A stretch of 64,000 bases of DNA from a virus, in the IMG/VR virus record IMGVR_UViG_3300035494_000060, positions 1 through 64,000 of that record; one strand, given 5' to 3'. The notes under the pieces were generated by a model. That model was not told the DNA's origin, ran no database searches, and saw nothing but the letters and a program-made list of their open reading frames with translations. Position numbers and translations under genes: made by a program. Position 1 is the first letter of the stretch, and each line of letters begins with the position of its first letter. Of this stretch, positions 1 through 64,000 are shown one piece after another.

Positions 1-1050
1 GCGCTTGTCATAGTTCTCGTACAGCGAATCCTTGGCCTGCTCGCTGCCAAAGCGCTCAACCTTGATGTCCACCTTGCCCGAGCTGTTCATGTCGCCGCTG
101 GTGCTGTGCACCTCGACGATGGCCGCCCGAGTCTGGCTCCGCGCCTTGCCGGATAGGACGTCATTCAGGTTGTCGCGGCTGGTGGTGGTCATGGCGCCGC
201 CGCCGACAAAGACAATGGCCGCCGGGATGCCACCGGCTTCGAAGAAGTCCAGGTTGGTCTCCTCGGCCTGCCGGCTGCCGAGCACGGACGGCATCTGGTT
301 GAGCCAGCGCGGGACGAAGTACGGAGACTTGGGCGCCGGGTGCACGCCGAACATGATCACTTCGCTGGCGCGGTCCTTGGCCGGCAGCTGGCGCCCCGCT
401 GGCTGTACCTCACCCGTGGACACGCTGACATCGACTGGGCAGCCGAACTGCTTGAAGTACACCGGACGCCCTGAGCCAGGGTCCTGCACGAACAGGCGGT
501 AGGGCAGGGCGGTCGTGACCTCTCGGTTCCCGGCCATGCGCAGGGTGGTCTTGATCGGCTCGCCCAGCTTCAGCAGGCGCATGCTGGCCACGGGGAGGTG
601 GCGGACCATCGCAATGGCACCCTGGGGCGTGCGGATGACTTCCATGAAGCCGTAGCCCACCGACTCCAGGTCTCGGCGGATCGCCCGGCGCACGCTGACA
701 AAGGAGGTGCGAGGGTACGGCTCCTTGAAGAAGTTGGTGATCCGGGCAATCTCCGGGTCCTCGTCATACTCCTCCGCATTGCCCGGGGAGTTGATCTGGA
801 ATCCGGTGCCGTCGATATTCACCTCCATGGCCTCGATGCACTGGGCCAGGGTGTTGTTCTCGAAACAAATGCGCTGGAGCCGCTCCGGGTCGTAGGGCGG
901 GGTCAGGACCTGGTGGGAGTGGTTCTTCACCAGGGTGGTGAAGCCGGAGTCCCAGTCGTTCTCGTTGGCGTTGGACTGGGCCAATTCGGCCTTCTTCACC
1001 AGTGTGACGGTGGAGCCCGGCTGGGCCTTATGGGTATCGGTCTCGCTCAT
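1..1050 (-). CDS. phage portal protein (Phage_portal/PBSX-like), first 350 codons; 3' end lies beyond the window start
   Basis: Hand-translated from ATG 1050 (MSETDTHKAQ...) to position 1 with no stop. GGAG lies 6 nt upstream. Portal-core-like stretch PYFVPRWLNQMPSVLGSRQAEETNLDFFEAGGIPAAIVFVGGG. Absent from the ORF track because it is open-ended. Confidence 0.75.
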   Translation of the reverse strand, partial: MSETDTHKAQPGSTVTLVKKAELAQSNANENDWDSGFTTLVKNHSHQVLTPPYDPERLQRICFENNTLAQCIEAMEVNIDGTGFQINSPGNAEEYDEDPEIARITNFFKEPYPRTSFVSVRRAIRRDLESVGYGFMEVIRTPQGAIAMVRHLPVASMRLLKLGEPIKTTLRMAGNREVTTALPYRLFVQDPGSGRPVYFKQFGCPVDVSVSTGEVQPAGRQLPAKDRASEVIMFGVHPAPKSPYFVPRWLNQMPSVLGSRQAEETNLDFFEAGGIPAAIVFVGGGAMTTTSRDNLNDVLSGKARSQTRAAIVEVHSTSGDMNSSGKVDIKVERFGSEQAKDSLYENYDKR

Positions 1051-1052
1051 GG

Positions 1053-3422
1053 TTAGCTCCAGGCGGGCAGGTTGTCGAGGTCAGGTTTTTCCAGCATGTC
1101 CGCCAAGTTTGGCCCCACTTCGTAGTCAACCTCAAACTTCAATTGCGGCTTCCACCCAAAATACTCGGTGATCGGCAGGTTCTCCATGATGCGCTGGACC
1201 TCGGGGACCCAGGTCTTCAGCTCGTCGATCTTGACGTAGGCTGTCAGGGCATCGTGGGTCATAAGGAAGAACTGGCAGCCCTCAGGCGTGCCGTGTTCCC
1301 GCTCAAACTCGGCCATGGCCAGCTGCGACAGGTCGGAGAGGGTCGACTGTACCGGGGAGTTCACGGCCTGCCGCTCCGCCTTCGACACGACATCGTAGAA
1401 GCTCGATGCCAGCTGTGGGAGGTGGCGGATGCGCCCCAACGGGGAGCGGATCATCTGGTGCTTCTTGGCGTAGCGTATTGAGTTCTCGTGCCACTTCGGC
1501 AGCATCGGGTACTCGTCGAAGAACGCCGCATGCTGGAACTCGGCCTCCTTCAGGCTGATGTGCACCCCATAGGTGTCTCGCGCATAGTTCTGGTAGCCCG
1601 CCGGCTGCATGCCGTAGATCAGGCCGAAGTTGCCGGCCTTCCCACCCTGGCGAATCTTCTTGATCAGTTTCTTGGCCGCCTCGTCGTCAGAGGCCTTCAT
1701 GGCCAGGGCCTGCTCCAGGGTGTAGCCGTTCAGCTTGGCGCCGGTGGCGAGGTGCAGGTCAATCTTCGCCTCGTACACCTCGATCATCCGGGTCTCGTTG
1801 GCGAGGCAGGCGGTAATGCGCAGCTCGCCCTGGGAGTAGTCCCAGTTCACGATCACGTAGCCCTCGGGGGCGTCATAGCACTCCCGCAGGCGGTGAGCCC
1901 AGGCGCTGTGCTTGGGGATGGTCTGCACGGCGGGGTCCTTGGCGGCGAGGCGCCCGGTCACGGTGCCGGATTCGCCCGAGTCGCCATAGTCGCCACGGTA
2001 CTGCACGTAAGTCGGGTGGAAGCGGCCGTCCGGGCACATGTGCGCCATGAAGCCATCGACGAAGGTCCCGAGGGTCTTGGTTGCCGAGTTGTAGCGCTTG
2101 AGGATGCCCATGAACTCCAGGGCCTCCGGCTCGTCTTCGAACATCTTCAGGTGATTCATGGCGGTGGAGGGCAGCCCATCCTTCGCCGTGACCATCTTCG
2201 GGGTGAGGTTGAGCCCATAGCCGGTGAACAGGAAGTCCCTGATCAGCGCCGCACGGGTCAGGGACAGGTTGTCCCGGTACTTGATGCGCAGCCGGCGCGG
2301 CATCATCGCCAGGGCTTCCTTCTCGGCGGCTGCGATCTCGGCCTTCAAGTCGCCGCGCAGAATCTCGACTTTCACCGGGTTAACGTGGATGCCCACGTGC
2401 TCCATGTTGTGGAACGCCAGGGTCGCCGGGTGCAGCAGCTTGACGTAGAAGGTCGCCAGCTTCTGGTCCTGCAACAGCTCCGAGGTCATGGAGTCGGCCA
2501 CCTGGTAGCAGGCATCGGTGTCGCCGCCCGCGTACTCCAGCAGGTCGTCATCCGGGATCAGGTCCATGCGGCCCTTGTCATACTTCTCGTTGAACTCCGC
2601 ATCATAGCCACCCATGTTGGTGCGCTGGTTGGCGTGCGCGGTCAGGCTGTTACTGCTGTTCTCGTCGAGCAGCGATCCGACCAGGGTGGTATCCATGCTG
2701 AAATTGGTGCACCGGATGCCCCACTTGTGGCGAATCCAGCGCAGGTCGTACTTGAAGTTCGCCCCCCGGACCTTGATGCGCGGGTGGGTCAAGAGCCATT
2801 CGATCTGTGAGTGCAATTGGTTGCACGGCTGGTCGTGCAAGCCCTTGAAGCGGATAGCGTCCGCCTGCCCAGGCTTGTAGGTGAAGCTGATGCTGACAAT
2901 GAACTTCTCGGGGTCAAAGGCATTGAGGCCGACCGTCTCCAAGTCACAGGTCAGGGTCACGGCCTTGGGGCTAGAGTCCAGGCGCTTCTTGATCCAGGCG
3001 ATCAGGTCGCTGAAGTCTGTAACCCAGCGGTAGTGCCCTGTCTGCGGGGCCAAGGTGCCGGTCTCATGCAGGCGCATGGCCAAGCGCAGGTCCCACTGGA
3101 TGTCGATCAGGCGGCCATAGTCCGTCCAGACCAGGGAGGCGTCGTAGCTCGCCAGGGTCCGGGCGGTCCCGGTGGGGTACTCGACCATGAAGACCTTCCC
3201 CCGGTTTGACCCCAGGGTGCTCTTCTTCCTGGCCAGCTTTTGCTCTTCCAGCAGCTCCAGTGCTGACTTGCCCGTGAGCAGCACGACATCCTTCTCGGCG
3301 TCCAGCTCGGGCAGGTGCCCAACAGACGCCACAAACTGGTGGCCCACCCCACTGCCACGCAGGACCGGCCCCCAAAACCGTTTGATGGCGTCCTGCTTGG
3401 ACTTCGTGATCACGTAGAGCAT
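1053..3422 (-). CDS. family A DNA polymerase with 3'-5' exonuclease domain
   Basis: ORF 1053..3467, start reset to ATG 3422 (MLYVITK) after GGAGGG. Exo I CDLETVGL, motif A DYSQGELRI, motif B RQGGKAGNFGLIYGM, motif C LMTHDAL. Confidence 0.9.
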   Translation of the reverse strand: MLYVITKSKQDAIKRFWGPVLRGSGVGHQFVASVGHLPELDAEKDVVLLTGKSALELLEEQKLARKKSTLGSNRGKVFMVEYPTGTARTLASYDASLVWTDYGRLIDIQWDLRLAMRLHETGTLAPQTGHYRWVTDFSDLIAWIKKRLDSSPKAVTLTCDLETVGLNAFDPEKFIVSISFTYKPGQADAIRFKGLHDQPCNQLHSQIEWLLTHPRIKVRGANFKYDLRWIRHKWGIRCTNFSMDTTLVGSLLDENSSNSLTAHANQRTNMGGYDAEFNEKYDKGRMDLIPDDDLLEYAGGDTDACYQVADSMTSELLQDQKLATFYVKLLHPATLAFHNMEHVGIHVNPVKVEILRGDLKAEIAAAEKEALAMMPRRLRIKYRDNLSLTRAALIRDFLFTGYGLNLTPKMVTAKDGLPSTAMNHLKMFEDEPEALEFMGILKRYNSATKTLGTFVDGFMAHMCPDGRFHPTYVQYRGDYGDSGESGTVTGRLAAKDPAVQTIPKHSAWAHRLRECYDAPEGYVIVNWDYSQGELRITACLANETRMIEVYEAKIDLHLATGAKLNGYTLEQALAMKASDDEAAKKLIKKIRQGGKAGNFGLIYGMQPAGYQNYARDTYGVHISLKEAEFQHAAFFDEYPMLPKWHENSIRYAKKHQMIRSPLGRIRHLPQLASSFYDVVSKAERQAVNSPVQSTLSDLSQLAMAEFEREHGTPEGCQFFLMTHDALTAYVKIDELKTWVPEVQRIMENLPITEYFGWKPQLKFEVDYEVGPNLADMLEKPDLDNLPAWS
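2812..2825. repeat. 14-bp palindrome copy (TGCAAT-N2-ATTGCA family)
   Basis: TGCAATTGGTTGCA inside the polymerase gene, read as C-N-Q-L-H. Confidence 0.9.
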
Positions 3423-3435
3423 TGTCCCCTCCATA

Positions 3436-3465
3436 CAACAAAAGGCCGCAGGTCTCCCGGCGGCC
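3436..3465 (-). terminator. intrinsic terminator or attenuator directly upstream of the polymerase RBS
   Basis: Minus strand GGCCGC-N10-GCGGCC followed by TTTTGTTGT, then ATGGAGGGGACAATG. Confidence 0.55.
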
Positions 3466-3485
3466 ATGGTGTCAAGCGTTGGTTA

Positions 3486-3938
3486 TCACAGCTGGCCCGC
3501 TAGGCCGTCGAGTTGTGCCCGTACCCATTTTGCATCCACCTGGTGGGAGGTGTACTTCGCCACCAGCATGGGGATGAAGTAGTCCTCGATGTTCTCCGGG
3601 GTGCACATGCCGCCGGCCTTCAGCACCGCGTCCGGTACGCGGTCGACGGACTCGCCCTTCTCGTAGTCGAGCACCAGCAGGGTAGCGCGTTTGTCATCAG
3701 CGATACAGAGCGCGAAGCCCAGGTTCGACGGCCCACGGAGCACCACAGCCGCAGCGGTGGAGTCCAGTCGGGAGTCCCATACGATGAACTTGATCGGGAT
3801 CGAAAGCCCCTCGGCCAGTTTCAGCTGCATCTTCACGTGGCCATCGAACTTCTCACCGTTGCAGCTGAGGGTGGTGGCCCCCAGCGTGTCCACGAGTGCG
3901 GTGGCAATCACCATGTTCTTGCTATTGGCGTTCGTCAT
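3486..3938 (-). CDS. hypothetical protein
   Basis: ORF-track 150 aa. Its ATG overlaps the upstream stop by 1 nt (TGATG). No motif recognised. Confidence 0.6.
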   Translation of the reverse strand: MTNANSKNMVIATALVDTLGATTLSCNGEKFDGHVKMQLKLAEGLSIPIKFIVWDSRLDSTAAAVVLRGPSNLGFALCIADDKRATLLVLDYEKGESVDRVPDAVLKAGGMCTPENIEDYFIPMLVAKYTSHQVDAKWVRAQLDGLAGQL

Positions 3939-4186
3939 CAGTTCTGAGCCTTCTTCACGTGGACCCCTACCAGACGGGGCTTTTCATTCTCGATGGTGGT
4001 GGTGATGTCCAGACTGGCCACCTTGACCCCGAGGAACATCAGGTCTGCCTTGTGGTCCCGGCGCACGCCATTCACGATGCCATCGGTGATGACCAGCTCG
4101 GCGGTGTCGGGGAAGCCCCCCAGGATCGTGAGACCCTGGAAGCGTTGGCCAATCTTGGCGTGGTACAGCTCTTTGAGGTCGGTCAT
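3938..4186 (-). CDS. hypothetical protein
   Basis: ORF-track 82 aa. ATGA start/stop overlap with the upstream gene. Confidence 0.55.
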   Translation of the reverse strand: MTDLKELYHAKIGQRFQGLTILGGFPDTAELVITDGIVNGVRRDHKADLMFLGVKVASLDITTTIENEKPRLVGVHVKKAQN

Positions 4187-5037
4187 GCGCCGCTCCCTAG
4201 TTGTTCGCCGCTAAGGGCTTGAGTGATGATTGCGCCGCATGCGCGGATCAGATAGACAGCCCATCCAAGTGTGGCTGCCATGTCGGTGGTGCTCTTGATG
4301 TCCCCCAGGTGGATCGACAGGTAGCCGTCTGACTTGTTGAATCCTTGCGCAACCAGAGCGCCAGACACCTTGGGGAGCCCGGGGCCCTCCAGACGGATAG
4401 ACAGGGTGTCACCCTTCCAGCGGGCCGCACCCTTGACATCCCCCAGCATGAACACTCGGTAGACCGACCCCTTGCTGGTGGCCATGACCGGCTGGTTGAG
4501 GGCTGTAGCCTTGGCCAGGGCGCAGTCAGGTACTTGATTGTTGAGCACGCCATGGGGGGAGGACGTCGCCACGATGTACTGCTCCGTGGGGGCCTGAGTC
4601 AGGTCAAGCTCGAAGTAGGAGGGGCTACCCCCCACGCCCTTCGCTCCCCCCTTGAACTTAGCGCCCAGGGTCTGCCACGCATCCGCGAACGGGCTGGGTG
4701 CCTCGTCGCCATCCTGTGGGGGTAGGGGGTCCGGCTCCATTGGCTGGGCGATGACCGGGTGAGTGGTTTGTGTCTCCACCACGGGTATCCCTATGGAATT
4801 GCAGATCATCTGCAAGCTAGGGCTGGTGTGGTGGTTGCCCATGAACTTGTTTTTGCCGACCCCGATCACGTAGCCGGCCTTGCCCGCATTGATCGCCAGG
4901 GTCCCGATCCCGCCGTTGTCGTAGTAGGACTTCAGCGACTCATGCAGGTCGGCCAGCAGGTGGTTAGGGAGCACGCCCTTCAGCGCGCCGACCTTCTCCT
5001 GGATGGTCCCCTTGTTGATCTTGATGGTTACCGCCAT
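4183..5037 (-). CDS. hypothetical protein with MAVTIK N-terminus
   Basis: ORF 4183..5049, start reset to ATG 5037 after CATGGAGGGGCAC. N-terminus MAVTIKINKG. Lies downstream of promoter 5072..5100. Confidence 0.65.
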   Translation of the reverse strand: MAVTIKINKGTIQEKVGALKGVLPNHLLADLHESLKSYYDNGGIGTLAINAGKAGYVIGVGKNKFMGNHHTSPSLQMICNSIGIPVVETQTTHPVIAQPMEPDPLPPQDGDEAPSPFADAWQTLGAKFKGGAKGVGGSPSYFELDLTQAPTEQYIVATSSPHGVLNNQVPDCALAKATALNQPVMATSKGSVYRVFMLGDVKGAARWKGDTLSIRLEGPGLPKVSGALVAQGFNKSDGYLSIHLGDIKSTTDMAATLGWAVYLIRACGAIITQALSGEQLGSGA

Positions 5038-5071
5038 GTGCCCCTCCATGATTCCGTTTCGCTATGGGGGT

Positions 5072-5100
5072 ATTCTCGCACCCCCAGGCGTGTTCGTCAA
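5072..5100 (-). promoter_or_regulatory. conserved sigma70-like promoter P1
   Basis: TTGACG-N17-GAGAAT, followed by CATGGAGGG RBS. The TGA stop of gene 5097..5768 lies inside the -35. Confidence 0.7.
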
Positions 5101-5768
5101 ACGAATAGGCTGCGCGGGGTCTTGATCGGGGACAGGCCGATGTAGTTCTTCGCCTTGCTGCCGCCCTTGGGCGAGACTTTCGAGCTGGTGGGCGGGAAGT
5201 CCTTGAAGGCCTTGCCCGAGTGGCTGGCATGGCCATACCCGTCCCACCCCTTCGATTTGTACCCGTCAATCTTCTTGATGCCGAAGTGCTTGTGCAGGAA
5301 GTTGACCTGTGGGGTGGTCTCCACCGCGTGATCGCAATAGTGCTTGCGGACGTAGGTGATCGCGTCCTTCTCGCCGGTCATGTGGGCCACCAGGGCCGCC
5401 AGGACGGTGCCGGTGCGCCCGTGGCCACCGATGCAGCCGACAAACACCTTCTTGCCCGCCAGGATTTGAGAAGCCACGTACTCGATCATCTTGGCGAAGC
5501 GTATGGGGTCCTCCGGGGCGGTCATGTCCTTGATCAGGTACGGATGCACCTCGGGGGTTGGCTTGTCGCTGCCTGCATCGTCCCAAGGGGCCTTGCCGGC
5601 TACCGATCTGTATCCCCAATCCAGCGGGATGATGACATCGTGCTCCTGGTAGGCCGGGGTTGGGCTGGTGCACGACCCTCCGCTGACATAGTAGGTTTGG
5701 CCCCCTACCACAATCGGCATTTTCGGGTGCTTGGTGTGGCAGCCGCCACTGTACAGGTTGGTGACCAT
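5097..5768 (-). CDS. cysteine-based (CX5R) dual-specificity-type phosphatase
   Basis: P-loop VFVGCIGGHGRTG (C-X5-R-T/S-G) with an upstream acidic IKDMTAPED. AGGAG RBS before ATG 5768. Confidence 0.65.
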   Translation of the reverse strand: MVTNLYSGGCHTKHPKMPIVVGGQTYYVSGGSCTSPTPAYQEHDVIIPLDWGYRSVAGKAPWDDAGSDKPTPEVHPYLIKDMTAPEDPIRFAKMIEYVASQILAGKKVFVGCIGGHGRTGTVLAALVAHMTGEKDAITYVRKHYCDHAVETTPQVNFLHKHFGIKKIDGYKSKGWDGYGHASHSGKAFKDFPPTSSKVSPKGGSKAKNYIGLSPIKTPRSLFV

Positions 5769-5780
5769 GGTGGTTCTCCT

Positions 5781-6953
5781 TTAGGCCGTTCTGGCCAGCT
5801 TGACTACTGGGTATTTGTGGGTGCCGACGCGGGCGAACTTCTGGGTCGGGGTGGTTCCGCCAGGGGTCTTCACGTGGCCCCCCCAGACCAGATTGCACAC
5901 AGCCTCGACCACGTTGTGCTGGATGATGCCCTTGGCGCACTTCTGGAAGTCCTCCTGGGTGGACCCAGACTCCGCAAACAGGGACACAAGCATGGCCTGG
6001 TCGGAGTCCTTCGTCATCAGCGCGGTGACCTGCTTACAGGCCATGCTCTGAGCCCCGCTGCCTGACATGGTTGGCGACTTCGAACTGAAGATGCCGGTCC
6101 AGTTGACCCGAGCCTCCCAGGCCTCACCGTGCTCGGCCAGGGCCGCCTGATACACCCCGTGCGGCGTGTCGACCCCTGGGTACTTCTTGCCCTGGTTGGT
6201 GGTGACGTAGCGACCTATCTGGCCTATGCGCTGGATGTCCAGGTACAGATTGAACTCCGACCCATAGTTGCCAAACATGTAGCCCTTATTGAAGATCGGC
6301 CCATTGTTGTGGCAGAGGGTGTAGCTGGTGTCGACCATGGCATGCAGGTTGATGTCGCCATTGGCGTACTTGAACAGGGTGTCTGCGATGTTGGCCCACG
6401 GCTTGCCACCGTAGCCCCCACCAAAGACACCATGGTAGAAGATCGCCTCCAGGGTGCCGGCGAACTCGCGCAGCGGGATCGCATTCAGCTTCGGCATGGC
6501 GTTCGGGTCAAACAGCATCTGAGCCGTGCCGGAAGACCCGAGGGTGGCGGCCTTCTCGGTGTAGGTCTGGACCCAGGTCTTGATCCCAGGGAGCCCACGC
6601 TGCTGAAGGCGGTGCTTCATGTCGATGTTGCACATCAGGTCCGCCTTGTAGTGCACGTGACGGACTTCGCGGGCGATGATCATCAGCATGTAGAGGAGGG
6701 AGAGCCCGCAACAGTCCACCAGCTCGGTGTAGCACATGCGGTTGGCATTCTTCACCGCCGGGGAGGGCACCAGCTTGCCCGCATCGCGCAGGCGCCGGAC
6801 CTTCATCAGGTACTCGGTCGCCATGTAGAACCGGATCAAGGTGCCCTCGGGCGAGGCATGGGTCTTGTGCAGGTTGAATCTACGGAAGTTGGCCAGGGTG
6901 AGGTCGCTGGGGGCTGGCCGGAAAAGCGGGGAATTGAGCAGCATGTCTAGCAT
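5781..6953 (-). CDS. hypothetical protein (390 aa, orphan)
   Basis: ATG 6953 lies 8 nt after GGAGGG and downstream of P2. Gly-rich stretch FGGGYGGKPWANIAD. No family recognised. Confidence 0.7.
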   Translation of the reverse strand: MLDMLLNSPLFRPAPSDLTLANFRRFNLHKTHASPEGTLIRFYMATEYLMKVRRLRDAGKLVPSPAVKNANRMCYTELVDCCGLSLLYMLMIIAREVRHVHYKADLMCNIDMKHRLQQRGLPGIKTWVQTYTEKAATLGSSGTAQMLFDPNAMPKLNAIPLREFAGTLEAIFYHGVFGGGYGGKPWANIADTLFKYANGDINLHAMVDTSYTLCHNNGPIFNKGYMFGNYGSEFNLYLDIQRIGQIGRYVTTNQGKKYPGVDTPHGVYQAALAEHGEAWEARVNWTGIFSSKSPTMSGSGAQSMACKQVTALMTKDSDQAMLVSLFAESGSTQEDFQKCAKGIIQHNVVEAVCNLVWGGHVKTPGGTTPTQKFARVGTHKYPVVKLARTA

Positions 6954-6990
6954 TAGCGCGTCCCTCCATGTGGTGATCGCTATAGGGTCT

Positions 6991-7020
6991 ATTTTCTCAG
7001 GGCCCTGCCGTGTTCGTCAA
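6991..7020 (-). promoter_or_regulatory. conserved sigma70-like promoter P2
   Basis: TTGACG-N18-GAAAAT with an extended TGn. The upstream gene reads through it. Confidence 0.65.
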
Positions 7021-7407
7021 GCGGTTTGTGCACGCGCACGGGCGGTTGACAGGGGTGTCACCGGCGCCGCCACAGGCGGGGCAACCCTCGCCATGGCAGG
7101 TCTGGCACTCCTCATACACGAGGAAGGTGCCGCGCCCCTCGCAGTGAGTGCAATTGGTTGCAATCACCCCCAGGCGGCGGGAGTCCTCCAGGGACCCGTC
7201 TACCACCCGCACGCCAATCGCCCTGAACCTGTGGGTCAGGTGGGCATGGGTGTAGGGCATGGCCCGGCGCAGAACCTCGTCGGTGGTCAGGAGCGGGTAC
7301 AGCTCCTCCACCAGGGCTTGCAGCTGGGCCTCGGCAGCGGGGGTCCTGCGGACATCACGCACGGTACGGCACCTCGTCACGGCGCACGTTGATGTGCTTC
7401 GGGACAT
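6997..7407 (-). CDS. DnaJ-type cysteine-rich (CxxCxGxG) zinc-finger protein
   Basis: Repeats CTHCEGRG, CQTCHGEG, CPACGGAG. Start uncertain: ATG 7407, or GTG 7362 four nt before the upstream TGA. Confidence 0.55.
   Translation of the reverse strand: MSRSTSTCAVTRCRTVRDVRRTPAAEAQLQALVEELYPLLTTDEVLRRAMPYTHAHLTHRFRAIGVRVVDGSLEDSRRLGVIATNCTHCEGRGTFLVYEECQTCHGEGCPACGGAGDTPVNRPCACTNRLTNTAGP
7149..7162. repeat. 14-bp palindrome copy
   Basis: TGCAATTGGTTGCA inside 6997..7407, read as A-T-N-C-T. Confidence 0.9.
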
Positions 7408-7657
7408 CGAAGATCACGCGGGCTTGGTCCATCGCGCCACGGGTGCCCGCCCCGATCAGAATGTCCGGCATGACCTCGATCAGCTCCTGCTGGGTGATCA
7501 GGTACTCGTGGGCCGCGCCCTGGCACTCCACCTCGACGGTGAAGCTGCGGGTGGTGTGAATCTGCTTGACGGTGAGGGTCCCGCGTTGCTTCGGGTTCTG
7601 GACGTTCTCGCCCACGTGAACCTTCTTGCCGATTTCCAGACCTAGTGCGAGTGGCAT
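7355..7657 (-). CDS. hypothetical protein with CsrA-like terminal segments
   Basis: ORF 7355..7729, start reset to ATG 7657 after AAAGGAG. LALGLEIGKKVHVGENV and ARVIFDVPKHINVRRDEV resemble CsrA beta1-2 and beta4-5. Confidence 0.55.
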   Translation of the reverse strand: MPLALGLEIGKKVHVGENVQNPKQRGTLTVKQIHTTRSFTVEVECQGAAHEYLITQQELIEVMPDILIGAGTRGAMDQARVIFDVPKHINVRRDEVPYRA

Positions 7658-7661
7658 GGGG

Positions 7662-8063
7662 TCACGCTCCTTTGAAGATGGCCACGGCTGCGGTGGTGAG
7701 GCGCCAGGTGCTGCCCCCTTCCACGCCACGCCGTTCGATGGTTCGGTACACCAGGCCCTTCCCCAGCAAGATGGTCAGCTGGGAGGCGGTGTCGCTGTTG
7801 TTCTGCCTGAGCTGGACGGCCAGCTCCTTGGTAGACGCCTCGGCCAATAGCCTGAGCGCCTGCAAGCATATCGAGAGCTTGGAGCCTTGGCGAGGTAGCC
7901 GCACCTCGTTGGCCGGCAGCCCCGTGTGGATCGTGACCCCCTCGCGGGTGGTGCGCTCGATGGCACGCTGATACCCGCAGAGGCACTTGATCCAGACGTC
8001 GCCAACTGTCGTGTGCAGTCCAGCGCGTCCTGTGCACTTCGGGCACTCGATATGCAGCGTCAT
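7662..8063 (-). CDS. zinc-ribbon plus winged-helix (MarR-like) DNA-binding protein
   Basis: CPKC...CLCG at the N-terminus. C-terminal stretch LLAEASTKELAVQLRQNNSDTASQLTILLGKGLV looks like a wHTH. Confidence 0.6.
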   Translation of the reverse strand: MTLHIECPKCTGRAGLHTTVGDVWIKCLCGYQRAIERTTREGVTIHTGLPANEVRLPRQGSKLSICLQALRLLAEASTKELAVQLRQNNSDTASQLTILLGKGLVYRTIERRGVEGGSTWRLTTAAVAIFKGA

Positions 8064-8075
8064 TCATTTCCCTCT

Positions 8076-9908
8076 TCACCCGAGCAGGCCCTCCAGCGCC
8101 TCGTCAAGGTGAATGGCTGGCAGGGCAATGCTTTTGGACACTAGCCCCGCCTTTTGCAATTGCGCCAGGACATGCGGGCCCCCGAGCGCATTGTAAACAT
8201 AACTTTGTGCAATCACACCCTCCACCGATGCACTTAATTGCAATAGCTCCCCCAGGTTCGTCGGGGTGATGACCGCCTGCGCGCCCCCCGCGTACTGGTT
8301 GAACATGCCTATGAGGAACTCCCCCTCCTTCGTGAGGCCATGGGCCTCCGGCATCAGCCCATGCCCCGAGTCGGGGTCGTCCCAGCAACTGGTGACGGAC
8401 TGGAACACGTCTTCGAAGGGGGTGCCCTTGGCAATGACGCAGCCCGGGTGCCCGATCCCATCCCCCTTGGCGGCCTTCAGCATGCCCATCAGGACGTCCA
8501 GGCCCGCAGCGGTCTCCAGCTCGGGGTGGCCCATGTAGACGGCCCCGGTCAGACCATCGACGGTGATCTTCTGGCCCGCCGGGATGCCGGTCACGCCCGC
8601 GCAGCCGACCACGCAGGTCTTGTCCATGCCCCGGGCCACCACGGCGGCGTGGCAGGTAATCCCACCTGTGCTGGTGAGGATCGCCACGGACTTGACCATC
8701 ATCGGGAAGTCATCCGGGGAGGTTTCGTCCGCAATCAGGATGCCCTGGCCCTGCGCCGCCTCCAGCTGCTGCATGTTGAAACAGGCGATGCCGTGCACGG
8801 CCCCACCTCCCGCCGCCAGGCCGGTGAAGTCGGCCTTCGCGGACCCGGCCACGGTCGATACGCTGAGGCTCGGCACGATGCTCAGGGGGATGCGCTTGAG
8901 GGCGGCCTGTAGCGACAGGCGCCCGGCCTTCCACAGGTCCTGCGCGATGACCACGTGAGCGGTGGCGGTGCGCTTGGCCGTGCGGGTCTGGAGCACGTAG
9001 AGCTTGCCGGATTCGATGGTGAACTCGACGTCCTGGGCATCGTTGAAGTGCTCCTCCAGGGCCACGGCCAAATCAAGCACCTGCTCGTACAGGGCGGTGT
9101 CCAGGGTCTCCAGGTTCTTCGGGGTGACGGCCCCGGACACCACGTCCTCGCCCTGGCCGCACACCACGTACTCCCCCACCATCTTGTTCTCCCCGGTGGC
9201 TGGGTCGCGGGTGAACATGACACCGGAGGCCGACTTCTCGTCCCGGTTGCCGAACACCATCTTCTGGATGACCACGGCGGTGCCCCAGTTGTCCGGGATG
9301 TTGTGCTTGGCCCGGTACACGCGGGCGCGCTCGGAGTTCCAGCTGTCAAACACAGCCCGGATCGCCTGGGATACCTGCGCCAGAATCGAGTTGGGGAACG
9401 GGCCCGCCAACTGTTCGAACAGGTCTCGGTGGTGCTCGTACCGGCCCATGGCGTCCAGGTCTTCGCAGTGGTAGTCCTCCTTGGCGTGGCCGCGCACGGT
9501 GACGCCGAACATTTCGATCAGGCGGCCCCAGCTGTCGTAGGCGGCCTCCTTGCCGATGGCGTTGGCCAAGTGCCCGATGGTCTGCTCGGTGATGCCCACG
9601 TTCAGGATCGTGTCCATCATGCCGGGCATGCTGACCCGCGCGCCGGAGCGTACTGACACGCACGGGTTGGACTGGGTGAACAGCACCCCGTCGCTCTTGT
9701 CCAGGGCTTCTTGCGCCAGGGCTTGGCAGTAGTGGGCCCGGTTGGTCGAGTCCAGCTTCAGGTAGTCGACGCAGCATTGCGTGGGGATGATGATGGCCTC
9801 GGGCACTGGCAGCTTGAGGTCCTGGGACATGACAGCAAGGCCATAGCCCTTCCCGCCCAGGTGCTCCTTGGTCATCAGTTTGTCGGGGATTTCGTTGAGC
9901 AGGTACAT
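8076..9908 (-). CDS. PPDK/PEP-synthase-like dikinase (ATP-grasp plus phosphohistidine swivel domain) lacking the PEP/pyruvate TIM-barrel
   Basis: ORF 8076..9923, start reset to ATG 9908. GGKGYGLAVM nucleotide-binding motif, RTAKRTA, swivel motif GGITCHAAVVARGMDKTCVVG. About 610 aa, versus about 870 aa for PPDK. C-terminal ~150 aa unassigned. Confidence 0.8.
   Translation of the reverse strand: MYLLNEIPDKLMTKEHLGGKGYGLAVMSQDLKLPVPEAIIIPTQCCVDYLKLDSTNRAHYCQALAQEALDKSDGVLFTQSNPCVSVRSGARVSMPGMMDTILNVGITEQTIGHLANAIGKEAAYDSWGRLIEMFGVTVRGHAKEDYHCEDLDAMGRYEHHRDLFEQLAGPFPNSILAQVSQAIRAVFDSWNSERARVYRAKHNIPDNWGTAVVIQKMVFGNRDEKSASGVMFTRDPATGENKMVGEYVVCGQGEDVVSGAVTPKNLETLDTALYEQVLDLAVALEEHFNDAQDVEFTIESGKLYVLQTRTAKRTATAHVVIAQDLWKAGRLSLQAALKRIPLSIVPSLSVSTVAGSAKADFTGLAAGGGAVHGIACFNMQQLEAAQGQGILIADETSPDDFPMMVKSVAILTSTGGITCHAAVVARGMDKTCVVGCAGVTGIPAGQKITVDGLTGAVYMGHPELETAAGLDVLMGMLKAAKGDGIGHPGCVIAKGTPFEDVFQSVTSCWDDPDSGHGLMPEAHGLTKEGEFLIGMFNQYAGGAQAVITPTNLGELLQLSASVEGVIAQSYVYNALGGPHVLAQLQKAGLVSKSIALPAIHLDEALEGLLG
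8229..8242. repeat. 14-bp palindrome copy
   Basis: TGCACTTAATTGCA inside the dikinase gene, read as L-Q-L-S-A. Confidence 0.9.
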
Positions 9909-9944
9909 TGCCGTTCCCTCCATGTAGTGTTCGGCGTAGTGGAT

Positions 9945-9973
9945 ATTCTCGCGCTGACCCCTCCGTTCGTCAA
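9945..9973 (-). promoter_or_regulatory. conserved sigma70-like promoter P3
   Basis: TTGACG-N17-GAGAAT, then CATGGAGGGAACGGCAATG. The upstream gene's TGA stop lies inside the -35. Confidence 0.7.
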
Positions 9974-10266
9974 GCGGTGGTGAGGCCAGCCAGCTTCAGA
10001 AGGGCACGGCGGGTCTGGATGCTCATGCTATTGGTTTCGTCGGCGGTCTTCACCGCACCCCGGACCCAGCCCTTCAGGTACTCCTCCGGCTTGGTCGCTG
10101 CGATCTTCTTGGCCCGATCCAGGGTCTCGACATCCGCATCCACCTTCACCGGGTTGCCTTTGGCCTTGGCAGCCTTTGGCTTTGCCTGGGGGGTGTCCGG
10201 TGCTGGGGCCGGTGCTGGGGCCGGTGCAGGCGCAGCCGGGTCCTTCTTCTTAATCACTACAGCCAT
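9970..10266 (-). CDS. hypothetical protein with MAVVIKKK N-terminus and a (PA)n linker
   Basis: ORF 9970..10287, start reset to ATG 10266. MAVVIKKKDPAAPAPAPAPAPAPD. Confidence 0.6.
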   Translation of the reverse strand: MAVVIKKKDPAAPAPAPAPAPAPDTPQAKPKAAKAKGNPVKVDADVETLDRAKKIAATKPEEYLKGWVRGAVKTADETNSMSIQTRRALLKLAGLTTA

Positions 10267-10447
10267 CGACGCCTCCACGTACTCCATAACCCTTCATGCT
10301 TGCCGCCAGGATGGCCTCGCGGGCCGTCCCCTCTTGCGCCACGATGTCCCCCGTTTCGAGGACGACGCGCCACGTGCCGGCGCCATACTGCAACTTGCCG
10401 TAGGTGAACACCTTCGGCTGAGCCTTCTTCTTGATGGTTACTGCCAT
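10250..10447 (-). CDS. hypothetical protein with MAVTIKKK N-terminus
   Basis: ORF 10250..10555, start reset to ATG 10447, which overlaps the upstream stop (ATGGCAGTAA). Confidence 0.55.
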   Translation of the reverse strand: MAVTIKKKAQPKVFTYGKLQYGAGTWRVVLETGDIVAQEGTAREAILAASMKGYGVRGGVDGCSD

Positions 10448-10725
10448 AGCTTGATCACTCGGGCCTCCAGGGCCTTCAGTTTCTGACGGTGGGCGATTGC
10501 GACGGCCTTCCCCGACGCCCCCATGCGAGTCATGGCATCCACGACTCCCGACCATCCTGACATCGCGTCCAGGGTGAGCCGGTTGGCCTGGGCCATGCGC
10601 TCGTCACGTTCGACGGAGCCCATGTCCAAGCCTACGCGGTAGGCGGCGGATAGGGCGTCAGTGGGTGATATGGACCCCTGCTCCAGCTGTTGCAGCAGGT
10701 CTTCGAGATACGGATGCGACACCAT
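10438..10725 (-). CDS. hypothetical protein
   Basis: ORF-track 95 aa. GGGAG lies before ATG 10725. Overlaps the 3' end of the XRE gene by 68 nt. Confidence 0.5.
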   Translation of the reverse strand: MVSHPYLEDLLQQLEQGSISPTDALSAAYRVGLDMGSVERDERMAQANRLTLDAMSGWSGVVDAMTRMGASGKAVAIAHRQKLKALEARVIKLWQ

Positions 10726-10960
10726 GCTTCTCCCAGGTGAGGCGGTAGCCCAGGGCTTCCGCTACTCGGCAGATGGTGTCGAGTCGGGGATTCTTGACCT
10801 TGCCCGAGGCCCACCCATTGAGTGTGGACGCCGACACTTTAGCCGTTTCTGCGAGGTCCGTCCGCTGGTGCGCGTGGGTCTTTTCGATGTCGCGTAGCAC
10901 GAGGTCCATCAGGTCCTGCTGGCTGGCGGTGCGCTCGTGGTTCTGGCGAGTGTTGGTCAT
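10658..10960 (-). CDS. XRE/Cro-type helix-turn-helix regulator
   Basis: ORF 10658..10975, start reset to ATG 10960 after CATGGAGGG. HTH stretch DLAETAKVSASTLNGWASGK. Confidence 0.7.
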   Translation of the reverse strand: MTNTRQNHERTASQQDLMDLVLRDIEKTHAHQRTDLAETAKVSASTLNGWASGKVKNPRLDTICRVAEALGYRLTWEKHGVASVSRRPAATAGAGVHITH

Positions 10961-10987
10961 GCGTGCTCCCTCCATGTGGTGCAGTGG

Positions 10988-11257
10988 TTAAGCGGTCTCC
11001 GCCTCCCGTGGCGCTATCAGCGTCGGGTCCATCAGGTAGCGGTCAAACAGGGCCTTCAGGGCTTCCCGGCGGTAGTGGTCGACCGGGTGCCCCAGCGAGG
11101 CATAGAACTTCGGGTCCTCATAGGCCAGCACCCCCTTCTCCAGAACCACGCGGGTAGCACCCGGCAGCTCAGCATCGTGTGCCAGCGCCGAGGTCAAGGC
11201 GGTCTTGTAGTCGCGGGCCAGCAAGGGCAGTACGACAAGGGTGGCTAAGGTTTCCAT
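10988..11257 (-). CDS. hypothetical protein
   Basis: Lies within ORF 10988..11602. Start ATG 11257 (METLATL) is 6 nt after GGAGG and downstream of P4. Confidence 0.6.
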   Translation of the reverse strand: METLATLVVLPLLARDYKTALTSALAHDAELPGATRVVLEKGVLAYEDPKFYASLGHPVDHYRREALKALFDRYLMDPTLIAPREAETA

Positions 11258-11293
11258 GGGGCCCCTCCGTAGGGGTGTGAGTCCGTAAGTCAC

Positions 11294-11322
11294 AGTCTCG
11301 CACCCCGACTTGCGTTCGTCAA
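11294..11322 (-). promoter_or_regulatory. conserved sigma70-like promoter P4
   Basis: TTGACG-N17-GAGACT. A palindrome lies 5 bp upstream. Confidence 0.7.
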
Positions 11323-11327
11323 GCGAG

Positions 11328-11341
11328 TGCAATTGGTTGCA
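11328..11341. repeat. 14-bp palindrome copy
   Basis: TGCAATTGGTTGCA, 5 bp upstream of the P4 -35. Confidence 0.9.
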
Positions 11342-11343
11342 AT

Positions 11344-11715
11344 CTATTCGGTGTGCCAGCCCGTGACTTCGCCCCGGGCGTCGGTGAACAGGTGACTGAA
11401 GAGTTCGGCCTTCTGCACCAGGGAAAGTTCCATCCATGTGGCCGCTGGGATCAGGAACGCCAGCCTCCCGTCTCCGGTGCCGCCCAGCTCGGGGGTGACC
11501 TTCACGTGTCGGCCAAGCTCGGCTTTCCCCGCCAGGGAGGCTGCCGCCGGGCTGTCCATCACCGTGGTGTACATGGGCTGGGTCTTGCCACAGTCGATGC
11601 ACTCCCGCACGCGCGGGCCATAGTAGTTGACCCAGGTGTGCTTGCCATCATTGGCATTCGGACAGGCGAACTTTCGCAGGGGAATGCAATTAGCTGCAAC
11701 GGCGCTCAGGTCCAT
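11344..11715 (-). CDS. hypothetical protein (Cys-containing)
   Basis: ORF 11344..11814, start reset to ATG 11715 after AGGAG. Confidence 0.55.
   Translation of the reverse strand: MDLSAVAANCIPLRKFACPNANDGKHTWVNYYGPRVRECIDCGKTQPMYTTVMDSPAAASLAGKAELGRHVKVTPELGGTGDGRLAFLIPAATWMELSLVQKAELFSHLFTDARGEVTGWHTE
11685..11698. repeat. 14-bp palindrome copy
   Basis: TGCAATTAGCTGCA inside 11344..11715. Confidence 0.9.
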
Positions 11716-12046
11716 GCGGGTGCTCCTCAGTGTCTGGAAAGGTGGGTTGGAATCGGGATGGCGCGTACTCCAGGAGCCAACCGGCATCGAGTACCTTCCG
11801 GCGCCCGTTGTCATCCTTCAGTTCGTCCGTCATGGCCCGGAGCATGTGGAACACGGCCAGCGCCGTGGCACGCACCGGGGTGACGGCTTCATGTGCATCG
11901 GTGAACAGGGGGAACTGGCCCCATACCGTCACGCGCCAGTAGTGTGGGACGGTCCTCAGGATGTGGGGGATGGAGGCCAGCACCTCCTCGGACCCCCTGG
12001 CATCGTTGTCGGAGAACTTGTAAGAGAGGGCCCCCTTGATCTTCAT
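11690..12046 (-). CDS. hypothetical protein
   Basis: ORF-track 118 aa. ATGA overlap with the upstream gene. Confidence 0.55.
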   Translation of the reverse strand: MKIKGALSYKFSDNDARGSEEVLASIPHILRTVPHYWRVTVWGQFPLFTDAHEAVTPVRATALAVFHMLRAMTDELKDDNGRRKVLDAGWLLEYAPSRFQPTFPDTEEHPHGPERRCS

Positions 12047-12369
12047 GGTGCGTCCTTATGCCCCGCGTCTCGGGCTGCTAGCTCACCCGCCAGGGCGGTG
12101 TAGCCGGCGCCATCAACGAAGCTGTCATGGTGGTAACCGGGCGCGCTGTAGCGGCGCACGATCTTGAGTAGGTTCTGGATTTCAGCGATGTCACGCCCGG
12201 ACAGCTGCGCCGCGCCCTTTCGATCAGCGGCGGCGTTGAACATGGTGGCCACCCGGTCGAAGCTGCGCTCCGGCGCCCCCTGGGCGTTCGGGTCGTACTG
12301 GGTGCTGGCGTGGGTCAGGACCTCACGGGCCTCGGTGAGCAGGTCGGCTGCGGGGTTAGCATAGGACAC
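12043..12369 (-). CDS. hypothetical protein (resembles the small phage DUF6378-type domain)
   Basis: ORF-track 108 aa. Pattern F..VA..F......LSGRDIAEI...KIVR......HHDSFVDGAGY. Family assignment is from memory only. Confidence 0.55.
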   Translation of the reverse strand: MSYANPAADLLTEAREVLTHASTQYDPNAQGAPERSFDRVATMFNAAADRKGAAQLSGRDIAEIQNLLKIVRRYSAPGYHHDSFVDGAGYTALAGELAARDAGHKDAP

Positions 12370-12550
12370 AGAACTTCTCCCGCTTCAGGACACGGATCAC
12401 GGTCAGGGAGACCATGGGGTCCTGGCTTTGGCTCAATTCCCGCAACAGGCGGCGGGCGGTGGCCAGCTCGGATTTGACCTCGACATAGGCCGCTTCAAGG
12501 TCGCCTCCGAACTCCTCCAGAAGGCGGTCGGTGTTGGTTGGGGCTGGCAT
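12356..12550 (-). CDS. hypothetical protein
   Basis: ORF 12356..12661, start reset to ATG 12550, 8 nt after AGGAG. Confidence 0.45.
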   Translation of the reverse strand: MPAPTNTDRLLEEFGGDLEAAYVEVKSELATARRLLRELSQSQDPMVSLTVIRVLKREKFCVLC

Positions 12551-12564
12551 CGGTACTGCTCCTA

Positions 12565-12792
12565 TCAGGGGAGTCGAGCCCACTCCCCCAAGGCTTGGTC
12601 GGTCATGTCGGTGGTGAGCTTGCTCTGGTGCTCGTCGGTTGCCACGTCGCATTTCGAGCATACCACCACCACACCTCTACGGAACTTCCCGCGCAGCTTG
12701 CTGTATCGGACCCCGAGGATCAGCTTTCCACCGCAGCGGCAGGGCTTGCTCAGGGGGTCGACGGGCTCCCGGCGGGTGATGCGGACGGCCAC
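12565..12792 (-). CDS. zinc-ribbon protein with MAVRIT N-terminus
   Basis: ORF-track 75 aa. CRCG...CSKC. Confidence 0.55.
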   Translation of the reverse strand: MAVRITRREPVDPLSKPCRCGGKLILGVRYSKLRGKFRRGVVVVCSKCDVATDEHQSKLTTDMTDQALGEWARLP

Positions 12793-12793
12793 C

Positions 12794-13075
12794 TCAGTGC
12801 AGGGTGTGGGTTGTGACCTTCAGGGCGACCACGCCGGGGCCCACGTCCTTCTGGATGCGCGCCAGGAGGGCACGCTTGAAGTTGGCGAAGGCACGCTTGG
12901 CCTCCGGGCTCCGCGCCAGCATGGCTTCGTTCGAATAGGCGTCCGAGAACTCCAGGATTTCGAAGGCGGCCTTGCGGATTTCGTCGTCAGTCTTGTCCGC
13001 ATTCGGCTGGCTCAGGAACTGGGTGTAGGCCTCGCACTTGGCGATCAACTCGGCATCGTTAAGCATGGTGTTCAT
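12794..13075 (-). CDS. hypothetical protein
   Basis: ORF 12794..13174, start reset to ATG 13075 after AGGAGG. Lies downstream of P5. Confidence 0.6.
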   Translation of the reverse strand: MNTMLNDAELIAKCEAYTQFLSQPNADKTDDEIRKAAFEILEFSDAYSNEAMLARSPEAKRAFANFKRALLARIQKDVGPGVVALKVTTHTLH

Positions 13076-13661
13076 TGGGGTGCCCCTCCTTGTGTGTTGC
13101 CCCATTCTGACCTTTGGGGCTTTGTTTGTCAAGTGGTTGCCAGGCTGCCCGGTGCGCCCGCATGCGCTTCTCAAACGTCCCCATCGGGATGCCCATCAGG
13201 TACGCGATCTGCCGGTAGGTCTTGCCCTGGCTCCGGTGCTCGCGGACCTGCTGCCAATAGGTCGACTGGTAGTCGTAGACCTCGGGGTACTTCTCCTTCC
13301 AGTAGCGATCACTTGCGGCCTGGGCCTTCTCCAGGTTGCGCAGGCTGGCGGCACGATGCGCCGGCGTGTCTGTGGCGGTCGGGTGGGTCTCCAGGTAGGC
13401 CGCATGGTCGTACTTGGGCCAGTCAATCCCAGGGTCTATGCGCCGCAGCATGGCCAGGAACTGCCCCTCGGTGAATCCGAGCAGGTCACCCGCGTGCACC
13501 TTGCAGTAGCCCAGGCTGGCGAGCTTCTCCAGCACCTTCAGGAAGGGGACGCCGTACTCGGCCTCGGCGGCTTCCACCAGGGCCAGGGTGGCCGGTGACA
13601 CCCGGCCTAGCAGCGGGCGACCGGAGTCCACTCGCTGCTTGCTTGGATCGCGCTGGCTCAT
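13059..13661 (-). CDS. putative HTH DNA-binding protein
   Basis: ORF-track 200 aa. C-terminal GKTYRQIAYLMGIPMGTFEKRM resembles a sigma70 region-4/LuxR-type HTH. Its 3' end reads through P5. Confidence 0.55.
   Translation of the reverse strand: MSQRDPSKQRVDSGRPLLGRVSPATLALVEAAEAEYGVPFLKVLEKLASLGYCKVHAGDLLGFTEGQFLAMLRRIDPGIDWPKYDHAAYLETHPTATDTPAHRAASLRNLEKAQAASDRYWKEKYPEVYDYQSTYWQQVREHRSQGKTYRQIAYLMGIPMGTFEKRMRAHRAAWQPLDKQSPKGQNGATHKEGHPNEHHA
13104..13132 (-). promoter_or_regulatory. conserved sigma70-like promoter P5
   Basis: TTGACA-N17-CAGAAT. Confidence 0.65.
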
Positions 13662-13957
13662 AGGTGGGTATACAGGCCGGTGTGCTCGGTGAAGGCTACT
13701 TGCAGCTGATCAGCGTAGATGCCTTCAGTGGACGACTTCACCTTGACCGTCATGCCCCGCACGAACAGGAACTGCATGTCGTAGGTGTCAGCGGCATTCA
13801 GGGTGATGCGGACCTTGTTCACGCCCTTGCAGTTGCGGCCCACCTTGAACTGGACTCCGCTTTTGATGGCGTAGATGTCCTTGGCGCCGGTCATGCTGGT
13901 GAAGCGGCGGCCTCCCAGCTGGGCGAGGATGGTTTCAGCGATTTGCATGTCTGACAT
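13658..13957 (-). CDS. hypothetical protein
   Basis: ORF 13658..14092, start reset to ATG 13957 after CATGGAGGGTCACCCA. Lies downstream of P6. Confidence 0.65.
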   Translation of the reverse strand: MSDMQIAETILAQLGGRRFTSMTGAKDIYAIKSGVQFKVGRNCKGVNKVRITLNAADTYDMQFLFVRGMTVKVKSSTEGIYADQLQVAFTEHTGLYTHL

Positions 13958-14001
13958 TGGGTGACCCTCCATGTAGGTGGGGCGGCGTGCCCCATGTGGT
14001 A

Positions 14002-14031
14002 ATTCTCGCGCCGCCCCCCCATGTTCGTCAA
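14002..14031 (-). promoter_or_regulatory. conserved sigma70-like promoter P6
   Basis: TTGACG-N18-GAGAAT. A palindrome lies 8 bp upstream. Confidence 0.7.
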
Positions 14032-14204
14032 GCGGTTCGTGCAATTGATTGCACAGGGCGGGATGCCCGTTCGGCCTCCTTGAATGCGTCATCGAGCAGC
14101 TTGGTCAGGTAGGCCTCGTCGATCACGACGCCAGCCCGACTTTGCTGTAGCAGGTGGTGGATCACCGGCGCCCCGCGTACTTTCTGCTTTGGGTCCAACG
14201 TCAT
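14028..14204 (-). CDS. hypothetical small protein (58 aa, below the ORF-track cutoff)
   Basis: Hand-translated MTLDPKQKVRGAPV...SIARTA. ATGA overlap with the upstream stop. Its own TGA stop lies inside the P6 -35. Confidence 0.45.
   Translation of the reverse strand: MTLDPKQKVRGAPVIHHLLQQSRAGVVIDEAYLTKLLDDAFKEAERASRPVQSIARTA
14040..14053. repeat. 14-bp palindrome copy
   Basis: TGCAATTGATTGCA (perfect arms), 8 bp upstream of the P6 -35. Confidence 0.9.
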
Positions 14205-14407
14205 TCCGCCCCGGACCCCTTCAGATCGACAAAGGAATACCCGTCCGGCATCGGCATCACCTCCAGGCGCCCGCTGTCGGTCAAGCTGCTGACCATGGCC
14301 ATGGCGTAGGACCAGCGTTCCTCCGGCAACAGAACCAGGTGCGGCCTCCCGTCAATCTCTACCACGATGCTGACTTTGCTGATGTCCTTGGTGGTCTTCT
14401 CAGTCAC
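14201..14407 (-). CDS. hypothetical protein
   Basis: ORF-track 68 aa. Tightly packed with its neighbours. Confidence 0.55.
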   Translation of the reverse strand: MTEKTTKDISKVSIVVEIDGRPHLVLLPEERWSYAMAMVSSLTDSGRLEVMPMPDGYSFVDLKGSGAE

Positions 14408-14636
14408 TGTGTGCTCCTTGTTGCTTCAGGATGGTGAGGCAGCGCTTGCAGGGGCGGCATCCGACCTTGCTCGGGTCCAGGGTGCTGGCGCCCATGCTGC
14501 TGGGGTTGGCGTGGCACAGGGCCCCGCCGTCGCGGATCGCGTGTGCGGTCCCATTCCGGTGCCCATCGGGAGTCTCCGAGGGGGCCCACCAGATGTAGGT
14601 CCCGGCCACGTGGACAGGTGGGGTCAGTGTGGCCAC
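14400..14636 (-). CDS. hypothetical Cys-rich protein
   Basis: ORF-track 78 aa with GTG start. High third-position GC. CHANP...CRPCKRC. Confidence 0.5.
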   Translation of the reverse strand: MATLTPPVHVAGTYIWWAPSETPDGHRNGTAHAIRDGGALCHANPSSMGASTLDPSKVGCRPCKRCLTILKQQGAHSD

Positions 14637-15055
14637 TTCAGGTCGTGCTCCGGGTTAAGGAATGCAATCACGTCCTCGGTCGGCAGCCGCGCCAGGAGAC
14701 GTCCGCCGGTGAGGCATTGGTAGACCACGCGGACGCTGGTGGTTCCATCCTCGCGTGGCATGAGGTCCACCGAGTAGCTGTCATGCAGCCAGCCATGGGT
14801 GCCGTAGATCATGTTCTCCCGGATGAAGTCGAACACCAACGGGGTCGGCTCCACGTAGATGAAGCGATCTGTCGGCGGGAATCCTTCGCGCTTCTTGATC
14901 AGGCCGCTGGTGACCCCGCCCATCACGAACAGCTCCTTGTGGGTGAGCTTCATGTTCAGGTGCTTCGGGGTGAACGGCTCAAAGGACCGGCTGAAGGTGA
15001 ACAGCTCCTCCATCCGGGTGACTTGCGGCATGTACAGGTGTGGGGTGGTTATCAC
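14624..15055 (-). CDS. hypothetical protein
   Basis: ORF 14624..15124, start reset to GTG 15055, 7 nt after ATGGAGGG. Confidence 0.55.
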   Translation of the reverse strand: MITTPHLYMPQVTRMEELFTFSRSFEPFTPKHLNMKLTHKELFVMGGVTSGLIKKREGFPPTDRFIYVEPTPLVFDFIRENMIYGTHGWLHDSYSVDLMPREDGTTSVRVVYQCLTGGRLLARLPTEDVIAFLNPEHDLKWPH

Positions 15056-15095
15056 GGTGTTGCCCTCCATGTTGGGGGATGGCCCCCAGGTTGTG

Positions 15096-15359
15096 TCAGC
15101 TTCGCTTGTTGATCCGCACGCCAAGGGGGCGAAGGGTCAGCCCCTCGTCCGCCAGGGTGCCCAGGTGGTGTGCACGGCCACGATCCTGGGTCGTGAAGTA
15201 GGGGTCCAGGATGTCGCAGAAACGCAACACCTCGCGGCCCACGCCCTCCACCAGTGCCAGGTAGAAGGTGAACACCTCCCCTCGGTAGTAGTGGGTGGCC
15301 CCCAGCTCCTTGGCCAGGGCCCGGGCCTCGCCCTCGTCGGCATAGGTGAAGTGCTCCAT
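15096..15359 (-). CDS. hypothetical protein
   Basis: ORF 15096..15545, start reset to ATG 15359, which overlaps the upstream TAA (TAATG). Confidence 0.55.
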   Translation of the reverse strand: MEHFTYADEGEARALAKELGATHYYRGEVFTFYLALVEGVGREVLRFCDILDPYFTTQDRGRAHHLGTLADEGLTLRPLGVRINKRS

Positions 15360-15667
15360 TACTTGGTGACCCTCACATGGCGGCGGATGTCCCACTTCTC
15401 CCACACGATGTCCCCCTCGGGGCTCTCGTCGACGGCGAGGTACAGCACGGTCTTGAGGATTTTCGCGCCCCGCAGCGGGGACTGGTGCGGCAGGTCGCGG
15501 TAGGTCAGGCGCACGGTGTGGGTGGCTCCGCGCTGCCCGGCCCATTCATCCGGCGCACCGTCCCAGTAGCAGAAGTGGTTCCCGGTGTCCTTCTCGTAGA
15601 ACGTGCCGTCAGCAGTCAGCTGGCACTTGAGGATGGCATTGCGGGTGTCGATGGGAAGGACTTGCAT
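15359..15667 (-). CDS. hypothetical protein
   Basis: ORF-track 102 aa. AGGAG lies 8 nt before the ATG. Lies downstream of P7. Confidence 0.6.
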   Translation of the reverse strand: MQVLPIDTRNAILKCQLTADGTFYEKDTGNHFCYWDGAPDEWAGQRGATHTVRLTYRDLPHQSPLRGAKILKTVLYLAVDESPEGDIVWEKWDIRRHVRVTK

Positions 15668-15710
15668 GTTCGGCGCTCCTGGTGATTGGGTTGGCCCCCG
15701 GTACAGACAC

Positions 15711-15739
15711 AGTATCTACGCCCGCCCTTTGTTCGTCAA
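15711..15739 (-). promoter_or_regulatory. conserved sigma70-like promoter P7
   Basis: TTGACG-N17-GATACT. A palindrome lies 8 bp upstream. Confidence 0.65.
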
Positions 15740-15747
15740 GTGGCGAG

Positions 15748-15761
15748 TGCAATTAAGTGCA
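15748..15761. repeat. 14-bp palindrome copy
   Basis: TGCAATTAAGTGCA, 8 bp upstream of the P7 -35. Confidence 0.9.
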
Positions 15762-15762
15762 A

Positions 15763-16047
15763 TCAGTCTAGGAGAGGATCATCGACCATGGACGGCATCA
15801 GGTCCCAGGCGGGCTGCCCAACCCTCGGGAACCAGCATTCGCCACGGCTCCGGTTGTGCGGGTAGGGGTAGGAGGAGCAACGGCAGGTGTAGGCCCGCCA
15901 GGGGCGGCTATTGGCCCACTTGTCGACGCGCAGCGGGCCATCGCAGCGCGGGCACACCGGAGGGCGGTCGTACCACTCAGGTGGCTGGTCCAGCGCCACA
16001 CGCTTGTCACATTTACGGCAGCGGCAATGCGTGCGGCTCACGGTCAC
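15763..16047 (-). CDS. zinc-finger protein
   Basis: ORF-track 94 aa. CRCRKC...CPRC...CRC. ATGA overlap with the upstream gene. Confidence 0.55.
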   Translation of the reverse strand: MTVSRTHCRCRKCDKRVALDQPPEWYDRPPVCPRCDGPLRVDKWANSRPWRAYTCRCSSYPYPHNRSRGECWFPRVGQPAWDLMPSMVDDPLLD

Positions 16048-16499
16048 TCCATCAGGGACTCTCGTGCGCTCTGGACCTCAGGCCGCACGAGAAACTTGGT
16101 CACATCCTTCAAGGGGTCGGGGTCACGCCCGGCTACCAGGGCATGGAGCAGCGCCAGCGCGTCACGGAGGATGCGAGACTTTACCGCTGAATGCGCCATG
16201 ATGACCAGCTTGATGCGGACAGCCAGCTCTGGCTTGACCCCCATCGCCATCATTTCCCGGAACAGGGAACTCCCCTCGCTCAGGTCGCCGCCTGGGACGT
16301 GCTCCATGGATCGGTGCCAGTCGTCCAGGCGCCGGCTCCATACCCTACCGTTGGGGCCCGAGTACACGACCTCCACCGGGTAGCGTTCAAGGTCAGTGCT
16401 GTGCTCGTTGGTGAGGGCCAGTACGACATACTGCATCTGGCTCTTGTAGTGCTTCCACTTGGTGCCCGGGATGACCGGGTGCAGGGTGGGTGTGTGCAT
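16044..16499 (-). CDS. DUF1653-like domain protein
   Basis: N-terminal KWKHYKSQMQYVVLALTNEHSTDLERYPVEVVYSGPNGRVWSRRLDDW matches the remembered DUF1653 pattern. Confidence 0.6.
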   Translation of the reverse strand: MHTPTLHPVIPGTKWKHYKSQMQYVVLALTNEHSTDLERYPVEVVYSGPNGRVWSRRLDDWHRSMEHVPGGDLSEGSSLFREMMAMGVKPELAVRIKLVIMAHSAVKSRILRDALALLHALVAGRDPDPLKDVTKFLVRPEVQSARESLME

Positions 16500-16527
16500 T
16501 GCAAGGCTCCTTGGGCGGGCTGGCCTA

Positions 16528-16944
16528 CTACCAGCGCCCCTCGATGATGGAGTTGGCGGCGATCATGATGTTGGTCCTCAGGGCCTCGGTCCAAGCGCCC
16601 CGGTAGTGCGACCATTGGTAGATCACGACCTCCACGTCTTCGAAGCGAAGCTCCATCTTGACGTCCCCGTTGATCCCGGTGGTGTCCACCCTCGTGACTG
16701 CCAGGGTGCGCCCATGGTTCTCCCAGCCACCCCCCAGGTAGTGGGCCCGGATGACGTGCATGGCGGTGCACACCGGGGTCATGTGGGCCCGCACCAGGGT
16801 GAACTTCTCCTCGGGCACCGCACGACGCACGGCAGACACCTCGTGCGCCAGGACTGGAATCAGGTCTTCTTGGTCTTTCGCAGTGAAGGCAACACCATCC
16901 CAGCCCAAGCCGGTCTGGATGCTGAACAGGTGAAATGCGTGCAT
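16528..16944 (-). CDS. hypothetical protein
   Basis: ORF 16528..16959, start reset to ATG 16944 after CATGGAGGG. Lies downstream of P8. Confidence 0.6.
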   Translation of the reverse strand: MHAFHLFSIQTGLGWDGVAFTAKDQEDLIPVLAHEVSAVRRAVPEEKFTLVRAHMTPVCTAMHVIRAHYLGGGWENHGRTLAVTRVDTTGINGDVKMELRFEDVEVVIYQWSHYRGAWTEALRTNIMIAANSIIEGRW

Positions 16945-16992
16945 CTGGTAACCCTCCATGAAGGGGACCGGGACGGCCCCCCAACACCCACT

Positions 16993-17021
16993 ATTCTCCT
17001 ACAACCCCCTGTGTTCGTCAA
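16993..17021 (-). promoter_or_regulatory. conserved sigma70-like promoter P8
   Basis: TTGACG-N17-GAGAAT. A palindrome lies 9 bp upstream. Confidence 0.7.
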
Positions 17022-17030
17022 GTCATCGGG

Positions 17031-17044
17031 TGCAGTTAATTGCA
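17031..17044. repeat. 14-bp palindrome copy
   Basis: TGCAGTTAATTGCA, 9 bp upstream of the P8 -35. Confidence 0.9.
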
Positions 17045-17051
17045 CACGCGG

Positions 17052-17540
17052 TCACAGCGCCGGCCAGTAATGACCACCCCCTCCGAGGCGGACCCCCAGG
17101 TACATCAAGGCAGCACGCCACCGCGCCACACCCTCTGCTCGTAGCGCCCGGTAGAAGATTCGGTCGCATTCCAGGCGGGGCAGGGCGCCCACCGTATACA
17201 GGTGGTCATGCAGGGCACTCGCGGCATTGCCGTACCCGGCGACTACCGCGTACAGCGCCAGGAGGATCAGCCCCAGGCCACCCATGAGGCTCGCCAACAG
17301 CGGAGCGGTTAGGAGCAGGGAGGCGGGGACGCTCAGGCCGGCGGCGGTGATCAAGGCCCCCACGCTGGCGGAACGGATGGACCGGATGCTGGCGAAGTTG
17401 GTGCTGGTGCCGGCCGCAACCACCTGCATGCCGTGCTTGGCATCGAAGAATATCAGCGGGGCTGACAGGCGCCACTCCCAGCGGCCCAGCTGCACGGTCG
17501 CCAGGGGTGTTGCAAAGTAGCTCTGGCCTACCGCATCCAC
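17052..17540 (-). CDS. DUF1353-like protein
   Basis: WEWRLSAPLIFFD...TNFASIRSIR...ALHDHLY...ECDRIFYRALRAEGV...YLGVRLGG. The ORF extends to 17675, but that N-terminal part has low GC3. GTG 17540 is proposed as the start. Confidence 0.55.
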   Translation of the reverse strand: MDAVGQSYFATPLATVQLGRWEWRLSAPLIFFDAKHGMQVVAAGTSTNFASIRSIRSASVGALITAAGLSVPASLLLTAPLLASLMGGLGLILLALYAVVAGYGNAASALHDHLYTVGALPRLECDRIFYRALRAEGVARWRAALMYLGVRLGGGGHYWPAL

Positions 17541-17704
17541 AGCAGGGTTCGGTTCAGCATCACGGACAGAACAGCGATCTGCTGGGAGGTCAGGTAAGGC
17601 ACCCCCGCAGCCCTCGCCAGCACACGCGCCTGCACAACATCCTTTGGTACTAGCACACATTCCATCGGCCTCCACGGCGTAAATTGACCGGGGTAGTGTG
17701 CCAT
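17528..17704 (-). CDS. hypothetical small protein
   Basis: Frame of ORF 17528..17725. By hand count, third-position GC is about 70% here versus about 45% in the overlapping frame. ATG 17704 lies 4 nt after the upstream TGA. Confidence 0.45.
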   Translation of the reverse strand: MAHYPGQFTPWRPMECVLVPKDVVQARVLARAAGVPYLTSQQIAVLSVMLNRTLLWMR

Positions 17705-17708
17705 GCGG

Positions 17709-17918
17709 TCACCAGTTCTGCCCATCTACCCGGCCCCCAAACACGAGGTCCCCGCAAGGGTCCAGGCGCGCCTCGACGTAGCACTCCCCGTCCTCGCCCA
17801 TCAGGGCCCGCAGGTTGTCGGTCTGCTCGACAAAGAACGCCAGCTTGCCATCCTCGGAGGTGGCCAGGAGCGGCCCCTCGGTGGAGTCGTTGGCCGGGCG
17901 CTTGAGCTTGATCAGCAT
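17709..17918 (-). CDS. hypothetical protein
   Basis: ORF-track 69 aa. 7-nt overlap with the upstream gene. Confidence 0.5.
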   Translation of the reverse strand: MLIKLKRPANDSTEGPLLATSEDGKLAFFVEQTDNLRALMGEDGECYVEARLDPCGDLVFGGRVDGQNW

Positions 17919-18130
17919 GCGAGGGCCTCCTCAGGGTGGGGGATCAGCAGGACACCGCCGAACTCGCGCACGCGGTCGCGCATGGCGTCCTCGCCAATGC
18001 CGTCCATGGTGAAGTTGACGATGTAGCTGTCACCGATCTGCGTCCCATCGGCTTCGAACTCGACCAGCTGAGGTGCGGTGATGAAGTTGGCCAGCTCGTC
18101 CGCCGACATGAACAGGGCTCCGTAGATCAT
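17912..18130 (-). CDS. hypothetical acidic protein
   Basis: ORF-track 72 aa. ATGA overlap with the upstream gene. Confidence 0.5.
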   Translation of the reverse strand: MIYGALFMSADELANFITAPQLVEFEADGTQIGDSYIVNFTMDGIGEDAMRDRVREFGGVLLIPHPEEALAC

Positions 18131-18390
18131 GCGCGCTTCCCCCAGTAGAGTTTCACGGCTGGACCCTCGGCCCCCTCGATCAGGTCCTCCCAGGGCCAGT
18201 GGTTGGCCAAGTTGGCCTCGATTTCGGCATTGCTGAAGCGGTTCGGGGAGACCTTCACTTCCTGGCCATTCACACCTTTGACAATGATGCGGAAGCGCTT
18301 GAAGGGCGCCTGGTCACGGGAGGGCAGGCCGGCGGCTTCAACGCGATTGAAACGGGCCATGTCGAGGAGGGAGGGGGCAAAAGCGGTCAT
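18127..18390 (-). CDS. hypothetical protein
   Basis: ORF-track 87 aa. AGGAG lies before the ATG. Lies downstream of P9. Confidence 0.6.
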   Translation of the reverse strand: MTAFAPSLLDMARFNRVEAAGLPSRDQAPFKRFRIIVKGVNGQEVKVSPNRFSNAEIEANLANHWPWEDLIEGAEGPAVKLYWGKRA

Positions 18391-18437
18391 GTGCTACTCC
18401 TTGGTGAGGTGGGGAATTTGCGTCCCCCGATGTACAC

Positions 18438-18466
18438 AGTCTCGCTAGTCCCCCTTTGTTCGTCAA
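18438..18466 (-). promoter_or_regulatory. conserved sigma70-like promoter P9
   Basis: TTGACG-N17-GAGACT. A palindrome lies 9 bp upstream. Confidence 0.7.
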
Positions 18467-18475
18467 GTGGTGGAG

Positions 18476-18489
18476 TGCAATTAGTTGCA
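18476..18489. repeat. 14-bp palindrome copy
   Basis: TGCAATTAGTTGCA, 9 bp upstream of the P9 -35. Confidence 0.9.
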
Positions 18490-18494
18490 CGAAT

Positions 18495-18758
18495 TTAGCG
18501 GGCGGTGGCTATCCAGTGAATCCAGCCCACCTGGTTGGTCCCATCGCCGCGCAGCCCGGCTTGGGCCTCCATGTACTCGTCGACCACGCGGGCCAGGTCC
18601 ATGGGGTTGGCCTTGCGCTTGGTCCTGAAGGTCAAGGAATCCAGGGCACCGTCCTGCCACATCACCTTCATCGACACCGACCAGATGCGCGGCGTCCGAT
18701 CCAGGCCCTTGGACTTCTCGATGATCCGCGTCCGGCTGTCAAAGCTGATCCTGGCCAT
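18495..18758 (-). CDS. hypothetical protein
   Basis: ORF-track 87 aa. 1-nt start/stop overlap. Confidence 0.55.
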   Translation of the reverse strand: MARISFDSRTRIIEKSKGLDRTPRIWSVSMKVMWQDGALDSLTFRTKRKANPMDLARVVDEYMEAQAGLRGDGTNQVGWIHWIATAR

Positions 18759-18979
18759 CAGTAGCCTCCAGGCCGGCGGCCAGGGTGGCAGGTCACGTCA
18801 CCCTCGCGGACTGCGTACCAGTGCAATTGGTTGCACCGAGGGCACTGCATTTCCTTGCCGTCCACGATCAAGTCAAGGCGCCCCATGTCGGCTCGGCAGC
18901 GCCCGCAGCGCAGCCCGAACGGCCCACGCAACATGGCGTCCGGGGTGATGACGGTTCCGGTGTGCACTCTAGTCGACAT
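18758..18979 (-). CDS. zinc-ribbon protein
   Basis: ORF-track 73 aa. CGRC...CPRC. Confidence 0.55.
   Translation of the reverse strand: MSTRVHTGTVITPDAMLRGPFGLRCGRCRADMGRLDLIVDGKEMQCPRCNQLHWYAVREGDVTCHPGRRPGGY
18822..18835. repeat. 14-bp palindrome copy
   Basis: TGCAATTGGTTGCA inside 18758..18979, read as C-N-Q-L-H. Confidence 0.9.
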
Positions 18980-19283
18980 TCTCAGGCTCCCCTAGTGGCC
19001 AGCGTTCTCCGGGGCGCGGGCCCCATACGGCGGTGCGCCGTTCCATTTCAACCTCCCGATAGAAGCCCTCCGGCGTGTGGTATCGGGGGAAGGTGTCCAG
19101 CCGGGCCAGGGCGGCGCCCGCCTGTGACTTCGACATCGCCGGGGTCCATCCGATCCGCTGCTTGGCAGTCTGTACGATCTGCCCGATCCGACTGGGGTTC
19201 AGGCCGTAGAGGGCCGCCAGCTCGGCATAGGTCCGACCACACAAGTGATCCATCAGGATGCGCTTATTCCTCAGGCTGACCAT
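18969..19283 (-). CDS. HTH protein (sigma70 region-4/LuxR-like)
   Basis: RNKRILMDHLCGRTYAELAALYGLNPSRIGQIVQTAKQRI. Confidence 0.55.
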   Translation of the reverse strand: MVSLRNKRILMDHLCGRTYAELAALYGLNPSRIGQIVQTAKQRIGWTPAMSKSQAGAALARLDTFPRYHTPEGFYREVEMERRTAVWGPRPGERWPLGEPENVD

Positions 19284-19962
19284 AGGCCCCCTCGTCTGGC
19301 AGTGGGCCCTCGTAGAGGTAGGCTTGGAGGTCCCACCCGTCGATCTGGCTGCTCTCGTAATCGCGGCTGATATTGGTGGCGCCGAAGGTGTAGAACGCCC
19401 CCAGCTTGAAGCCCCCCTCAGGCTCGTGCACCCCAGCCAGGATGTCCGAGCCGGCTTGGCTTATGTCCTCGGCCAGGATGTCGTACTGACCCGCCCGCAC
19501 CCGCACCAGCTTCTTGCCGAAGACCACCTCGCCATCGGAGGTCAGGCCAAGGTCACGACTACCCACCACCACGTAAATGGCCGGGTCCGGGTCGTCAGCC
19601 TCCTGGGCCTGCGGGGCGAGGGACAGCGGAGCTGGGGGTGGCGCCATGACGGGCGGGACCGCCGGCACGGGTACGGAAGCCGGCAGGGGCTGTGGCGCCT
19701 GGGAGCCATACCAGTCAAACACGGAGTCATAGCTCCCTTGGATGGTGGGCGGTACAGCCACCTCGACCCAATCCGGTAGGGGCCACACAGACACCAGGCG
19801 CTGGCCCGAGTAGGCGTGGGCCTTGCCATCCTCGATCTTCAGCGTCCACCCGCCATTCTCCACCTCGGCCCGGGTGATCCGCCCATCGGGGCCACGCTGA
19901 ACATCACTCAGTAGCAGGTCGGGGCGGCAGCCCTCACGGGTTACCAGCAAAACTCGACTCAT
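19264..19962 (-). CDS. hypothetical protein with Pro-rich linker
   Basis: ORF 19264..20370, start reset to ATG 19962, 8 nt after AGGAG and 5 nt after the upstream stop. Confidence 0.6.
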   Translation of the reverse strand: MSRVLLVTREGCRPDLLLSDVQRGPDGRITRAEVENGGWTLKIEDGKAHAYSGQRLVSVWPLPDWVEVAVPPTIQGSYDSVFDWYGSQAPQPLPASVPVPAVPPVMAPPPAPLSLAPQAQEADDPDPAIYVVVGSRDLGLTSDGEVVFGKKLVRVRAGQYDILAEDISQAGSDILAGVHEPEGGFKLGAFYTFGATNISRDYESSQIDGWDLQAYLYEGPLPDEGAYGQPEE

Positions 19963-19967
19963 GGGGG

Positions 19968-20966
19968 TCACTCCTGGGTATAGGCGCTGGCGCGCTGGTT
20001 GACTACGGTCTCGGGCACGAAGGACCAGCGACTGCCAGGCTCCATGTCCTTGTATTCGTTCTGGTAGTAGCGGGCGGCGCGCAGCTGGCGGAAGTGCCAG
20101 GGCCGCAGGTAGGCCTTCTGTAGCCGCTTGGGGTCCTGGCGCTTGCCGGCGGCCGGGCTGGTCATCGAGTAGGGGGCCAACCCACAGGCCGGCGGGTGCC
20201 CGATCAGCTTCACGCCCCGCTCGCTTGGGTAGCCCCGGTGCAAGCGCTGGCCGTGTGTCGCCTGGTTGTACACCCCTAGGGCGGCGATCAGGCGCAACAC
20301 GTGGTACTGGACCCGGGCCTCGGCGTCTGACATGGCCCAGCGGTGTCGGACCTCGGGGTTGGCCATGCACTTACTCAGCGTCTGCCGGAAGGCATCGAAG
20401 TCCCGGCTGGACAGCAGCAGGGGGAAGTCGGATTGAGGCAGCGCGGTGCGGGCATAGGTGCCATCGACGTCCAGGTAGGTGACCGACACGGCGCGCTGAC
20501 CCTTGAAGCCATCATGGAAGGAGGCCGTCACGCCCATGTACTCGCCCATGGCCACTGTGGCGGCAGCGCGGCTCTCCGGGGTCGACCAGTTGACCAGAAC
20601 GGACGGGATCACGGTGCCGTCCACCTTGAAGCCCTCGGGCATGGCCAGCACGAACGAATCGAAGGGCAGGGCAAAGCCCGCCGGGGTGTCCATGCTGAAG
20701 CGCGACCGGGACAGGGACTCCATCAGCTCGACGGCGGCGGGGAACAGGGTCACGCACTCGTCCTGGCGCCAGCAGTGCTCGTCGGACAGGACCAACCACG
20801 TGATTTCCCCAGGCTGGGTTCCCAGGCTGCCCGGCACCAGTTGCCGGAGGATGTCGCGGTCGGTGTAGCGGCTGCTGTCGGACCCCATGCCCCGGCGCAC
20901 TTGCTTGACGAAGCGCTCCAGGGCCGAAGGGTAGATGGCATAGCGGTTCTTGCGTTCTTGGCTCAT
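19968..20966 (-). CDS. hypothetical protein (332 aa)
   Basis: ORF 19968..21005, start reset to ATG 20966 after AGGTGG. ATGA overlap with the small upstream ORF. Confidence 0.65.
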   Translation of the reverse strand: MSQERKNRYAIYPSALERFVKQVRRGMGSDSSRYTDRDILRQLVPGSLGTQPGEITWLVLSDEHCWRQDECVTLFPAAVELMESLSRSRFSMDTPAGFALPFDSFVLAMPEGFKVDGTVIPSVLVNWSTPESRAAATVAMGEYMGVTASFHDGFKGQRAVSVTYLDVDGTYARTALPQSDFPLLLSSRDFDAFRQTLSKCMANPEVRHRWAMSDAEARVQYHVLRLIAALGVYNQATHGQRLHRGYPSERGVKLIGHPPACGLAPYSMTSPAAGKRQDPKRLQKAYLRPWHFRQLRAARYYQNEYKDMEPGSRWSFVPETVVNQRASAYTQE

Positions 20967-21115
20967 TTCAGCCACCTGGGTATGCGGTTGTAGACTCGGG
21001 GCCACTTGGCTTCAGCCACCGACACGAAGGGGCCCCCGAGGATGGCCAGGGCGGTGCTGCCTATCGCCAGCCACTTGAGCAGCTCCAGCACCATGGGCCC
21101 GTATTGCAGGGTCAT
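20963..21115 (-). CDS. small membrane protein (50 aa, below the ORF-track cutoff)
   Basis: Hand-translated MTLQYGPMVLELLKWLAIGSTALAILGGPFVSV.... ATGA overlaps at both ends. Confidence 0.45.
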   Translation of the reverse strand: MTLQYGPMVLELLKWLAIGSTALAILGGPFVSVAEAKWPRVYNRIPRWLK

Positions 21116-21426
21116 TCCACCCACCACACGCTGTCGACCTCCAGCAGGGGGTCACCGTGGCGCGGGTGGCCACCTTCCTCCTTGCCAGTGTTCGGGTTGC
21201 GATAGGGCGGGTTGTCGAACTGGGTCTTCACCACGTTGGCCACGCCATCGGCGGTGAGCTGGTCCCTGGCCTGGATCAGCAGGGCGTTCTGGACCACCCA
21301 GGGCAGCGAGTCAGGCGCGCACAGGTGGACCGTGCAAAAGCGGCCACCATGGCGGCGCTTTTCAATGATCAGGCTGAACTTCTTGGCGGCGCGTGTGATC
21401 GCGCTGGTCACGTTGGAATCGTTCAT
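21112..21426 (-). CDS. hypothetical protein
   Basis: ORF 21112..21510, start reset to ATG 21426 after CATGGAGGG. Lies downstream of P10. Confidence 0.6.
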   Translation of the reverse strand: MNDSNVTSAITRAAKKFSLIIEKRRHGGRFCTVHLCAPDSLPWVVQNALLIQARDQLTADGVANVVKTQFDNPPYRNPNTGKEEGGHPRHGDPLLEVDSVWWVE

Positions 21427-21460
21427 CGAGTACCCTCCATGCGGTTGTTTCGATGGGGTG

Positions 21461-21489
21461 ATTCTCGCACCCCTAGCTGTGTTCGTCAA
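21461..21489 (-). promoter_or_regulatory. conserved sigma70-like promoter P10
   Basis: TTGACG-N17-GAGAAT. Confidence 0.7.
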
Positions 21490-21748
21490 GCGGTGAGGCG
21501 GGGCGACCAATCAGCTCGCAGTGCGCGGCCCACCAGGCTCGGAACTCACTGGGCAGATACCAGGACACCGAGCCCTTGCGCTTGTTCTTCAGCTGGGGCC
21601 GGGGGCGTTCCAGCTTGGTCTGAGCCAAGTGCCCGCGCAGCGCATTGGCCGTGATGCCCAGCTCTGCCGCCAGCTCGACGAAGGACCTCAGAGGCTCGCG
21701 CTTCTGGCCCTTCAGCCGGTTCATGGTGGTGTAGGGAACCATCCTCAT
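21473..21748 (-). CDS. putative HTH protein
   Basis: ORF-track 91 aa. LRSFVELAAELGITANALRGHL. ATGA overlap upstream. The 3' end reads into P10. Confidence 0.5.
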   Translation of the reverse strand: MRMVPYTTMNRLKGQKREPLRSFVELAAELGITANALRGHLAQTKLERPRPQLKNKRKGSVSWYLPSEFRAWWAAHCELIGRPASPLDEHS

Positions 21749-21993
21749 AGCTCATGATTCCTGTGCGCCCGGTACTCCAGCAGCTTCTCCCGAAGGTGCT
21801 CCTCCAGCAGGTCGAGGTCCTCCGCCGGGTTCTCGCTGTCCACCAGGGTGACCGCCAGAGTGCCGGTGCCGGTGCACACGGTGACTTCGGTGTCGATGCC
21901 ATCCATGTTGCTGGCCAGACCCTCGGCGTACCACAGCTCGTCAGTGTCGCTGAAGGCCACGCGCAGCTGGTGCAGGCGGGTGAAATTGATCAT
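21745..21993 (-). CDS. hypothetical acidic protein
   Basis: ORF 21745..22068, start reset to ATG 21993 after CATGGAGGG. Lies downstream of P11. Confidence 0.6.
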   Translation of the reverse strand: MINFTRLHQLRVAFSDTDELWYAEGLASNMDGIDTEVTVCTGTGTLAVTLVDSENPAEDLDLLEEHLREKLLEYRAHRNHEL

Positions 21994-22038
21994 AGGTGAG
22001 CCCTCCATGTTGGGTGCGGGTGTCCGCTTGATGGACGT

Positions 22039-22068
22039 ATTCTCCCGCACCCGTACTCTGTTCGTCAA
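22039..22068 (-). promoter_or_regulatory. conserved sigma70-like promoter P11
   Basis: TTGACG-N18-GAGAAT. A palindrome lies 8 bp upstream. Confidence 0.7.
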
Positions 22069-22076
22069 ACAGTCCG

Positions 22077-22090
22077 TGCAGTTAATTGCA
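22077..22090. repeat. 14-bp palindrome copy
   Basis: TGCAGTTAATTGCA, 8 bp upstream of the P11 -35. Contains the TAA stop of 22082..22309. Confidence 0.9.
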
Positions 22091-22309
22091 GCGGTTTCTG
22101 GCCTCCAGGTCCGCTTTCAGTTGACCTATCAGTAGGGCCTGGTCCCGGCACAGCTGCTCAAGGTTGTCACCGACCACCTTGGCCTCCGCCACCAGTTTCT
22201 TGGCATTGTCGACGGCCTCCGCGCTCCGGCTGAGGTGGCGTTGCAGGTGGATGTGGGCCAGCACGACGCCCATTAGGACGCCTACCGCGAAGAACAGGGT
22301 GTCGCTCAT
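22082..22309 (-). CDS. membrane-anchored coiled-coil protein
   Basis: ORF-track 75 aa. N-terminal LFFAVGVLMGVVLAHI. ATGA overlap upstream. Confidence 0.5.
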   Translation of the reverse strand: MSDTLFFAVGVLMGVVLAHIHLQRHLSRSAEAVDNAKKLVAEAKVVGDNLEQLCRDQALLIGQLKADLEARNRCN

Positions 22310-22812
22310 GAAGAGACCCCCGGTGCCTGGGAGAGGAACTCGGCCACGCGCGCATGGATGCGGCGTTCAAACTCGCGGCGCTCCGCCAGGTCCAGGGCGC
22401 CCTCGACTGCCGTGGTCACACGCTGGTCGAGACCGGCCTCGTACTCGGCGGACAACTCGCTGATCAGGGTGGTGACGCGGGACACCACGTTGTCTCGGAA
22501 CGCCTTTCTGGCCGCGTCCGCCAGTGCCGTGGCCAGGGGGCTGCCATCAGGGACGTGCACCTTGCCCAGGGGCCCCAGGTGGCCACCCTGGAAATACTCA
22601 GCCACCAGGGCCTTGTAATCCAGCTCCTGGGTGGTAGCGGCCACCAGGGTGCGCAGGTATTCCCGCATGTCGTCGGTGAGGGCGCCCTTGACGAATTGCT
22701 TGGCCGCCGTGGAAAGGATGTGGTTTTGCAGTTGCACCCGGACTTCTGAACCTTCAGGGAACAGGGCCTGAATGGCCTCGTGGTCCAGCTTGAGTGTTAC
22801 GTTGGTCATCAT
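22306..22812 (-). CDS. hypothetical protein
   Basis: ORF-track 168 aa. CATGGAGGGTTCATGATG. Lies downstream of P12. Confidence 0.65.
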   Translation of the reverse strand: MMTNVTLKLDHEAIQALFPEGSEVRVQLQNHILSTAAKQFVKGALTDDMREYLRTLVAATTQELDYKALVAEYFQGGHLGPLGKVHVPDGSPLATALADAARKAFRDNVVSRVTTLISELSAEYEAGLDQRVTTAVEGALDLAERREFERRIHARVAEFLSQAPGVSS

Positions 22813-22850
22813 GAACCCTCCATGGGGGCCGGCGTGGCCCCGACTCGCTC

Positions 22851-22879
22851 AGTCTCACACCGTGATGTGTGTTTGTCAA
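22851..22879 (-). promoter_or_regulatory. conserved sigma70-like promoter P12
   Basis: TTGACA-N17-GAGACT. A palindrome lies 20 bp upstream. Confidence 0.65.
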
Positions 22880-22899
22880 GCGGTCGGGGTGCCGGCGAG

Positions 22900-22913
22900 T
22901 GCAATCAGTTGCA
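22900..22913. repeat. 14-bp palindrome copy
   Basis: TGCAATCAGTTGCA, 20 bp upstream of the P12 -35. Contains the stop of 22905..23099. Confidence 0.9.
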
Positions 22914-23099
22914 CGGTAGGCCCTGCTCCTCCAGGCGGGCGCGGTGGTCCAGATAGTCCTGGGCCCCTTGGTCAAAGCTGTCATAGGTGCCGAAGGTCCG
23001 GCTCTCGTGAATCAGGTGCTCCACCCGCTCGATGCCCTCCTCCTGATACACCCTCTCGGCGGCCTTCAGGCCTTCGAACCAGCGTGTATCCCGCTTCAT
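22905..23099 (-). CDS. hypothetical protein
   Basis: ORF 22905..23147, start reset to ATG 23099, which overlaps the upstream TAA (TAATG). Confidence 0.5.
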   Translation of the reverse strand: MKRDTRWFEGLKAAERVYQEEGIERVEHLIHESRTFGTYDSFDQGAQDYLDHRARLEEQGLPCN

Positions 23100-23362
23100 T
23101 ACTCGGTCCCCGCCAGCCACCCTGGCTCTGTTGCTTCCGCCAGCCATTCGCGCATGGACCCAATGTCCTCCTTGGTGTCGCAGCTGACCCAGCGCTTATC
23201 CAGGGTGGCCTCGTCGACTTCACCGGAATCGTCCTCGTGGCCCTCGACCAAATCTGGGTCGCCTATGAGGTCGTTGTGCAGTTGGATGGCCTCCTGTAGA
23301 GAGGTGGCCGCGTAATAGTCATGGTCGCCCACGTAGTAGGCTTTCAGCTCGGTTTCTGCCAT
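23099..23362 (-). CDS. hypothetical acidic protein
   Basis: ORF 23099..23521, start reset to ATG 23362 (MAETELK). Confidence 0.5.
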   Translation of the reverse strand: MAETELKAYYVGDHDYYAATSLQEAIQLHNDLIGDPDLVEGHEDDSGEVDEATLDKRWVSCDTKEDIGSMREWLAEATEPGWLAGTE

Positions 23363-23625
23363 TTGATCTGCTCCAGGGTGGCGGGGTCCACTGGGATCAT
23401 CAGAATCCCTGTATCGGCCCAGGTGGATGGTTGCTTGCATTTGCGGCAGGTCAGGGTGAGGTGATGGGGTGCCGGGGTGTCTTCCTCGCACCTCAGCCAC
23501 CCGCCTAGCGGGCCCTGCCACGTACCGCAGTGGACACAGGCCTGATCGCAGTGGTGGGCGGCCATGTAGGCCTCATGCGCCTTGCGCTCGGCGTACCGGA
23601 CCAGCCAGTTCCAGAACCTCAGCAT
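23344..23625 (-). CDS. Cys/His-rich protein
   Basis: ORF-track 93 aa. HHCDQACVHCG...CRKC. Confidence 0.5.
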   Translation of the reverse strand: MLRFWNWLVRYAERKAHEAYMAAHHCDQACVHCGTWQGPLGGWLRCEEDTPAPHHLTLTCRKCKQPSTWADTGILMIPVDPATLEQIKWQKPS

Positions 23626-23993
23626 CAGGGCCTCCCCCTCAGGTTGGAGTCGTGGGTGGCCGCGACGTCGACCTCGTAGCCTTGGCGCATGTAGCGAGCA
23701 GACGACTCCCGCCCGGTCACTACGGTGCCGCCGCTGGCCTTACGCAGGACAATCACCTCAGGTTGAGGCCCCACGAAGTCCCCGCGCCGCAGCCGCTCGC
23801 GCAGGGCACTGACGTCCTCCCCACGCAACCAGGCCTGGCACTCGGATTGGTCCCCCAGCCATTCCAAGGTGGCGGCCACCTCCGGGTACTCGCCCAGCCA
23901 CTGGCGTGCCAGTTGCAGGTGGTGCCGGTAGCGCTCCAGACGCTCCAACTCCAGTGCCCTAGCCCGGCGGGCCCGCAAGTATCGGCCTAGCAT
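23625..23993 (-). CDS. hypothetical protein
   Basis: ORF-track 122 aa. Tightly packed with its neighbours. Confidence 0.5.
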   Translation of the reverse strand: MLGRYLRARRARALELERLERYRHHLQLARQWLGEYPEVAATLEWLGDQSECQAWLRGEDVSALRERLRRGDFVGPQPEVIVLRKASGGTVVTGRESSARYMRQGYEVDVAATHDSNLRGRP

Positions 23994-24400
23994 GACGCTC
24001 CCTCCTTCCGCAATCCAAGTTCACGCCCGACTTGCTCCAGGTGGTCGAAGAAGGGCTTCGAGCGCTCCGCGTCTATAAAGGCACACAGGTGTGGCAGTTC
24101 CCCCTCGCAGCCCATCCGGGCCACGTAGCGGGCCCATTCGGCCTGCACGTCCGGGCGGCTGAAGTTCTCCAGCATCCAGGTCAGGCGCCCGTCCATCCGG
24201 TGCACCTCGTTGTCCAGGCGTCGCTCTTGGTCCCGTGCAATTAAGTGCACGTTGCCTACCGTGTGCACGGTCTTGCAGCGTGGACAGGTCCCGTTCAGAT
24301 AGGCGTGCTCCCTGTCGAGGCCGTCCGCTCCGTCTCTGTGAAAGGTCAGGTACTGGTGGCGATCCACCTTGTGCCCAAACAGCATGCAGATCAGGTTCAT
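23987..24400 (-). CDS. hypothetical zinc-binding protein
   Basis: ORF-track 137 aa. MLFGHK...CPRC. ATGA overlap with the DHFR stop. Confidence 0.55.
   Translation of the reverse strand: MNLICMLFGHKVDRHQYLTFHRDGADGLDREHAYLNGTCPRCKTVHTVGNVHLIARDQERRLDNEVHRMDGRLTWMLENFSRPDVQAEWARYVARMGCEGELPHLCAFIDAERSKPFFDHLEQVGRELGLRKEGASC
24236..24249. repeat. 14-bp palindrome copy
   Basis: TGCAATTAAGTGCA inside 23987..24400, read as V-H-L-I-A. Confidence 0.9.
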
Positions 24401-24783
24401 TGAGGGTTGGCTCCTGGGGGGAAGAGGGGCGGCAACCAGGTGTCCGCCGGGCCATCATAGTTGACCCGGTTGATGTAGCAGCGGTCCACGTGGGGCATCC
24501 ACGTCGCGTAGGTCTTGGCCCCGCCGATGATGTAGAGGTCCCCGCCGCCGCGTTCGGCGTGCTCGGCCATGATCTTCTCCGGGGTGTCCCCCCGCCCCAT
24601 CACCCGCAGGTATCGCCCCGGCAGCGGGGGCAGCTTCTTCGCGGTGTTGTACCCCACCACCAGGGTGTGGCCCATGGTCACCTTTCGGAACCAGGCGAGG
24701 TCGTCCGGGTCGTGCCAGGGCAGCTCCCCATTGAGACCCAGCTGACCCCGCCGGCCTGCCGCCGCAATCATGATGACGGTCAT
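24397..24783 (-). CDS. dihydrofolate reductase (short form)
   Basis: IMIAAAGRRGQLGLNGELPWHDPDDLAWFRKVTMGHTLVVGYNT and LYIIGGAKTY. Confidence 0.8.
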   Translation of the reverse strand: MTVIMIAAAGRRGQLGLNGELPWHDPDDLAWFRKVTMGHTLVVGYNTAKKLPPLPGRYLRVMGRGDTPEKIMAEHAERGGGDLYIIGGAKTYATWMPHVDRCYINRVNYDGPADTWLPPLFPPGANPQ

Positions 24784-25898
24784 TCATCACCCTTGGCGGA
24801 CAGGGCGGCTCGGGCTGCGCCAGCGCGACTTCTTGCGTAGCCTCGGACATCGGCCATGTCCTGCATGAACTCGTCTTTCCCGGCGCCGTTGCTGATTGTT
24901 TCCAGGGACTGCGCAGCATCGGCCAGCGCTTCCACCAGCCCACTCTGCTCCGGCTGCGGGGCGGTCTTGGACTCCAACGCCCTGACGCCAAGTTCTAGCG
25001 CCTCGCCGCGCGCTTTCTTGATCGGCGCCTCGGCGGCTTCTGCCAGCACCTTCGGGTCGGCTCCGCGCTGATGCAGCATCATGGCGAAGTTGGCCACGTC
25101 TTCGAATGTGCCGGCGTTGCCTTTGCCCAGGTGCTCGACCAGCAGCTGCGCAAGGAACTCGACGCTGCATACGTTCGGATCATCCCAGCCTCCTCGGCCC
25201 TTGGCACGAGACTTCGCCAGCTTGGCCTTCATGGCGGCGGCGAAGCGGTCGACGGCTGCATCGTCTGGATGCTGCGGGGCGGTCTGCGCGATGGGGGCGG
25301 CGTAGAGTGGGAATGTCCAGTGCGCACAAGCCTTGCGCGACCATGTAAGCCCGCCAGGTGACGGCTTGCGCCTCCCTTCAAGTTCATCTACGACCATTGG
25401 ATTGATGAAAACGAGCGGCTGCTGCTCGGTCTGCGCGATGGGGGCCACGTCGCCCGCTTTCAGCTCGTTCGGCCCAAGGGTCGGGTCCTCTACCACGGTG
25501 ATACCACAGACCTCGCGTGTCACCGGCGCAATGGGGTAGAACTTGCCCGGGCGTTCCGTAATCTCCCCCACCTTGAAATCGCTCAGGGCCCACTGACTGC
25601 CGGACCAGAAGAGGACCCGCTCAGGTGACACCTTGTACCACCCGAACTCGGTGCAATGGGTAGCCCCCGGCGGCACGATGGGGGCAGGCTGAGGGCGCTC
25701 ATACAGAGGGTGCAACCTGGCTACCCCAGCCTCGGGCGACACCGACGAGTTCCAGGCCAGGGCCCAGTCCTCACAGCTTGAGCGACTGCCCTCGTGCACA
25801 CGCCTTCCATTCACGCGCACCAGGTAGGTAGAGGGCTTCAACGTCTGTTCGCACCCGCAATGCGTCGGGTGTCCTTGCGGCATTTGGCAGTTAGGCAT
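24780..25898 (-). CDS. hypothetical protein (372 aa) with an internal repeat
   Basis: ORF-track 372 aa. 18-nt perfect direct repeat at 25281..25298 and 25428..25445 (APIAQT motif twice). Confidence 0.65.
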   Translation of the reverse strand: MPNCQMPQGHPTHCGCEQTLKPSTYLVRVNGRRVHEGSRSSCEDWALAWNSSVSPEAGVARLHPLYERPQPAPIVPPGATHCTEFGWYKVSPERVLFWSGSQWALSDFKVGEITERPGKFYPIAPVTREVCGITVVEDPTLGPNELKAGDVAPIAQTEQQPLVFINPMVVDELEGRRKPSPGGLTWSRKACAHWTFPLYAAPIAQTAPQHPDDAAVDRFAAAMKAKLAKSRAKGRGGWDDPNVCSVEFLAQLLVEHLGKGNAGTFEDVANFAMMLHQRGADPKVLAEAAEAPIKKARGEALELGVRALESKTAPQPEQSGLVEALADAAQSLETISNGAGKDEFMQDMADVRGYARSRAGAARAALSAKGDE

Positions 25899-26238
25899 CG
25901 TCGTTCTCCGGGTCGAGGATGGTCAGTACGGCGTCCAGCTGTTCCATGGTGTACTGGATGTCATGGCGGCGCATCAGGTTGCGCAATCGGGTCTGCTTGG
26001 CCACCCGCTCCTGCTCTCTGTGGTACTCCTCCCAGCTGGGCCACAGGGTGCCAGGGCTTGAGTAACCTCGGCCATCCATGCGCCCGGTGTGGATGTCGAA
26101 GCGGGCATTGATGTACCCGGCACCGGAGAGGCCAGCCCACTTGCGACCCAGGCTGGTGATGGTGACCTCCATGGCGGGGCGTCTACTGTCATTCGGGACC
26201 AGAATCATGGTCTGGCCTATGTGGTACTTCTGCATCAT
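25891..26238 (-). CDS. hypothetical protein
   Basis: ORF-track 115 aa. ATGA overlap with the small upstream ORF. Confidence 0.55.
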   Translation of the reverse strand: MMQKYHIGQTMILVPNDSRRPAMEVTITSLGRKWAGLSGAGYINARFDIHTGRMDGRGYSSPGTLWPSWEEYHREQERVAKQTRLRNLMRRHDIQYTMEQLDAVLTILDPENDDA

Positions 26239-26366
26239 CGGTTCCCCCTACAGCGGCACGGGTAGCCCTTCCGATTGAAGGTCCCGCAGTGGTGGCATTC
26301 AATCCGCCCATGGCGGGACAGGGCCCGCAGCACCCGGTACAACCAATCCCCCAGCCGGCTCAGCAT
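26235..26366 (-). CDS. small Cys-rich protein (43 aa, below the ORF-track cutoff)
   Basis: Hand-translated MLSRLGDWLYRVLRALSRHGRIECHHCGTFNRKGYPCRCRGNR. Coupled to neighbouring genes at both ends. Confidence 0.35.
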   Translation of the reverse strand: MLSRLGDWLYRVLRALSRHGRIECHHCGTFNRKGYPCRCRGNR

Positions 26367-26437
26367 GGCAGGCCGCCTGGAGTCGTGGTGTGGCAATACA
26401 CGTCGATCCTCAGGTCATTGGGGTTCAGCGCTTTCAT
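26360..26437 (-). CDS. 25-codon leader ORF
   Basis: ATG 26437 after CATGGAGGGTACTG, immediately downstream of P13. MKALNPNDLRIDVYCHTTTPGGLPC. Confidence 0.25.
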   Translation of the reverse strand: MKALNPNDLRIDVYCHTTTPGGLPC

Positions 26438-26470
26438 CAGTACCCTCCATGGGTGTTGGCCGATAGAGTC

Positions 26471-26499
26471 AGTCTCCCCTACCGGCCTTTGTTCGTCAA
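26471..26499 (-). promoter_or_regulatory. conserved sigma70-like promoter P13
   Basis: TTGACG-N17-GAGACT. A palindrome lies 7 bp upstream. Confidence 0.7.
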
Positions 26500-26506
26500 G
26501 TAGTTG

Positions 26507-26520
26507 TGCAATTGATTGCA
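26507..26520. repeat. 14-bp palindrome copy
   Basis: TGCAATTGATTGCA (perfect arms), 7 bp upstream of the P13 -35. Confidence 0.9.
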
Positions 26521-26895
26521 CTACGCACGGGGCAACGCCCTGGAGCACGACACCCCAAAGTAGGCCATCTCATACTCAGAGGTCTGGCGCGGGTTCCAGG
26601 GCAACGGCGTGTCGCCATCCCACTTGCCGCACAAGTCCTCAGCACTTTCGAGCAGGGCTTCCACGGCCCAGTCCTCGTTGATGATCTCCTGGACCTCGGC
26701 CAGGGCGGCAATGTCGACCCCGGCGGCGATCAGTTCGTCCCCGCAGATACGTTCACGCAACTGGGCCAGCACGGCCCCGCAGGAGACCCCCTTCTGGGTG
26801 ACCACGGCAATCACGTGCATCTGCACAGGGGGCGGGCCGGCGTTGATGCTCTGCTGACCCAGGAAGACAAGGCGCAGTTCGAAGGGGCGGCTCAT
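26521..26895 (-). CDS. hypothetical protein
   Basis: C-terminal part of the composite ORF 26521..27429. Start ATG 26895 has an ATGA overlap with 26892..27173. Confidence 0.5.
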   Translation of the reverse strand: MSRPFELRLVFLGQQSINAGPPPVQMHVIAVVTQKGVSCGAVLAQLRERICGDELIAAGVDIAALAEVQEIINEDWAVEALLESAEDLCGKWDGDTPLPWNPRQTSEYEMAYFGVSCSRALPRA

Positions 26896-27173
26896 GCGAC
26901 CTCCTGAATCACTTCGTCGGCGGAACGGTCCCAGGCGGCGGACGCCGAGAGGCCCTTGGACTTGCTGACCCAGTTCAGCAGCTCGCACGCGGTCATGCGC
27001 GTGTCTACCCACAGCAGGGTATGGTCTTCTAGGTAGGCCCCACGGTTTTCTACCCCTTCGGTGGTAGCCAGCGAACGCAGACGCTTGGCCAGGGTGGCGG
27101 CGCAGCCCGGGCTCACGGCCAGGGCCAGGCGGTTGATGGGGGCGGTGTACAGCGATTTGATGCGGACGGCCAT
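26892..27173 (-). CDS. hypothetical protein with MAVRIK N-terminus
   Basis: ORF-track 93 aa. Confidence 0.55.
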   Translation of the reverse strand: MAVRIKSLYTAPINRLALAVSPGCAATLAKRLRSLATTEGVENRGAYLEDHTLLWVDTRMTACELLNWVSKSKGLSASAAWDRSADEVIQEVA

Positions 27174-27194
27174 CGGCGCGCTCCTTTTCTCGGG

Positions 27195-27380
27195 TTACTT
27201 GGCTTCGGTGAGCTGGACTTCCAGGTTCAGGCCCTGGTGGTGGATGAAGTGGAACTGGCCCGCTCGATAGAGGCGATACCACTGGCCCGCCAGCTGCACC
27301 ATGTAGCCGCTGGACTGGACGTCGCGGTTCTTGTGCGCTTTCAGGGGCAGCCGGGTGCCGTCGAAATGGGCCTGGGTCAT
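27195..27380 (-). CDS. hypothetical small protein
   Basis: ORF 27195..27515, start reset to ATG 27380 (ATGA overlap). Confidence 0.45.
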   Translation of the reverse strand: MTQAHFDGTRLPLKAHKNRDVQSSGYMVQLAGQWYRLYRAGQFHFIHHQGLNLEVQLTEAK

Positions 27381-27802
27381 ACGCCGTCCTCGTCGCCCTC
27401 TTCGGCAGAGGTCTCCTGGACTTCTGCAATCAGTTGCACCGCCGCGATCCGCGCATAGACGTCGCCCAGGGGTCGGCCCCGGGTAGGGCTGAACACGCGG
27501 CAGGTGTAGAAGCACCCATTCAGGTCCGGCTCCCGCTCGGGCAAGCGCGTACCGTGGACGTCGAAGTAGCGGGCATCATGGGGGCAGTGGTGGTTCGGGC
27601 GCCGGTACACGCCGTCCTGGCTCTCCTCGATCTTCTCGTCACACAGCCCCAGGTTGCACTCGGTGTACTTGTCGCCCACGGCGTCGGAGTCCTCCCCGGT
27701 CAGCGGCAGGCGGTCGCGGGCTCGCTGCTTGAGGTCCAACAGGGACTGGTTGTAGCTGGCATCGGATTGGTACAGCGGCAGCTTGCTGATGTCACGGCTC
27801 AT
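27377..27802 (-). CDS. hypothetical protein
   Basis: ORF-track 141 aa. ATGA overlap upstream. Confidence 0.55.
   Translation of the reverse strand: MSRDISKLPLYQSDASYNQSLLDLKQRARDRLPLTGEDSDAVGDKYTECNLGLCDEKIEESQDGVYRRPNHHCPHDARYFDVHGTRLPEREPDLNGCFYTCRVFSPTRGRPLGDVYARIAAVQLIAEVQETSAEEGDEDGV
27425..27438. repeat. 14-bp palindrome copy
   Basis: TGCAATCAGTTGCA inside 27377..27802, read as V-Q-L-I-A. Confidence 0.9.
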
Positions 27803-28149
27803 GGCGTGGTTCCTTCAGGTTGGGCGGTGGATTGGGCGCGCTGCTCGGCCCCCAGTTCGCGCACGATGCGGCTCAGGGCCGTGTCTATGTGGTCGTCTTG
27901 CAGGCCGGCGGCGTACACGCTGTTGATCCAGGTCTGGCCATCCACGTGGCTCGGCTCCAGCAGGCGCGGCTGGGTGCGCCAGCGCGGGTGATCATCCGCA
28001 AAGGAGCGCTGGGCGTTGACCTCGTGGAACACGGTGTAGATCGACGTCCTGGCCAGCTGGTCCACGGGGCAGAGCACGTGGTACTTCTCGCGCAGGAGCA
28101 GGGCCATGTCTGCCTTCAGCTGGTTGAACATCGGTAATGGCATCTTCAT
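27799..28149 (-). CDS. hypothetical protein
   Basis: ORF-track 116 aa. CATGGAGGGATACCACGATG. Lies downstream of P14. Confidence 0.6.
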   Translation of the reverse strand: MKMPLPMFNQLKADMALLLREKYHVLCPVDQLARTSIYTVFHEVNAQRSFADDHPRWRTQPRLLEPSHVDGQTWINSVYAAGLQDDHIDTALSRIVRELGAEQRAQSTAQPEGTTP

Positions 28150-28192
28150 CGTGGTATCCCTCCATGTGGCGTGTGATTCGCCGTAGGCCCCT

Positions 28193-28222
28193 ATTCTCCC
28201 GCACCCGCCCCTTGTTTGTCAA
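28193..28222 (-). promoter_or_regulatory. conserved sigma70-like promoter P14
   Basis: TTGACA-N18-GAGAAT. A palindrome lies 10 bp upstream. Confidence 0.65.
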
Positions 28223-28232
28223 GTGGTGGTGG

Positions 28233-28246
28233 TGCAGTTAATTGCA
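28233..28246. repeat. 14-bp palindrome copy
   Basis: TGCAGTTAATTGCA, 10 bp upstream of the P14 -35. Confidence 0.9.
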
Positions 28247-28495
28247 CTAGCGGACGGCGCAGAAGTCGCTGCGCACCTCGTACTGGCAGCGCACCTTCAT
28301 GCCAGGGCGCAGGGTGTGCGGGAGGGGGCACTTCACCACGTGGCGCACCTGAAGCCAGGGGCACACGTGCTGAGGTTGGATAGGTTCCCGGCGGACCTCC
28401 GCCAGGACGGGCGCTCCCAGCTGAAACGCCAGGGCTGTGAGGTAGACCGCCAGGGCGGTGCCTGCAAGTTGCCAGCTGAGGTACTGGGAGCGCAT
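28247..28495 (-). CDS. hypothetical membrane protein
   Basis: ORF-track 82 aa. Hydrophobic N-terminus. Starts 4 nt after the dUTPase stop. Confidence 0.4.
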   Translation of the reverse strand: MRSQYLSWQLAGTALAVYLTALAFQLGAPVLAEVRREPIQPQHVCPWLQVRHVVKCPLPHTLRPGMKVRCQYEVRSDFCAVR

Positions 28496-28498
28496 GGG

Positions 28499-28927
28499 TC
28501 AGGCCTTCCCTGTCGAGCCCAGGCCGCCTTCACCGCGCGGGGTGTCGGACAGCTCCTCGACCTCCTCCAGCTCTTCGCTGAAGTAGTCGACGATGGTCAG
28601 CTGGGCAATGCGCTCGCCCGCTTCGATGGTGTAGGCCAGGGCGCCGGTGTTGTGCAGGATCGCCTTCACCTCGCCCCGGTAGTCGGAGTCGATGTTGCCG
28701 GGGGCATTGACGATGGTGATGCCATGCTTGTGCGCCAGCCCTGAGCGGGGGCAGAGCAGCCCCACCTTGCCCCCCGGGATTTCCCAGGCGAAGCCCGTGC
28801 CCAGGGTCATCCGCTCGCCGCCTTGCAGGGTGTAGCCCTCCACGGTGCGCAGGTCGTAGCCGGCGGCGTGGGCGCTGGCGCGGGAGGGAAGGGGCAGGTC
28901 ATGGCTGCCGATACGCTTGATCTTCAT
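28499..28927 (-). CDS. dut: dUTP diphosphatase (trimeric dUTPase)
   Basis: ORF 28499..28951, start reset to ATG 28927 after AGGAG. AAGYDL, PRSGLAHKHGI, GNIDSDYRGEV, RIAQL. Confidence 0.9.
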   Translation of the reverse strand: MKIKRIGSHDLPLPSRASAHAAGYDLRTVEGYTLQGGERMTLGTGFAWEIPGGKVGLLCPRSGLAHKHGITIVNAPGNIDSDYRGEVKAILHNTGALAYTIEAGERIAQLTIVDYFSEELEEVEELSDTPRGEGGLGSTGKA

Positions 28928-28947
28928 GGTGTCTCCTCGATGGTTGT

Positions 28948-29250
28948 TCAAATGGCCCGTCCACCACGCTGGTGGTAGGCCAACAGGCGGGCCGCAGTCT
29001 CCTTGACCCAGGCGTCTGCCGGCAAGTGGTAGCCGGTGGAGCCGTCGAAGTCCTTGAAGGCCTCGTCATAGAAGCCAATCTCGCACCAGCCCCATTTGGC
29101 CAGATCGTTGGCCCACTCCTGCCAGCGGTCATCACTGACGATGGCCTCGTCCAGGTGGTAGTAGAGGTAGGAGTGGATCAGCATCTGTGACCGGCGGCGC
29201 TTGATCAGCTCGGGGGTCACTCGCTCCTTTCGCTTGATGGTGACCGCCAT
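28948..29250 (-). CDS. hypothetical protein with MAVTIKRK N-terminus
   Basis: ORF-track 100 aa. Confidence 0.6.
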   Translation of the reverse strand: MAVTIKRKERVTPELIKRRRSQMLIHSYLYYHLDEAIVSDDRWQEWANDLAKWGWCEIGFYDEAFKDFDGSTGYHLPADAWVKETAARLLAYHQRGGRAI

Positions 29251-29252
29251 GG

Positions 29253-29447
29253 CTACACGGCCCCCCGTTTGGTGTAGGAACGAATCAGCCGTTCGGTGTC
29301 ATCCTGGCGCTGCCGCAGCGTGCACTCGGCGTGCTCGGTGAACAGGCTGGTGTAATAGGCCGCTGGCTTGCCGGTGACGTCCTTGGCCGCCCGCTCTGCT
29401 GCGCTGGGTTTCAGGACTACTGGCCGCCCACACAGGGTGCAGTTCAT
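29253..29447 (-). CDS. hypothetical small protein
   Basis: ORF 29253..29519, start reset to ATG 29447 (ATGA overlap). MNCTLCGRP. Confidence 0.45.
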   Translation of the reverse strand: MNCTLCGRPVVLKPSAAERAAKDVTGKPAAYYTSLFTEHAECTLRQRQDDTERLIRSYTKRGAV

Positions 29448-29707
29448 ACCGCCTCCGCCTTCTTGATGGCGGCACGGGCGCGCTTGGCTTCGTTCCAATC
29501 GCGGTCGGGTTGAACGCAATTCAGCAACTCCTTGCAGGAGGCCAAGAGGTCGTCCGCTGCCAGGGCGGCCTTGGGCTTAACCCGGCTGTCGAGGGCGGCG
29601 CACACGGCGGCATGCTGGTCCAGGGTGACACTGCCGGACTGGGTGGAGCTGTAGCCGCTCGCCGCCTTCAGCGTGTAGCGGTAGGTGGCTGGTTCAGGTT
29701 TCGACAT
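29444..29707 (-). CDS. hypothetical protein
   Basis: ORF-track 87 aa. Confidence 0.5.
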   Translation of the reverse strand: MSKPEPATYRYTLKAASGYSSTQSGSVTLDQHAAVCAALDSRVKPKAALAADDLLASCKELLNCVQPDRDWNEAKRARAAIKKAEAV

Positions 29708-29747
29708 GACGCTCTCCTTGAAGGGGGGCGCACGGCCCCCTGTAGGG

Positions 29748-29999
29748 TTATTGGAAGTGGGTTCCGAGGAAGACTTCCTCAGCGACGGCGACCTGCTGGG
29801 TGTAGGTCAGGGCCCGGAACTCGGCCAGCTCGCCCGCGTCGGCGCGTCCCATGAGTTCCAGGCGGTCGGCGTCCAGCACCAGCTCGATCACCGTGGCGCG
29901 GGGTACAGCGGTCAGCTCCGGCTGGGCGGCGAAGACGTCATACCCCACCTGCTGCCAGACCCGCTCCATCGCCCGCTTTACCGATTCGAATTTGCCCAT
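29748..29999 (-). CDS. hypothetical protein
   Basis: ORF-track 83 aa. CATGGAGGGACACTAGATG. Lies downstream of P15. Confidence 0.6.
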   Translation of the reverse strand: MGKFESVKRAMERVWQQVGYDVFAAQPELTAVPRATVIELVLDADRLELMGRADAGELAEFRALTYTQQVAVAEEVFLGTHFQ

Positions 30000-30046
30000 C
30001 TAGTGTCCCTCCATGAGGGCCGGGGGTGATCCCCGGCCGCAGACAC

Positions 30047-30075
30047 AGTATCTCGCACCGCCCTATGTTCGTCAA
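30047..30075 (-). promoter_or_regulatory. conserved sigma70-like promoter P15
   Basis: TTGACG-N17-GATACT. A palindrome lies 8 bp upstream. Confidence 0.65.
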
Positions 30076-30083
30076 GCGGTTGG

Positions 30084-30097
30084 TGCAATTGATTGCA
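30084..30097. repeat. 14-bp palindrome copy
   Basis: TGCAATTGATTGCA (perfect arms), 8 bp upstream of the P15 -35. Confidence 0.9.
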
Positions 30098-30099
30098 CG

Positions 30100-30348
30100 C
30101 TAATCTGGGATGCCTTCCAGCAGCAGGTCTACCTTGCGCAGCAGCTCCAGGCGCCGCGCTGGGCCACCCATCGGGCCCTCGGCCAGGACCTCCTGGGCCT
30201 GGACCAGCAGCGCGTACATGGCCGGCGCCATGTGGCAGACCCTGAAATACTCGTTTGGGCTCAGGGCTTCGAAGGCGCTGTTCCGCACGGCCACCATTTC
30301 GGCGTTGTGCTGGGCGTGGTTGGGGTACTCGTGGCTATCGCTGGGCAT
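30100..30348 (-). CDS. hypothetical protein
   Basis: ORF-track 82 aa. Confidence 0.5.
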   Translation of the reverse strand: MPSDSHEYPNHAQHNAEMVAVRNSAFEALSPNEYFRVCHMAPAMYALLVQAQEVLAEGPMGGPARRLELLRKVDLLLEGIPD

Positions 30349-30351
30349 GGG

Positions 30352-31017
30352 TCAATTTCCCGTGGATGGGTTGCGGAGGACTTGGCTGTGGCCTGTCAGG
30401 GGGAAGAGGCGGACGATCAGTTCGTCCCCGGCCTCAGCGTCCTTCAGGTAGCGCGTAGCCTCCTGCTCAACGCTGATGAACATGGCCAGAACCTCGGCGC
30501 GGGTCAGGTAGCGCCAGCGCTGGGCGGCCTTGCGGTAGCCCCGGCGCATCCAGTGCAGGGTTAGGCGCAGGGCCTCCTGGGCGCGGTCGACGTCCAGGGG
30601 TTCATCCTGCATCGAGAGGACCTCGCTGTGCATGACCGCCAGGGTGCGCTCCGCCAGCTGCTGCAACCGATCCTCGTCTCCCTCCTCCCACAAGTGGGGG
30701 CTGCGGGTCGGTGCCACGTCCATGTCCCGCTCCAGCAGGAAGTAGGCCAGATCATGCGACATGTTCTCCGAGAAGCGGGTCTCTCGCCGGCCGGTCTCGG
30801 CCCAGTAGTTGGCCATGTCGTCCCCCCGGATGTAGAGGGCGGCGCCAAAGGCCAGCAGTTCCGACTCCAGGGTTCCGTCGAGGTCGAAATGCTCCATGGC
30901 ATCGTGGGCGACCCCCAGGCCGCTGCTGGGTTCGAAACACTCGGGCGCGCCGGCTATCTGCCAGCCTTCGATGCCGCTCGGATGGGTGTCGCAGAAGGTG
31001 AAGCGCTTGCTGATCAT
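30352..31017 (-). CDS. hypothetical protein (221 aa)
   Basis: ORF 30352..31068, start reset to ATG 31017 after CATGGAGGGGCCCAAC. Lies downstream of P16. Confidence 0.65.
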   Translation of the reverse strand: MISKRFTFCDTHPSGIEGWQIAGAPECFEPSSGLGVAHDAMEHFDLDGTLESELLAFGAALYIRGDDMANYWAETGRRETRFSENMSHDLAYFLLERDMDVAPTRSPHLWEEGDEDRLQQLAERTLAVMHSEVLSMQDEPLDVDRAQEALRLTLHWMRRGYRKAAQRWRYLTRAEVLAMFISVEQEATRYLKDAEAGDELIVRLFPLTGHSQVLRNPSTGN

Positions 31018-31050
31018 GTTGGGCCCCTCCATGTGGGTGGTGATGGGGAG

Positions 31051-31079
31051 ATTCTCGCCTCCCCCCATGCGTTCGTCAA
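31051..31079 (-). promoter_or_regulatory. conserved sigma70-like promoter P16
   Basis: TTGACG-N17-GAGAAT. Confidence 0.7.
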
Positions 31080-31086
31080 GCGGTGG

Positions 31087-31266
31087 TTACTCGTTCACGC
31101 CCAGGACCGGAGGCTGCCCGTACCACAGATGGCGCTCCACGACGGTGGACTCGATGCCATCCGCCACCAGGGCATCGCTGAAGCGCTGGGCATCCTCGGG
31201 ATGGGCGAACACGGCATAGATGCGGCCCGGGCAGTTGCCGGTGTCTTCTACCAGATGGACGTTCAT
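31087..31266 (-). CDS. hypothetical small protein (59 aa, below the ORF-track cutoff)
   Basis: Hand-translated MNVHLVEDTGNCPGRIYAVFAHPEDAQRF...GVNE. ATGA overlap with the RNase H stop. Confidence 0.45.
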   Translation of the reverse strand: MNVHLVEDTGNCPGRIYAVFAHPEDAQRFSDALVADGIESTVVERHLWYGQPPVLGVNE

Positions 31267-31784
31267 AAGGTCTCCTTGCAGTTAATTGCATTCGGGTACA
31301 GCAGCTTGTCGCGCTGGCGGCGCATGTGCTTCCTCGCCTCGTTGTCGCACCAGGTGTTGACCCAGTTGCGCGGGGTGCCGATGCCCTTATGGGCGGGCAC
31401 ATGGTTGATCTTGAGCCAGCAGTCCCAGGCGTCGAGCTGAGCCAGGGCGTCAGCCACCACACGCCCCACCTCCGGGATGGCCATGGACGCGGTGTAGCTC
31501 TCCAGCGCCTGCTTCACCCCCAGGCAGTCGACCACCAGCACCAGCCGGGTGGACCGGCCCCGCTCCAGGCGGCGGGCGAACTCGTTCTCGCCGGCCAGCT
31601 CCTGAATGGCGGTGCAGGCGGCCAGGATTTCCGCGCTATTGGAATCCGGGGCAATCAGGGCAAAGGCCCGCTGCAAGCGCAGGTCGCCATCCCCGCGTGC
31701 CCAAAAGGCGCCACCGGCGGCCTTGGTCTGCGGGCAATGGCTGGCGTCGGTGAAGACGGTGATGTTCTCGATGCTCACTCGCAA
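31263..31784 (-). CDS. RNase H-like nuclease
   Basis: VFTDASH, SAEILAACTAI, LVVDCLG, HVPAHKG...NTWCDNEA. This D-E-D-D arrangement is typical of RNase HI. Confidence 0.7.
   Translation of the reverse strand: MRVSIENITVFTDASHCPQTKAAGGAFWARGDGDLRLQRAFALIAPDSNSAEILAACTAIQELAGENEFARRLERGRSTRLVLVVDCLGVKQALESYTASMAIPEVGRVVADALAQLDAWDCWLKINHVPAHKGIGTPRNWVNTWCDNEARKHMRRQRDKLLYPNAINCKETL
31277..31290. repeat. 14-bp palindrome copy
   Basis: TGCAGTTAATTGCA at the RNase H 3' end, read as A-I-N-C-K. Confidence 0.9.
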
Positions 31785-32119
31785 CCCTCCAGCTGTTCGC
31801 AGAGCCAGACCAGCAGGCGCATCCTGGCACGGCCATACTCAGTTTTCTGATCCCACTGGCAACCGAGGAAGCAGCCCTCGGAGTACGCCATGAAGGCCGG
31901 GTCCGGGTGCAACCCCTCCATGCCATATCCGGGGACGGTGTAGTCAGCCCGTCCCGTGCCCTCTGGCCACTTCTCCAGCAGCGGGCCCAACAGGCGGTAG
32001 GCTGCGGGGGACACCCGCTGGGCCTGCACGGCGCGGCAGATGCCATGCGCTGGCACGCGGGAGGTCGGCTGGTAGCGGACGGTCTGAAGGGCCGCCAACA
32101 GTTCCTGCTCGGGGCTCAT
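31775..32119 (-). CDS. hypothetical protein (paralogue of 32116..32511)
   Basis: ORF 31775..32197, start reset to ATG 32119 (ATGA overlap). Shared C-terminal pattern TEYG.xR..LL.WL...LE. Confidence 0.55.
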   Translation of the reverse strand: MSPEQELLAALQTVRYQPTSRVPAHGICRAVQAQRVSPAAYRLLGPLLEKWPEGTGRADYTVPGYGMEGLHPDPAFMAYSEGCFLGCQWDQKTEYGRARMRLLVWLCEQLEGCE

Positions 32120-32511
32120 ACGTGGTCCTCCAGGGTGGTGATCAGCCATTCCAACAGTTCCCAGCGCAGCTGGCCGTACTCGGTACTGACGTCCCACATG
32201 TTCGGGTCCTCCTTGTAGAGGGTCTCGTCAAATATCCGCATGGAGTGGGTCGGCATGCCGCAGTCATAGCGCTTCTCGTCGCACCCGGCATCCTGGCGGG
32301 ACGGTGGGATCGGGTACACCGGGTCACCGCTGTAGAGGGGCCAAAGGGTCACCAGGCCGGAGAGCACGAGGGTCCGGCAGTAGCGGTGCACAGGCCCCAG
32401 CTGCGCGTCGACGTTGGCGCAGAGGCCCATTTCAAGGTCTAGGGTCTCGGGGTTGTCCTTCAGTGACTTCAGGGCGGCCAGGACTCGGGCGGCTGCGGTG
32501 GGTTGACTCAC
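32116..32511 (-). CDS. hypothetical protein (paralogue of 31775..32119)
   Basis: ORF-track 131 aa. ATGA overlap upstream. Confidence 0.55.
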   Translation of the reverse strand: MSQPTAAARVLAALKSLKDNPETLDLEMGLCANVDAQLGPVHRYCRTLVLSGLVTLWPLYSGDPVYPIPPSRQDAGCDEKRYDCGMPTHSMRIFDETLYKEDPNMWDVSTEYGQLRWELLEWLITTLEDHV

Positions 32512-32720
32512 GGTTGACCTCCATTGATCAGGTGCTCGGCCTCGCAGATTTCCGCCTGCTCCAGGGCATTCGGACCTTCAAAGGCGCGGTTACAGATGCT
32601 ACAGCTATGCGGGGTGGGCTCGGGGGCCTTGGTCCCCCACACCAGGGCGAACACGATCCCGAGGATCGCCAGGATGCCCAGCGTCTCCAGGGCGAGCTGG
32701 AAGTAGTCCCCCGGGGTCAT
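32508..32720 (-). CDS. small membrane protein with a Cys motif
   Basis: ORF-track 70 aa. LGILAILGIVFALVWG. ATGA overlap. Confidence 0.5.
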   Translation of the reverse strand: MTPGDYFQLALETLGILAILGIVFALVWGTKAPEPTPHSCSICNRAFEGPNALEQAEICEAEHLINGGQP

Positions 32721-33061
32721 AGGGCCTCCTGGGTAATCCAGCCTTCGTTGAGCCCGCGTTGCAGACCCTCGTCATTGACCAGCACGACCCACCACCAGTC
32801 TTCGGTGTTGCCCATCTTGCGCGGGCCCATGCAGAAGGCGATGGCGGGCTCGCCAAAGAACGCTGAGGGGTCGAAGTCGTCCGAGTGGCCCTGCTCGGTG
32901 ACCGTGGCCCCCAGGTGCAGCTCGTAGCCCCGCTCGCGGGTCAGGCCTTGCAGCCGGTAGCGCACGCCGTCTTTCACGCAGCCCTTGAAGGCTGAGGGGC
33001 GGCGGAACTCGTCGATGCACCCGCCCAGGGTGCCCTTCTTGGTGATCGGGAATATCTTCAT
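32717..33061 (-). CDS. hypothetical protein
   Basis: ORF-track 114 aa. Confidence 0.55.
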   Translation of the reverse strand: MKIFPITKKGTLGGCIDEFRRPSAFKGCVKDGVRYRLQGLTRERGYELHLGATVTEQGHSDDFDPSAFFGEPAIAFCMGPRKMGNTEDWWWVVLVNDEGLQRGLNEGWITQEAL

Positions 33062-33109
33062 CGGGATGGTCCTTCCATGATGGGCCCCGCGTGTGGGCCC
33101 GGTGGTGAA

Positions 33110-33469
33110 TCAGCTCGGGCAATGAACCGGACGACCCAGGAAGGTCTCCAGCTGCTCCTGGATGCCACGCAGGGCTTCGACGGCGCGGTTGTACTCCGCG
33201 TGGGTGATCTGCCCCAGGCGCAGGCGGTCCTGCTCGACCAGGGTGTAGGTGTTGCCTTCCACCCCTTCGACGATGACCTGGAAGTCCTCCAGGGTGTGGC
33301 AGTCGAAGTCCCCGCCCAGCATGCGGGTGATGCTGGCATAGAAGGCCTGGGCCTGCTCGTCGTCGCAGCTGAACAGCTCGCAGAGGCCGTCCTCGTCTTC
33401 CAGGTGCAGGGCCTGCATCCGGTGCTTGAGGATGTCCTTCTGCAACTCGGTCAGGTTGAAAGTGGTCAT
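33110..33469 (-). CDS. hypothetical acidic protein
   Basis: ORF 33110..33532, start reset to ATG 33469 after CATGGAGGG. Lies downstream of P17. Confidence 0.6.
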   Translation of the reverse strand: MTTFNLTELQKDILKHRMQALHLEDEDGLCELFSCDDEQAQAFYASITRMLGGDFDCHTLEDFQVIVEGVEGNTYTLVEQDRLRLGQITHAEYNRAVEALRGIQEQLETFLGRPVHCPS

Positions 33470-33517
33470 GCGGTGTCCCTCCATGATCCCCGGCGGGTGT
33501 CGCCGGGGTACGGTTCT

Positions 33518-33546
33518 ATTCTGGACCCCCAACCTACGTTCGTCAA
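33518..33546 (-). promoter_or_regulatory. conserved sigma70-like promoter P17
   Basis: TTGACG-N17-CAGAAT. A palindrome lies 8 bp upstream. Confidence 0.65.
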
Positions 33547-33554
33547 GCGGTAAA

Positions 33555-33568
33555 TGCAGTTAATTGCA
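33555..33568. repeat. 14-bp palindrome copy
   Basis: TGCAGTTAATTGCA, 8 bp upstream of the P17 -35. Confidence 0.9.
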
Positions 33569-33617
33569 CGGGCCCACCCCGCGCACGGTGTCCAGGTTGG
33601 CCGGCGTCTTACCGTGG

Positions 33618-34130
33618 TCAGCAGGCCCCCTCGGCGTGTGGGTTCGGTGCATTCAGTTGCACGAGCACGGGGTCGGTGTGCTCGCTGATCAGGCCTGCCT
33701 GCTTCGCCCAGTTGAAATAGCTGGGGTCATGGCGGTACACGTAGCCCACGTGCTTGCCCTTGTACTTGCCACAGGGCATGACGGCGTTGTTCACCTCCCT
33801 GGCGAGGCGCAGGGCGCGTTCCGGCTCGGTCTCCGGGTGGATGGCGTGGCCCGGCAGCTCGCCGCGCACGAACTCGTAGAGGGTGGTTCCCTGGTGAGGC
33901 TTGCCAAGTCCGCCCATGGCCCGGTTAAAGGCCCCGACCTCCTTGCCGATCCAGGCGTCCATCCCGGCCCGCTCGACTTGCAGCCACTTGGTGTTGTTCA
34001 TCGGCCCCCCGCCATAGGGGTTGGTGGTTTGCAGGTAGTCTGACTGACCCTCGTAGACCAGCGACAGCGGGCGGCAGTAGTCACCGCGCTGGATCACGTC
34101 ACGCCCCTCAAGGTACTGGATGGTCTTCAT
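33618..34130 (-). CDS. hypothetical protein with DUF3820-like C-terminal motif
   Basis: Part of ORF 33618..34364. Start ATG 34130 (ATGA overlap). MPCGKYKGKHVGYVYRHDPSYFNWA. Confidence 0.55.
   Translation of the reverse strand: MKTIQYLEGRDVIQRGDYCRPLSLVYEGQSDYLQTTNPYGGGPMNNTKWLQVERAGMDAWIGKEVGAFNRAMGGLGKPHQGTTLYEFVRGELPGHAIHPETEPERALRLAREVNNAVMPCGKYKGKHVGYVYRHDPSYFNWAKQAGLISEHTDPVLVQLNAPNPHAEGAC
33648..33661. repeat. 14-bp palindrome copy (variant)
   Basis: TGCATTCAGTTGCA inside the 3' end of 33618..34130. Confidence 0.75.
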
Positions 34131-34567
34131 GCTGTATGTGCCTCGATGTGCTCGCGCAGGAGGATGCTCAGGAAGCTGACCTCGCTGCGCCCGGTGAGCC
34201 GTCCGCGCTGTTTGCCATTGGGCTTGGGGTTGGCCCGCCTCCAGGCGCGCTTGGCCTCCAGGTCGGCCTGGTGCTGGGCCTTGGCCTTCTCGCACAGCTG
34301 GTCGTACAGGGCCCGCTCCAGGTGCTTGCCGGTGCTCAAGGTGTAGGACCAGCCGAACATCCAATAGTCATAGCCGCTGATCGCACCCTCGGGCGGGCAG
34401 TACCACTTCACGTGGCTGTAATGCCCCCGGTGGATGGTGATGCGGCCCAGGCTGCACCCGTCCTTGGTCTTCACGAACAGGCGCTGGTAATCCGGGTGGC
34501 CGGTGTTCTGGAGGCCGCTGTTCAGGCCGGCGATGGCCAGGAGCCGCTGAATCTCCAGGACGTTCAT
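34127..34567 (-). CDS. hypothetical protein
   Basis: ORF-track 146 aa. ATGA overlap upstream. Confidence 0.55.
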   Translation of the reverse strand: MNVLEIQRLLAIAGLNSGLQNTGHPDYQRLFVKTKDGCSLGRITIHRGHYSHVKWYCPPEGAISGYDYWMFGWSYTLSTGKHLERALYDQLCEKAKAQHQADLEAKRAWRRANPKPNGKQRGRLTGRSEVSFLSILLREHIEAHTA

Positions 34568-34785
34568 GCCTGGGCCCCTTGCAGCATGGCGGGGACGTCA
34601 CGCATGGCGCCTTCCACGAGCTGGCGGAAGTAACGGGCCGTGGCCCCCTCGGGATCGTTCACCACAGCGTCCATGACGGCCTCATGGGTGACGCCCGCCT
34701 TCTTCGCCATCATGGTCATGGCCTCCAGGGAGGCGGTGGCGGCGATGCGCAGTTGCAGCTCGGATACTTGGACTTGTGCAGACAT
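34564..34785 (-). CDS. hypothetical protein
   Basis: ORF 34564..34800, start reset to ATG 34785 after CATGGAGGG. Lies downstream of P18. Confidence 0.55.
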   Translation of the reverse strand: MSAQVQVSELQLRIAATASLEAMTMMAKKAGVTHEAVMDAVVNDPEGATARYFRQLVEGAMRDVPAMLQGAQA

Positions 34786-34831
34786 GTTCAGACCCTCCAT
34801 GTGCGGGGCGATGTGCCCTCTCGATGTGGTT

Positions 34832-34861
34832 ATTCTCCCGCACCCCCACCCTGTTCGTCAA
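34832..34861 (-). promoter_or_regulatory. conserved sigma70-like promoter P18
   Basis: TTGACG-N18-GAGAAT. A palindrome lies 10 bp upstream. Confidence 0.7.
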
Positions 34862-34871
34862 GCGGTGGAGG

Positions 34872-34885
34872 TGCAGTTAATTGCA
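34872..34885. repeat. 14-bp palindrome copy
   Basis: TGCAGTTAATTGCA, 10 bp upstream of the P18 -35. Confidence 0.9.
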
Positions 34886-34888
34886 AAT

Positions 34889-35263
34889 TTAACGGGACAG
34901 CTGCTCGATGATAGAGGCCTTGGCCGCACGCAGGTGCAGGGCCATCAGGTTGGCGGATGTGGAGGACGAAGCCGGGATGTGGCGACAGTCTTGCAGCAGT
35001 TCGCGGGTCAGGTCCTCGCGGATCATGTCCAGGGCCTCCCCCTCGTCGGCGTGCTCAGCGAGCAGGGCGGCGTGCCTGTCGAGGACGGAGCGGCAGACCT
35101 TCTGGCGGGCGGCAGCCTCGTAGGCGACTTCGGCCCACTCCAGGGCGTACACCGGGTCGTTCAGCAGGGACTGGCTGAACTTGGTCAGGTTCTCCTCGGC
35201 GCTTTCCAGAACGGCCTTAACAGTGAGAAGGGTGAGGCTGGCGCTGGTGAGGGGAGTATTCAT
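34889..35263 (-). CDS. hypothetical protein
   Basis: ORF 34889..35362, start reset to ATG 35263 (MNTPLTS). Confidence 0.55.
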   Translation of the reverse strand: MNTPLTSASLTLLTVKAVLESAEENLTKFSQSLLNDPVYALEWAEVAYEAAARQKVCRSVLDRHAALLAEHADEGEALDMIREDLTRELLQDCRHIPASSSTSANLMALHLRAAKASIIEQLSR

Positions 35264-35290
35264 CTGGTTGGCCCTTTCGTTGGTGGTGGA

Positions 35291-35304
35291 TGCAGTTAAT
35301 TGCA
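35291..35304. repeat. 14-bp palindrome copy
   Basis: TGCAGTTAATTGCA in the short promoter-less intergenic gap 35264..35331. Confidence 0.9.
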
Positions 35305-35331
35305 CTAAGAGGGTGATCAGCGGGGAGGGGG

Positions 35332-35574
35332 TCAGGCTTCTACGCCGATGGCCTTGAACCACTCGGCTTCTTCGGCGGTGTGGCCGTCGCTAACCGAGAG
35401 CAGACCGAGGATGGATTCGAACCAGACATCGACGAAAGCATCGGTGAACTCCTTGTTGGCGTCGAAACGATTGCCCCAACCAACAGTGTCGGCTGCGTTA
35501 TCGGCTGCCCGGCTGTCGATGTCGATGACTGCATCGGTATCGCGGGCCAGGTTGAAGATTTCGCGGCGGTTCAT
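35332..35574 (-). CDS. hypothetical acidic protein
   Basis: ORF 35332..35589, start reset to ATG 35574 after CATGGAGGG. Lies downstream of P19. Confidence 0.55.
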   Translation of the reverse strand: MNRREIFNLARDTDAVIDIDSRAADNAADTVGWGNRFDANKEFTDAFVDVWFESILGLLSVSDGHTAEEAEWFKAIGVEA

Positions 35575-35619
35575 TGTGTTTCCCTCCATGTCCGGGGAGG
35601 AGTTCCCCGGTACAGCTCT

Positions 35620-35648
35620 ATTCTCGCAACCCCCCTCCCGTTCGTCAA
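35620..35648 (-). promoter_or_regulatory. conserved sigma70-like promoter P19
   Basis: TTGACG-N17-GAGAAT. A palindrome lies 8 bp upstream. Confidence 0.7.
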
Positions 35649-35656
35649 ACAGTAAT

Positions 35657-35670
35657 TGCAGTTAATTGCA
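35657..35670. repeat. 14-bp palindrome copy
   Basis: TGCAGTTAATTGCA, 8 bp upstream of the P19 -35. Confidence 0.9.
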
Positions 35671-35673
35671 CAG

Positions 35674-35700
35674 AAAAAAGCCCCTGCTGGAGGGGCTTCT
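35674..35700 (-). terminator. intrinsic terminator after the packaging/deacetylase operon
   Basis: Minus strand AGCCCCT-CCAGC-AGGGGCT followed by TTTTTTC. Flanked on both sides by palindrome copies. Confidence 0.7.
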
Positions 35701-35713
35701 GCAATTGGTTGCA
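35700..35713. repeat. 14-bp palindrome copy
   Basis: TGCAATTGGTTGCA between the deacetylase stop (35715) and the terminator. Confidence 0.9.
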
Positions 35714-35714
35714 A

Positions 35715-36392
35715 TCAGGCGCGGAGGCGGATGACGTGGAGCAGCTCGGCATACTCACAGGCGGACTCGACCCCACGCAGGCGCGCCAGGGCGTCGGCGG
35801 CGTAGGTGCTGATCAGGTCCTCGGGTCCGCGCATCTGCGAGTGGTGCTGGTTCAGGGCCTCACGCTTGAGGTCCATCTGCTCGCTGATGTCGACGTACAT
35901 CCCGCCACGCCCCACGGTGAACTCCGCGCCCGGGCCCCAGCCGGTGGCCGGGTACTCGTAGGCCAGGACCTTCTCCACGTAGCGGGTGGCGGCACGCGGG
36001 CGGCAGGCGGCCATGGCGGCCCGGTGGGTGACCTCGTGGTCCTGGTGGGCAGAGGGCAGGGGCAGCAGTATCTCGCGGGGCTTGAGGTCCGCGATGGCGC
36101 CCTCGATCTTGCCGATCACCTCCTTGAGCGGGAGGGTGTCGAGCATGGTGTCCTTGTTCACGAAGCCATAGTGCACGCCATAGGCCCCCAGGACCTTGGC
36201 CGCCGCGTCTGCCTCCTCCAGGCGCACATGCCACCGCACGGTGTGGCCGGTGTCGAGGTGGGTGATGTCGCCCAAGGCCATGATCAGCACGTGCACCTCG
36301 GCGCCCTGCTGAGCGCGCTTGGCCATGTAGCCGCCACAGCCCAGCTCGGCGTCGTCAGAGTGGGGGGCAATCACCAGAATACGGTCAGGCAT
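35715..36392 (-). CDS. PIG-L/LmbE-family N-acetylglucosaminyl deacetylase
   Basis: ILVIAPHSDDAELGCGG and SAHQDHEVTH motifs. Confidence 0.8.
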   Translation of the reverse strand: MPDRILVIAPHSDDAELGCGGYMAKRAQQGAEVHVLIMALGDITHLDTGHTVRWHVRLEEADAAAKVLGAYGVHYGFVNKDTMLDTLPLKEVIGKIEGAIADLKPREILLPLPSAHQDHEVTHRAAMAACRPRAATRYVEKVLAYEYPATGWGPGAEFTVGRGGMYVDISEQMDLKREALNQHHSQMRGPEDLISTYAADALARLRGVESACEYAELLHVIRLRA

Positions 36393-38295
36393 CGGCCTGT
36401 TCTCCTTTGGTCTTGTTGGCGTCCGCTTTCTTCGGCTCTCGCACGGACGGGGGAATGTTGACGGGGGAAATGTCGTGCTCCAGCCAGATCGACATCTGCT
36501 GGGTCAGGCCCACCACCACGCCGGCCAGGGCGTCTGCACAGTCCTTGGAGCCGGTGGAGGGGTGGTCGATCTTGCTCTTCTTCGGGTCATACTCCACGGA
36601 CAGCAGCTCGCGGCGCAGGCGGGGGTGCTCGGGCAGGCGCAGGCGCCCGTCATAGATCGCCGCCTTCAGCAGGGCGTAAGGGGTCAGGTTGGTATCCATC
36701 GAGCGCATGCCGGTGATGAAGCCTTGCTGGCGCAGGGTCTGGAGCGAGTCCACCGACTGGAAGCTGTCGAAGCTGACCCACTTGATGTTCAGGCCCATGC
36801 CGCGCAGCTTATAGAGCATTTCACGGATGCGGTAGAAGAGGATTTCACCGCCCTGAGGTGGCGCCACTTCCAGGGTGAAGTCGGCGGTGATCTCCGGCCA
36901 TGTCTCGATGCAGTCGCCACGGTCGATGTTCTTGAAGCCTGACACGTGGCCGCAGGCTATCCCGGTGCTGTCTCCGCTGACCGAGAGGTCGATGTGGACC
37001 CAGCGCGGCTTGTGGCCGTCGACGATGCGGTTCTTGAAGGCCTTGATCTTGTAGGCCTGGAAGTCGGTCATCACGTCCGACAGCACGCTCAGGTAGTCTG
37101 GCCGCATGCAGCGGGCCAGGGCCTCGGTGTCCAGAATGTACGGGTGCTTGGCCAGGGTCGACACACCGGCGATCTCCCGCAGGGCATTGGTGATGTCCTT
37201 CTGGAACTCGGTCTTGTACTCCACGGGGATCGGCATCACCAGGGCGCGGTCCTCCGCCGTCAGCCCCGCCAGCGACTCCAGCACACGGGGCTTGCGGAAC
37301 TCGTCCCCGATGAACACGAGGAACGTGTCATCCGAGTAGGAGCCCTTGGGCTTCACCTCCCAGGCGCGCTTGTCGTAGATGAAGATGTTGGTGGAGCCGC
37401 GCTCCGCGATCTGCTGCTTCGACTCCTCTTCCTTGATGTCGGTGAACTGGCCCGGGAAGCGCTTGGACGACACGAGGCACAGCATGCCGTAGGTCTTGCC
37501 CCCCTTGATGAAGCGCGACTTGCGCCGGCGGGCGATGGAGTTGTAGAGGGCCCAGGCCTGGTCATAGGAGCCGCCGTCCACGGAGGCCTTCGACTTCTCG
37601 ATCACCGCCATGTAGTTCACTTCGTCGAGGATGCCGCCCATCACGTTCTGGCCGATGGCCGCCGTCTCCTGGCCGCTGAGGGGCAGCACCTCGATCCGGT
37701 TGGGGAAGACCAGCTTCGACTCGATGTCCTTGTCAAACGGCCAGACGTCCTTGAAGTAGTGGCTGCTCTCCATCAGCGAGCGGAAGCGGTTGTACTCCAG
37801 GGCCTTGGCGTGGGTGGCGCTGAGGGACTGGAACACGTAGAGGATTTCCGAGGCGCTGTCCAGGGAGAAGAACTTGTGGGGGTCCCGCATGCAACTGAGG
37901 ATGTACAGCTGGTAGGCGATGGCGTAGTGGGCTGCCGTGGTCTTGCCCGAGCCAATGCCGCCGGTGAACACGGCCTCGATGTACTTGCCGCTGGCCAGTT
38001 CCTCCAGCTCCTCCATGATCTTCGGGTAGACCGTGCCCTTCTTGTCCAGGAAGTAGGGGTCTTCGATGAACGTGCGGATGTCGACCGGCGTGTGCTTGTA
38101 CACGGTCATGTCCGCCATCCGCCGCATGTCCCCCGAGGCCAGGGAGCCCAGCAGGTTGCGCAGCCAGTGCTCGCGGGCCGCTGGGTCGCTGATGCCTTGG
38201 GCAATGGCTTCGATGCTCGGCCACTTCGGCCCCAGGACCTTCTGGAGCGTTGCAATCAATTGCACGGGGGTGAGGCGGGCCAGCGCGTCAGTCAT
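36385..38295 (-). CDS. terL: terminase large subunit
   Basis: ORF 36385..38310, start reset to ATG 38295. Walker A GGIGSGKT, Walker B GGILDEVNY. Nuclease-domain acidic residues in HIDLSVSGDSTGIACG and GSKDCADALAG. Confidence 0.85.
   Translation of the reverse strand: MTDALARLTPVQLIATLQKVLGPKWPSIEAIAQGISDPAAREHWLRNLLGSLASGDMRRMADMTVYKHTPVDIRTFIEDPYFLDKKGTVYPKIMEELEELASGKYIEAVFTGGIGSGKTTAAHYAIAYQLYILSCMRDPHKFFSLDSASEILYVFQSLSATHAKALEYNRFRSLMESSHYFKDVWPFDKDIESKLVFPNRIEVLPLSGQETAAIGQNVMGGILDEVNYMAVIEKSKASVDGGSYDQAWALYNSIARRRKSRFIKGGKTYGMLCLVSSKRFPGQFTDIKEEESKQQIAERGSTNIFIYDKRAWEVKPKGSYSDDTFLVFIGDEFRKPRVLESLAGLTAEDRALVMPIPVEYKTEFQKDITNALREIAGVSTLAKHPYILDTEALARCMRPDYLSVLSDVMTDFQAYKIKAFKNRIVDGHKPRWVHIDLSVSGDSTGIACGHVSGFKNIDRGDCIETWPEITADFTLEVAPPQGGEILFYRIREMLYKLRGMGLNIKWVSFDSFQSVDSLQTLRQQGFITGMRSMDTNLTPYALLKAAIYDGRLRLPEHPRLRRELLSVEYDPKKSKIDHPSTGSKDCADALAGVVVGLTQQMSIWLEHDISPVNIPPSVREPKKADANKTKGEQADA
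38251..38264. repeat. 14-bp palindrome copy
   Basis: TGCAATCAATTGCA (perfect arms) in terL codons 11-15, read as V-Q-L-I-A. Confidence 0.9.
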
Positions 38296-38965
38296 TGGCC
38301 ACCTCCCCATCGATCACGTCGCCCAGCCCCAGCTCCATCAGGGCTTGCTGGGTGGCCATGGCCAGCTGCTGGTTCACGGTTCTGGAGTCTTCCACGTACT
38401 TGGCCCCATCGGTGTCTCTGAGGTGTGCCGTCATATCGAACTTGCGCGACACGCGGCGGAGCAGGCCGGTCTCCATCTGGAGGCGGGCCAGTTCGGACAG
38501 GGTGTCCTTGTACAGGCGGATGTCAGCCGAGAGGCTGGTGATCAGGGTGGGCAGTGACTGCTCGCGCACCAGCATCTTGGAGACCCTGCCCTTCTGCGCC
38601 ATGCACAGCTGTTGCAGCTCCAGCATGACGTCGAACTTCTCCTCCAGGTCGGCCAGGATGATCTTGCGCCGCCCATCATCGAGGGTCTCGCTGTACACCG
38701 CCAGCCGGGTGGCGAGTTCCTTGTCCTTGTAGCGCTGGAGCTGGCGGGACAGGGTGAGCTGCTGGATGTCCTGGAACAGCCCCCAGTCGTCCTGGATGAT
38801 GGCGGCCACCTTGAGGCAGGCGTCACCTTTGATCAGCATCTGCTCCACCGCAGCCAGTCGCTCATGCCCCAGCCCCTTGATCCGCTCAAAGGGCTTACGA
38901 CTTGGGTTGCGCTTCTTGGTGCCCTTCTTGGGCCCCGGCTTTTTCCGGGCAGGCGTGGTGGTCAT
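38288..38965 (-). CDS. putative terminase small subunit
   Basis: Lies immediately upstream of, and overlaps, terL. Basic N-terminus followed by an HTH-like segment. The call rests on position and composition. Confidence 0.5.
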   Translation of the reverse strand: MTTTPARKKPGPKKGTKKRNPSRKPFERIKGLGHERLAAVEQMLIKGDACLKVAAIIQDDWGLFQDIQQLTLSRQLQRYKDKELATRLAVYSETLDDGRRKIILADLEEKFDVMLELQQLCMAQKGRVSKMLVREQSLPTLITSLSADIRLYKDTLSELARLQMETGLLRRVSRKFDMTAHLRDTDGAKYVEDSRTVNQQLAMATQQALMELGLGDVIDGEVAND

Positions 38966-38974
38966 CTTGGCCCC

Positions 38975-39799
38975 TTAGTTCAAGAAGTCGAGCGTGGGGA
39001 CGTCAGCGGTGAAGGTGCCTTCCACGTCCGGGCACTCGGCCAGCAGCGCCGCCACGGTCTCCTCGTCCAGGGATTCCAGCAGCTTGTGCATCAGGTGGTC
39101 CATCGACTTGTTGGCCGCCTTGGTCTGTGCAGCTAATTGCAAAAAGGTCTTCTTCTGGCCCGTCTGCATGCGCAGCCACACCGACTCCTTGCCACCGAAG
39201 TCCACGATCATGTAGCCGTGCGGCAGGGTGTCTCCGTGGGTGGTGAAGAGGTAGTTCAGCACCTTGGCCAGGTCATCCATGGTGCGAATCTCTTTGGCCG
39301 CGTCCTTGAAGGCCTGCTTCATGTCCTTGGGCAGGGACTTCTCGGTCGCCTTGATCAGCTTCTTGAACTCGGCCTCGTCGGTGAAACCGAACAGCTCGGC
39401 GGCCACGTCATCGGCGTACTTCTCGCTCAGGGAGTTGTACAGGGCCATGAACTTATCGGCGTTCATCTGGCCGTGAATGATGTTGTGACGGACCACCTGG
39501 AACTTCTCGGCGTCCTCGTCGAACTCGGGGTCGCTGATCACGGTGGCGGGGATGGTGTCGAAGCCCAGCAGCTTGGCGACCTCCAGGCGGTGGTGACCGC
39601 CCACTACGCGGTAGCGCCCCTTCTTGCTGGGGTGGGGCCGCACGAGGATCGGGTCGGTGATCCCCACGCGCTCCACGTTGTCATACAGCATGTTGAACTG
39701 GGCCTCGGACATTTCGTTCGGGTTCAGCTCGTTGTTGTCCAGCAGCTCGACATCAATGTCCAGGCGGTTCAGCTTCTTGGTCTTTTCTACGGCGCTCAT
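38975..39799 (-). CDS. ParB/Srx-fold N-terminal domain protein
   Basis: LNPNEMSEAQFNMLYDNVERVGITDPILVRP...YRVVGGHHRLEVAKLLG. ATGA overlap with the upstream gene. Confidence 0.75.
   Translation of the reverse strand: MSAVEKTKKLNRLDIDVELLDNNELNPNEMSEAQFNMLYDNVERVGITDPILVRPHPSKKGRYRVVGGHHRLEVAKLLGFDTIPATVISDPEFDEDAEKFQVVRHNIIHGQMNADKFMALYNSLSEKYADDVAAELFGFTDEAEFKKLIKATEKSLPKDMKQAFKDAAKEIRTMDDLAKVLNYLFTTHGDTLPHGYMIVDFGGKESVWLRMQTGQKKTFLQLAAQTKAANKSMDHLMHKLLESLDEETVAALLAECPDVEGTFTADVPTLDFLN
39128..39141. repeat. 14-bp palindrome copy
   Basis: TGCAGCTAATTGCA inside the ParB-like gene, read as L-Q-L-A-A. Confidence 0.9.
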
Positions 39800-41310
39800 T
39801 CGGCGTCCCCTTGTGCAATTGGTTGCAATACGCCGACCTGAGGTCCGGCATCCCTGACATTGTGGTGTGCAATTAGCTGCAATCTGAAGGTGTGCCAGTC
39901 GGTGATCCAGACCGAACGGAAGGCCTCGCGCTGGTTGTCCACCAACTTCTGCCCGAACGTGCGGATGTCCGGCTCACCGTCGACCATGCGTTGCAGCAGC
40001 GACAGCAGGGCCTCCGGCTGCGGCTGCAAGTAGGTGGCGGCCCGGCGGACCATTTCCTGCTCCTTGCCCAGGGCCTTCCACTCTTCGAACTCCTCGACCC
40101 ACTGCGCCAGCACCAGCTCCACGACCAGCGGGGTCCAGGTGTCGTTGCGCGATTGCAGCAGGGGCAGGAACTTCTCCCGCTGCCAGAGGACAAACTTCTT
40201 GTAGTGGGTGGCGTAGTCCTCATAGAACGCCCGGATCACTCCGTAGGCCTCGGTCGGGGTCTTGATGTAGAAGGGGTATTCGTCCCCCAGGGTGGCGCGG
40301 GCCCAGTCGCAATCGAGCACGGCCACCGGCAGCCCGAGGATCAGCGGCTCGACCAACGACAGGCTGTAGTCCTCCTCGTTGGAGAGGAACAAGCCCACGT
40401 CGCTCTCCTCGCGCACGATGCGCCAGAACTCCTCGCGCGGGGCCGGGTGGAACTCGATGAAGTCAGGCGGGTTCATGCCCTGACCCAGCCCCTTGGAGGC
40501 CGTGGTCATCATGCAGCGAATCTTGGTCTCTTCCTTGTTGCGCATGACCCAGTGTTTGGTCATCACGTCCCAAATGTCCTCGATGCGGTGGCCCCACACC
40601 ATGCGGCCCGAGAACGAAATGGTGAAGGGCTTCTCCCGCTTGATCACCTTCTCGACCACCGCCTTGGTCTTCGGCTGCACCTCGTCCACCTGGATCGGGG
40701 ACGACTCCACCAACACGGATTGCAGGCGACGGAGGAAGGCGGCACTGAAGTGGTCCCGAGCGATCTTGAGCATGTGGCGCTTCTGCCAGAAGGCGCAGAT
40801 GGCCACCAGGTCGGACTGGTAGTAGCCCAGGAGCGTCTGCTGATCGGAGACCTGCCCCGGGGCGATGGCCACCGCTGATTTGTAGGACATCATCGGCATG
40901 TCCTCCAGCAGCACAATCTTCTTCGCCCACCGCATGCCCTCGGCGCCCGGCTTGCAGCAGTTCATTCTGATCAGGGGGACCAACGCTGACTTGTTGGTGA
41001 CCAGGATGTCCCAGTCCCAATACTCGCCATCAATGGCATAGACCATTTCCAGTTCACGCGGCAGGCGACTGTACTCCCGGTAGCGATCCAGGATGCCTGG
41101 GGCCGGCGTGTACACGAACTGGATGCGCTCCACATGGGGCAGTGACTTCAGCCACTCCATGCACTCCTCGGGGATGTCGTCCGGGATCAGCCAGTAGGCG
41201 TACAGGTCTGGATGCTTGGGGGCTAGGTAGCTCCATATCTTCGCGTACTTGGAGGCTGAGGCGCAGCGGCTTGGAAAGGTCGTATAGATCGGGTCCAACA
41301 GCATTTTCAT
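39796..41310 (-). CDS. putative GT-B-fold glycosyltransferase (504 aa)
   Basis: C-terminal half GLFLSNEEDYSLSLVEPLILGLPVAVL resembles the GT1/GT4 E-x7-E region. Strong AAGGAGGG RBS. Confidence 0.5.
   Translation of the reverse strand: MKMLLDPIYTTFPSRCASASKYAKIWSYLAPKHPDLYAYWLIPDDIPEECMEWLKSLPHVERIQFVYTPAPGILDRYREYSRLPRELEMVYAIDGEYWDWDILVTNKSALVPLIRMNCCKPGAEGMRWAKKIVLLEDMPMMSYKSAVAIAPGQVSDQQTLLGYYQSDLVAICAFWQKRHMLKIARDHFSAAFLRRLQSVLVESSPIQVDEVQPKTKAVVEKVIKREKPFTISFSGRMVWGHRIEDIWDVMTKHWVMRNKEETKIRCMMTTASKGLGQGMNPPDFIEFHPAPREEFWRIVREESDVGLFLSNEEDYSLSLVEPLILGLPVAVLDCDWARATLGDEYPFYIKTPTEAYGVIRAFYEDYATHYKKFVLWQREKFLPLLQSRNDTWTPLVVELVLAQWVEEFEEWKALGKEQEMVRRAATYLQPQPEALLSLLQRMVDGEPDIRTFGQKLVDNQREAFRSVWITDWHTFRLQLIAHHNVRDAGPQVGVLQPIAQGDAE
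39814..39827. repeat. 14-bp palindrome copy
   Basis: TGCAATTGGTTGCA at the glycosyltransferase 3' end, 15 bp upstream of the ParB-like start. Confidence 0.9.
39868..39881. repeat. 14-bp palindrome copy
   Basis: TGCAATTAGCTGCA inside the glycosyltransferase gene, read as L-Q-L-I-A. Confidence 0.9.
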
Positions 41311-41351
41311 GTTGTCATTCCCTCCTTGTCAGTGTTGGTGTGGTGTCGCGC

Positions 41352-41381
41352 ATCTTACAGGTCGACTTCCTGTGCAATCAA
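41352..41381 (-). promoter_or_regulatory. candidate promoter of the glycosyltransferase-ParB-terS-terL operon
   Basis: TTGATT-N18-TAAGAT in the 204-bp non-coding gap. The -35 lies inside a near-palindrome copy. It differs from the P1-P25 family. Confidence 0.35.
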
Positions 41382-41386
41382 TTACA
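41373..41386. repeat. 14-bp palindrome, one-mismatch copy
   Basis: TGCAATCAATTACA overlapping the candidate -35. Confidence 0.55.
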
Positions 41387-41460
41387 AGTCTCTTCCCTAT
41401 GGTAATGACGTTCTTCTCCTCTCTCTTGTGTGTCTCTGTGACATGGGTTCTTTCCCCCCA

Positions 41461-41496
41461 CAAATGGAAAGCCCCCGGTGGTGTTCCGAGGGCTTC
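41461..41496 (-). terminator. candidate intrinsic terminator after the WbqC-like gene
   Basis: Minus strand AAGCCCTCGG-AACACCA-CCGGGGGCTT followed by a weak T tract, TCCATTTG. Confidence 0.4.
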
Positions 41497-41514
41497 TTGT
41501 GGTTCCGGGGGTAG

Positions 41515-42297
41515 TTAAGGTTCGTGGGTCAGGGGCCCCCATTCATAGACGGTCTCGGGTGTGACTTCCTCAGTGGATTCCCCCCAGGTGGGTGTGAGTA
41601 GTTCCCGCGTCTTCTTGGCCCCGATGGTCATCAGGGGATCAAGGATGGAGGTCATGCCATTGAGGTTCAGGGTTCCCGCCACGGTCTCGTAGCTGTCGGG
41701 CATCTTGTAGTTCTGGATGTGGAGTTCGATGCCCTTCTCCTTGAAGGCGGGCCGCCGGATGTAGTTGGTCATGGCCGCGCCGCCTCCCAGGTAGTCGGTG
41801 CCTCCCACGGCTTCCACCATCTTCGCTACCCACTCACTGGCATCCCATTCGGGTTGGCGGTCCCCGAGCAGAGCCCAGGCGTCCACGACTACCGCTTCGA
41901 TCCCGCACAGCTTGTTGGCCCAGTCCATGGTCGCGCCGGCGAAGACGGACAGGATCGGGGCCTCGCGTGCAATTAGCTGCAATCGTTCCAGCAGCTCCTC
42001 GCCGTGGTCCTTGTAGCCGGGGCACTTCCCGTAGTTGGCCTTCAGGGTCCCCTCAAACTTCTTGAGCCAGCGCATGGGCTGATCCAGCTCGATCTGGTTG
42101 AGCGGCCTGAAGTCCCGGTTCTTCAGCGGGACACTGAGCTTGGCGGGCCCCTGCTTGCTGAAGATGTCAGCGCGGGAGTGGTGGCCGAACTTGCTGTACT
42201 GGGCTTCCCCCATCAGCACGATGGCATCCACCAGGCGGAAGCGGTGCATCATGTAACAAGCCGGGAATAATAAAGTCTGGTTGCAGGTGACTTTCAA
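41515..42297 (-). CDS. WbqC-like family protein
   Basis: ORF-track 260 aa with TTG start. N-terminal FPACYMMHRFRLVDAIVLMGEAQYSKFGHHSRADI...LSVPLKN...W..KFEGTLKANYGKCPGY matches the remembered WbqC pattern. Confidence 0.55.
   Translation of the reverse strand: MKVTCNQTLLFPACYMMHRFRLVDAIVLMGEAQYSKFGHHSRADIFSKQGPAKLSVPLKNRDFRPLNQIELDQPMRWLKKFEGTLKANYGKCPGYKDHGEELLERLQLIAREAPILSVFAGATMDWANKLCGIEAVVVDAWALLGDRQPEWDASEWVAKMVEAVGGTDYLGGGAAMTNYIRRPAFKEKGIELHIQNYKMPDSYETVAGTLNLNGMTSILDPLMTIGAKKTRELLTPTWGESTEEVTPETVYEWGPLTHEP
41968..41981. repeat. 14-bp palindrome copy
   Basis: TGCAATTAGCTGCA inside the WbqC-like gene, read as L-Q-L-I-A. Confidence 0.9.
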
Positions 42298-42806
42298 TCT
42301 TCAATCTCCAGATGGGCCCACTTCCTGCCGGCCTTGATGTTGTAGGTGTAGCCCAAACTTATCCCGTATTGGGCGGCTAGAGCTTTAGGGTTCCCGCCGG
42401 CCAGCAGCGCCTTTTTCAGGGCCCTGGCTTGTTCTTCGGTCAGTTTGGCGTGTGGGTTGGCCTCACCAGGGTTCGAGTGATTCCTGCCCTTCTGGTGCAT
42501 GTCACGCATGTTGTCCAGCTGAGACCCAGCGAACAGGTGATCAGGTCGGGCACACGCGGGGTTGTCACAGGTATGGCAGACATGCAGCCCCTCGGGGATC
42601 GGCCCTTTGTGGGCCTCAAACATCAGACGATGCACGTAGATCATCTGGCCCGCGTCCGGGCTGTATATCATCCCGTAGCCTGCCGAAGACTTCCCATAGG
42701 GCCACTCCCAACAGCCCTCAGCGGGTTGTGGGAGGCGCCCCATCACGCGCTCTAGTGAGAGCTTATCCATAGGGCAGCAGGAGGGTCTGGTTGCAGGTGA
42801 CTTTCA
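42275..42806 (-). mobile_element. free-standing HNH homing-endonuclease insertion bounded by a 22-bp direct repeat
   Basis: GTCTGGTTGCAGGTGACTTTCA occurs at 42275..42296 and at 42785..42806. The repeat encodes the first 8 codons (MKVTCNQT) of the WbqC-like gene. GC looks locally lower by eye. Confidence 0.7.
42294..42770 (-). CDS. HNH homing endonuclease (HNH_3-type) with a C-terminal HTH
   Basis: CWEWPYGKSSAGYGMIY...YVHRLMFEAHKGPIPEGLHVCHTCDNPACARPDHLFAGSQLDNMRDM. Confidence 0.85.
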   Translation of the reverse strand: MDKLSLERVMGRLPQPAEGCWEWPYGKSSAGYGMIYSPDAGQMIYVHRLMFEAHKGPIPEGLHVCHTCDNPACARPDHLFAGSQLDNMRDMHQKGRNHSNPGEANPHAKLTEEQARALKKALLAGGNPKALAAQYGISLGYTYNIKAGRKWAHLEIED

Positions 42807-42807
42807 T
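42763..42807 (-). pseudogene. 14-codon remnant of the original WbqC-like 5' end (MKVTCNQTLLLPYG)
   Basis: Its ATG 42807 overlaps the methyltransferase TGA (ATGA). Its TAA stop lies 8 nt inside the HNH ORF. Confidence 0.55.
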
Positions 42808-43406
42808 AGCGGCTTACTCGGAATCAGCAGGAGGCGGTGCTTGTCCCCCGGCACCTGGGCGGCGATGCACTCGGACAGGGGGCAGCCAAAGGCTTCTTCG
42901 ATCTCCTCGTCCGTGTAGGAGCGGAACATGCCGTCATACTCGGGGGCGGGGTAGTAGGCCAGGGCGATGTAGCAGCCGGCCAGCTGGCGCAGTTCAGCGG
43001 CAAACCCCTTCAGGCCCCCCTCTGGCAGGGTCGACACCACGCCCACCGCTACAGCGACGTCATAGACGTTCTGCTCGTCGCGGATAAGGTCGCCCATCGT
43101 GCGGCACTCGATGCGGGCCTCCGGGTATTTGGACCGGCCTTCGTCTGCGATCCAGCGGATGGCGTCGATGCCGTGGTAGTCCGCCAGCGGCCTCGGGAAG
43201 TGGATGCTCAGGTCACCATAGCCACAGCCCACATCCAGAACATCGCTAGGGTACTCGCCCATCCGACCGATGATCATCAGTGCAATCAGTTGCAATCGCC
43301 GGGCGGGTAGGTCGGTGTTGGGCGACAGCAGGCCTTTCTGCTCACCCTTGTGGGCCTCCGCCTGCTGGTACATGGCGGCGTACTTTGGATCAATGGGTTG
43401 GGTCAT
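42804..43406 (-). CDS. class I SAM-dependent methyltransferase (small-molecule type)
   Basis: ORF 42804..43433, start reset to ATG 43406 (ATGA overlap). Motif I VLDVGCGYGDL. No DNA-methyltransferase DPPY or PC motifs seen. Confidence 0.75.
   Translation of the reverse strand: MTQPIDPKYAAMYQQAEAHKGEQKGLLSPNTDLPARRLQLIALMIIGRMGEYPSDVLDVGCGYGDLSIHFPRPLADYHGIDAIRWIADEGRSKYPEARIECRTMGDLIRDEQNVYDVAVAVGVVSTLPEGGLKGFAAELRQLAGCYIALAYYPAPEYDGMFRSYTDEEIEEAFGCPLSECIAAQVPGDKHRLLLIPSKPL
43281..43294. repeat. 14-bp palindrome copy
   Basis: TGCAATCAGTTGCA inside the methyltransferase gene, read as L-Q-L-I-A. Confidence 0.9.
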
Positions 43407-44446
43407 GGGTAGCTCCAGAAGGTGTTGGGCCATTGGTCATCGGGGTGCAGGCGCCCGAAGTTGCGGTGGGCAAGGCACATGCCCCACATGGCCCGGATGG
43501 TGCCGGCGAATCGCTCGTCATCGCCGTCCGTGTGGACTCCATCAGCAAAGTAGCTGGGGAAGTGTTTCTCGCTTGGGGTGTCCCAGTATTGGATGGCCTT
43601 GGCGATCAGGGGCTTCACCTCGGCCAGGGTGATCTTCGGCTCCATGGCCTGTAGTTCGTCAGAGCCGACCGGCTGGAACAGGCGAATCAGGGCTTGGCCG
43701 GTGTAGTTCCCGTCTGCTGACAGGTCCTTGAGGTTGTCCCGGTAGACCGCCAGGGTCCGCAGGGCGTCCTCCTTGCCCAGTTCGGTGGCCAGGGTGGTGA
43801 GTTCCTGGCACATGCGTGCCGCGTTCACCTTGCCCGCGTACAGGGCCTCCCAGGCGGCCACCGCCGTATCCATGTCGCCCGAGCGCACCGCCTCGGCCAT
43901 TTCGAGGTATTTCTCGTCCTCGGTGCGGCAGGCAAACACCTTGTGGTGGTTCAGGGCATTGCAGCGGCGGAAGGCCCGGATGTATTCGACCCCGCCCTCG
44001 TCGGCGTACCAGTTCGGGGTGCGGCAGAGGCGCATGACTTGCGCGCAGAGGTTGACCAGGGTGATGTTGGCGTAGTCCCGGCGCCATGCCGAGGTGCGCT
44101 CCATGGTGTACAGGGAAATGTTGTCCTCGCCGGCCATGATCATCACACGGCGTATCAGGCGAAACTTCTGGTCGGGGATGCGCCAGAGGTAGACCGCGTA
44201 TTTCACGGCCTCGTATTCCCAGCGTAGGCGCTGGCTCTTGATCAGCCCGGACATGGCCCGCCCGGGGGTTACCTTTCTGACTTTATCGCTCACTACGTGG
44301 CCCCTCATGTGTTTGCATGGTGTCTTCCGCTTCTTGAAGGCGGGGCAGGTGCAGGTCTTGGCCGCGATGTCGACCGTGTAGAAGACCCCAGGCTCGCTGA
44401 AGCTCTCCACTTGGATGGCGTTGCCGATCAGGTCCAACTGCTGCAT
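43403..44446 (-). CDS. SWIM zinc-finger protein (347 aa)
   Basis: ORF 43403..44551, start reset to ATG 44446, downstream of P20. CTCPAFKKRKTPCKH fits the CxC-Xn-CxH pattern. Confidence 0.6.
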   Translation of the reverse strand: MQQLDLIGNAIQVESFSEPGVFYTVDIAAKTCTCPAFKKRKTPCKHMRGHVVSDKVRKVTPGRAMSGLIKSQRLRWEYEAVKYAVYLWRIPDQKFRLIRRVMIMAGEDNISLYTMERTSAWRRDYANITLVNLCAQVMRLCRTPNWYADEGGVEYIRAFRRCNALNHHKVFACRTEDEKYLEMAEAVRSGDMDTAVAAWEALYAGKVNAARMCQELTTLATELGKEDALRTLAVYRDNLKDLSADGNYTGQALIRLFQPVGSDELQAMEPKITLAEVKPLIAKAIQYWDTPSEKHFPSYFADGVHTDGDDERFAGTIRAMWGMCLAHRNFGRLHPDDQWPNTFWSYP

Positions 44447-44474
44447 ATCCGCGCCCTCTGCGTCTTGACCCCTT

Positions 44475-44503
44475 ATTCTCCCACCCCCACCTATGTTTGT
44501 CAA
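44475..44503 (-). promoter_or_regulatory. conserved sigma70-like promoter P20
   Basis: TTGACA-N17-GAGAAT. A terminator lies just upstream. Confidence 0.7.
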
Positions 44504-44513
44504 ACGGTGGCCC

Positions 44514-44543
44514 ATAAAAAAGCCCCCTGGGGGAAGGGGGCTA
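44514..44543 (-). terminator. intrinsic terminator
   Basis: Minus strand AGCCCCCT-TCCC-CAGGGGGCT followed by TTTTTTA. Confidence 0.7.
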
Positions 44544-44562
44544 GGGTCCAACGAGGAGGGGG

Positions 44563-45429
44563 TTACATGGTCACTTCGAGGTCCACGCCAGGGAAGCAGG
44601 TCTCGAAGATTTCCAGCACCTTTTCGACACCGGCGGCTTTCATCAGTTCCGCCAGGGAGGGCTGCTTGGTCTTGTTGCTGCCGCCGGTCGCGTAGGACTG
44701 GCAGATGTGCTCCAGGGCCACCGCGTCGTACTCGGTGCCGTAGTCTTCCTTCGCCTTGTCGACGGTGGCTCGGATGACTTCCTTCTGGTCGGTGTGAACC
44801 TTGAAGGTCAGGGTGGTGATCGGGGAGCTGGGGGCCTCCGGCATTTCTGGAGCCGTGCCAGGAGTCTTCAGCGACTTGATGTACTCGATCAGCTCCAGGA
44901 CGGTCATGGTCTGAGCCTTCTCGACCAGGGCGTCCACGTTGTCGTTGTTCAGGATCGGGGACAGTTCCTTGAGCTTGGTCCAGCCCAGGCCCTGCACCTT
45001 CTCCCAGGCCACGCCCGACTCCACCAGATCGTTGTAAATCTGGATCAAGTACATCGCCTTGCGGTATTGCAGGCCGTACTCGGCATTGATGAACGCCTTG
45101 AAGCTATCGTGGCCGTGGCCTTCCCAGTAGCTCTTGGTCTGGATCAGTGCCAGGACGCCACCCAACTTGAAGTAGGTCTCGTCGACCGACTCCAGCAGGT
45201 CCTTGGCCGAGCTGATCGCCGCGTCCTCAGCCATGTTCTCGATTTCAGAGACAATGTTGACGATGACGTCCGTCTCTGCCGTGGCCTTGGCTTTCGCGGT
45301 GGCCTTCTTGGCCGCAGCCGGCTTCTTCTTCACGGCAGTGGTGGTGCCCGCTTCGGACTCAACCGCTGCTGCTTCGGTGGTGCCAACTGCTTCTTCTGCT
45401 GCTTCGGGTTTCTTCTTGGAAATTGCCAT
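44563..45429 (-). CDS. hypothetical protein with MAISKKK N-terminus and a Lys/Ala-rich tract
   Basis: ORF-track 288 aa. Lies downstream of P21. No family recognised. Confidence 0.65.
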   Translation of the reverse strand: MAISKKKPEAAEEAVGTTEAAAVESEAGTTTAVKKKPAAAKKATAKAKATAETDVIVNIVSEIENMAEDAAISSAKDLLESVDETYFKLGGVLALIQTKSYWEGHGHDSFKAFINAEYGLQYRKAMYLIQIYNDLVESGVAWEKVQGLGWTKLKELSPILNNDNVDALVEKAQTMTVLELIEYIKSLKTPGTAPEMPEAPSSPITTLTFKVHTDQKEVIRATVDKAKEDYGTEYDAVALEHICQSYATGGSNKTKQPSLAELMKAAGVEKVLEIFETCFPGVDLEVTM

Positions 45430-45473
45430 TTGGTGTTCCCTCCATGCGGGGTAAGGTTTGTTTCGACAGGGTT

Positions 45474-45502
45474 AGTCTCGCAATCCCCGCTATGTTCGTC
45501 AA
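45474..45502 (-). promoter_or_regulatory. conserved sigma70-like promoter P21
   Basis: TTGACG-N17-GAGACT. A palindrome lies 9 bp upstream. Confidence 0.7.
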
Positions 45503-45511
45503 GTAGTTGAG

Positions 45512-45525
45512 TGCAATTAGTTGCA
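45512..45525. repeat. 14-bp palindrome copy
   Basis: TGCAATTAGTTGCA, 9 bp upstream of the P21 -35. Contains the TAA stop of the RuvC-like gene. Confidence 0.9.
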
Positions 45526-46068
45526 GATTTTTTCCTTATGGAGAGCGTGCACCGCTTCCATATTCACCTGAGGCAAACCCAAGTTGGCCCCGTCATACGC
45601 CCGAGCGAAGAATGCCAGACCAACCGCGTCTGCTTCGTTATCGGTCGCGCAGGATACCCCAAAGCGCTGAAAAACGCTGAGCAGCATCATGTCCTTTTTC
45701 GCATTGCCCTTGCCGGAGACGAACTTCTTCAGGCTCGTCGGCGGCACTTCCAGGTAGTCCAGGCCGCACTGCATAAGGCGTAGACGCAGGATCGTGCCCA
45801 GTTCCACCATCGTCGCCTGGTTGAAGTTGGAGGCGAAACTGTAGCCCTCGATCACTGCTCGTGTGACCTTGTGGCGTGCAATCAGTTCCTCGATCTGATC
45901 TGCCAGCCACAGGGCCCGGGGGATTCCGGTCTTGCCCTTGGGGGTCTTGATTTCCCCCGACAGCTCCAGGCGGTCGCCTACGGTGACGGCATAGCCGCAC
46001 TTGGTTGAGGGGTCGACGGCCAGGGTGACCACCTCCCCTTTTGGCTTCTGTTTGATCGTGATGGCCAC
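45517..46068 (-). CDS. RuvC-like Holliday-junction resolvase
   Basis: GTG 46068 overlaps the upstream TAG by 1 nt, giving the N-terminus (M)AITIKQKPKG. LAVDPSTKCGYAV, VIEGYSF, DNEADAVGLAFFA. Confidence 0.75.
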   Translation of the reverse strand: MAITIKQKPKGEVVTLAVDPSTKCGYAVTVGDRLELSGEIKTPKGKTGIPRALWLADQIEELIARHKVTRAVIEGYSFASNFNQATMVELGTILRLRLMQCGLDYLEVPPTSLKKFVSGKGNAKKDMMLLSVFQRFGVSCATDNEADAVGLAFFARAYDGANLGLPQVNMEAVHALHKEKICN

Positions 46069-46991
46069 TAGGCGGGCTCCAGGTTCTTGAGCTTGATGAC
46101 TGTGCCCGGGTCGTACTTGCCGCTGAAGCAAGCCTTCACCGAAGAGCACCCCTGAGCCCGCTTGCAGAGGACGTTGGGGCAAATGCCGCTGGGTATGGTG
46201 CCCGTCTCGCGGAAGAGCTTCAAGGCCCGCGCCTTGTTCATGTAGACCCCGGTGGCGGTGTCATCCCGAACCACCGAGAACTCCTTGAAGGGGCTGAAGG
46301 CGGTGTCCGGGTGCTTGAACTTCATGCCGTCCGTCTTCACCCCGAAGCCCTTCATCATGTACAGCACCCGGGCGCGCTCGGTGTTGATGTGGCCGCGCAT
46401 GGGGTGGTCGCTGTCCTCGATCAGGCGGAGGTACAGGTTCGTCCGCAGCCGGTGCTCGGGCTTCGGGGCCATCAGGGTCTTGAAGTCATCCGCCTTGATC
46501 GACTTCAGCTCCACCACTTCCAGAGGCCCGGTATTGAGGTCGACCAACAGGTCTATCCCGCCAGAGGCCCCGGAGGTCTTGCTGATGAAGCGCACCTCCT
46601 CATAGCGGAAGGCGTCCTCCGCGCCGCAGCTGGAACACCAGCCCGGGCGCTTCTGGAACGTGTGCAATTGATTGCAGCGAACGCAGGTCCAATCCCCCAC
46701 GGCAATCGGAAGCGCCCACTTGTTGCAGAGCAGCTCAGCCAGTGAGTTGCCCATGTCGAAGGTGTAGCGCAGGGCCGTGCCTACGGCCTTGGGTTTGCGG
46801 GTGTCCGGGAACAGGTCCGCCAGGGCGTGCTCCCGGGGGCAGTAGGGCGTCTCCTCGTTGGTTATGTCTGAGGCATGGATGCGGGTCGCAGGGCGGGGCG
46901 GCTCGTAGGCCGCCATGTTGGCGTGTAGGGCGTGGATCAGCTCCGTCCCCACGGGCACGGCATTGAGCTTGACCTTCTGCACGAACTTCAC
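46068..46991 (-). CDS. PD-(D/E)XK (Cas4/RecB-like) exonuclease with Cys clusters
   Basis: GIDLLVD...LEVVELKSIK core. N-terminal YCPRE, C-terminal CPNVLCKRAQGC, and an inserted CVRC...CSSCG ribbon. Confidence 0.7.
   Translation of the reverse strand: MKFVQKVKLNAVPVGTELIHALHANMAAYEPPRPATRIHASDITNEETPYCPREHALADLFPDTRKPKAVGTALRYTFDMGNSLAELLCNKWALPIAVGDWTCVRCNQLHTFQKRPGWCSSCGAEDAFRYEEVRFISKTSGASGGIDLLVDLNTGPLEVVELKSIKADDFKTLMAPKPEHRLRTNLYLRLIEDSDHPMRGHINTERARVLYMMKGFGVKTDGMKFKHPDTAFSPFKEFSVVRDDTATGVYMNKARALKLFRETGTIPSGICPNVLCKRAQGCSSVKACFSGKYDPGTVIKLKNLEPA
46663..46676. repeat. 14-bp palindrome copy
   Basis: TGCAATTGATTGCA (perfect arms) inside the nuclease gene, read as C-N-Q-L-H. Confidence 0.9.
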
Positions 46992-47389
46992 TGGGCACCC
47001 CCTGTCAGGCGCAGGAAGTCAGCCTCGGGGATGGCGACCCAGGCGCCTTCCCGGCGGACCACCCCGGATTTGTCCGTGAACAGCAGCTGGAGTGCCGGGA
47101 CCTGGTTGAGAGAATTGGCCTCGTGGCTGATCTTCAGCAGCCACTCGTGCTTGACGCTCAGGCTGTCCTTGATGGTCTGCTTGTGCTCCAGGCGGAAGGC
47201 GAGGGCGGGGGACAGGAACACCCCATCCCCCTTGTCCCCATCGGTGGCGCCGGAGTTGGCGGTGGCCTTGGCGCCGATCCTGGCCATGGTACGGCTCTCG
47301 GTGTACTTGCCCAGGCAGTCGCCAGCCCCGAGCTTGCCCTTCCTGGCCACGGTCTTGCCCCTGAGGGTGGTGGGCTTGAGTGCCGACAT
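46988..47389 (-). CDS. hypothetical protein (possible small PD-(D/E)XK-type nuclease)
   Basis: ORF-track 133 aa. GATDGDKGD...RLEHKQT is weakly nuclease-like. Confidence 0.45.
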   Translation of the reverse strand: MSALKPTTLRGKTVARKGKLGAGDCLGKYTESRTMARIGAKATANSGATDGDKGDGVFLSPALAFRLEHKQTIKDSLSVKHEWLLKISHEANSLNQVPALQLLFTDKSGVVRREGAWVAIPEADFLRLTGGAQ

Positions 47390-48489
47390 CAGTCATCCCC
47401 CTCCTGGGCATCCACCATGGTCGCGCCCTCCAGTAGCCGGCGGCAGACGTCCGCCCTCACCTTATCCAGCAGACCCGGGGTGCCCATCACGTGCTCCTTG
47501 ATCTGCTTGATGGTGGGGAACTCCTCACCGTAGAACTGGAACTTGGTGCCCACCTTATCGAGCAGCCCGAGGCCTTTCAGCTTGTGCGTCAGCGGGTTCC
47601 AGTCGTCGCACTCGCCCACGGCCAGCCCCTTGTGCGGGATGACCACCATTTTGTACTCGAAGTTGGTCTGGAGGATCGGCACCTTCCACTTGCGGATGAT
47701 GCAGGTGGTGACCTTCATGGCTGGCAGGACCGGATTGACCTCCTTGACCACTTCGTTCTTGCCGTAGAGGCGGATGGTCATCGAGCTGGCGAACATCAGC
47801 GGTTTGCCCCCGGGCATGGTCTCCGGGTCACCGTGCATCACCCCGATCTTGAGGCGAATCTGGTTGACCGCGATGAAGGTGGGGAACCGGCCCTGCTTCT
47901 TCGCTTTCATCTGCCCCAGGACGATCTTGCGGGCCAGCTTGCCCACCACCAGGGAGGCCCCCCCGACGATGGCGCCCTCGGCGGACTTCTCGGTCTCGGC
48001 GTGGGTGACCAGGGCGGCGATGCTGTCGAAGATGATCAGCCCGATGTTGTCCGCCTCCATGAGCATGTCAGCGATGTCCACGGCCTGCTCGGCAAAGTCA
48101 GGTTGGATGATGTGCAGCTTGTTGAGGTTGACGCCCATCTTCTTGGCCCAGGCCGGGTCGAAGGCATTCTCCAGGTCGACGAACACGCACTCCTCGTCGG
48201 GCCAGAGGCGCTGGTGGTTGGCAATGGTCTTCAGAATCAGGTTGGTCTTGCCCGAGGACTCCGGGCCATAGACGATGCTGATCTTTCCTCGGGGGAATCC
48301 ACCCCCGGTGGCGATGTCGACATCGAGCAACCCGGTCGGGATTCGCTCAACGACCACGTTCTCGGCCTCGCTGGCCAGCAGAGAGACGCCATCCCCCAGC
48401 TTGTCCTTGACCCCTTTGAGCAGGCTGCTGACGCTGCTTTTGGAGAGCGGCTTGGCCTCTCCGTTCTTACCCTTCACGCTTACTGCCAT
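47389..48489 (-). CDS. RecA-family recombinase
   Basis: ORF 47389..48681, start reset to ATG 48489 (MAVSVKGKNG). LDVDIATGGGFPRGKISIVYGPESSGKT and GLIIFDSIAAL. Confidence 0.85.
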   Translation of the reverse strand: MAVSVKGKNGEAKPLSKSSVSSLLKGVKDKLGDGVSLLASEAENVVVERIPTGLLDVDIATGGGFPRGKISIVYGPESSGKTNLILKTIANHQRLWPDEECVFVDLENAFDPAWAKKMGVNLNKLHIIQPDFAEQAVDIADMLMEADNIGLIIFDSIAALVTHAETEKSAEGAIVGGASLVVGKLARKIVLGQMKAKKQGRFPTFIAVNQIRLKIGVMHGDPETMPGGKPLMFASSMTIRLYGKNEVVKEVNPVLPAMKVTTCIIRKWKVPILQTNFEYKMVVIPHKGLAVGECDDWNPLTHKLKGLGLLDKVGTKFQFYGEEFPTIKQIKEHVMGTPGLLDKVRADVCRRLLEGATMVDAQEGDD

Positions 48490-48509
48490 GGTGCCCCCAA
48501 ATGCCCCAG

Positions 48510-48938
48510 TCAGGCCTGATTCAACACTTCTTCCATCTTGCGGTTCACCCAGTCCTGACCGAAGGCTAGCGCCGTGTCTATGCCCTCCAGAGGGACCGGG
48601 ATGTTGATGCTCACCTGCACCTTGAAGCTGTTGTAGTCCCCCAGGTTGCGGGTGGCCCCAGCACTGAAGCCCACGTTGCACAGTGGCTGGTCGGAGGAAA
48701 CGGAGTACAGGTGCTCCTCGGTGAAGGTTTCAGCCCCCGACTTCTTCTCGTGGGTGGTGATGGTCGCCTTGGCGTTCTTGGACTTCAGGTCCCCGCCCGC
48801 GCCTTGCTCGTCCCAGGGCATGGATTCGGCAGGGGCTGCGCCCTTCTTCTTCGCCACAGCGCCGCTGGGCTTCTTCTCTTGGGTGTCGTCAGGCGGGGTG
48901 GCGCCGGCTTTGGTCTTGAGCTTAATGGCCACTGTCAT
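48510..48938 (-). CDS. hypothetical protein with MTVAIKLK N-terminus
   Basis: ORF 48510..49007, start reset to ATG 48938. Confidence 0.55.
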   Translation of the reverse strand: MTVAIKLKTKAGATPPDDTQEKKPSGAVAKKKGAAPAESMPWDEQGAGGDLKSKNAKATITTHEKKSGAETFTEEHLYSVSSDQPLCNVGFSAGATRNLGDYNSFKVQVSINIPVPLEGIDTALAFGQDWVNRKMEEVLNQA

Positions 48939-49287
48939 GCTCCTTGTAGAAGGCGGTGATCTTTGCAACATCTGAGGCGGTGAACAGGCGCGCATGGTAC
49001 TCGCCAATCTCCGGCCATGGGATGTTGCCCTTGGTGCCGTGCCACTTCAGGGACTCCACGGTCTTTCCGACCTTGGCCGCCACCTCGGAAGTGGTGAACG
49101 TGTTCGCCGGGCGAGCCGGCTTGGCAGTTGCGCCCGCATTGCGACGCTTTTCCTGCACGGCCTCCAGTTGGGCCTTGCGGTACTCGGGGTCGTTCTTGTA
49201 GCGCTCGCGGCGCTTGCGGTTGTATTCGTCTCGGTTCTTGTCGTACCAGCGGGTGAAGGTGCTGGTGCCTGCGGTGTCGTTACTCAT
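48922..49287 (-). CDS. putative MerR/excisionase-type HTH protein
   Basis: Part of ORF 48922..49755. Start ATG 49287. FTTSEVAAKVGKTVESLKWH. Confidence 0.5.
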   Translation of the reverse strand: MSNDTAGTSTFTRWYDKNRDEYNRKRRERYKNDPEYRKAQLEAVQEKRRNAGATAKPARPANTFTTSEVAAKVGKTVESLKWHGTKGNIPWPEIGEYHARLFTASDVAKITAFYKEHDSGH

Positions 49288-49301
49288 GGGGTGGGTTCCT
49301 T

Positions 49302-50711
49302 TCAGATAGTGATTTTCTTCACCGGCGCCTGCTTGGATTTGTAGAACTTCATGCGCTGGTTGTGAAAGCCCGTCAGTACCGTGGAATCCCGATCTACTAG
49401 GTCTATGACTGTCGGGTCCTTCTTGCCCTCGTAGGGCCTCAGAATGCGCCCGACAACCTGCAACACGTCCGACTTCGGACTCACCAGCACCGCTGTATCG
49501 AACCAGGGGAGGTTCACGGCTTCGCTGGTCATCTGGTACGTGGTGCAGAGGACCGTCTTCTCTGCTGCCTCCTGGCGTGCCGCCTCCTTCATCCCGCCGG
49601 TGAGGTAGCCAACCTCCCCAGCCCCCAACACCTTGGCTATCTCGGCCCCCACGGCCTTCATGTAGTCCAGGGTGGTGAAGAACAGGATGATCCTGCGCCC
49701 GCGCTCGGCGGATATGCAGGTCAGCTTGACCGCGATCTGCGTCCGCCCGTGGCACTTGATCATGCCCTTCTCAAGCATGACGGTGCGCCCGTGCGGAGGT
49801 TCGACCTTGGTCAGTTTCTTCTCCTTGGTCAGCTTGTTGACCACCAGCCGGCGCGGCAGCTTGTACGGGGTGTCGACCGCCAGCACCTTGAATGGCAGCG
49901 GCATTGCCTCGGACTTCACCAGTGTCGGCCCGATGAACATCTTGAACAGCCGCTCGCGGCGATCCTTGCGCTCGGGGCGCGCTGACAGGCCGATCATGCT
50001 GCGGCAGCTGAGGTTCCACATGACCTGGGTGAAGTAGTCGGAGCCCAGGCGGTGCACCTCGTCGAAGATGGCCAGCCCGAACGCTTCATAGACCCAGGAC
50101 GGATACCGGCCCGGCTTGCATAGCGACTGGAGCATGGCGATCACGACTGGCCTACCCTGCACGTTGCACTTGTCGCCCTGTATCAGGCCGATGTCTGTGC
50201 GGTGCAGGCCGAGCACGACCTCCATGGCCTCGACCCATTGCCCGATGATCATTTCCTTGTTGACCACGATCAGGGTGGAACGTTTGCAATTAAGTGCAAT
50301 CGCGGACCCGACATAGGTCTTACCGAAGCCGGTCGGGGCCTCGATGATGTGGTTCCTGCCGGCCAGGAGCAGGGAGGTGCTCTCGTCAACCACGCGCTGC
50401 TGCTCGGCGTCCTTGGCCTTGAACGTGCCCCCGAACTGCACCGGGATGCCCCGACTACGGCGGTCGTCATCACAGGGCGGCACGGCAGCGGGCGGGACGT
50501 AGATCAACCCCTCCTCGCGCCGGTAGGCCTGGTAGAACTTGTCGTCGTCCTCCGCACCCGGGTCAGCGAACATGTTCTTGAAGGTGAGCGCCTTGGCCAG
50601 CGCCGGGCTGTACTTGTAGGCCGCGCCCAGGTCGATGAACAGGGGCGGCTCGTGGGTGATAAGGGAGGGGGCTTTCACCCCGCCCCCCTGCTTCGCGTGC
50701 TTAAAGATCAT
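49302..50711 (-). CDS. SF2 DEAD/DEAH-box helicase
   Basis: ORF 49302..50915, start reset to ATG 50711. Motif I APTGFGKT, motif II FDEVH, motif III GLSARP. Confidence 0.8.
   Translation of the reverse strand: MIFKHAKQGGGVKAPSLITHEPPLFIDLGAAYKYSPALAKALTFKNMFADPGAEDDDKFYQAYRREEGLIYVPPAAVPPCDDDRRSRGIPVQFGGTFKAKDAEQQRVVDESTSLLLAGRNHIIEAPTGFGKTYVGSAIALNCKRSTLIVVNKEMIIGQWVEAMEVVLGLHRTDIGLIQGDKCNVQGRPVVIAMLQSLCKPGRYPSWVYEAFGLAIFDEVHRLGSDYFTQVMWNLSCRSMIGLSARPERKDRRERLFKMFIGPTLVKSEAMPLPFKVLAVDTPYKLPRRLVVNKLTKEKKLTKVEPPHGRTVMLEKGMIKCHGRTQIAVKLTCISAERGRRIILFFTTLDYMKAVGAEIAKVLGAGEVGYLTGGMKEAARQEAAEKTVLCTTYQMTSEAVNLPWFDTAVLVSPKSDVLQVVGRILRPYEGKKDPTVIDLVDRDSTVLTGFHNQRMKFYKSKQAPVKKITI
50285..50298. repeat. 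14-bp palindrome copy
   Basis: TGCAATTAAGTGCA inside the helicase gene, read as I-A-L-N-C-K. Confidence 0.9.
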
Positions 50712-51477
50712 CGTCGCTGACGCCGCCGGCTGCCGGCTCGTCTTCGAAGGCGGCGTTGGACGGAGTACCCGGACCACCGAAGCCCTGCTCGCGCAGTTCC
50801 TTGGCCGACACGTAGGGCAGCTCCTCCTCGTAGTTCGCCGGGGTGAAGTCGGCGTCCTTGTAGTGAGCGGCCAGCTCCTCCAGCGTGTGCTTCTCGCTGA
50901 AGTCGAACAGCCCACCGACCGCCGCGTCCTTGTCGCTCTCGCGTGACACGTCGAAGGTGCAGCCCGCCAGACCGCCGCGCTTGGTAGCGATCTTCTGGAG
51001 CATCTTGTAGGTGTTGCGCTTGGCGATCAGCAGCTTCTTCACGTCCTTGTACACCTTGTTCTTCCCCTTGTACGGGGTGTGCACGATGACCGTGAACGCC
51101 GCCACCAGGGAAGGCTCGTCGCCACCCTCGCAGATCGGGCACGGCTCCTCGTCCGAGGTGCAAACGAAGTGGTTGTTCCAGCTGCCATTGATGTGCAGGC
51201 GGTGCTCGCGGTAGATCGGCGCCATGAGCACGCCATCGTCATCGAGGTCGCCGTCGACGAAGGTAATCTCGGACTCCTCGCCGGGTTTCAGGAAGAAACG
51301 GAACAGCTTGGAGGACTCGGCCTTCTTCTGTTCGGCTTTCTTCTCTTCCTCTTCGAAGGCGTGGGCGGCTTTCTTGCCCGCCATCATCCAACTGGGCTTT
51401 TTGCCCGCGCCGCCGGTGGCAGCTGCTTTGGTCTTGACGGCTTCTTCTGTGGTTTTGCTCTTTTTCGTAATTGCCAT
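50701..51477 (-). CDS. T4 gp32-like zinc-containing ssDNA-binding protein
   Basis: FRFFLKPG...EHRLHINGSWNNHFVCTSDEEPCPICEGG gives a His+3Cys pattern. Acidic tail DEPAAGGVSDDDL. N-terminus MAITKKSK. Confidence 0.65.
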   Translation of the reverse strand: MAITKKSKTTEEAVKTKAAATGGAGKKPSWMMAGKKAAHAFEEEEKKAEQKKAESSKLFRFFLKPGEESEITFVDGDLDDDGVLMAPIYREHRLHINGSWNNHFVCTSDEEPCPICEGGDEPSLVAAFTVIVHTPYKGKNKVYKDVKKLLIAKRNTYKMLQKIATKRGGLAGCTFDVSRESDKDAAVGGLFDFSEKHTLEELAAHYKDADFTPANYEEELPYVSAKELREQGFGGPGTPSNAAFEDEPAAGGVSDDDL

Positions 51478-51513
51478 GATATGGCTCCTGTGAGACCGGA
51501 ATGGTCGGCTGGC

Positions 51514-51542
51514 AGTGTATGACTTGACAATCTGTTTGTCAA
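51514..51542 (-). promoter_or_regulatory. conserved sigma70-like promoter P22
   Basis: TTGACA-N17-TACACT. Confidence 0.6.
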
Positions 51543-52508
51543 TCAGTCCAGCAAGTCGGACAGCACTCGCTGGATTTCCTCGATGGGGGTGTCACCCGCA
51601 TCCCCCTCTTCTTCGGTGGGCTCCACGTGGTCGATGTGCGCCGTGTGGCCCAGGTGCTTGTCGATCAGCTCCCTGGCCATGTCCCCGGCTTTCCCCGCAT
51701 CGAACCACGTGATGATGTGATGGGCTGACCGCAGCCGGCGCAGCTTCAGCGGCGGCATGTTCACGGAGTGGGCGGCAAGGACGTTGGTGTTGACGTGCAT
51801 GATCTTGGCGAGGTCGAAGCCACCCTCGGTGACGATCACCGGGTAGCCCAGGTCGACATTCTGCTCATTCAGCCAGATGTGGGGGTTGCTGTGCTTCTCG
51901 GGCCCGTGGGTGTAGCCCAGCCAGCGCAGCTCACTCTCGCCGGTGACGTCCCGCCCATGGAGACCGCACAGGGTCCCGGCCCAGTCCCGGATCGGAAAGC
52001 AGAGGCGCTTGCGCTTGGTGTCGAAGCGCAGGTCCAGGGCCTTGGCCACCTCCAGGCTGATGCCGCGCTGAGCCAGATAGGGGTGGTTGACACCGGGCAA
52101 GAACGTGGCCAGCCACTCCTCGGGGAACGGGTGCAGCTTGGTGATGCCGGTGCCGCTCGCGGCTTCCTCGTAGTCGGGGATGTCGTAGTCGCTCGACGCC
52201 AGCTCCTCGTCCGCCAGCAGCTCCATGGCCGCTTTGAAGTCCACCACCGCACAGTCCTCGGGGGAGTGCAGCTTGACCTCGCGCATGTCCATCACCAGGT
52301 CGTGAAGGTCCCCATGGGTGCCGCAGCTGAAGCAGTTAAAGTGCGACTGCCCCTCAGTGACACTAATTGCAAACGAGGGCTTGCGGTCGAAGCCCTTCTG
52401 GTGCTTCCAGGGGGCGTAGGGGCAGCGCCCGAGGACCCACCCCGGACGCTTACCGACTTGCTCCAGTCCCATCGCCTTGTAGAACTTGAGGACGTCGTTT
52501 TCGAGCAT
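51543..52508 (-). CDS. DNA primase (zinc finger plus TOPRIM)
   Basis: CPYAPWKHQ...HFNCFSCGTHGD zinc motif. TOPRIM motifs VIVTEGGFD and ITWFDAGKAG. Confidence 0.8.
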   Translation of the reverse strand: MLENDVLKFYKAMGLEQVGKRPGWVLGRCPYAPWKHQKGFDRKPSFAISVTEGQSHFNCFSCGTHGDLHDLVMDMREVKLHSPEDCAVVDFKAAMELLADEELASSDYDIPDYEEAASGTGITKLHPFPEEWLATFLPGVNHPYLAQRGISLEVAKALDLRFDTKRKRLCFPIRDWAGTLCGLHGRDVTGESELRWLGYTHGPEKHSNPHIWLNEQNVDLGYPVIVTEGGFDLAKIMHVNTNVLAAHSVNMPPLKLRRLRSAHHIITWFDAGKAGDMARELIDKHLGHTAHIDHVEPTEEEGDAGDTPIEEIQRVLSDLLD

Positions 52509-52512
52509 CGGG

Positions 52513-53001
52513 TCAGGCCTTCGGCACGTACTTCAGGGTGCGGCTTTCGGTGGTGACCTTCTCGATGTACTTGGAGGCCTCGTCCTCGCTCAGGGTCTTG
52601 TCGATGGCGGACAGGGAGACATCGCAGAGGTCGAAGAACAGGCCCTCCTGGATGCCCTCGATGGCGTGGTACAGGCCTTCCTTGTCCTTGATGACGCGGG
52701 ATTGGCGCCCGGCGCTGAACACGATGGCGTACTTGTCGCCCTCGATGGTCACCGGAACCGAGGTGTCGGCCAGGGCATCGGCGTTGGCCGCCTTGACCTC
52801 CTTGATCAGCTTGGCCTGCTGATCGGTCAGCCCCTTGAGTTGGGCCTTCAGCTCAGCGATCTGGAGGTCCAGGCCGGCGGCCGCGTCCACGGCTTCGGCT
52901 ACGGGGTCGTGGGTCAGTTGCTTCTTGAGGTCCTTGGCCGCGCTGCCCTTCTTGCTGGTGCTGGTGGCTTTGGTGGTCTTCTTCTGGATCGTGACGGTCA
53001 T
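52513..53001 (-). CDS. hypothetical coiled-coil protein with MTVTIQKK N-terminus
   Basis: ORF 52513..53016, start reset to ATG 53001 after CATGGAGGG. Lies downstream of P23. Confidence 0.6.
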   Translation of the reverse strand: MTVTIQKKTTKATSTSKKGSAAKDLKKQLTHDPVAEAVDAAAGLDLQIAELKAQLKGLTDQQAKLIKEVKAANADALADTSVPVTIEGDKYAIVFSAGRQSRVIKDKEGLYHAIEGIQEGLFFDLCDVSLSAIDKTLSEDEASKYIEKVTTESRTLKYVPKA

Positions 53002-53040
53002 GGTGCGCCCCTCCATGAGGGTTGAGTGGTGTGAGTGGAT

Positions 53041-53069
53041 AGTCTCACACCCCCACCTTTGTTCGTCAA
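53041..53069 (-). promoter_or_regulatory. conserved sigma70-like promoter P23
   Basis: TTGACG-N17-GAGACT. A terminator lies just upstream. Confidence 0.7.
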
Positions 53070-53081
53070 GTGGTTGGGCAT

Positions 53082-53108
53082 AAAAAAGCCCTCGGTGAGG
53101 AGGGCTTT
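53082..53108 (-). terminator. intrinsic terminator after dnaB
   Basis: Minus strand AGCCCTC-CTCACC-GAGGGCT followed by TTTTTTAT. Confidence 0.75.
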
Positions 53109-53176
53109 CTGGTCATGGGGGCCAACCCTGTCCAGGGCTCGTCCAAGCGGGGGAGCGTTGTGCCGAGCTGGAGCGA

Positions 53177-53205
53177 ACATTACCGAACGGCGGATGGCCC
53201 GTCAA
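53177..53205 (-). promoter_or_regulatory. candidate promoter of a short non-coding transcript
   Basis: TTGACG-N17-TAATGT, 10 bp after the dnaB stop and about 70-90 nt upstream of terminator 53082..53108. No ORF or RBS lies between them. Confidence 0.3.
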
Positions 53206-53214
53206 TACCCTAGA

Positions 53215-54474
53215 TCACAGGAATTGCAGCTCCTCGATCTTGTTCTCGTCGTACTCGTCGAAGTTCATGGTGAGGAAGTCCCAGTTCATCAGGAACTCCC
53301 CGACTTCGCCGTTCCGGCCCTTGAGGATCGAGCACTTGCGGCGGATGGCCGTCTCGATGCCCTCGTGCTCCAGCAGGCCCAGCACCACGGTGGACACCTG
53401 GCCGATGACGTCCGAATAGCCGATGTCCTCCAGGCCGGGGTCACCCTCGCCCTTCTTCTTCGACTTCTTCGCGGCTTCCCGGTTGAACTGCCAGGAGGTG
53501 GCGACCGGGATGTTCAGCAGACCGGCAAGGTCGGACTTGAAGGCCTCGGCGTTCTCGGCCACGCGGTCGTACTTGTTGATCTTGCTGTTCGGGTGGCGCA
53601 CCAGGTAGGCACCGTCGATCACGATGAACTGCGGCTCCAGCTGTTGAGCCAGCATCATGATGTCGTCCACCGTGGCGGTCAGGTTCCCGTCGACCACGTA
53701 CAGGCTCGACTCGGCAGCCTCCAGGGCCATCATGCTCTCGGTGAACTGCTTGAGGCCCTTGCTGGTAAGCTCGGCGTTCTTCAGGTTGGTCAGCGACTTG
53801 TGGGTGTGCATAGCGGCCAGACGTTGAAGGATCGGCAACGGCTTCATTTCCATCGACACGAACAGGCCGGTCTTGTTCTGGTAGAACGCTTGCAGGGCCA
53901 TCCTCAGCATCATGAAGGTCTTACCCAGTGCCGGGCGCCCGACTACGGATATGACATCGCCGCCGAGCATGCCCCCCATCATCTGGTCCAGGGAGCCCCA
54001 GCCGGTCAGGATGCCGTAGTCATCGCCCTGAGTCAGCTTCTCCTTGTAGGCCTGGAGCAGGGGCGCCGCCGATTCCTTGAAGTCCACGATGTTGAGACCG
54101 CTGGCGCTGGTGGTGATCCGCGACACCGTGCGCTTCAGCTCCTCGAACGCGGCCAGAGGGTCCAGGCCGGACTTGTTCATCAGGGGCTTGACCTCGGCAA
54201 TCGAGGCGGCCAGTTCCCGGTGAATCCAGCGCTTGCGCAACTCCTCGATGTAGTAGCCCGAGACCTCGGTGGCCTTGGGCAGGCTCTCCCCGTGCCAGCC
54301 CTCGACCATGGCGCGTGACGGCAGGCCCCCGAACTTCCTCAGGTGCTGGATAGCCCGCTCGTACAGCTCACGCTCTAGTGGATCAAAATGCTCGGGGTTC
54401 AGTGTGGTCCCCAACAGTCCCTTCACGCTTCCGCTATCAATAACGGATGCAATTAACTGCAATCCAATGCTCAC
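53215..54474 (-). CDS. dnaB: replicative DnaB-family helicase
   Basis: GTG start. Walker A VVGRPALGKT, Walker B FIVIDGAYL, plus a DnaB-like N-terminal domain. Confidence 0.9.
   Translation of the reverse strand: MSIGLQLIASVIDSGSVKGLLGTTLNPEHFDPLERELYERAIQHLRKFGGLPSRAMVEGWHGESLPKATEVSGYYIEELRKRWIHRELAASIAEVKPLMNKSGLDPLAAFEELKRTVSRITTSASGLNIVDFKESAAPLLQAYKEKLTQGDDYGILTGWGSLDQMMGGMLGGDVISVVGRPALGKTFMMLRMALQAFYQNKTGLFVSMEMKPLPILQRLAAMHTHKSLTNLKNAELTSKGLKQFTESMMALEAAESSLYVVDGNLTATVDDIMMLAQQLEPQFIVIDGAYLVRHPNSKINKYDRVAENAEAFKSDLAGLLNIPVATSWQFNREAAKKSKKKGEGDPGLEDIGYSDVIGQVSTVVLGLLEHEGIETAIRRKCSILKGRNGEVGEFLMNWDFLTMNFDEYDENKIEELQFL
54448..54461. repeat. 14-bp palindrome copy
   Basis: TGCAATTAACTGCA in dnaB codons 5-9, read as L-Q-L-I-A. 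Confidence 0.9.
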
Positions 54475-54490
54475 TCGTTGTTCCCCGCCT

Positions 54491-55105
54491 TCAAAGTGCG
54501 TTCATGTAGTGTTCAGCGATCAGTTGGCAGACGTCATCGCCGTAGTCTTCACGGATTTGCTCGATCCCTTCGATACCGATGATGGTCTGCTTCTGCTCGC
54601 CATAGCGCTGGTACATCCAGTCGAGCAACAGCCCCACGAATCGCGGGTGGAGTTGGCCCCCCTTCTCCGGCGACACGTGAAAGTTCGGGATCAGCACCAC
54701 GGTGCCCTCGATGGCCAGCCCGCCCTTGAGCTGGTCGATCACCGACTGCAACGTCATGACGCGGGCGTCGATGAAGTTTCGGATCAGGGCACCGGCAATG
54801 GTCAGCATGCGCTCGTAGGTGTGGTGCTGGCCATGCAGGGCGAGCCCGGCGATGTCTTTGTCCACGAGGGTCTTGAACGTGCGGACCCAGTTCACCTCGG
54901 CCTGGGAGCACGTGCCCTTCATGCTGTGCTTGTACACGTACTGCGGTGGGATGTTGGCCGTCCTGGCGATACCAGGGAGGTCGGCCACTAACCGCCAGTG
55001 CACTTCGGGTTGGAGGATGCCCGGCTCGTAGAACTTCGCGGCAGCTTCCGTCTGCTTCACGATGTCTCCGGCCAGATCGGCGGACAAGGCGTTGACTTGG
55101 TACAT
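54491..55105 (-). CDS. hypothetical protein (helicase-loader position)
   Basis: ORF 54491..55117, start reset to ATG 55105 after GGAGAA. Lies between the initiator-like gene and dnaB. The loader role is inferred from position only. Confidence 0.5.
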   Translation of the reverse strand: MYQVNALSADLAGDIVKQTEAAAKFYEPGILQPEVHWRLVADLPGIARTANIPPQYVYKHSMKGTCSQAEVNWVRTFKTLVDKDIAGLALHGQHHTYERMLTIAGALIRNFIDARVMTLQSVIDQLKGGLAIEGTVVLIPNFHVSPEKGGQLHPRFVGLLLDWMYQRYGEQKQTIIGIEGIEQIREDYGDDVCQLIAEHYMNAL

Positions 55106-55118
55106 GTTGTTCTCCACG

Positions 55119-56255
55119 TCAGGGCTTGCCTGACAAGTTGTTCAGGAGCGCTTCCAGCTCCTCGACGGTGGCGATCCCCCCGGACGCCTGTGTGGCCGCT
55201 GTGGCCGCTTTCTCGGGTGCAGGAAGGCCCTGGGATGGCTTGGCCGCGTCGAACGTCTTCAGGGGCACGCTCGGGGCCTTCTCCAGGGACTTCTGGTACA
55301 GGTTGGTCAGGGCCTCGATGTTCTTCAGCACGAACCCCACACTCGGGACTGAAGGCACCGGGAACACACCGAAGGTGGATTCCAGCTTGGCCTTGACCGC
55401 TGACCAGTGCTCCAGCGCATAGGTCAGAACCGGCTCAGCCAGGCCCGCCGGGGTCCGCTTGATCACGTGCCGGAGCTGTCCAAGCTGGGCGGTGGTGAGC
55501 GGGGCCACGAATGACACGGCTGTGAAGTTGGCGAGCAGAAGTTCCCGCCACTTGTCGGCTAAGGCTGTGACACCTTTCGGCGCCGAAGGTTTCTTGTGCC
55601 CAGTCGACCCAGTGGCCTTGAACGCGGCCAGCTTCTCTTCAACGGTCGGCATAGTGAGGTTCCCCGTGCAATTAAGTTCAATCTGCTGGACGGCGGAAGT
55701 CAGGACGACTGCCCCCAGTTCGGCCAGGGCATCTTCCTTTCGACGGCCCCTAGTCTTCCTCCGCTCCCCGAAGGAGTTCTCCGAATCCACCCCTGAAATC
55801 TCGCTGATGGAATCAGCTCGTATAGCTCTGTCAGGATCAATAACCGGATCAAAAGCAGGATTGGGTGAAATGGGTTGCACCCCCCCACTGCAATGGGTTG
55901 CATCCCCCCCATGCAATGGGTTGCAGGGGTCCCCCTCCAAACCCAGGTCCTTTTCGACCTCGCGGTTGAGCAGGAAAGTATTGATCTGACCCTGAGCGGC
56001 GACCCGGCGAACAAGGCCTTTGTCCTCCAGGGCGGACAGGTGGTAACGGATCATGCGCGGGGTGAGGCCGACCATCTTGGCCAGCTTCCCGATGGAAACG
56101 CGGGAGGAGTCTGCTTGCTTGTAGGCATAGTTGGCGATGGCGACAAGCACCAGTTTTTGGACTGGCGGCAAGGCAGCCGTCTCCAAAGCCCAGGATATGG
56201 CTTGGATACTCAAACGGGTGGCCCCCGGAATGTGGTTGGACAGAAAAAGCCCCAC
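55119..56255 (-). CDS. replication-initiator-like winged-helix protein
   Basis: N-terminal LSIQAISWALETAALPPVQKLVLVAIANYA...VSIGKLAKMVGLTPRMIRYHLSALEDKGLV (HTH_36/DnaD-like pattern). Iterons lie inside the gene. Confidence 0.6.
   Translation of the reverse strand: MGLFLSNHIPGATRLSIQAISWALETAALPPVQKLVLVAIANYAYKQADSSRVSIGKLAKMVGLTPRMIRYHLSALEDKGLVRRVAAQGQINTFLLNREVEKDLGLEGDPCNPLHGGDATHCSGGVQPISPNPAFDPVIDPDRAIRADSISEISGVDSENSFGERRKTRGRRKEDALAELGAVVLTSAVQQIELNCTGNLTMPTVEEKLAAFKATGSTGHKKPSAPKGVTALADKWRELLLANFTAVSFVAPLTTAQLGQLRHVIKRTPAGLAEPVLTYALEHWSAVKAKLESTFGVFPVPSVPSVGFVLKNIEALTNLYQKSLEKAPSVPLKTFDAAKPSQGLPAPEKAATAATQASGGIATVEELEALLNNLSGKP
55667..55680. repeat. 14-bp palindrome, one-mismatch copy
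   Basis: TGCAATTAAGTTCA inside the initiator-like gene. Confidence 0.55.
55889..55902. repeat. 14-bp palindrome copy (iteron 2)
   Basis: TGCAATGGGTTGCA. Confidence 0.85.
55912..55925. repeat. 14-bp palindrome copy (iteron 3)
   Basis: TGCAATGGGTTGCA. Confidence 0.85.
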
Positions 56256-56313
56256 CTGGTTGAGGGGTGGGGCGCTTAGACAATCACACTACCGATCAGT
56301 TCGTCAAGCCGGA

Positions 56314-56895
56314 TCAGTACACGTCCTGATCGTCCTCGTCGTCGTCTTCGTCGTCATCCTTCACCGTGTACTCCCCGGTGGCCTTCTCGGGGAATTTCAG
56401 CTCGACCACGTTGCTCCCCTCAGGGATGGCGGCCGGCTCCAGGATGTTCACCGTGTCGAGCATGGCGTCCACGATGTACTCGACCGGGAGCATGTCCTCG
56501 ACGGTGACGGCGAGCGGGGCCTGAATTTTCGAACGGAGCAGCTCGCGCACCTCCAGCATGCCGGTGATCAGCTTGTCGCGCAGCGCATCCTTGGCGGATG
56601 CCAGGATGCTGCTCGGGCACTTCAACGCACCCATTTCGAAGCTGAAGCGCTCGGCGTCCATTTTGGTCCAGGGCAGGTCGGTCATGAACAGGCCGGACTC
56701 CGGGGTGGGCATGGGCATGCCATTCTCGGTGACCGCGCGGATGCGCAGACCCATCACACGGTCTTGACCGGCATAGCCAAACAGCGGCTTGGCCAGGATC
56801 AAGATAGAGCCCGCCTTGAGCAAGCACACATAGTCCGGGCTGCCTTCGGTGCCGGTGTACATTGTTGCCTTAGGGGTTTCGTTGACTTCTTGCAT
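56314..56895 (-). CDS. hypothetical protein with poly-acidic C-terminus
   Basis: ORF 56314..56907, start reset to ATG 56895 after CATGGAGGG. Tail KDDDEDDDEDDQDVY. Lies downstream of P24. Confidence 0.6.
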   Translation of the reverse strand: MQEVNETPKATMYTGTEGSPDYVCLLKAGSILILAKPLFGYAGQDRVMGLRIRAVTENGMPMPTPESGLFMTDLPWTKMDAERFSFEMGALKCPSSILASAKDALRDKLITGMLEVRELLRSKIQAPLAVTVEDMLPVEYIVDAMLDTVNILEPAAIPEGSNVVELKFPEKATGEYTVKDDDEDDDEDDQDVY

Positions 56896-56938
56896 GTTGC
56901 CCTCCATGTGGGCCGGTTGGTGTTGGTTCTGAGGTTCC

Positions 56939-56967
56939 AGTCTGAGCTAGAGGTTCATGTTCGTCAA
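56939..56967 (-). promoter_or_regulatory. conserved sigma70-like promoter P24
   Basis: TTGACG-N17-CAGACT. Confidence 0.65.
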
Positions 56968-58077
56968 GTAGTTGCGCAGCCAGGTTTTCGTCTGGTTGTG
57001 CACACGAGCCGGGTTGTCATCGGTGGTGGAGTCCATGCCCTTCAGGGCCTCCTTGAGGAGGTGAGGGTAGCCCAGTTCCTCCAGGGTGGCTTTGATGATC
57101 GGAGGGCGCGGCACGGCGCTCGGCATCACGCTCACGGTGTCGATACGCCCCGGGCGCAACAGCTCCTGTGGAATCTTGGTCATGTCGTTCGCCGTGACCA
57201 CCAACAGGGCGGCGCTGGTGCGTTCCTGCATCCACCACAGCAGCTGAGCCAGCATGCGCGGGGCAGAGCCAGAGTTGTCATCCGAGAATAGCTTGTCCAT
57301 TTCGTCGATCAGCGCCACACAGGCCCCGATCTGATCCAGGGTGGCCAGGGCCGCACGCAGGCTGGCCTCGGCCTCCCCCTGCCACTTGGACATCATGCTG
57401 GAGACGTCCAGGCGGTACAGAGGCACCCCCAGCTGGTTGGCCAGGTACTTGGCCGCCTGGGACTTGCCGGTGCCGGGCTCGCCATGCAACAGAATCCCGC
57501 GATCCGCCAGCATGGGGCGGTGGAACAGGAACCCTCGCATGTCATGCAGCCAATGGGACAGCATCATCGGCGGGTGGTAGTGCACTTCCTTCGTCGGGAT
57601 CAAGAACAGGCCGCGCACGGTCGGGCGGATGGCCTCGCGGGCACGCAGTAGCGCCCGGTGCGTCACTTCGTCACCGCACAGTGCCAGGGCGGCGGTGGCT
57701 TCCATGAAGGTCAGGCCTTGGAGGGCGTCCGCCAGGGTCTGCAAGGTCTCGTCGTCAGCATCGAGCATGGAGTCGAGCCAGGTGATCATGGCGCCTCGTG
57801 TCGGCAGCAGTTCACCGGCGTCTATCGCGTAGAACTGCCAGTCCAGGTCGTCAGGCGGGTTGATCAGGAACAGGGTGACCTCAGATTCCTTCATGGTCTT
57901 GTAGAGGTCACCGAGGTCTCGGTTGTCGTAGTCGACCATGTAGAAGGCGGCACCCGAGCCAGTCCCGTACTCGGTCACCTTCATGCCGCTCACCAGGGTC
58001 AGCGTGCGGGCCACGTGGGCCAGGTCCCGGCAGGCGAGCTTCACCATCGGGATGCCGCTCGTTATCAGGTCATTCAT
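56947..58077 (-). CDS. classical AAA+ ATPase (FtsH/Cdc48-type module)
   Basis: ORF 56947..58221, start reset to ATG 58077. Walker A GEPGTGKS, Walker B ALIDEMD, second region of homology VVTANDMTKIPQELLRPGRID. Confidence 0.85.
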   Translation of the reverse strand: MNDLITSGIPMVKLACRDLAHVARTLTLVSGMKVTEYGTGSGAAFYMVDYDNRDLGDLYKTMKESEVTLFLINPPDDLDWQFYAIDAGELLPTRGAMITWLDSMLDADDETLQTLADALQGLTFMEATAALALCGDEVTHRALLRAREAIRPTVRGLFLIPTKEVHYHPPMMLSHWLHDMRGFLFHRPMLADRGILLHGEPGTGKSQAAKYLANQLGVPLYRLDVSSMMSKWQGEAEASLRAALATLDQIGACVALIDEMDKLFSDDNSGSAPRMLAQLLWWMQERTSAALLVVTANDMTKIPQELLRPGRIDTVSVMPSAVPRPPIIKATLEELGYPHLLKEALKGMDSTTDDNPARVHNQTKTWLRNYLTNMNL

Positions 58078-58095
58078 GCGCTCTAGTCTCCAGAT

Positions 58096-58109
58096 TGCAA
58101 TTGGTTGCA
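58096..58109. repeat. 14-bp palindrome copy
   Basis: TGCAATTGGTTGCA in the ~90-nt 5' leader between P25 and the AAA+ start. Confidence 0.9.
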
Positions 58110-58179
58110 CGCAGGAGGGCAGGCGCGGCCTGTCTGTGTCCCCTCCATGCTGTCCGAGGTAGCCCCCGGATATGCCGCT

Positions 58180-58209
58180 ATTCTCCCAACCACCACCTGT
58201 GTTTGTCAA
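58180..58209 (-). promoter_or_regulatory. conserved sigma70-like promoter P25
   Basis: TTGACA-N18-GAGAAT. A terminator lies just upstream. Confidence 0.7.
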
Positions 58210-58219
58210 GCGGTTGGAC

Positions 58220-58261
58220 AAAAAAATCCCCCTGATCCTAGTGGGGGGAGGAGTCAGGGGG
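58220..58261 (-). terminator. intrinsic terminator after the lysis cassette
   Basis: Minus strand CCCCCTGA-N18-TCAGGGGG followed by ATTTTTTTG. Confidence 0.6.
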
Positions 58262-58283
58262 CGAGCAAGGAGTCTGGCAACAC

Positions 58284-58610
58284 TCAGTCAACTGTCACGG
58301 TAATGACGGCCTGATTATGCGCGGCGAGGCAGCGCTTGTAAACGGCCAACCTCGACTTGTAGGCCTGGATCACAGTCTTCACCTGCGCCAGCCCAACGGA
58401 CATGCGTTCGTAGTCGGCCAGGGGGAGCAGCAGGACAGGCTCGCCTTCGATCACCACCAGCTTGAAGGTCGGGGCATGCAGGCTGGGCCTCAGGACCAGG
58501 GGGTCTGGACCGCAGTCGATGGCCCGTGGCCTGGGGGCAGCCACCTGGTGGGGAGTGCAACCAACTGCAAACAGCAGCCCCAGGAGGACCACCAGGAGGA
58601 AGCGGATCAT
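58284..58610 (-). CDS. o-spanin (outer-membrane lipoprotein)
   Basis: Signal peptide plus lipobox LLGLLFAVGC. ATGA overlap with the i-spanin gene. Confidence 0.65.
   Translation of the reverse strand: MIRFLLVVLLGLLFAVGCTPHQVAAPRPRAIDCGPDPLVLRPSLHAPTFKLVVIEGEPVLLLPLADYERMSVGLAQVKTVIQAYKSRLAVYKRCLAAHNQAVITVTVD
58556..58569. repeat. 14-bp palindrome copy (variant)
   Basis: TGCAACCAACTGCA across the lipobox codons. Confidence 0.7.
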
Positions 58611-58975
58611 AGCGCGTCCTCCAGGTCCTTGAAGGCCTTCTGCGTGGCGGTGTTGATGCGATTCTCGACCAGGCCGGGCTTGGCCACCGCGAGCCGGCTG
58701 AGGTCGTGCTTGGCGAGGGTAGTCTGGAGCTGCTGGAGCTTCGTGTGCTGGGCTTCCACTTCCGTGTGCAGGTCAGCGGTGGCCGCCTCCACTTCGCCGG
58801 CGACGATGGCGCGTATCTCCTCCTCGCCCTGTAGCTGCTCCACCTGTGTGGTCAGCTTCCCGTTCTCCTCCTTCAACAGGGCGCGGTCGAAGTAGAGTTC
58901 AGTTCCCCACATCAGCAGGGCGCCCAGCAGCATCAGGGCGATCATCGAGCCTATATCCTTGAGTAGGGTCAGCAT
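58607..58975 (-). CDS. i-spanin (N-terminal TM plus coiled coil)
   Basis: IGSMIALMLLGALLMWG followed by a long heptad-like region. Confidence 0.6.
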   Translation of the reverse strand: MLTLLKDIGSMIALMLLGALLMWGTELYFDRALLKEENGKLTTQVEQLQGEEEIRAIVAGEVEAATADLHTEVEAQHTKLQQLQTTLAKHDLSRLAVAKPGLVENRINTATQKAFKDLEDAL

Positions 58976-59249
58976 TGTTCCGTGCCTCCGAGTAGAACTT
59001 GAACACCGCCGCTTGCAGGGCGGATATGGGGGTCAGGACGGCGCCAATGACTGCACCAACGTCCCAGGAAACGTCCTTGACCGGGATCGCAAAGGCCCAT
59101 TCATACGCCACCCAGGTCAGGTACAGCGTGAAGAACAGGACCATGCGGCGAATGATACGGCTGTCATCGACCTGCCGCCATAAGCCATTCAGTAGAGCGT
59201 GAAGGACCGACCATGCCCCTTCCACGTGGTAGATGATGCGCTGGTACAT
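58899..59249 (-). CDS. holin-like two-TM protein
   Basis: ORF-track 116 aa. MVLFFTLYLTWVAYEWAFAI and VGAVIGAVLTPISALQAAV. Overlaps the i-spanin start by 77 nt. Confidence 0.45.
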   Translation of the reverse strand: MYQRIIYHVEGAWSVLHALLNGLWRQVDDSRIIRRMVLFFTLYLTWVAYEWAFAIPVKDVSWDVGAVIGAVLTPISALQAAVFKFYSEARNNADPTQGYRLDDRPDAAGRPADVGN

Positions 59250-59264
59250 GGTCGGCCTCGTGGG

Positions 59265-59774
59265 TCAGAAGTAGAACTTGAGCACGCCATAGCGGAACAG
59301 GTGGCGTTCGCTCTGCCGGCGACGGGTCAGGCCAGGGATCGCGGTCAGCTTCCCATTGATGCGACCCTTGTTCCAGACGAGGAACTGGTCTCCCGCGCCA
59401 ACCACGTCACCGGCGGCCCACTTGCGCAACAGGGTGGAGTCAGCGATGTCCCCCATGACCCCATCGTGCACGCCGGCTCCGCAGTTGAAGATGATGGACA
59501 CCAGGGCATCGAACTGATCCTGGGTCGGTTGGATGTTGTAGTCGTCCAGCAAGCCATTGGCGTCGTCCTCGGCCCAGATCACGTCCTTGCGCAGCAGGGC
59601 ATCCGCCGCCTGAGCCGACATCGGGGTGACGAAGGTCTCACCCTTGCGGATCAGGTGGCCCCAGCCAATGGTCATGTGCCCGGTCGAGTCCTGGTAGGGG
59701 TGGGTGGCATGGCCGCCCTTGGGCCCCTGCTCGAAGTGCTTGATCAGTTCCAAGCCTGTGCTGCTGAGCTTCAT
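59265..59774 (-). CDS. endolysin, GH24 (T4/lambda-type) lysozyme
   Basis: GLELIKHFEQG...PYQDSTGHMTIGWGH carries the E-D-T catalytic triad pattern. Confidence 0.85.
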   Translation of the reverse strand: MKLSSTGLELIKHFEQGPKGGHATHPYQDSTGHMTIGWGHLIRKGETFVTPMSAQAADALLRKDVIWAEDDANGLLDDYNIQPTQDQFDALVSIIFNCGAGVHDGVMGDIADSTLLRKWAAGDVVGAGDQFLVWNKGRINGKLTAIPGLTRRRQSERHLFRYGVLKFYF

Positions 59775-60181
59775 CTAGGCGCTCCTGTCGTGGTTTGCGG
59801 GTCAGCGGCGCGAGCGTGCTGGCGCGTGTATCGGACGCGGAGCAGGATCACGGCAAGCAGGGTGCCAAGCTGGAACAACAGCGTGACGATGGGGTAGGCA
59901 AACAGATTGAACACCACCCCAAGATTGGCGCTGATTATCAGGCCGATCATCAGGGTGAAGGGGAGCCCGGACATGCCGGACTCGGCATCGCTGTGATGCT
60001 CCTTGATCAGCGCACCACCGAACAGGAAGCACATCAGGGCGCAGGCGACCCCGAGCGTTCGGGTCATCTGCAAGGTGCCCTGGGCAATGGTGTCCCCGAT
60101 CAGGACCCCCAACGCCAGGAACACCACCACAGCACTTGAAAGTTCAACATGCGCCATCCAGCAGAGCAGTCGGTTTTTCAT
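59771..60181 (-). CDS. four-TM membrane protein (holin candidate)
   Basis: ORF-track 136 aa with four hydrophobic segments. ATGA overlap with the endolysin start. Confidence 0.5.
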   Translation of the reverse strand: MKNRLLCWMAHVELSSAVVVFLALGVLIGDTIAQGTLQMTRTLGVACALMCFLFGGALIKEHHSDAESGMSGLPFTLMIGLIISANLGVVFNLFAYPIVTLLFQLGTLLAVILLRVRYTRQHARAADPQTTTGAPR

Positions 60182-60191
60182 GGTTGGGGGC

Positions 60192-60488
60192 CTACTTTTT
60201 GAAGGGGTGGGCAGCCGTGTCGTGGCGGTACTGCTCCGCCCCGAGTTCGGCCATGCGGATTTGCAGCTGGACGATCTGTGCTCCTAGCTCGTCGAGCTTG
60301 GCTGAGTGGCGATCCAGGCGGGCCTCCACTCGACGGCCACTGTCCTGGGCCTCCTTCAAGCCGTTGTGAAGGGGTGCGACCTGTGTGGCCACGTAGTACC
60401 CGAGCAACAGCGCTCCCACGGCGACGACCAGCCGCCACCCTACGGTGACACCATTTGGCTGGACGTTGATTTCTTCAGCACCGGACAT
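60192..60488 (-). CDS. single-TM coiled-coil membrane protein
   Basis: ORF-track 98 aa. WRLVVAVGALLLGYYVA. AGGAG RBS. Confidence 0.45.
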   Translation of the reverse strand: MSGAEEINVQPNGVTVGWRLVVAVGALLLGYYVATQVAPLHNGLKEAQDSGRRVEARLDRHSAKLDELGAQIVQLQIRMAELGAEQYRHDTAAHPFKK

Positions 60489-60556
60489 CGGGGGCTCCTA
60501 GTGGTCAAGCCCGGAGCGAGTAGGCTCCGCAGCTGAGTGCCAGCTTATGGCCACCT

Positions 60557-60586
60557 AACAAAAAGGGCACCCGAAGGCGCCCTTGT
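60557..60586 (-). terminator. intrinsic terminator between the tail-fibre and lysis genes
   Basis: Minus strand AAGGGCGCC-TTCG-GGTGCCCTT followed by TTTGTT. Confidence 0.65.
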
Positions 60587-60589
60587 TTT

Positions 60590-60603
60590 TGCAGTTAAGT
60601 GCA
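60590..60603. repeat. 14-bp palindrome copy (variant)
   Basis: TGCAGTTAAGTGCA abutting the terminator. Confidence 0.75.
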
Positions 60604-60765
60604 CTAGGCCCAACCGCCCCGGTTACCGGATGGAGCCACGGGGGCCTTCTCACGAATGACCACGGCCCGGAACACCATGCCGCCGACGCCCACTACCAGC
60701 CTGGCCACACGTGCGGCAGGGGCTGGGCCATTGTCCAACACGCGAGTGGCAGTATAGGTGGCCAT
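60604..60765 (-). CDS. hypothetical small protein (53 aa, below the ORF-track cutoff)
   Basis: Hand-translated MATYTATRVLDNGPAPAARVARLVVGVGGMVF.... AGGGGTGA lies before the ATG, 2 nt after the upstream stop. Confidence 0.3.
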   Translation of the reverse strand: MATYTATRVLDNGPAPAARVARLVVGVGGMVFRAVVIREKAPVAPSGNRGGWA

Positions 60766-60767
60766 GA

Positions 60768-61910
60768 TCACCCCTTATACAAGCTGAACTGATGTTGCGA
60801 GGTTATCCCAGGCGACACATACGTTTCATCCCCCACCACCAGTTCGTCCAAGTACGACAGCAGCACGCTGGACGTGTGTGCGTTCTCGGGGGAGACATAC
60901 GCGGGGGCCACCTTCGGTAGCTTGATGATGGGCTTGACGGTGGAGGAGTACACGTCCACCCCACTTAGAACCAGACCGATGCTGGACTCTAGCCAACCAC
61001 GTTCAGTGACAGTGTTGTCTGCCTTAGATGTGGTCGAATAGACAGACGTCCCAACTAGGTCGAAGGCCCACCGGATGGCGCGGGCTGACGTGGTGGTGTA
61101 GGGGTTCCATCCCCCAGGCATCCCGAACTCACTGGACAGAGGTTCAGTAAAGCTGCCGTAGGCATTACCAACACCCCTAGCAAACGTGATGCCCCGTGCA
61201 GTCTTGGAGCTGTCTGACGTTGTGAGGTTCACGGGACCAGGCAGGCTGACGTTATACGAGTAGAAGGACGCCACCAGAGGGAACGGCCAATTCTCGGGGG
61301 TAGCCCACGCCCCCAGCTCGGCGCGAGGCACGTCATACATGCGGATCAGCTGCTGATGCGTGGTTCCATAGTGAGCATAGATACAGGTCATGCCCTGAAT
61401 GCTTGACACCTGGAGCTGCATTTCCCCCGTTGAGATAGGGCCCGACGAAAACAACCCATTGATGGTGGAGGCGGTGCTGCTTGTCCCGGCCGTAAACAGC
61501 ACAGTGTTTGAGTTTGAATCAGCCCCAAACGCGGACGCACCGAACTGGTCAGATACCGCGAACCCTGTGACGTCTATTGGAGCGGGCCGCTTAGCCACCG
61601 GGTCCCAGGCACCGCAGGTCCAGCTGTTGTAGTTGAGGGTCCCGGACACGTCCGTAAGGATCAGGCCCATGGTCTTTGGGATGCCACCATCGTCGACACC
61701 CTCAAACACGAAGTGTTTACGGGTGGCGGTGTCCGCCAGCGCTTGAACAAAGGTCCAGGTGGCAGCCTCCTTGATCACCAATTCGGTGGCGGCCACGTCC
61801 ACAGAGGTCAAACTCGCAGCACTGACTACAGCACCCGTGAGCAGCCCCTTCAGGTCATTGGCCAGCTCAGTGAGGGTGGCCCCGTTCTTCAACGTCATCT
61901 TGCAATACAT
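60768..61910 (-). CDS. hypothetical structural protein (tail-fibre-associated)
   Basis: ORF-track 380 aa. AGGAG lies 7 nt before ATG 61910. Ser/Thr/Gly-rich. GC visibly lower, about 50-55% by eye. Confidence 0.5.
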   Translation of the reverse strand: MYCKMTLKNGATLTELANDLKGLLTGAVVSAASLTSVDVAATELVIKEAATWTFVQALADTATRKHFVFEGVDDGGIPKTMGLILTDVSGTLNYNSWTCGAWDPVAKRPAPIDVTGFAVSDQFGASAFGADSNSNTVLFTAGTSSTASTINGLFSSGPISTGEMQLQVSSIQGMTCIYAHYGTTHQQLIRMYDVPRAELGAWATPENWPFPLVASFYSYNVSLPGPVNLTTSDSSKTARGITFARGVGNAYGSFTEPLSSEFGMPGGWNPYTTTSARAIRWAFDLVGTSVYSTTSKADNTVTERGWLESSIGLVLSGVDVYSSTVKPIIKLPKVAPAYVSPENAHTSSVLLSYLDELVVGDETYVSPGITSQHQFSLYKG

Positions 61911-61936
61911 GGTGTTTCTCCTACTACTTGAGGCGG

Positions 61937-63016
61937 TCAGGCGCGTGGGAACGCTTCGGATGGTGGGGTGAAGGCTTCCGTATACCGGGCCACGCCCTTA
62001 GTCAAGCGGAACTCGTCTATATGCCCTGTCAGGTAGCGCATGTTACGGGGGTGCCCACCCAAAGATAGATGGGTCTGATCATAGGACACAGCATCGGCGG
62101 TAAGACTAGCCTCTAGTACACCATCCACGAACAGACGCACCACACCCCCGGTTCTGGTAACTGCTAAATGGTAGTACCGCCCGGTTTCCACCACAGTAGT
62201 CCCAGATAGAGTGCCCTCTTTGGCAATCGCAATCAGGGTCCCCGATACGGAGATAGCTAGTGTTAGGTCTAGCGTCAACAGAGTCCCATCTAATTCACCA
62301 TGCAGAGCCAGGATGACCCGGTTGAAGTCAGTGGTTGGGATGGTAGTGACATTAACGAAGACCTCAGCTGTGTAATCCCCCACCCCAAATGCCAGCGATG
62401 GATCAGAGCCTGTAATACGATCCCCACCACTGGCTGCGAATGCCCCTGCCCCGAACTTAGGAGTCGAAGACATCGAATTGGTGGACCCGGTTAGGGACGG
62501 CCCCACGTCAAGGGCTAGAGGTGTCGAGTCAAACCCGGCCAGCGCCACTACCGTGCTGAAAGGGGGCTCACCAACCGGCCCTGGCACGGGGTCTGGCGTG
62601 GATTCTGGGGTGCCCATCGTTAGGTAGTCCACTCGGATGCCAAGTCCGGTGCCCGCGCCTGCAATCAGTTGCACGTCGAAGGCGGTCTCAGCCGGAAACT
62701 CGGGCAGGGCGGACAGGTCCACGACCTCGCCCTCGGTAGCCCCAGCGGCCACGGTCGGATGCGCAATGCCATTGGCGGCCAAGATGTCGGCCCCGTCGAC
62801 GATCAGGGTGGCCTTGTATTCGGTGCTCACAGGTTCGTCAGCCCATACACGCAGGGCGGTCAGCTTGATCGGATGGCCAGTGATGCGAGGCACGTCACTC
62901 GTGAACGGTACTACCGCCCCATCCTGAAAGTAGTAGAAGGAGTCAGGCTTAGGGCCCGAGCTTCCACCCGAACCGCCGGAGCCGCCTGCTTGGCCCGGCC
63001 TGTAAATCTTTACCAT
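61937..63016 (-). CDS. tail fibre / receptor-binding protein with C-terminal LamG-like lectin domain
   Basis: Gly-rich N-terminus. C-terminal YYHLAVTRTGGVVRLFVDGV...LTGHIDEFRLTKGVARY fits the concanavalin/LamG pattern. Confidence 0.6.
   Translation of the reverse strand: MVKIYRPGQAGGSGGSGGSSGPKPDSFYYFQDGAVVPFTSDVPRITGHPIKLTALRVWADEPVSTEYKATLIVDGADILAANGIAHPTVAAGATEGEVVDLSALPEFPAETAFDVQLIAGAGTGLGIRVDYLTMGTPESTPDPVPGPVGEPPFSTVVALAGFDSTPLALDVGPSLTGSTNSMSSTPKFGAGAFAASGGDRITGSDPSLAFGVGDYTAEVFVNVTTIPTTDFNRVILALHGELDGTLLTLDLTLAISVSGTLIAIAKEGTLSGTTVVETGRYYHLAVTRTGGVVRLFVDGVLEASLTADAVSYDQTHLSLGGHPRNMRYLTGHIDEFRLTKGVARYTEAFTPPSEAFPRA
62660..62673. repeat. 14-bp palindrome copy
   Basis: TGCAATCAGTTGCA inside the tail-fibre gene, read as V-Q-L-I-A. 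Confidence 0.9.
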
Positions 63017-63021
63017 GGGGA

Positions 63022-63351
63022 TTACTCCTGAGTGAATACGCGGGCGCCGGCTGCGAGGCCGATCACCTTGACGAAGTTGTACGGGATGGCGAACTCGACC
63101 AAGGCCTGGGTCTCGGAGGCGGTGTCGATTGTCTGGTAGTCGAGCCAGTCAGCGTCGCTATGCAGCTTGACCTGCACGATGACGCCCGCCATTGCAGGGG
63201 TCAGGCCGGTGAGGGACACGGCGTATGGCGCGCTGGCCACACCACTCTCGGTGGCATCGGCGCCTTGGCGGGCCGGGGTCAGGGCTTGATCGTAGATGCA
63301 GAACGCTCGGCGCTGCATCGACAGGCTGGATTGGATCACGTTCGCAGACAT
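63022..63351 (-). CDS. hypothetical structural protein
   Basis: ORF 63022..63402, start reset to ATG 63351 (MSANVIQ). Confidence 0.5.
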   Translation of the reverse strand: MSANVIQSSLSMQRRAFCIYDQALTPARQGADATESGVASAPYAVSLTGLTPAMAGVIVQVKLHSDADWLDYQTIDTASETQALVEFAIPYNFVKVIGLAAGARVFTQE

Positions 63352-63397
63352 GGCTGTAGGCCTCTCGGTGGGTGTACCGGAAAGCCTACAACTACCG

Positions 63398-63411
63398 TGC
63401 AATTAACGTCA
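63398..63411. repeat. 14-bp palindrome, one-mismatch copy
   Basis: TGCAATTAACGTCA. Contains the stop of 63409..63645. Confidence 0.5.
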
Positions 63412-63645
63412 CACGTAGAAAGTCGGGACGTCCTGGGCCGCGCCTATGATGCCGGTCACCATGTTGTTTCTGATCACCACCCGCTGGCCCTCGGTGGGGG
63501 TCAGGCCTGGGGCGGCGGGGAAGGCCTGGATGCCATCCCGGGTAGCCACGTGGACCAGGCCCTCGGCGTACCGGGTGACCTCGCCGGACAGCTCGGACTT
63601 CGGCATCAGGAGTTCGCGCAGGGCGAGCAGGGCTTGGTTGCTCAT
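63409..63645 (-). CDS. hypothetical structural protein
   Basis: ORF-track 78 aa. ATGA overlap upstream. Confidence 0.5.
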   Translation of the reverse strand: MSNQALLALRELLMPKSELSGEVTRYAEGLVHVATRDGIQAFPAAPGLTPTEGQRVVIRNNMVTGIIGAAQDVPTFYV

Positions 63646-63944
63646 GGCGTGGGCCTCACAAGGGTGACGTTGAGGAGCGTGGTGGGCCCCTGGGTCTGGA
63701 TCGAGAGGCCGACCACCTTGCCCCGGTAGGTCTCGCCCTGTAGCGCGTCGGAGACCTCCACCAGCTGGCCACGCTTCACCCCACTGCGATAGCGGCAGCT
63801 CAGGTAGACCTTCTGCAAGGCTGTGGAGCTGGCGTCAATCTCGACCCGCCCACGCTCGACCATGACCAGCTGATTCGACAGCAGGCCATCCACGATGTCG
63901 GGGCCCTGGTTCAGGCCCTCACCGCGCTGCACGAAGATGCCCAT
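63642..63944 (-). CDS. hypothetical structural protein
   Basis: ORF-track 100 aa. Starts 2 nt after the upstream stop. Confidence 0.5.
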   Translation of the reverse strand: MGIFVQRGEGLNQGPDIVDGLLSNQLVMVERGRVEIDASSTALQKVYLSCRYRSGVKRGQLVEVSDALQGETYRGKVVGLSIQTQGPTTLLNVTLVRPTP

Positions 63945-63945
63945 G

Positions 63946-64000
63946 TCACTGGCCCTCGATGTGGATCAGGATGTCGAAGGTGTCCCGCCCTGCCACCTGG
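63946..64000 (-). CDS. 3' end of an upstream (tail-module) gene; its start lies beyond the window end
   Basis: Open frame ...QVAGRDTFDILIHIEGQ ending at TGA 63946..63948. Confidence 0.35.
   Translation of the reverse strand, partial: QVAGRDTFDILIHIEGQ

Follow-up and report, generated by a model that had tools for sequence, protein, structure and literature searches.

A free-standing HNH endonuclease gene between two copies of the start of a WbqC-like gene in a phage operon

Intron-less homing endonucleases occur in packed, overlapping phage genes, and how they settle there and leave these genes working is only partly understood. This question is raised by a locus in a 64,000-nt stretch of viral DNA (positions 1 to 64,000 of IMG/VR record IMGVR_UViG_3300035494_000060, hereafter the window), where an endonuclease ORF stands between a methyltransferase (MTase) gene and a WbqC-like gene, and where the insertion point, an orphaned start, a rebuilt start, and a candidate immunised target can all be read within 550 bp. 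I consider it likely that the locus carries a free-standing HNH homing-endonuclease cassette, made up of the endonuclease ORF and a replacement 5' end of its target, WbqC.

Layout of the interrupted junction

All genes of the locus are encoded on the minus strand (Table 1). The SWIM gene starts with an ATG at 44446 that is preceded by GAGGG, and its stop overlaps the ATG of the MTase gene (ATGA), which has a GGAG upstream. The MTase stop TGA (42806-42804) overlaps in the same way (ATGA) with an ATG at 42807-42805, which opens a 14-codon remnant of the WbqC gene. Homology of this remnant to WbqC extends through codon 12 (CCC, 42774-42772), and its stop TAA (42765-42763) occupies nucleotides 6-8 of the HNH ORF, 5 nt past the HNH ATG. 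A first-pass annotation of the window had described an upstream copy that keeps the original ATG over the methyltransferase stop, runs for 14 codons, and ends 8 nt inside the HNH ORF, as well as a downstream copy that opens a full-length WbqC-like gene at a TTG over the HNH stop. The coordinates agree with both descriptions: the TTG start of WbqC (42297-42295) overlaps the HNH stop TGA (42296-42294) as TTGA. The GGAG ahead of this TTG is an addition to that account, and it is encoded in the non-conserved C-terminal tail of HNH (LEIED), past the conserved W151 and H153.

Table 1. Features of the locus, listed in the direction of transcription; positions are those of the window.
Feature	Position	Strand	Basis or remark
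Terminator-like hairpin	44542-44521		just upstream of the promoter-like site
Promoter-like site (TTGACA, 17 nt, GAGAAT)	44475..44503	-	consensus match only; heads the SWIM-MTase-(HNH)-WbqC operon
SWIM zinc-finger protein gene	43403..44446	-	Pfam SWIM, E=3.9e-7; same gene order in L007 and L018
SAM-dependent MTase gene, 200 aa	42804..43406	-	Pfam Methyltransf_25/23/12
Orphaned native WbqC 5' end, 14-codon ORF (MKVTCNQTLLLPYG, then stop)	42763..42807	-	native-typical codons
Upstream 22-bp repeat copy	42785..42806	-	coding strand TGAAAGTCACCTGCAACCAGAC; MTase stop and part of native WbqC codons 1-8
Free-standing HNH_3 homing-endonuclease ORF, 158 aa	42294..42770	-	Pfam HNH_3, E=4.3e-15
SD-like GGAG	42306..42309	-	8 nt upstream of the WbqC TTG, within the HNH tail
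WbqC-like gene, 260 aa from TTG; insertion target and host gene	41515..42297	-	Pfam WbqC, E=6.5e-28
Downstream 22-bp repeat copy	42275..42296	-	contains the HNH stop codon and the functional WbqC start
Rare-codon patch, WbqC codons 8-14 (ACT TTA TTA TTC CCG GCT TGT), 21 nt	42256..42276	-	codon usage

The intact HNH ORF is bracketed by a 22-bp exact direct repeat. This 22-mer occurs exactly twice in the window, with no further copies at up to 3 mismatches and none expected by chance (100 shuffles). The two copies are spaced by 510 bp, or 170 codons, and are consequently in the same frame. Past the repeat, both copies continue with an in-frame L-L-[L/F]-P, which is found by chance at only 5.5e-5 of window positions, so that their true homology reaches ~37 nt. 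The identical HNH and repeat structure is present in L002, an independently recorded contig that is 99.97% identical with 2 SNPs elsewhere and in which the MTase is also called as 200 aa, which makes an assembly artefact unlikely. More generally, a mis-assembly, a chance 22-mer, or a transposon-type target-site duplication would explain only that a direct repeat flanks the ORF, and such an origin is highly improbable given the chance expectation, the SNPs that set L002 apart, the meaningful reading frames of both copies, and the lack of a transposase and of terminal inverted repeats. Typical target-site duplications are far shorter than 22-37 nt. An insertion sequence or transposon was also rejected because the only ORF is the HNH nuclease, terminal inverted repeats are absent, and the 22-37 nt duplication is partly re-coded; a group I intron was rejected since no Rfam intron matched within 41300-44700 at E<=1.

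The rebuilt N-terminus of WbqC forms part of the Pfam domain, with position 1 of the profile aligned to residue 7, and its first 15 residues align with three distant relatives, L001, L007, and L018, which came from a search of 5.8 billion proteins and a shorter degenerate motif. These relatives share the SWIM-MTase-WbqC(-p504-ParB) synteny and have no HNH gene at the locus. Their MTase and WbqC genes overlap stop to start, as ATGA in L001 and L018, which is the same junction as that of the remnant, and by 11 nt in L007. The first-pass annotation had expected genomes lacking the HNH gene to show an uninterrupted junction that matches the remnant. The uninterrupted, overlapping junction was found in all three, while a nucleotide-level match of the remnant to an empty site was not obtained because WbqC identity to these relatives is 33-48%. 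The remnant keeps the original ATG, and the view that an intact, I-HmuI-like HNH ORF interrupts a former MTase-ATGA-WbqC junction is supported. Residue 11 is F in the functional copy, L001, and L007 but L in the remnant; either the remnant is not simply the pristine ancestor or the functional tract stems from another lineage.

A 3.3-kb blastn query had no match among 50,697 phage records, and nothing was recovered by scanning IMG/VR with back-translated WbqC and MTase, by searching JGI metagenomes and IMG/VR with a profile of the neighbouring 504-aa protein, or by searching metagenome, viral, and genome collections with a 44-nt degenerate WbqC motif. Ten genome_contigs matches to the short motif, mostly from Phenylobacterium, were discarded as unrelated proteins with no tblastn match. 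As these searches yielded no close HNH-less sister genome, the sequence of the empty site, the extent of co-conversion, and the direction of change from remnant to functional copy are inferred.

The endonuclease gene and its expression

The HNH ORF scored 55.5 bits against the Pfam HNH_3 profile (cut-off 24.8). Alignment with 71 homologues shows conservation of H47, R48, C65, H66, C68, D69, N70, C73, H78, and N87, which include the catalytic and zinc-binding residues, and its start, M1, is backed by homologues of the same length. The AF2 model (pLDDT 94) predicts an N-terminal HNH nuclease domain and, formed by three helices near the C-terminus (residues 112-146), a putative DNA-binding domain. 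A fold search returned I-HmuI as the best PDB match (prob 0.99, over 142 columns), then I-PpoI, and many HTH domains; a PDB sequence search with the same protein gave a spurious TPR match and nothing else. Judging by the model, the protein would resemble I-HmuI (PDB 1u3e; Bacillus phage SPO1) in being a small monomer with an N-terminal HNH and a C-terminal helix-turn-helix. Nevertheless, the two share 18% identity, with a low global TM-score of 0.37, and while I-HmuI is intron-encoded and nicks one strand, the enzyme here is free-standing and a putative nuclease, with low sequence identity to any characterised enzyme.

The composition of the gene is mildly foreign, with a GC3 of 0.71 vs 0.80-0.87 in its neighbours and the 4th lowest codon score among 42 genes. 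The window contains no second HNH copy, and the nearest non-self homologues are only 40-48% identical, so a donor cannot be named. No flanking repeats were found at 3 other HNH_3 homologue loci, and the repeat architecture is thus not a habit of the family. One nucleotide separates the homologous part of the remnant from the HNH ATG, none separates the HNH stop from the repeat, and the HNH frame differs from that of WbqC; the foreign DNA is essentially the HNH ORF alone.

The HNH ATG (42770) had been noted to lack a Shine-Dalgarno sequence, and this was borne out by a scan of the 24 nt upstream (..cagaccCTCCTgctgccct), in which GGAG, GAGG, and AGGA are absent. A consensus scan called no promoter of its own nearby, the leader stops 5 nt past the ATG, and RNA structure at the HNH and WbqC starts was no better than in shuffled sequences (z = +0.35 and -0.65). 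From the arrangement of the reading frames, the 14-codon remnant is presumed to act as a leader for termination-reinitiation, by which HNH would most likely be translated at a low level. WbqC would then be translated at full length from the TTG on the HNH stop, aided by the GGAG in the HNH 3' tail, and expression of the operon would probably proceed by chained translational coupling. In T4, 6 of the 12 free-standing endonuclease genes have no translation initiation region and 5 overlap an upstream ORF, and coupling or short-range scanning has been proposed for them (PMC2988022).

The re-coded patch and the origin of the duplicated start

Across codons 8-12, the remnant reads ACC CTC CTG CTG CCC and the functional copy ACT TTA TTA TTC CCG, which confirms both codon strings behind the first-pass claim that the same T-L-L-(F/L)-P is encoded past the repeat by different codons. 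The copies differ at 0 of 22 nucleotides in the repeat and at 8 of the next 15, and these 8 differences keep 4 of 5 residues, which random change does in 0.05% of cases. In the window, TTA makes up 0.5% of Leu codons, ACT 2.9% of Thr, GCT 6.4% of Ala, and TGT 15% of Cys; TTATTA occurs in the patch and nowhere else in the 64 kb, and the patch ranks as the 6th most extreme of 10,702 seven-codon windows. It straddles the end of remnant homology (codon 12|13), and codon usage past codon 14 is native. GCT and TGT, the patch codons past the remnant, are moderately rare only. A general AT-rich effect at 5' ends was rejected because it should have touched codons 2-7 as well, which show no re-coding, and because L001 uses common codons where the patch lies, and an instance of a TGCA-N6-TGCA motif was rejected because the patch contains no TGCA.

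Rebuilding the WbqC start would restore the very sequence that spanned the insertion point, and the 21-nt patch is centred there. From its position and codons, the patch is probably an immunised endonuclease target that protects against self-cleavage: it would most likely render the element's own genome immune, and a direct repeat of 22 instead of 37 nt would be a side effect. Loss of the cleavage site through the tract, as proposed in the first-pass annotation, is plausible, but WbqC is a candidate target, and the HNH enzyme may instead cut some other site.

The first-pass annotation had read the tract as a co-conversion tract brought in with the endonuclease by a datable homing event. Spelled out as a rival, this would be recent, classical homing, in which the rare codons would be a neutral co-conversion from a diverged, AT-richer donor. 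The tract does adjoin the element and its codon usage looks foreign, HNH has a lower GC3 than its neighbours, and F11, which the functional copy shares with relatives where the remnant has L11, may point to a tract from another lineage. However, a diverged donor should also differ at ~7 synonymous sites inside the repeat, yet the 22 nt beside HNH are identical to the resident sequence and the differences only start thereafter; HNH itself is far less AT-rich than the tract, and native codon usage resumes downstream of codon 14. Two-sided homing, which by itself duplicates nothing, would furthermore leave the second 5' end unexplained unless the cassette already had it. This end is more convincingly treated as belonging to the cassette, a replacement gene start like those of mobile ORFs in fungal mitochondria. 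The claim of a datable event has no basis, since there is neither a rate nor a close HNH-less sister genome to serve as a clock. I regard neutral co-conversion as unlikely, and the 22 identical nucleotides, the packing of differences into the next 21 nt, and the GC3 of HNH (0.71, not AT-rich) speak for an immunity patch that was selected locally rather than for a generally diverged donor flank.

Alternatively, the insertion may have been a one-off, illegitimate event in which HNH is a passenger, decaying, or domesticated and does not home here, with selection on the patch for some other effect, such as a shorter repeat that resists deletion or adjusted translation from the weak TTG start. Both junctions could indeed be microhomology joints (TGA of the HNH and MTase stops; CCCT/ATG), the other HNH_3 loci have no such repeats, and no second occurrence of the cassette was seen in any collection searched. 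Against decay, the ORF is full-length with all invariant residues in place. The patch runs two codons past the duplicated segment, which shortening of the repeat does not explain, and codons 2-7, nearest to the start, are not re-coded, which does not fit start accessibility, while the re-coding creates an AAAGUC/GACUUU stem and removes no structure. Such a one-off insertion thus appears quite improbable.

For the homing cassette, I propose that an HNH_3 gene entered a phage operon of promoter, SWIM, MTase, and WbqC, at a point 36-37 nt inside the WbqC-like gene. The inserted unit of 510 bp would comprise the bare endonuclease ORF, the replacement junction, and the first 12 WbqC codons, with 22 nt left identical to the native sequence and the remainder re-coded. 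The native first 12 codons would be orphaned and kept as a 14-codon ORF coupled to the MTase stop (ATGA), and owing to the spare copy of its first codons the WbqC gene would stay whole. When phages with and without HNH infect the same cell, the enzyme would cut the HNH-less allele near codons 8-14. Repair from the HNH genome would then use the MTase and remnant as the left arm and WbqC past the patch as the right one, and so transfer the cassette in full. A deletion across the 22-bp repeat is predicted to yield MTase-ATGAAAGTC...CAGAC-TTTATTATTC. As for the source of the replacement copy, the segment measures 37 nt and the relatives are 33-48% identical at the amino acid level; the patch codons are atypical, and 22 nt are identical to the native start. 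I infer that the duplicated 5' end was likely acquired in an illegitimate repair event that was one-sided or mediated by microhomology; for T4 free-standing endonuclease genes, one-sided, illegitimate repair of double-strand breaks at microhomologies has been proposed as a way to reach new sites (PMC2988022).

Comparison with known mobile endonuclease genes

In fungal mitochondria, mobile ORFs (mORFs) bring along a new terminus for the gene that they enter, and the native terminus persists as a dead duplicate, with mostly synonymous differences between the two, as described for atp6 of Allomyces macrogynus and for atp6, atp9, cox2, and nad3 of Glomus (PMC3630166). The present locus is alike in that an intron-less endonuclease ORF lies inside a coding gene and a replacement end keeps that gene whole, the native end is left as a duplicate, and the copies differ mainly at synonymous sites: codons 1-12 remain as an upstream remnant, and a full-length, frame-restoring copy lies downstream. 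The polarity is mirrored, however, since fungal mORFs replace the 3' end, while the replacement at this locus concerns the 5' end and leaves the native start upstream. The endonuclease is of the HNH type instead of LAGLIDADG or GIY-YIG, the host is a phage instead of an organelle, and the duplication is very short (~37 nt, of which 22 nt are still identical), unlike that of fungal mORFs. Moreover, the orphaned piece would not be silent, being placed to act as a leader ORF for the endonuclease.

Known T4-type genes either occupy the space between genes or divide a gene in two pieces (Aeh1 nrdA). For T4 mobA and the 50-nt bypass cassette of gene 60, Bonocora and colleagues reportedly found in 2011 that the sequence adjoining the endonuclease gene disrupts the enzyme's own target site and that the host gene still works. 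There the ribosome bypasses the insert, whereas here a duplicated start with synonymous codon changes would preserve function. The genes mobA-E and segA-G of T4-like phages are also wedged between or within conserved genes, without an intron and often without a ribosome-binding site, and they overlap the upstream ORF, for which translational coupling or short-range reinitiation has been proposed. The mob genes belong to the same nuclease family (HNH) as the gene here, and the genome that carries a T4 free-standing endonuclease is protected by differences in the target sequence (PMC2988022). A re-coded duplicate of the target's 5' end is present here but not described in that review.

The principle is not new, because the same logic operates in fungal mitochondrial mORFs and partly in the T4 mob and seg genes. 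The gene-restoring trick has so far been known mainly from fungal mitochondria, and the locus described here is a tidy phage example. It also holds a warning for annotators: as neither gene has a canonical ATG-plus-SD start, public gene calls shorten HNH (125 vs 158 aa) and WbqC (245 vs 260 aa), the latter by starting at M16 (P0001).

Beyond this locus, it is conceivable, at somewhat less than an even chance, that phage homing endonucleases can move as gene-restoring cassettes, in which a bare ORF travels with a private, re-coded start of its target as built-in immunity and the orphaned native start is co-opted as a leader ORF for the nuclease. If true, such an element would mirror, at the 5' end, what mORFs of fungal mitochondria do, and intron-less endonucleases could invade the interior of essential, translationally coupled genes without splitting them.

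Two WbqC starts and the ancestral junction

All genes of the window lie on the minus strand, and the 22-mer shared by the two WbqC starts occurs there exactly twice, the copies being 510 bp (170 codons) apart; no third copy was found in the window at up to three mismatches, and the shuffled-sequence expectation was zero. On the coding strand the methyltransferase (MTase) gene ends in ...CCG CTA TGA, and the ATG at 42807-42805 overlaps its stop as ATGA and opens a leader ORF, ATG AAA GTC ACC TGC AAC CAG ACC CTC CTG CTG CCC TAT GGA TAA (MKVTCNQTLLLPYG*), the orphaned native WbqC 5' end or remnant. The HNH start codon is embedded in ...CCC T ATG GAT AAG, so that the leader TAA forms nucleotides 6-8 of the HNH ORF. 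At its 3' end this ORF closes with ...CTG GAG ATT GAA GAT TGA, and the final T of GAT with the TG of TGA supplies the TTG (42297-42295) of the functional copy, which opens TTG AAA GTC ACC TGC AAC CAG ACT TTA TTA TTC CCG GCT TGT TAC ATG ATG... and encodes a 260-aa WbqC-family protein. A second public contig (6.4 kb, 99.97% identical to the window) has the identical structure and two SNPs elsewhere; the arrangement is therefore not an assembly accident. The repeat and the other sequence statements of the first-pass annotation were all correct on re-reading.

Features of the locus and of the wider window
Feature	Position	Remark
Promoter-like site		TTGACA-17-GAGAAT, ahead of SWIM gene
Terminator-like hairpin		precedes SWIM gene
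SWIM gene	43403-44446 (-)
MTase gene	42804-43406 (-)
Leader ORF (remnant)	42763-42807 (-)	14 codons
22-mer	42785-42806; 42275-42296	upstream; downstream copy
HNH ORF	42294-42770 (-)	158 aa
WbqC-like gene	41515-42297 (-)	functional copy
Re-coded patch	42256-42276	codons 8-14
Proposed cassette	42771-42262	510 bp
10-mer CCTCCTGCTG	42825-42834; 42775-42784	MTase C-terminus (..HRLLLIP); remnant (..TLLLP)
9-mer GCCCTATGG	42767-42775; 42694-42702	remnant/HNH joint (L-P-Y-G / ATG); 73 nt into HNH gene (W-P-Y-G)
Near-tandem 7/8-mer	42298-42312	HNH 3' tail
GC-rich hairpin	~41461-41496	directly past WbqC stop
Conserved gene block	38975-44446	SWIM to ParB_N
PIG-L deacetylase-like gene	35715-36392
PPDK_N/PEP-utilising 'kinase' gene	8076-9923
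14-bp motif, example sites	17031-17044, 22077-22090, 28233-28246, 33555-33568, 34872-34885, 35657-35670, 45512-45525
14-bp motif, intragenic	43281, 41968, 39868	L-Q-L-I-A encoded
RuvC-like resolvase	45517-46182
UvsX-like recombinase	47389-48681
Family-A DNA polymerase	1053-3467
DnaB-like helicase	53215-54474

No close relative turned up when phage, viral, metagenome and genome collections were searched at the DNA level; searching with proteins and with a short degenerate motif gave three distant ones, all of which lack an HNH gene at the locus (0/3). The junction of L001 (Logan; WbqC 48% identical, 504-aa neighbour protein 73%) reads ...agc gt ATGA tc... without interruption, while in L007 (ENA; WbqC 44%; order SWIM-MTase-WbqC) MTase stop and WbqC start overlap by 11 nt, and L018 (IMG/VR; WbqC 33%; order SWIM-MTase-WbqC-504-aa protein...ParB) has an ATGA junction. 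The uninterrupted junction predicted for relatives lacking the nuclease was thus recovered as architecture in all three, which are too diverged for a nucleotide match to the remnant. At that level the comparison confirms that MTase and WbqC ancestrally overlapped where they meet and were presumably coupled in translation, and exactly this junction is kept in the upstream repeat copy.

The WbqC N-termini of these relatives (MIYTANQSLFFPCIYML in L001, ..RYTANQPLFFPLLYMM in L007, ..MYTANQPLMLGGQIYMW in L018) align with MKVTCNQTLLFPACYMM of the window, and the WbqC Pfam profile begins at residue 7, so residues 1-15 genuinely belong to the protein. No start other than the TTG is available upstream of M16; the public 245-aa call P0001, which starts at M16, is probably too short, 260 aa being supported by homologue alignments.

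The order SWIM, MTase, WbqC-like, 504-aa protein (no known family), (...) ParB_N-domain gene is kept in four distant phage lineages (the window and the three relatives). Together with the nearby PIG-L-like and 'kinase' genes this block may be a DNA- or sugar-modification module.

Several short repeats lie around the joints. The 10-mer has just two coding-strand copies in 64 kb, 50 nt apart, with similarity reaching 15/19 nt; L001 lacks it, and the pair may be chance or a trace of local conversion or slippage giving L11 of the remnant. The 9-mer has no further copies in the window and is compatible with chance, as ~2.4 exact repeats of at least 9 nt are expected per 681-nt region. The HNH tail reads ATTGAAG ATTGAAAG, a near-tandem entering the downstream repeat copy (native junction, TATGAAAG), which may have been left at the right-hand joint by microhomology or slippage.

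The HNH gene and its expression

The 158-aa ORF matched Pfam HNH_3 (E=4e-15) and scored 26.3 bits against the His-Me zinc-loop family, below the gathering threshold of 27. Among 985 relatives in a large protein database, the top non-self matches were 40-48% identical. Homologues of the same length share its start position (MDQRLIDRF... vs MDKLSLERV...), and no invariant catalytic or zinc residue is missing, which makes the ATG at 42770 the real start and the public 125-aa call P0003, starting at M34, too short. The AlphaFold model (pLDDT 94) combines an N-terminal nuclease domain with three C-terminal helices, and its top PDB matches were the homing endonucleases I-HmuI (probability 0.99) and I-PpoI. 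The gene has a GC3 of 0.71 against 0.80-0.87 in its neighbours and the fourth lowest codon score among 42 genes; no second gene of this kind was found in the window, and neither an Rfam intron at the locus nor terminal inverted repeats of the cassette were detected. Flanking repeats were present at none of three other HNH_3 homologue loci checked, so the cassette architecture is no general property of the protein family.

ATGA overlaps occur at both SWIM/MTase and MTase/leader, and the operon would therefore run from a putative promoter through SWIM, MTase, leader and HNH to WbqC. The missing Shine-Dalgarno (SD) sequence of the HNH gene was borne out: the 24 nt upstream of its ATG contain no SD-like element and have CCTCC instead, while many other window genes carry AAGGAG or GGAGG at -7 to -12. 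Coupling to the MTase stop, ancestrally a property of WbqC, now belongs to the leader, which ends 5 nt beyond the HNH ATG. Half of the free-standing endonuclease genes of T4 lack a translation initiation region, most of these overlapping an upstream ORF, and low nuclease levels through coupling, or through scanning within ~7 codons, have been proposed for them (PMC2988022). Because of the absent SD, the nearby leader stop and these T4 parallels, HNH is most likely translated through termination-reinitiation; folding gave no significant RNA structure at the HNH start region. A feature overlooked in the first-pass annotation is a GGAG 8 nt upstream of the WbqC TTG, for which the non-conserved LEIED tail of HNH codes; WbqC may therefore not rely solely on coupling to a poorly translated nuclease. 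The hairpin past the WbqC stop (AAGCCCTCGG...CCGGGGGCTT, then TTCCATTTG) looks like a putative operon terminator, and was not called by the consensus scan.

At 30 sites the window carries a quasi-palindrome of 14 bp, TGCARYTRANTGCA, most often in the form TGCAATTAACTGCA; it gave 39 strand-matches where 0.04 would be expected. Some 14 of the sites stand 5-10 nt ahead of a conserved promoter-like sequence, cTTGACgaaca...GAGAAT, which gives the motif the look of an operator or UP-like element of the promoters of this phage; other copies are intragenic and force rare codons (TTA, CAA, GCA). It also occurs in L001 and L007 and is absent from four unrelated HNH-homologue loci.

The re-coded patch in the functional copy

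The two WbqC starts are identical at 22/22 positions and then at 7/15, the remnant continuing in frame as L-L-L-P and the functional copy as L-L-F-P. Such an L-L-[L/F]-P match occurs at 5.5e-5 of window positions, and the duplicated target is therefore ~37 nt (TGA plus codons 1-12). The eight differences (five transitions, three transversions) keep four of five residues, the fifth being conservative; eight random changes preserve coding this well in 0.05% of trials, so the downstream copy has been under coding constraint.

The anomalous tract pointed out in the first-pass annotation proved real. Remnant codons are the common ones of the genome, whereas the patch uses ACT (2.9% of Thr), TTA TTA (0.5% of Leu, 4/799), TTC, CCG, GCT (6.4% of Ala) and TGT (15% of Cys); counting both strands, this is the one TTATTA of the 64 kb, and native usage resumes at codon 15. 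The patch ranked sixth of 10,702 seven-codon windows (38 genes), the more extreme ones falling at three other loci; an unrelated DNA motif, the 14-bp quasi-palindrome, explains the two most extreme of these loci and also a further locus ranked just below the patch. L001 has common codons at the patch positions, so the patch is peculiar to the HNH-bearing genome.

The patch spans codon 12|13, where remnant homology ends and the insertion point lies, and synonymous changes clustered there are what self-immunity predicts. As the ancestral codons were the preferred ones, a synonymous escape can lead only to rarer ones, with CTG to TTA as the maximum two-base change. A neutral flank of a diverged donor would also account for foreign codons and fits less well, since differences would be expected inside the 22-mer and further downstream too, and the HNH gene is not AT-rich. 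Selection for shortening the repeat likewise fits less well, leaving GCT TGT beyond the duplication unexplained, as does start-codon accessibility, for which codons 2-7 should have changed yet did not, and the re-coded sequence even gains an AAAGUC/GACUUU stem. A weak point of the proposed mechanism is that F11 of the functional copy, rather than L11 of the remnant, agrees with L001 and L007; either the lineage of the remnant had L11 or the functional tract came from another allele.

A homing model and its analogues

In the simplest model, the 510 bp would be one cassette made of the HNH ORF and a replacement WbqC start. Cleavage or nicking of a native allele lacking HNH would fall near codons 8-14, and repair from this genome, with MTase and remnant as the left arm and WbqC past the patch as the right arm, would copy in the entire cassette. 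The remnant would then be 'exon 1' of a non-splicing element, which for that reason supplies a fresh exon 1 itself; a rebuilt WbqC would again carry the target, spanning the insertion point. The duplicate may first have been acquired by one-sided or microhomology-mediated illegitimate double-strand-break repair, which has been described for T4 intron acquisition (PMC2988022). Both joints permit 3-4 nt of microhomology (TGA common to the HNH and MTase stops; CCCT/ATG). The interpretation in the first-pass annotation is partly supported: the HNH gene is a real insertion without an SD, and both the ancestral junction and the anomalous tract are real as well. A co-conversion tract, a destroyed cleavage site and reinitiation would each be a reasonable candidate reading; calling the event 'datable' is unsupported.

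The phage also encodes a RuvC-like resolvase, a UvsX-like recombinase, a family-A DNA polymerase and a DnaB-like helicase, and so has the background of recombination-dependent replication against which T4 homing operates.

The T4 mobA and gene 60 bypass cassette is alike in 'carrying its own immunity', and the T4 mob and seg genes resemble the locus in setting and expression. In its logic, the proposed element has its closest analogue in fungal mitochondrial mobile ORFs, which carry a replacement C-terminus of atp6, atp9, cox2 or nad3 while the native C-terminus stays as a duplicate, the copies differing mostly at synonymous sites (PMC3630166, which cites the Allomyces atp6 case). The window shows the mirror image of these elements: the replaced end is the 5' one, the host is a phage, the enzyme is of the HNH type, the duplication is far shorter, and the orphaned start is re-used as a leader ORF. 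The underlying principle is not new; the locus offers a clean and experimentally tractable instance.
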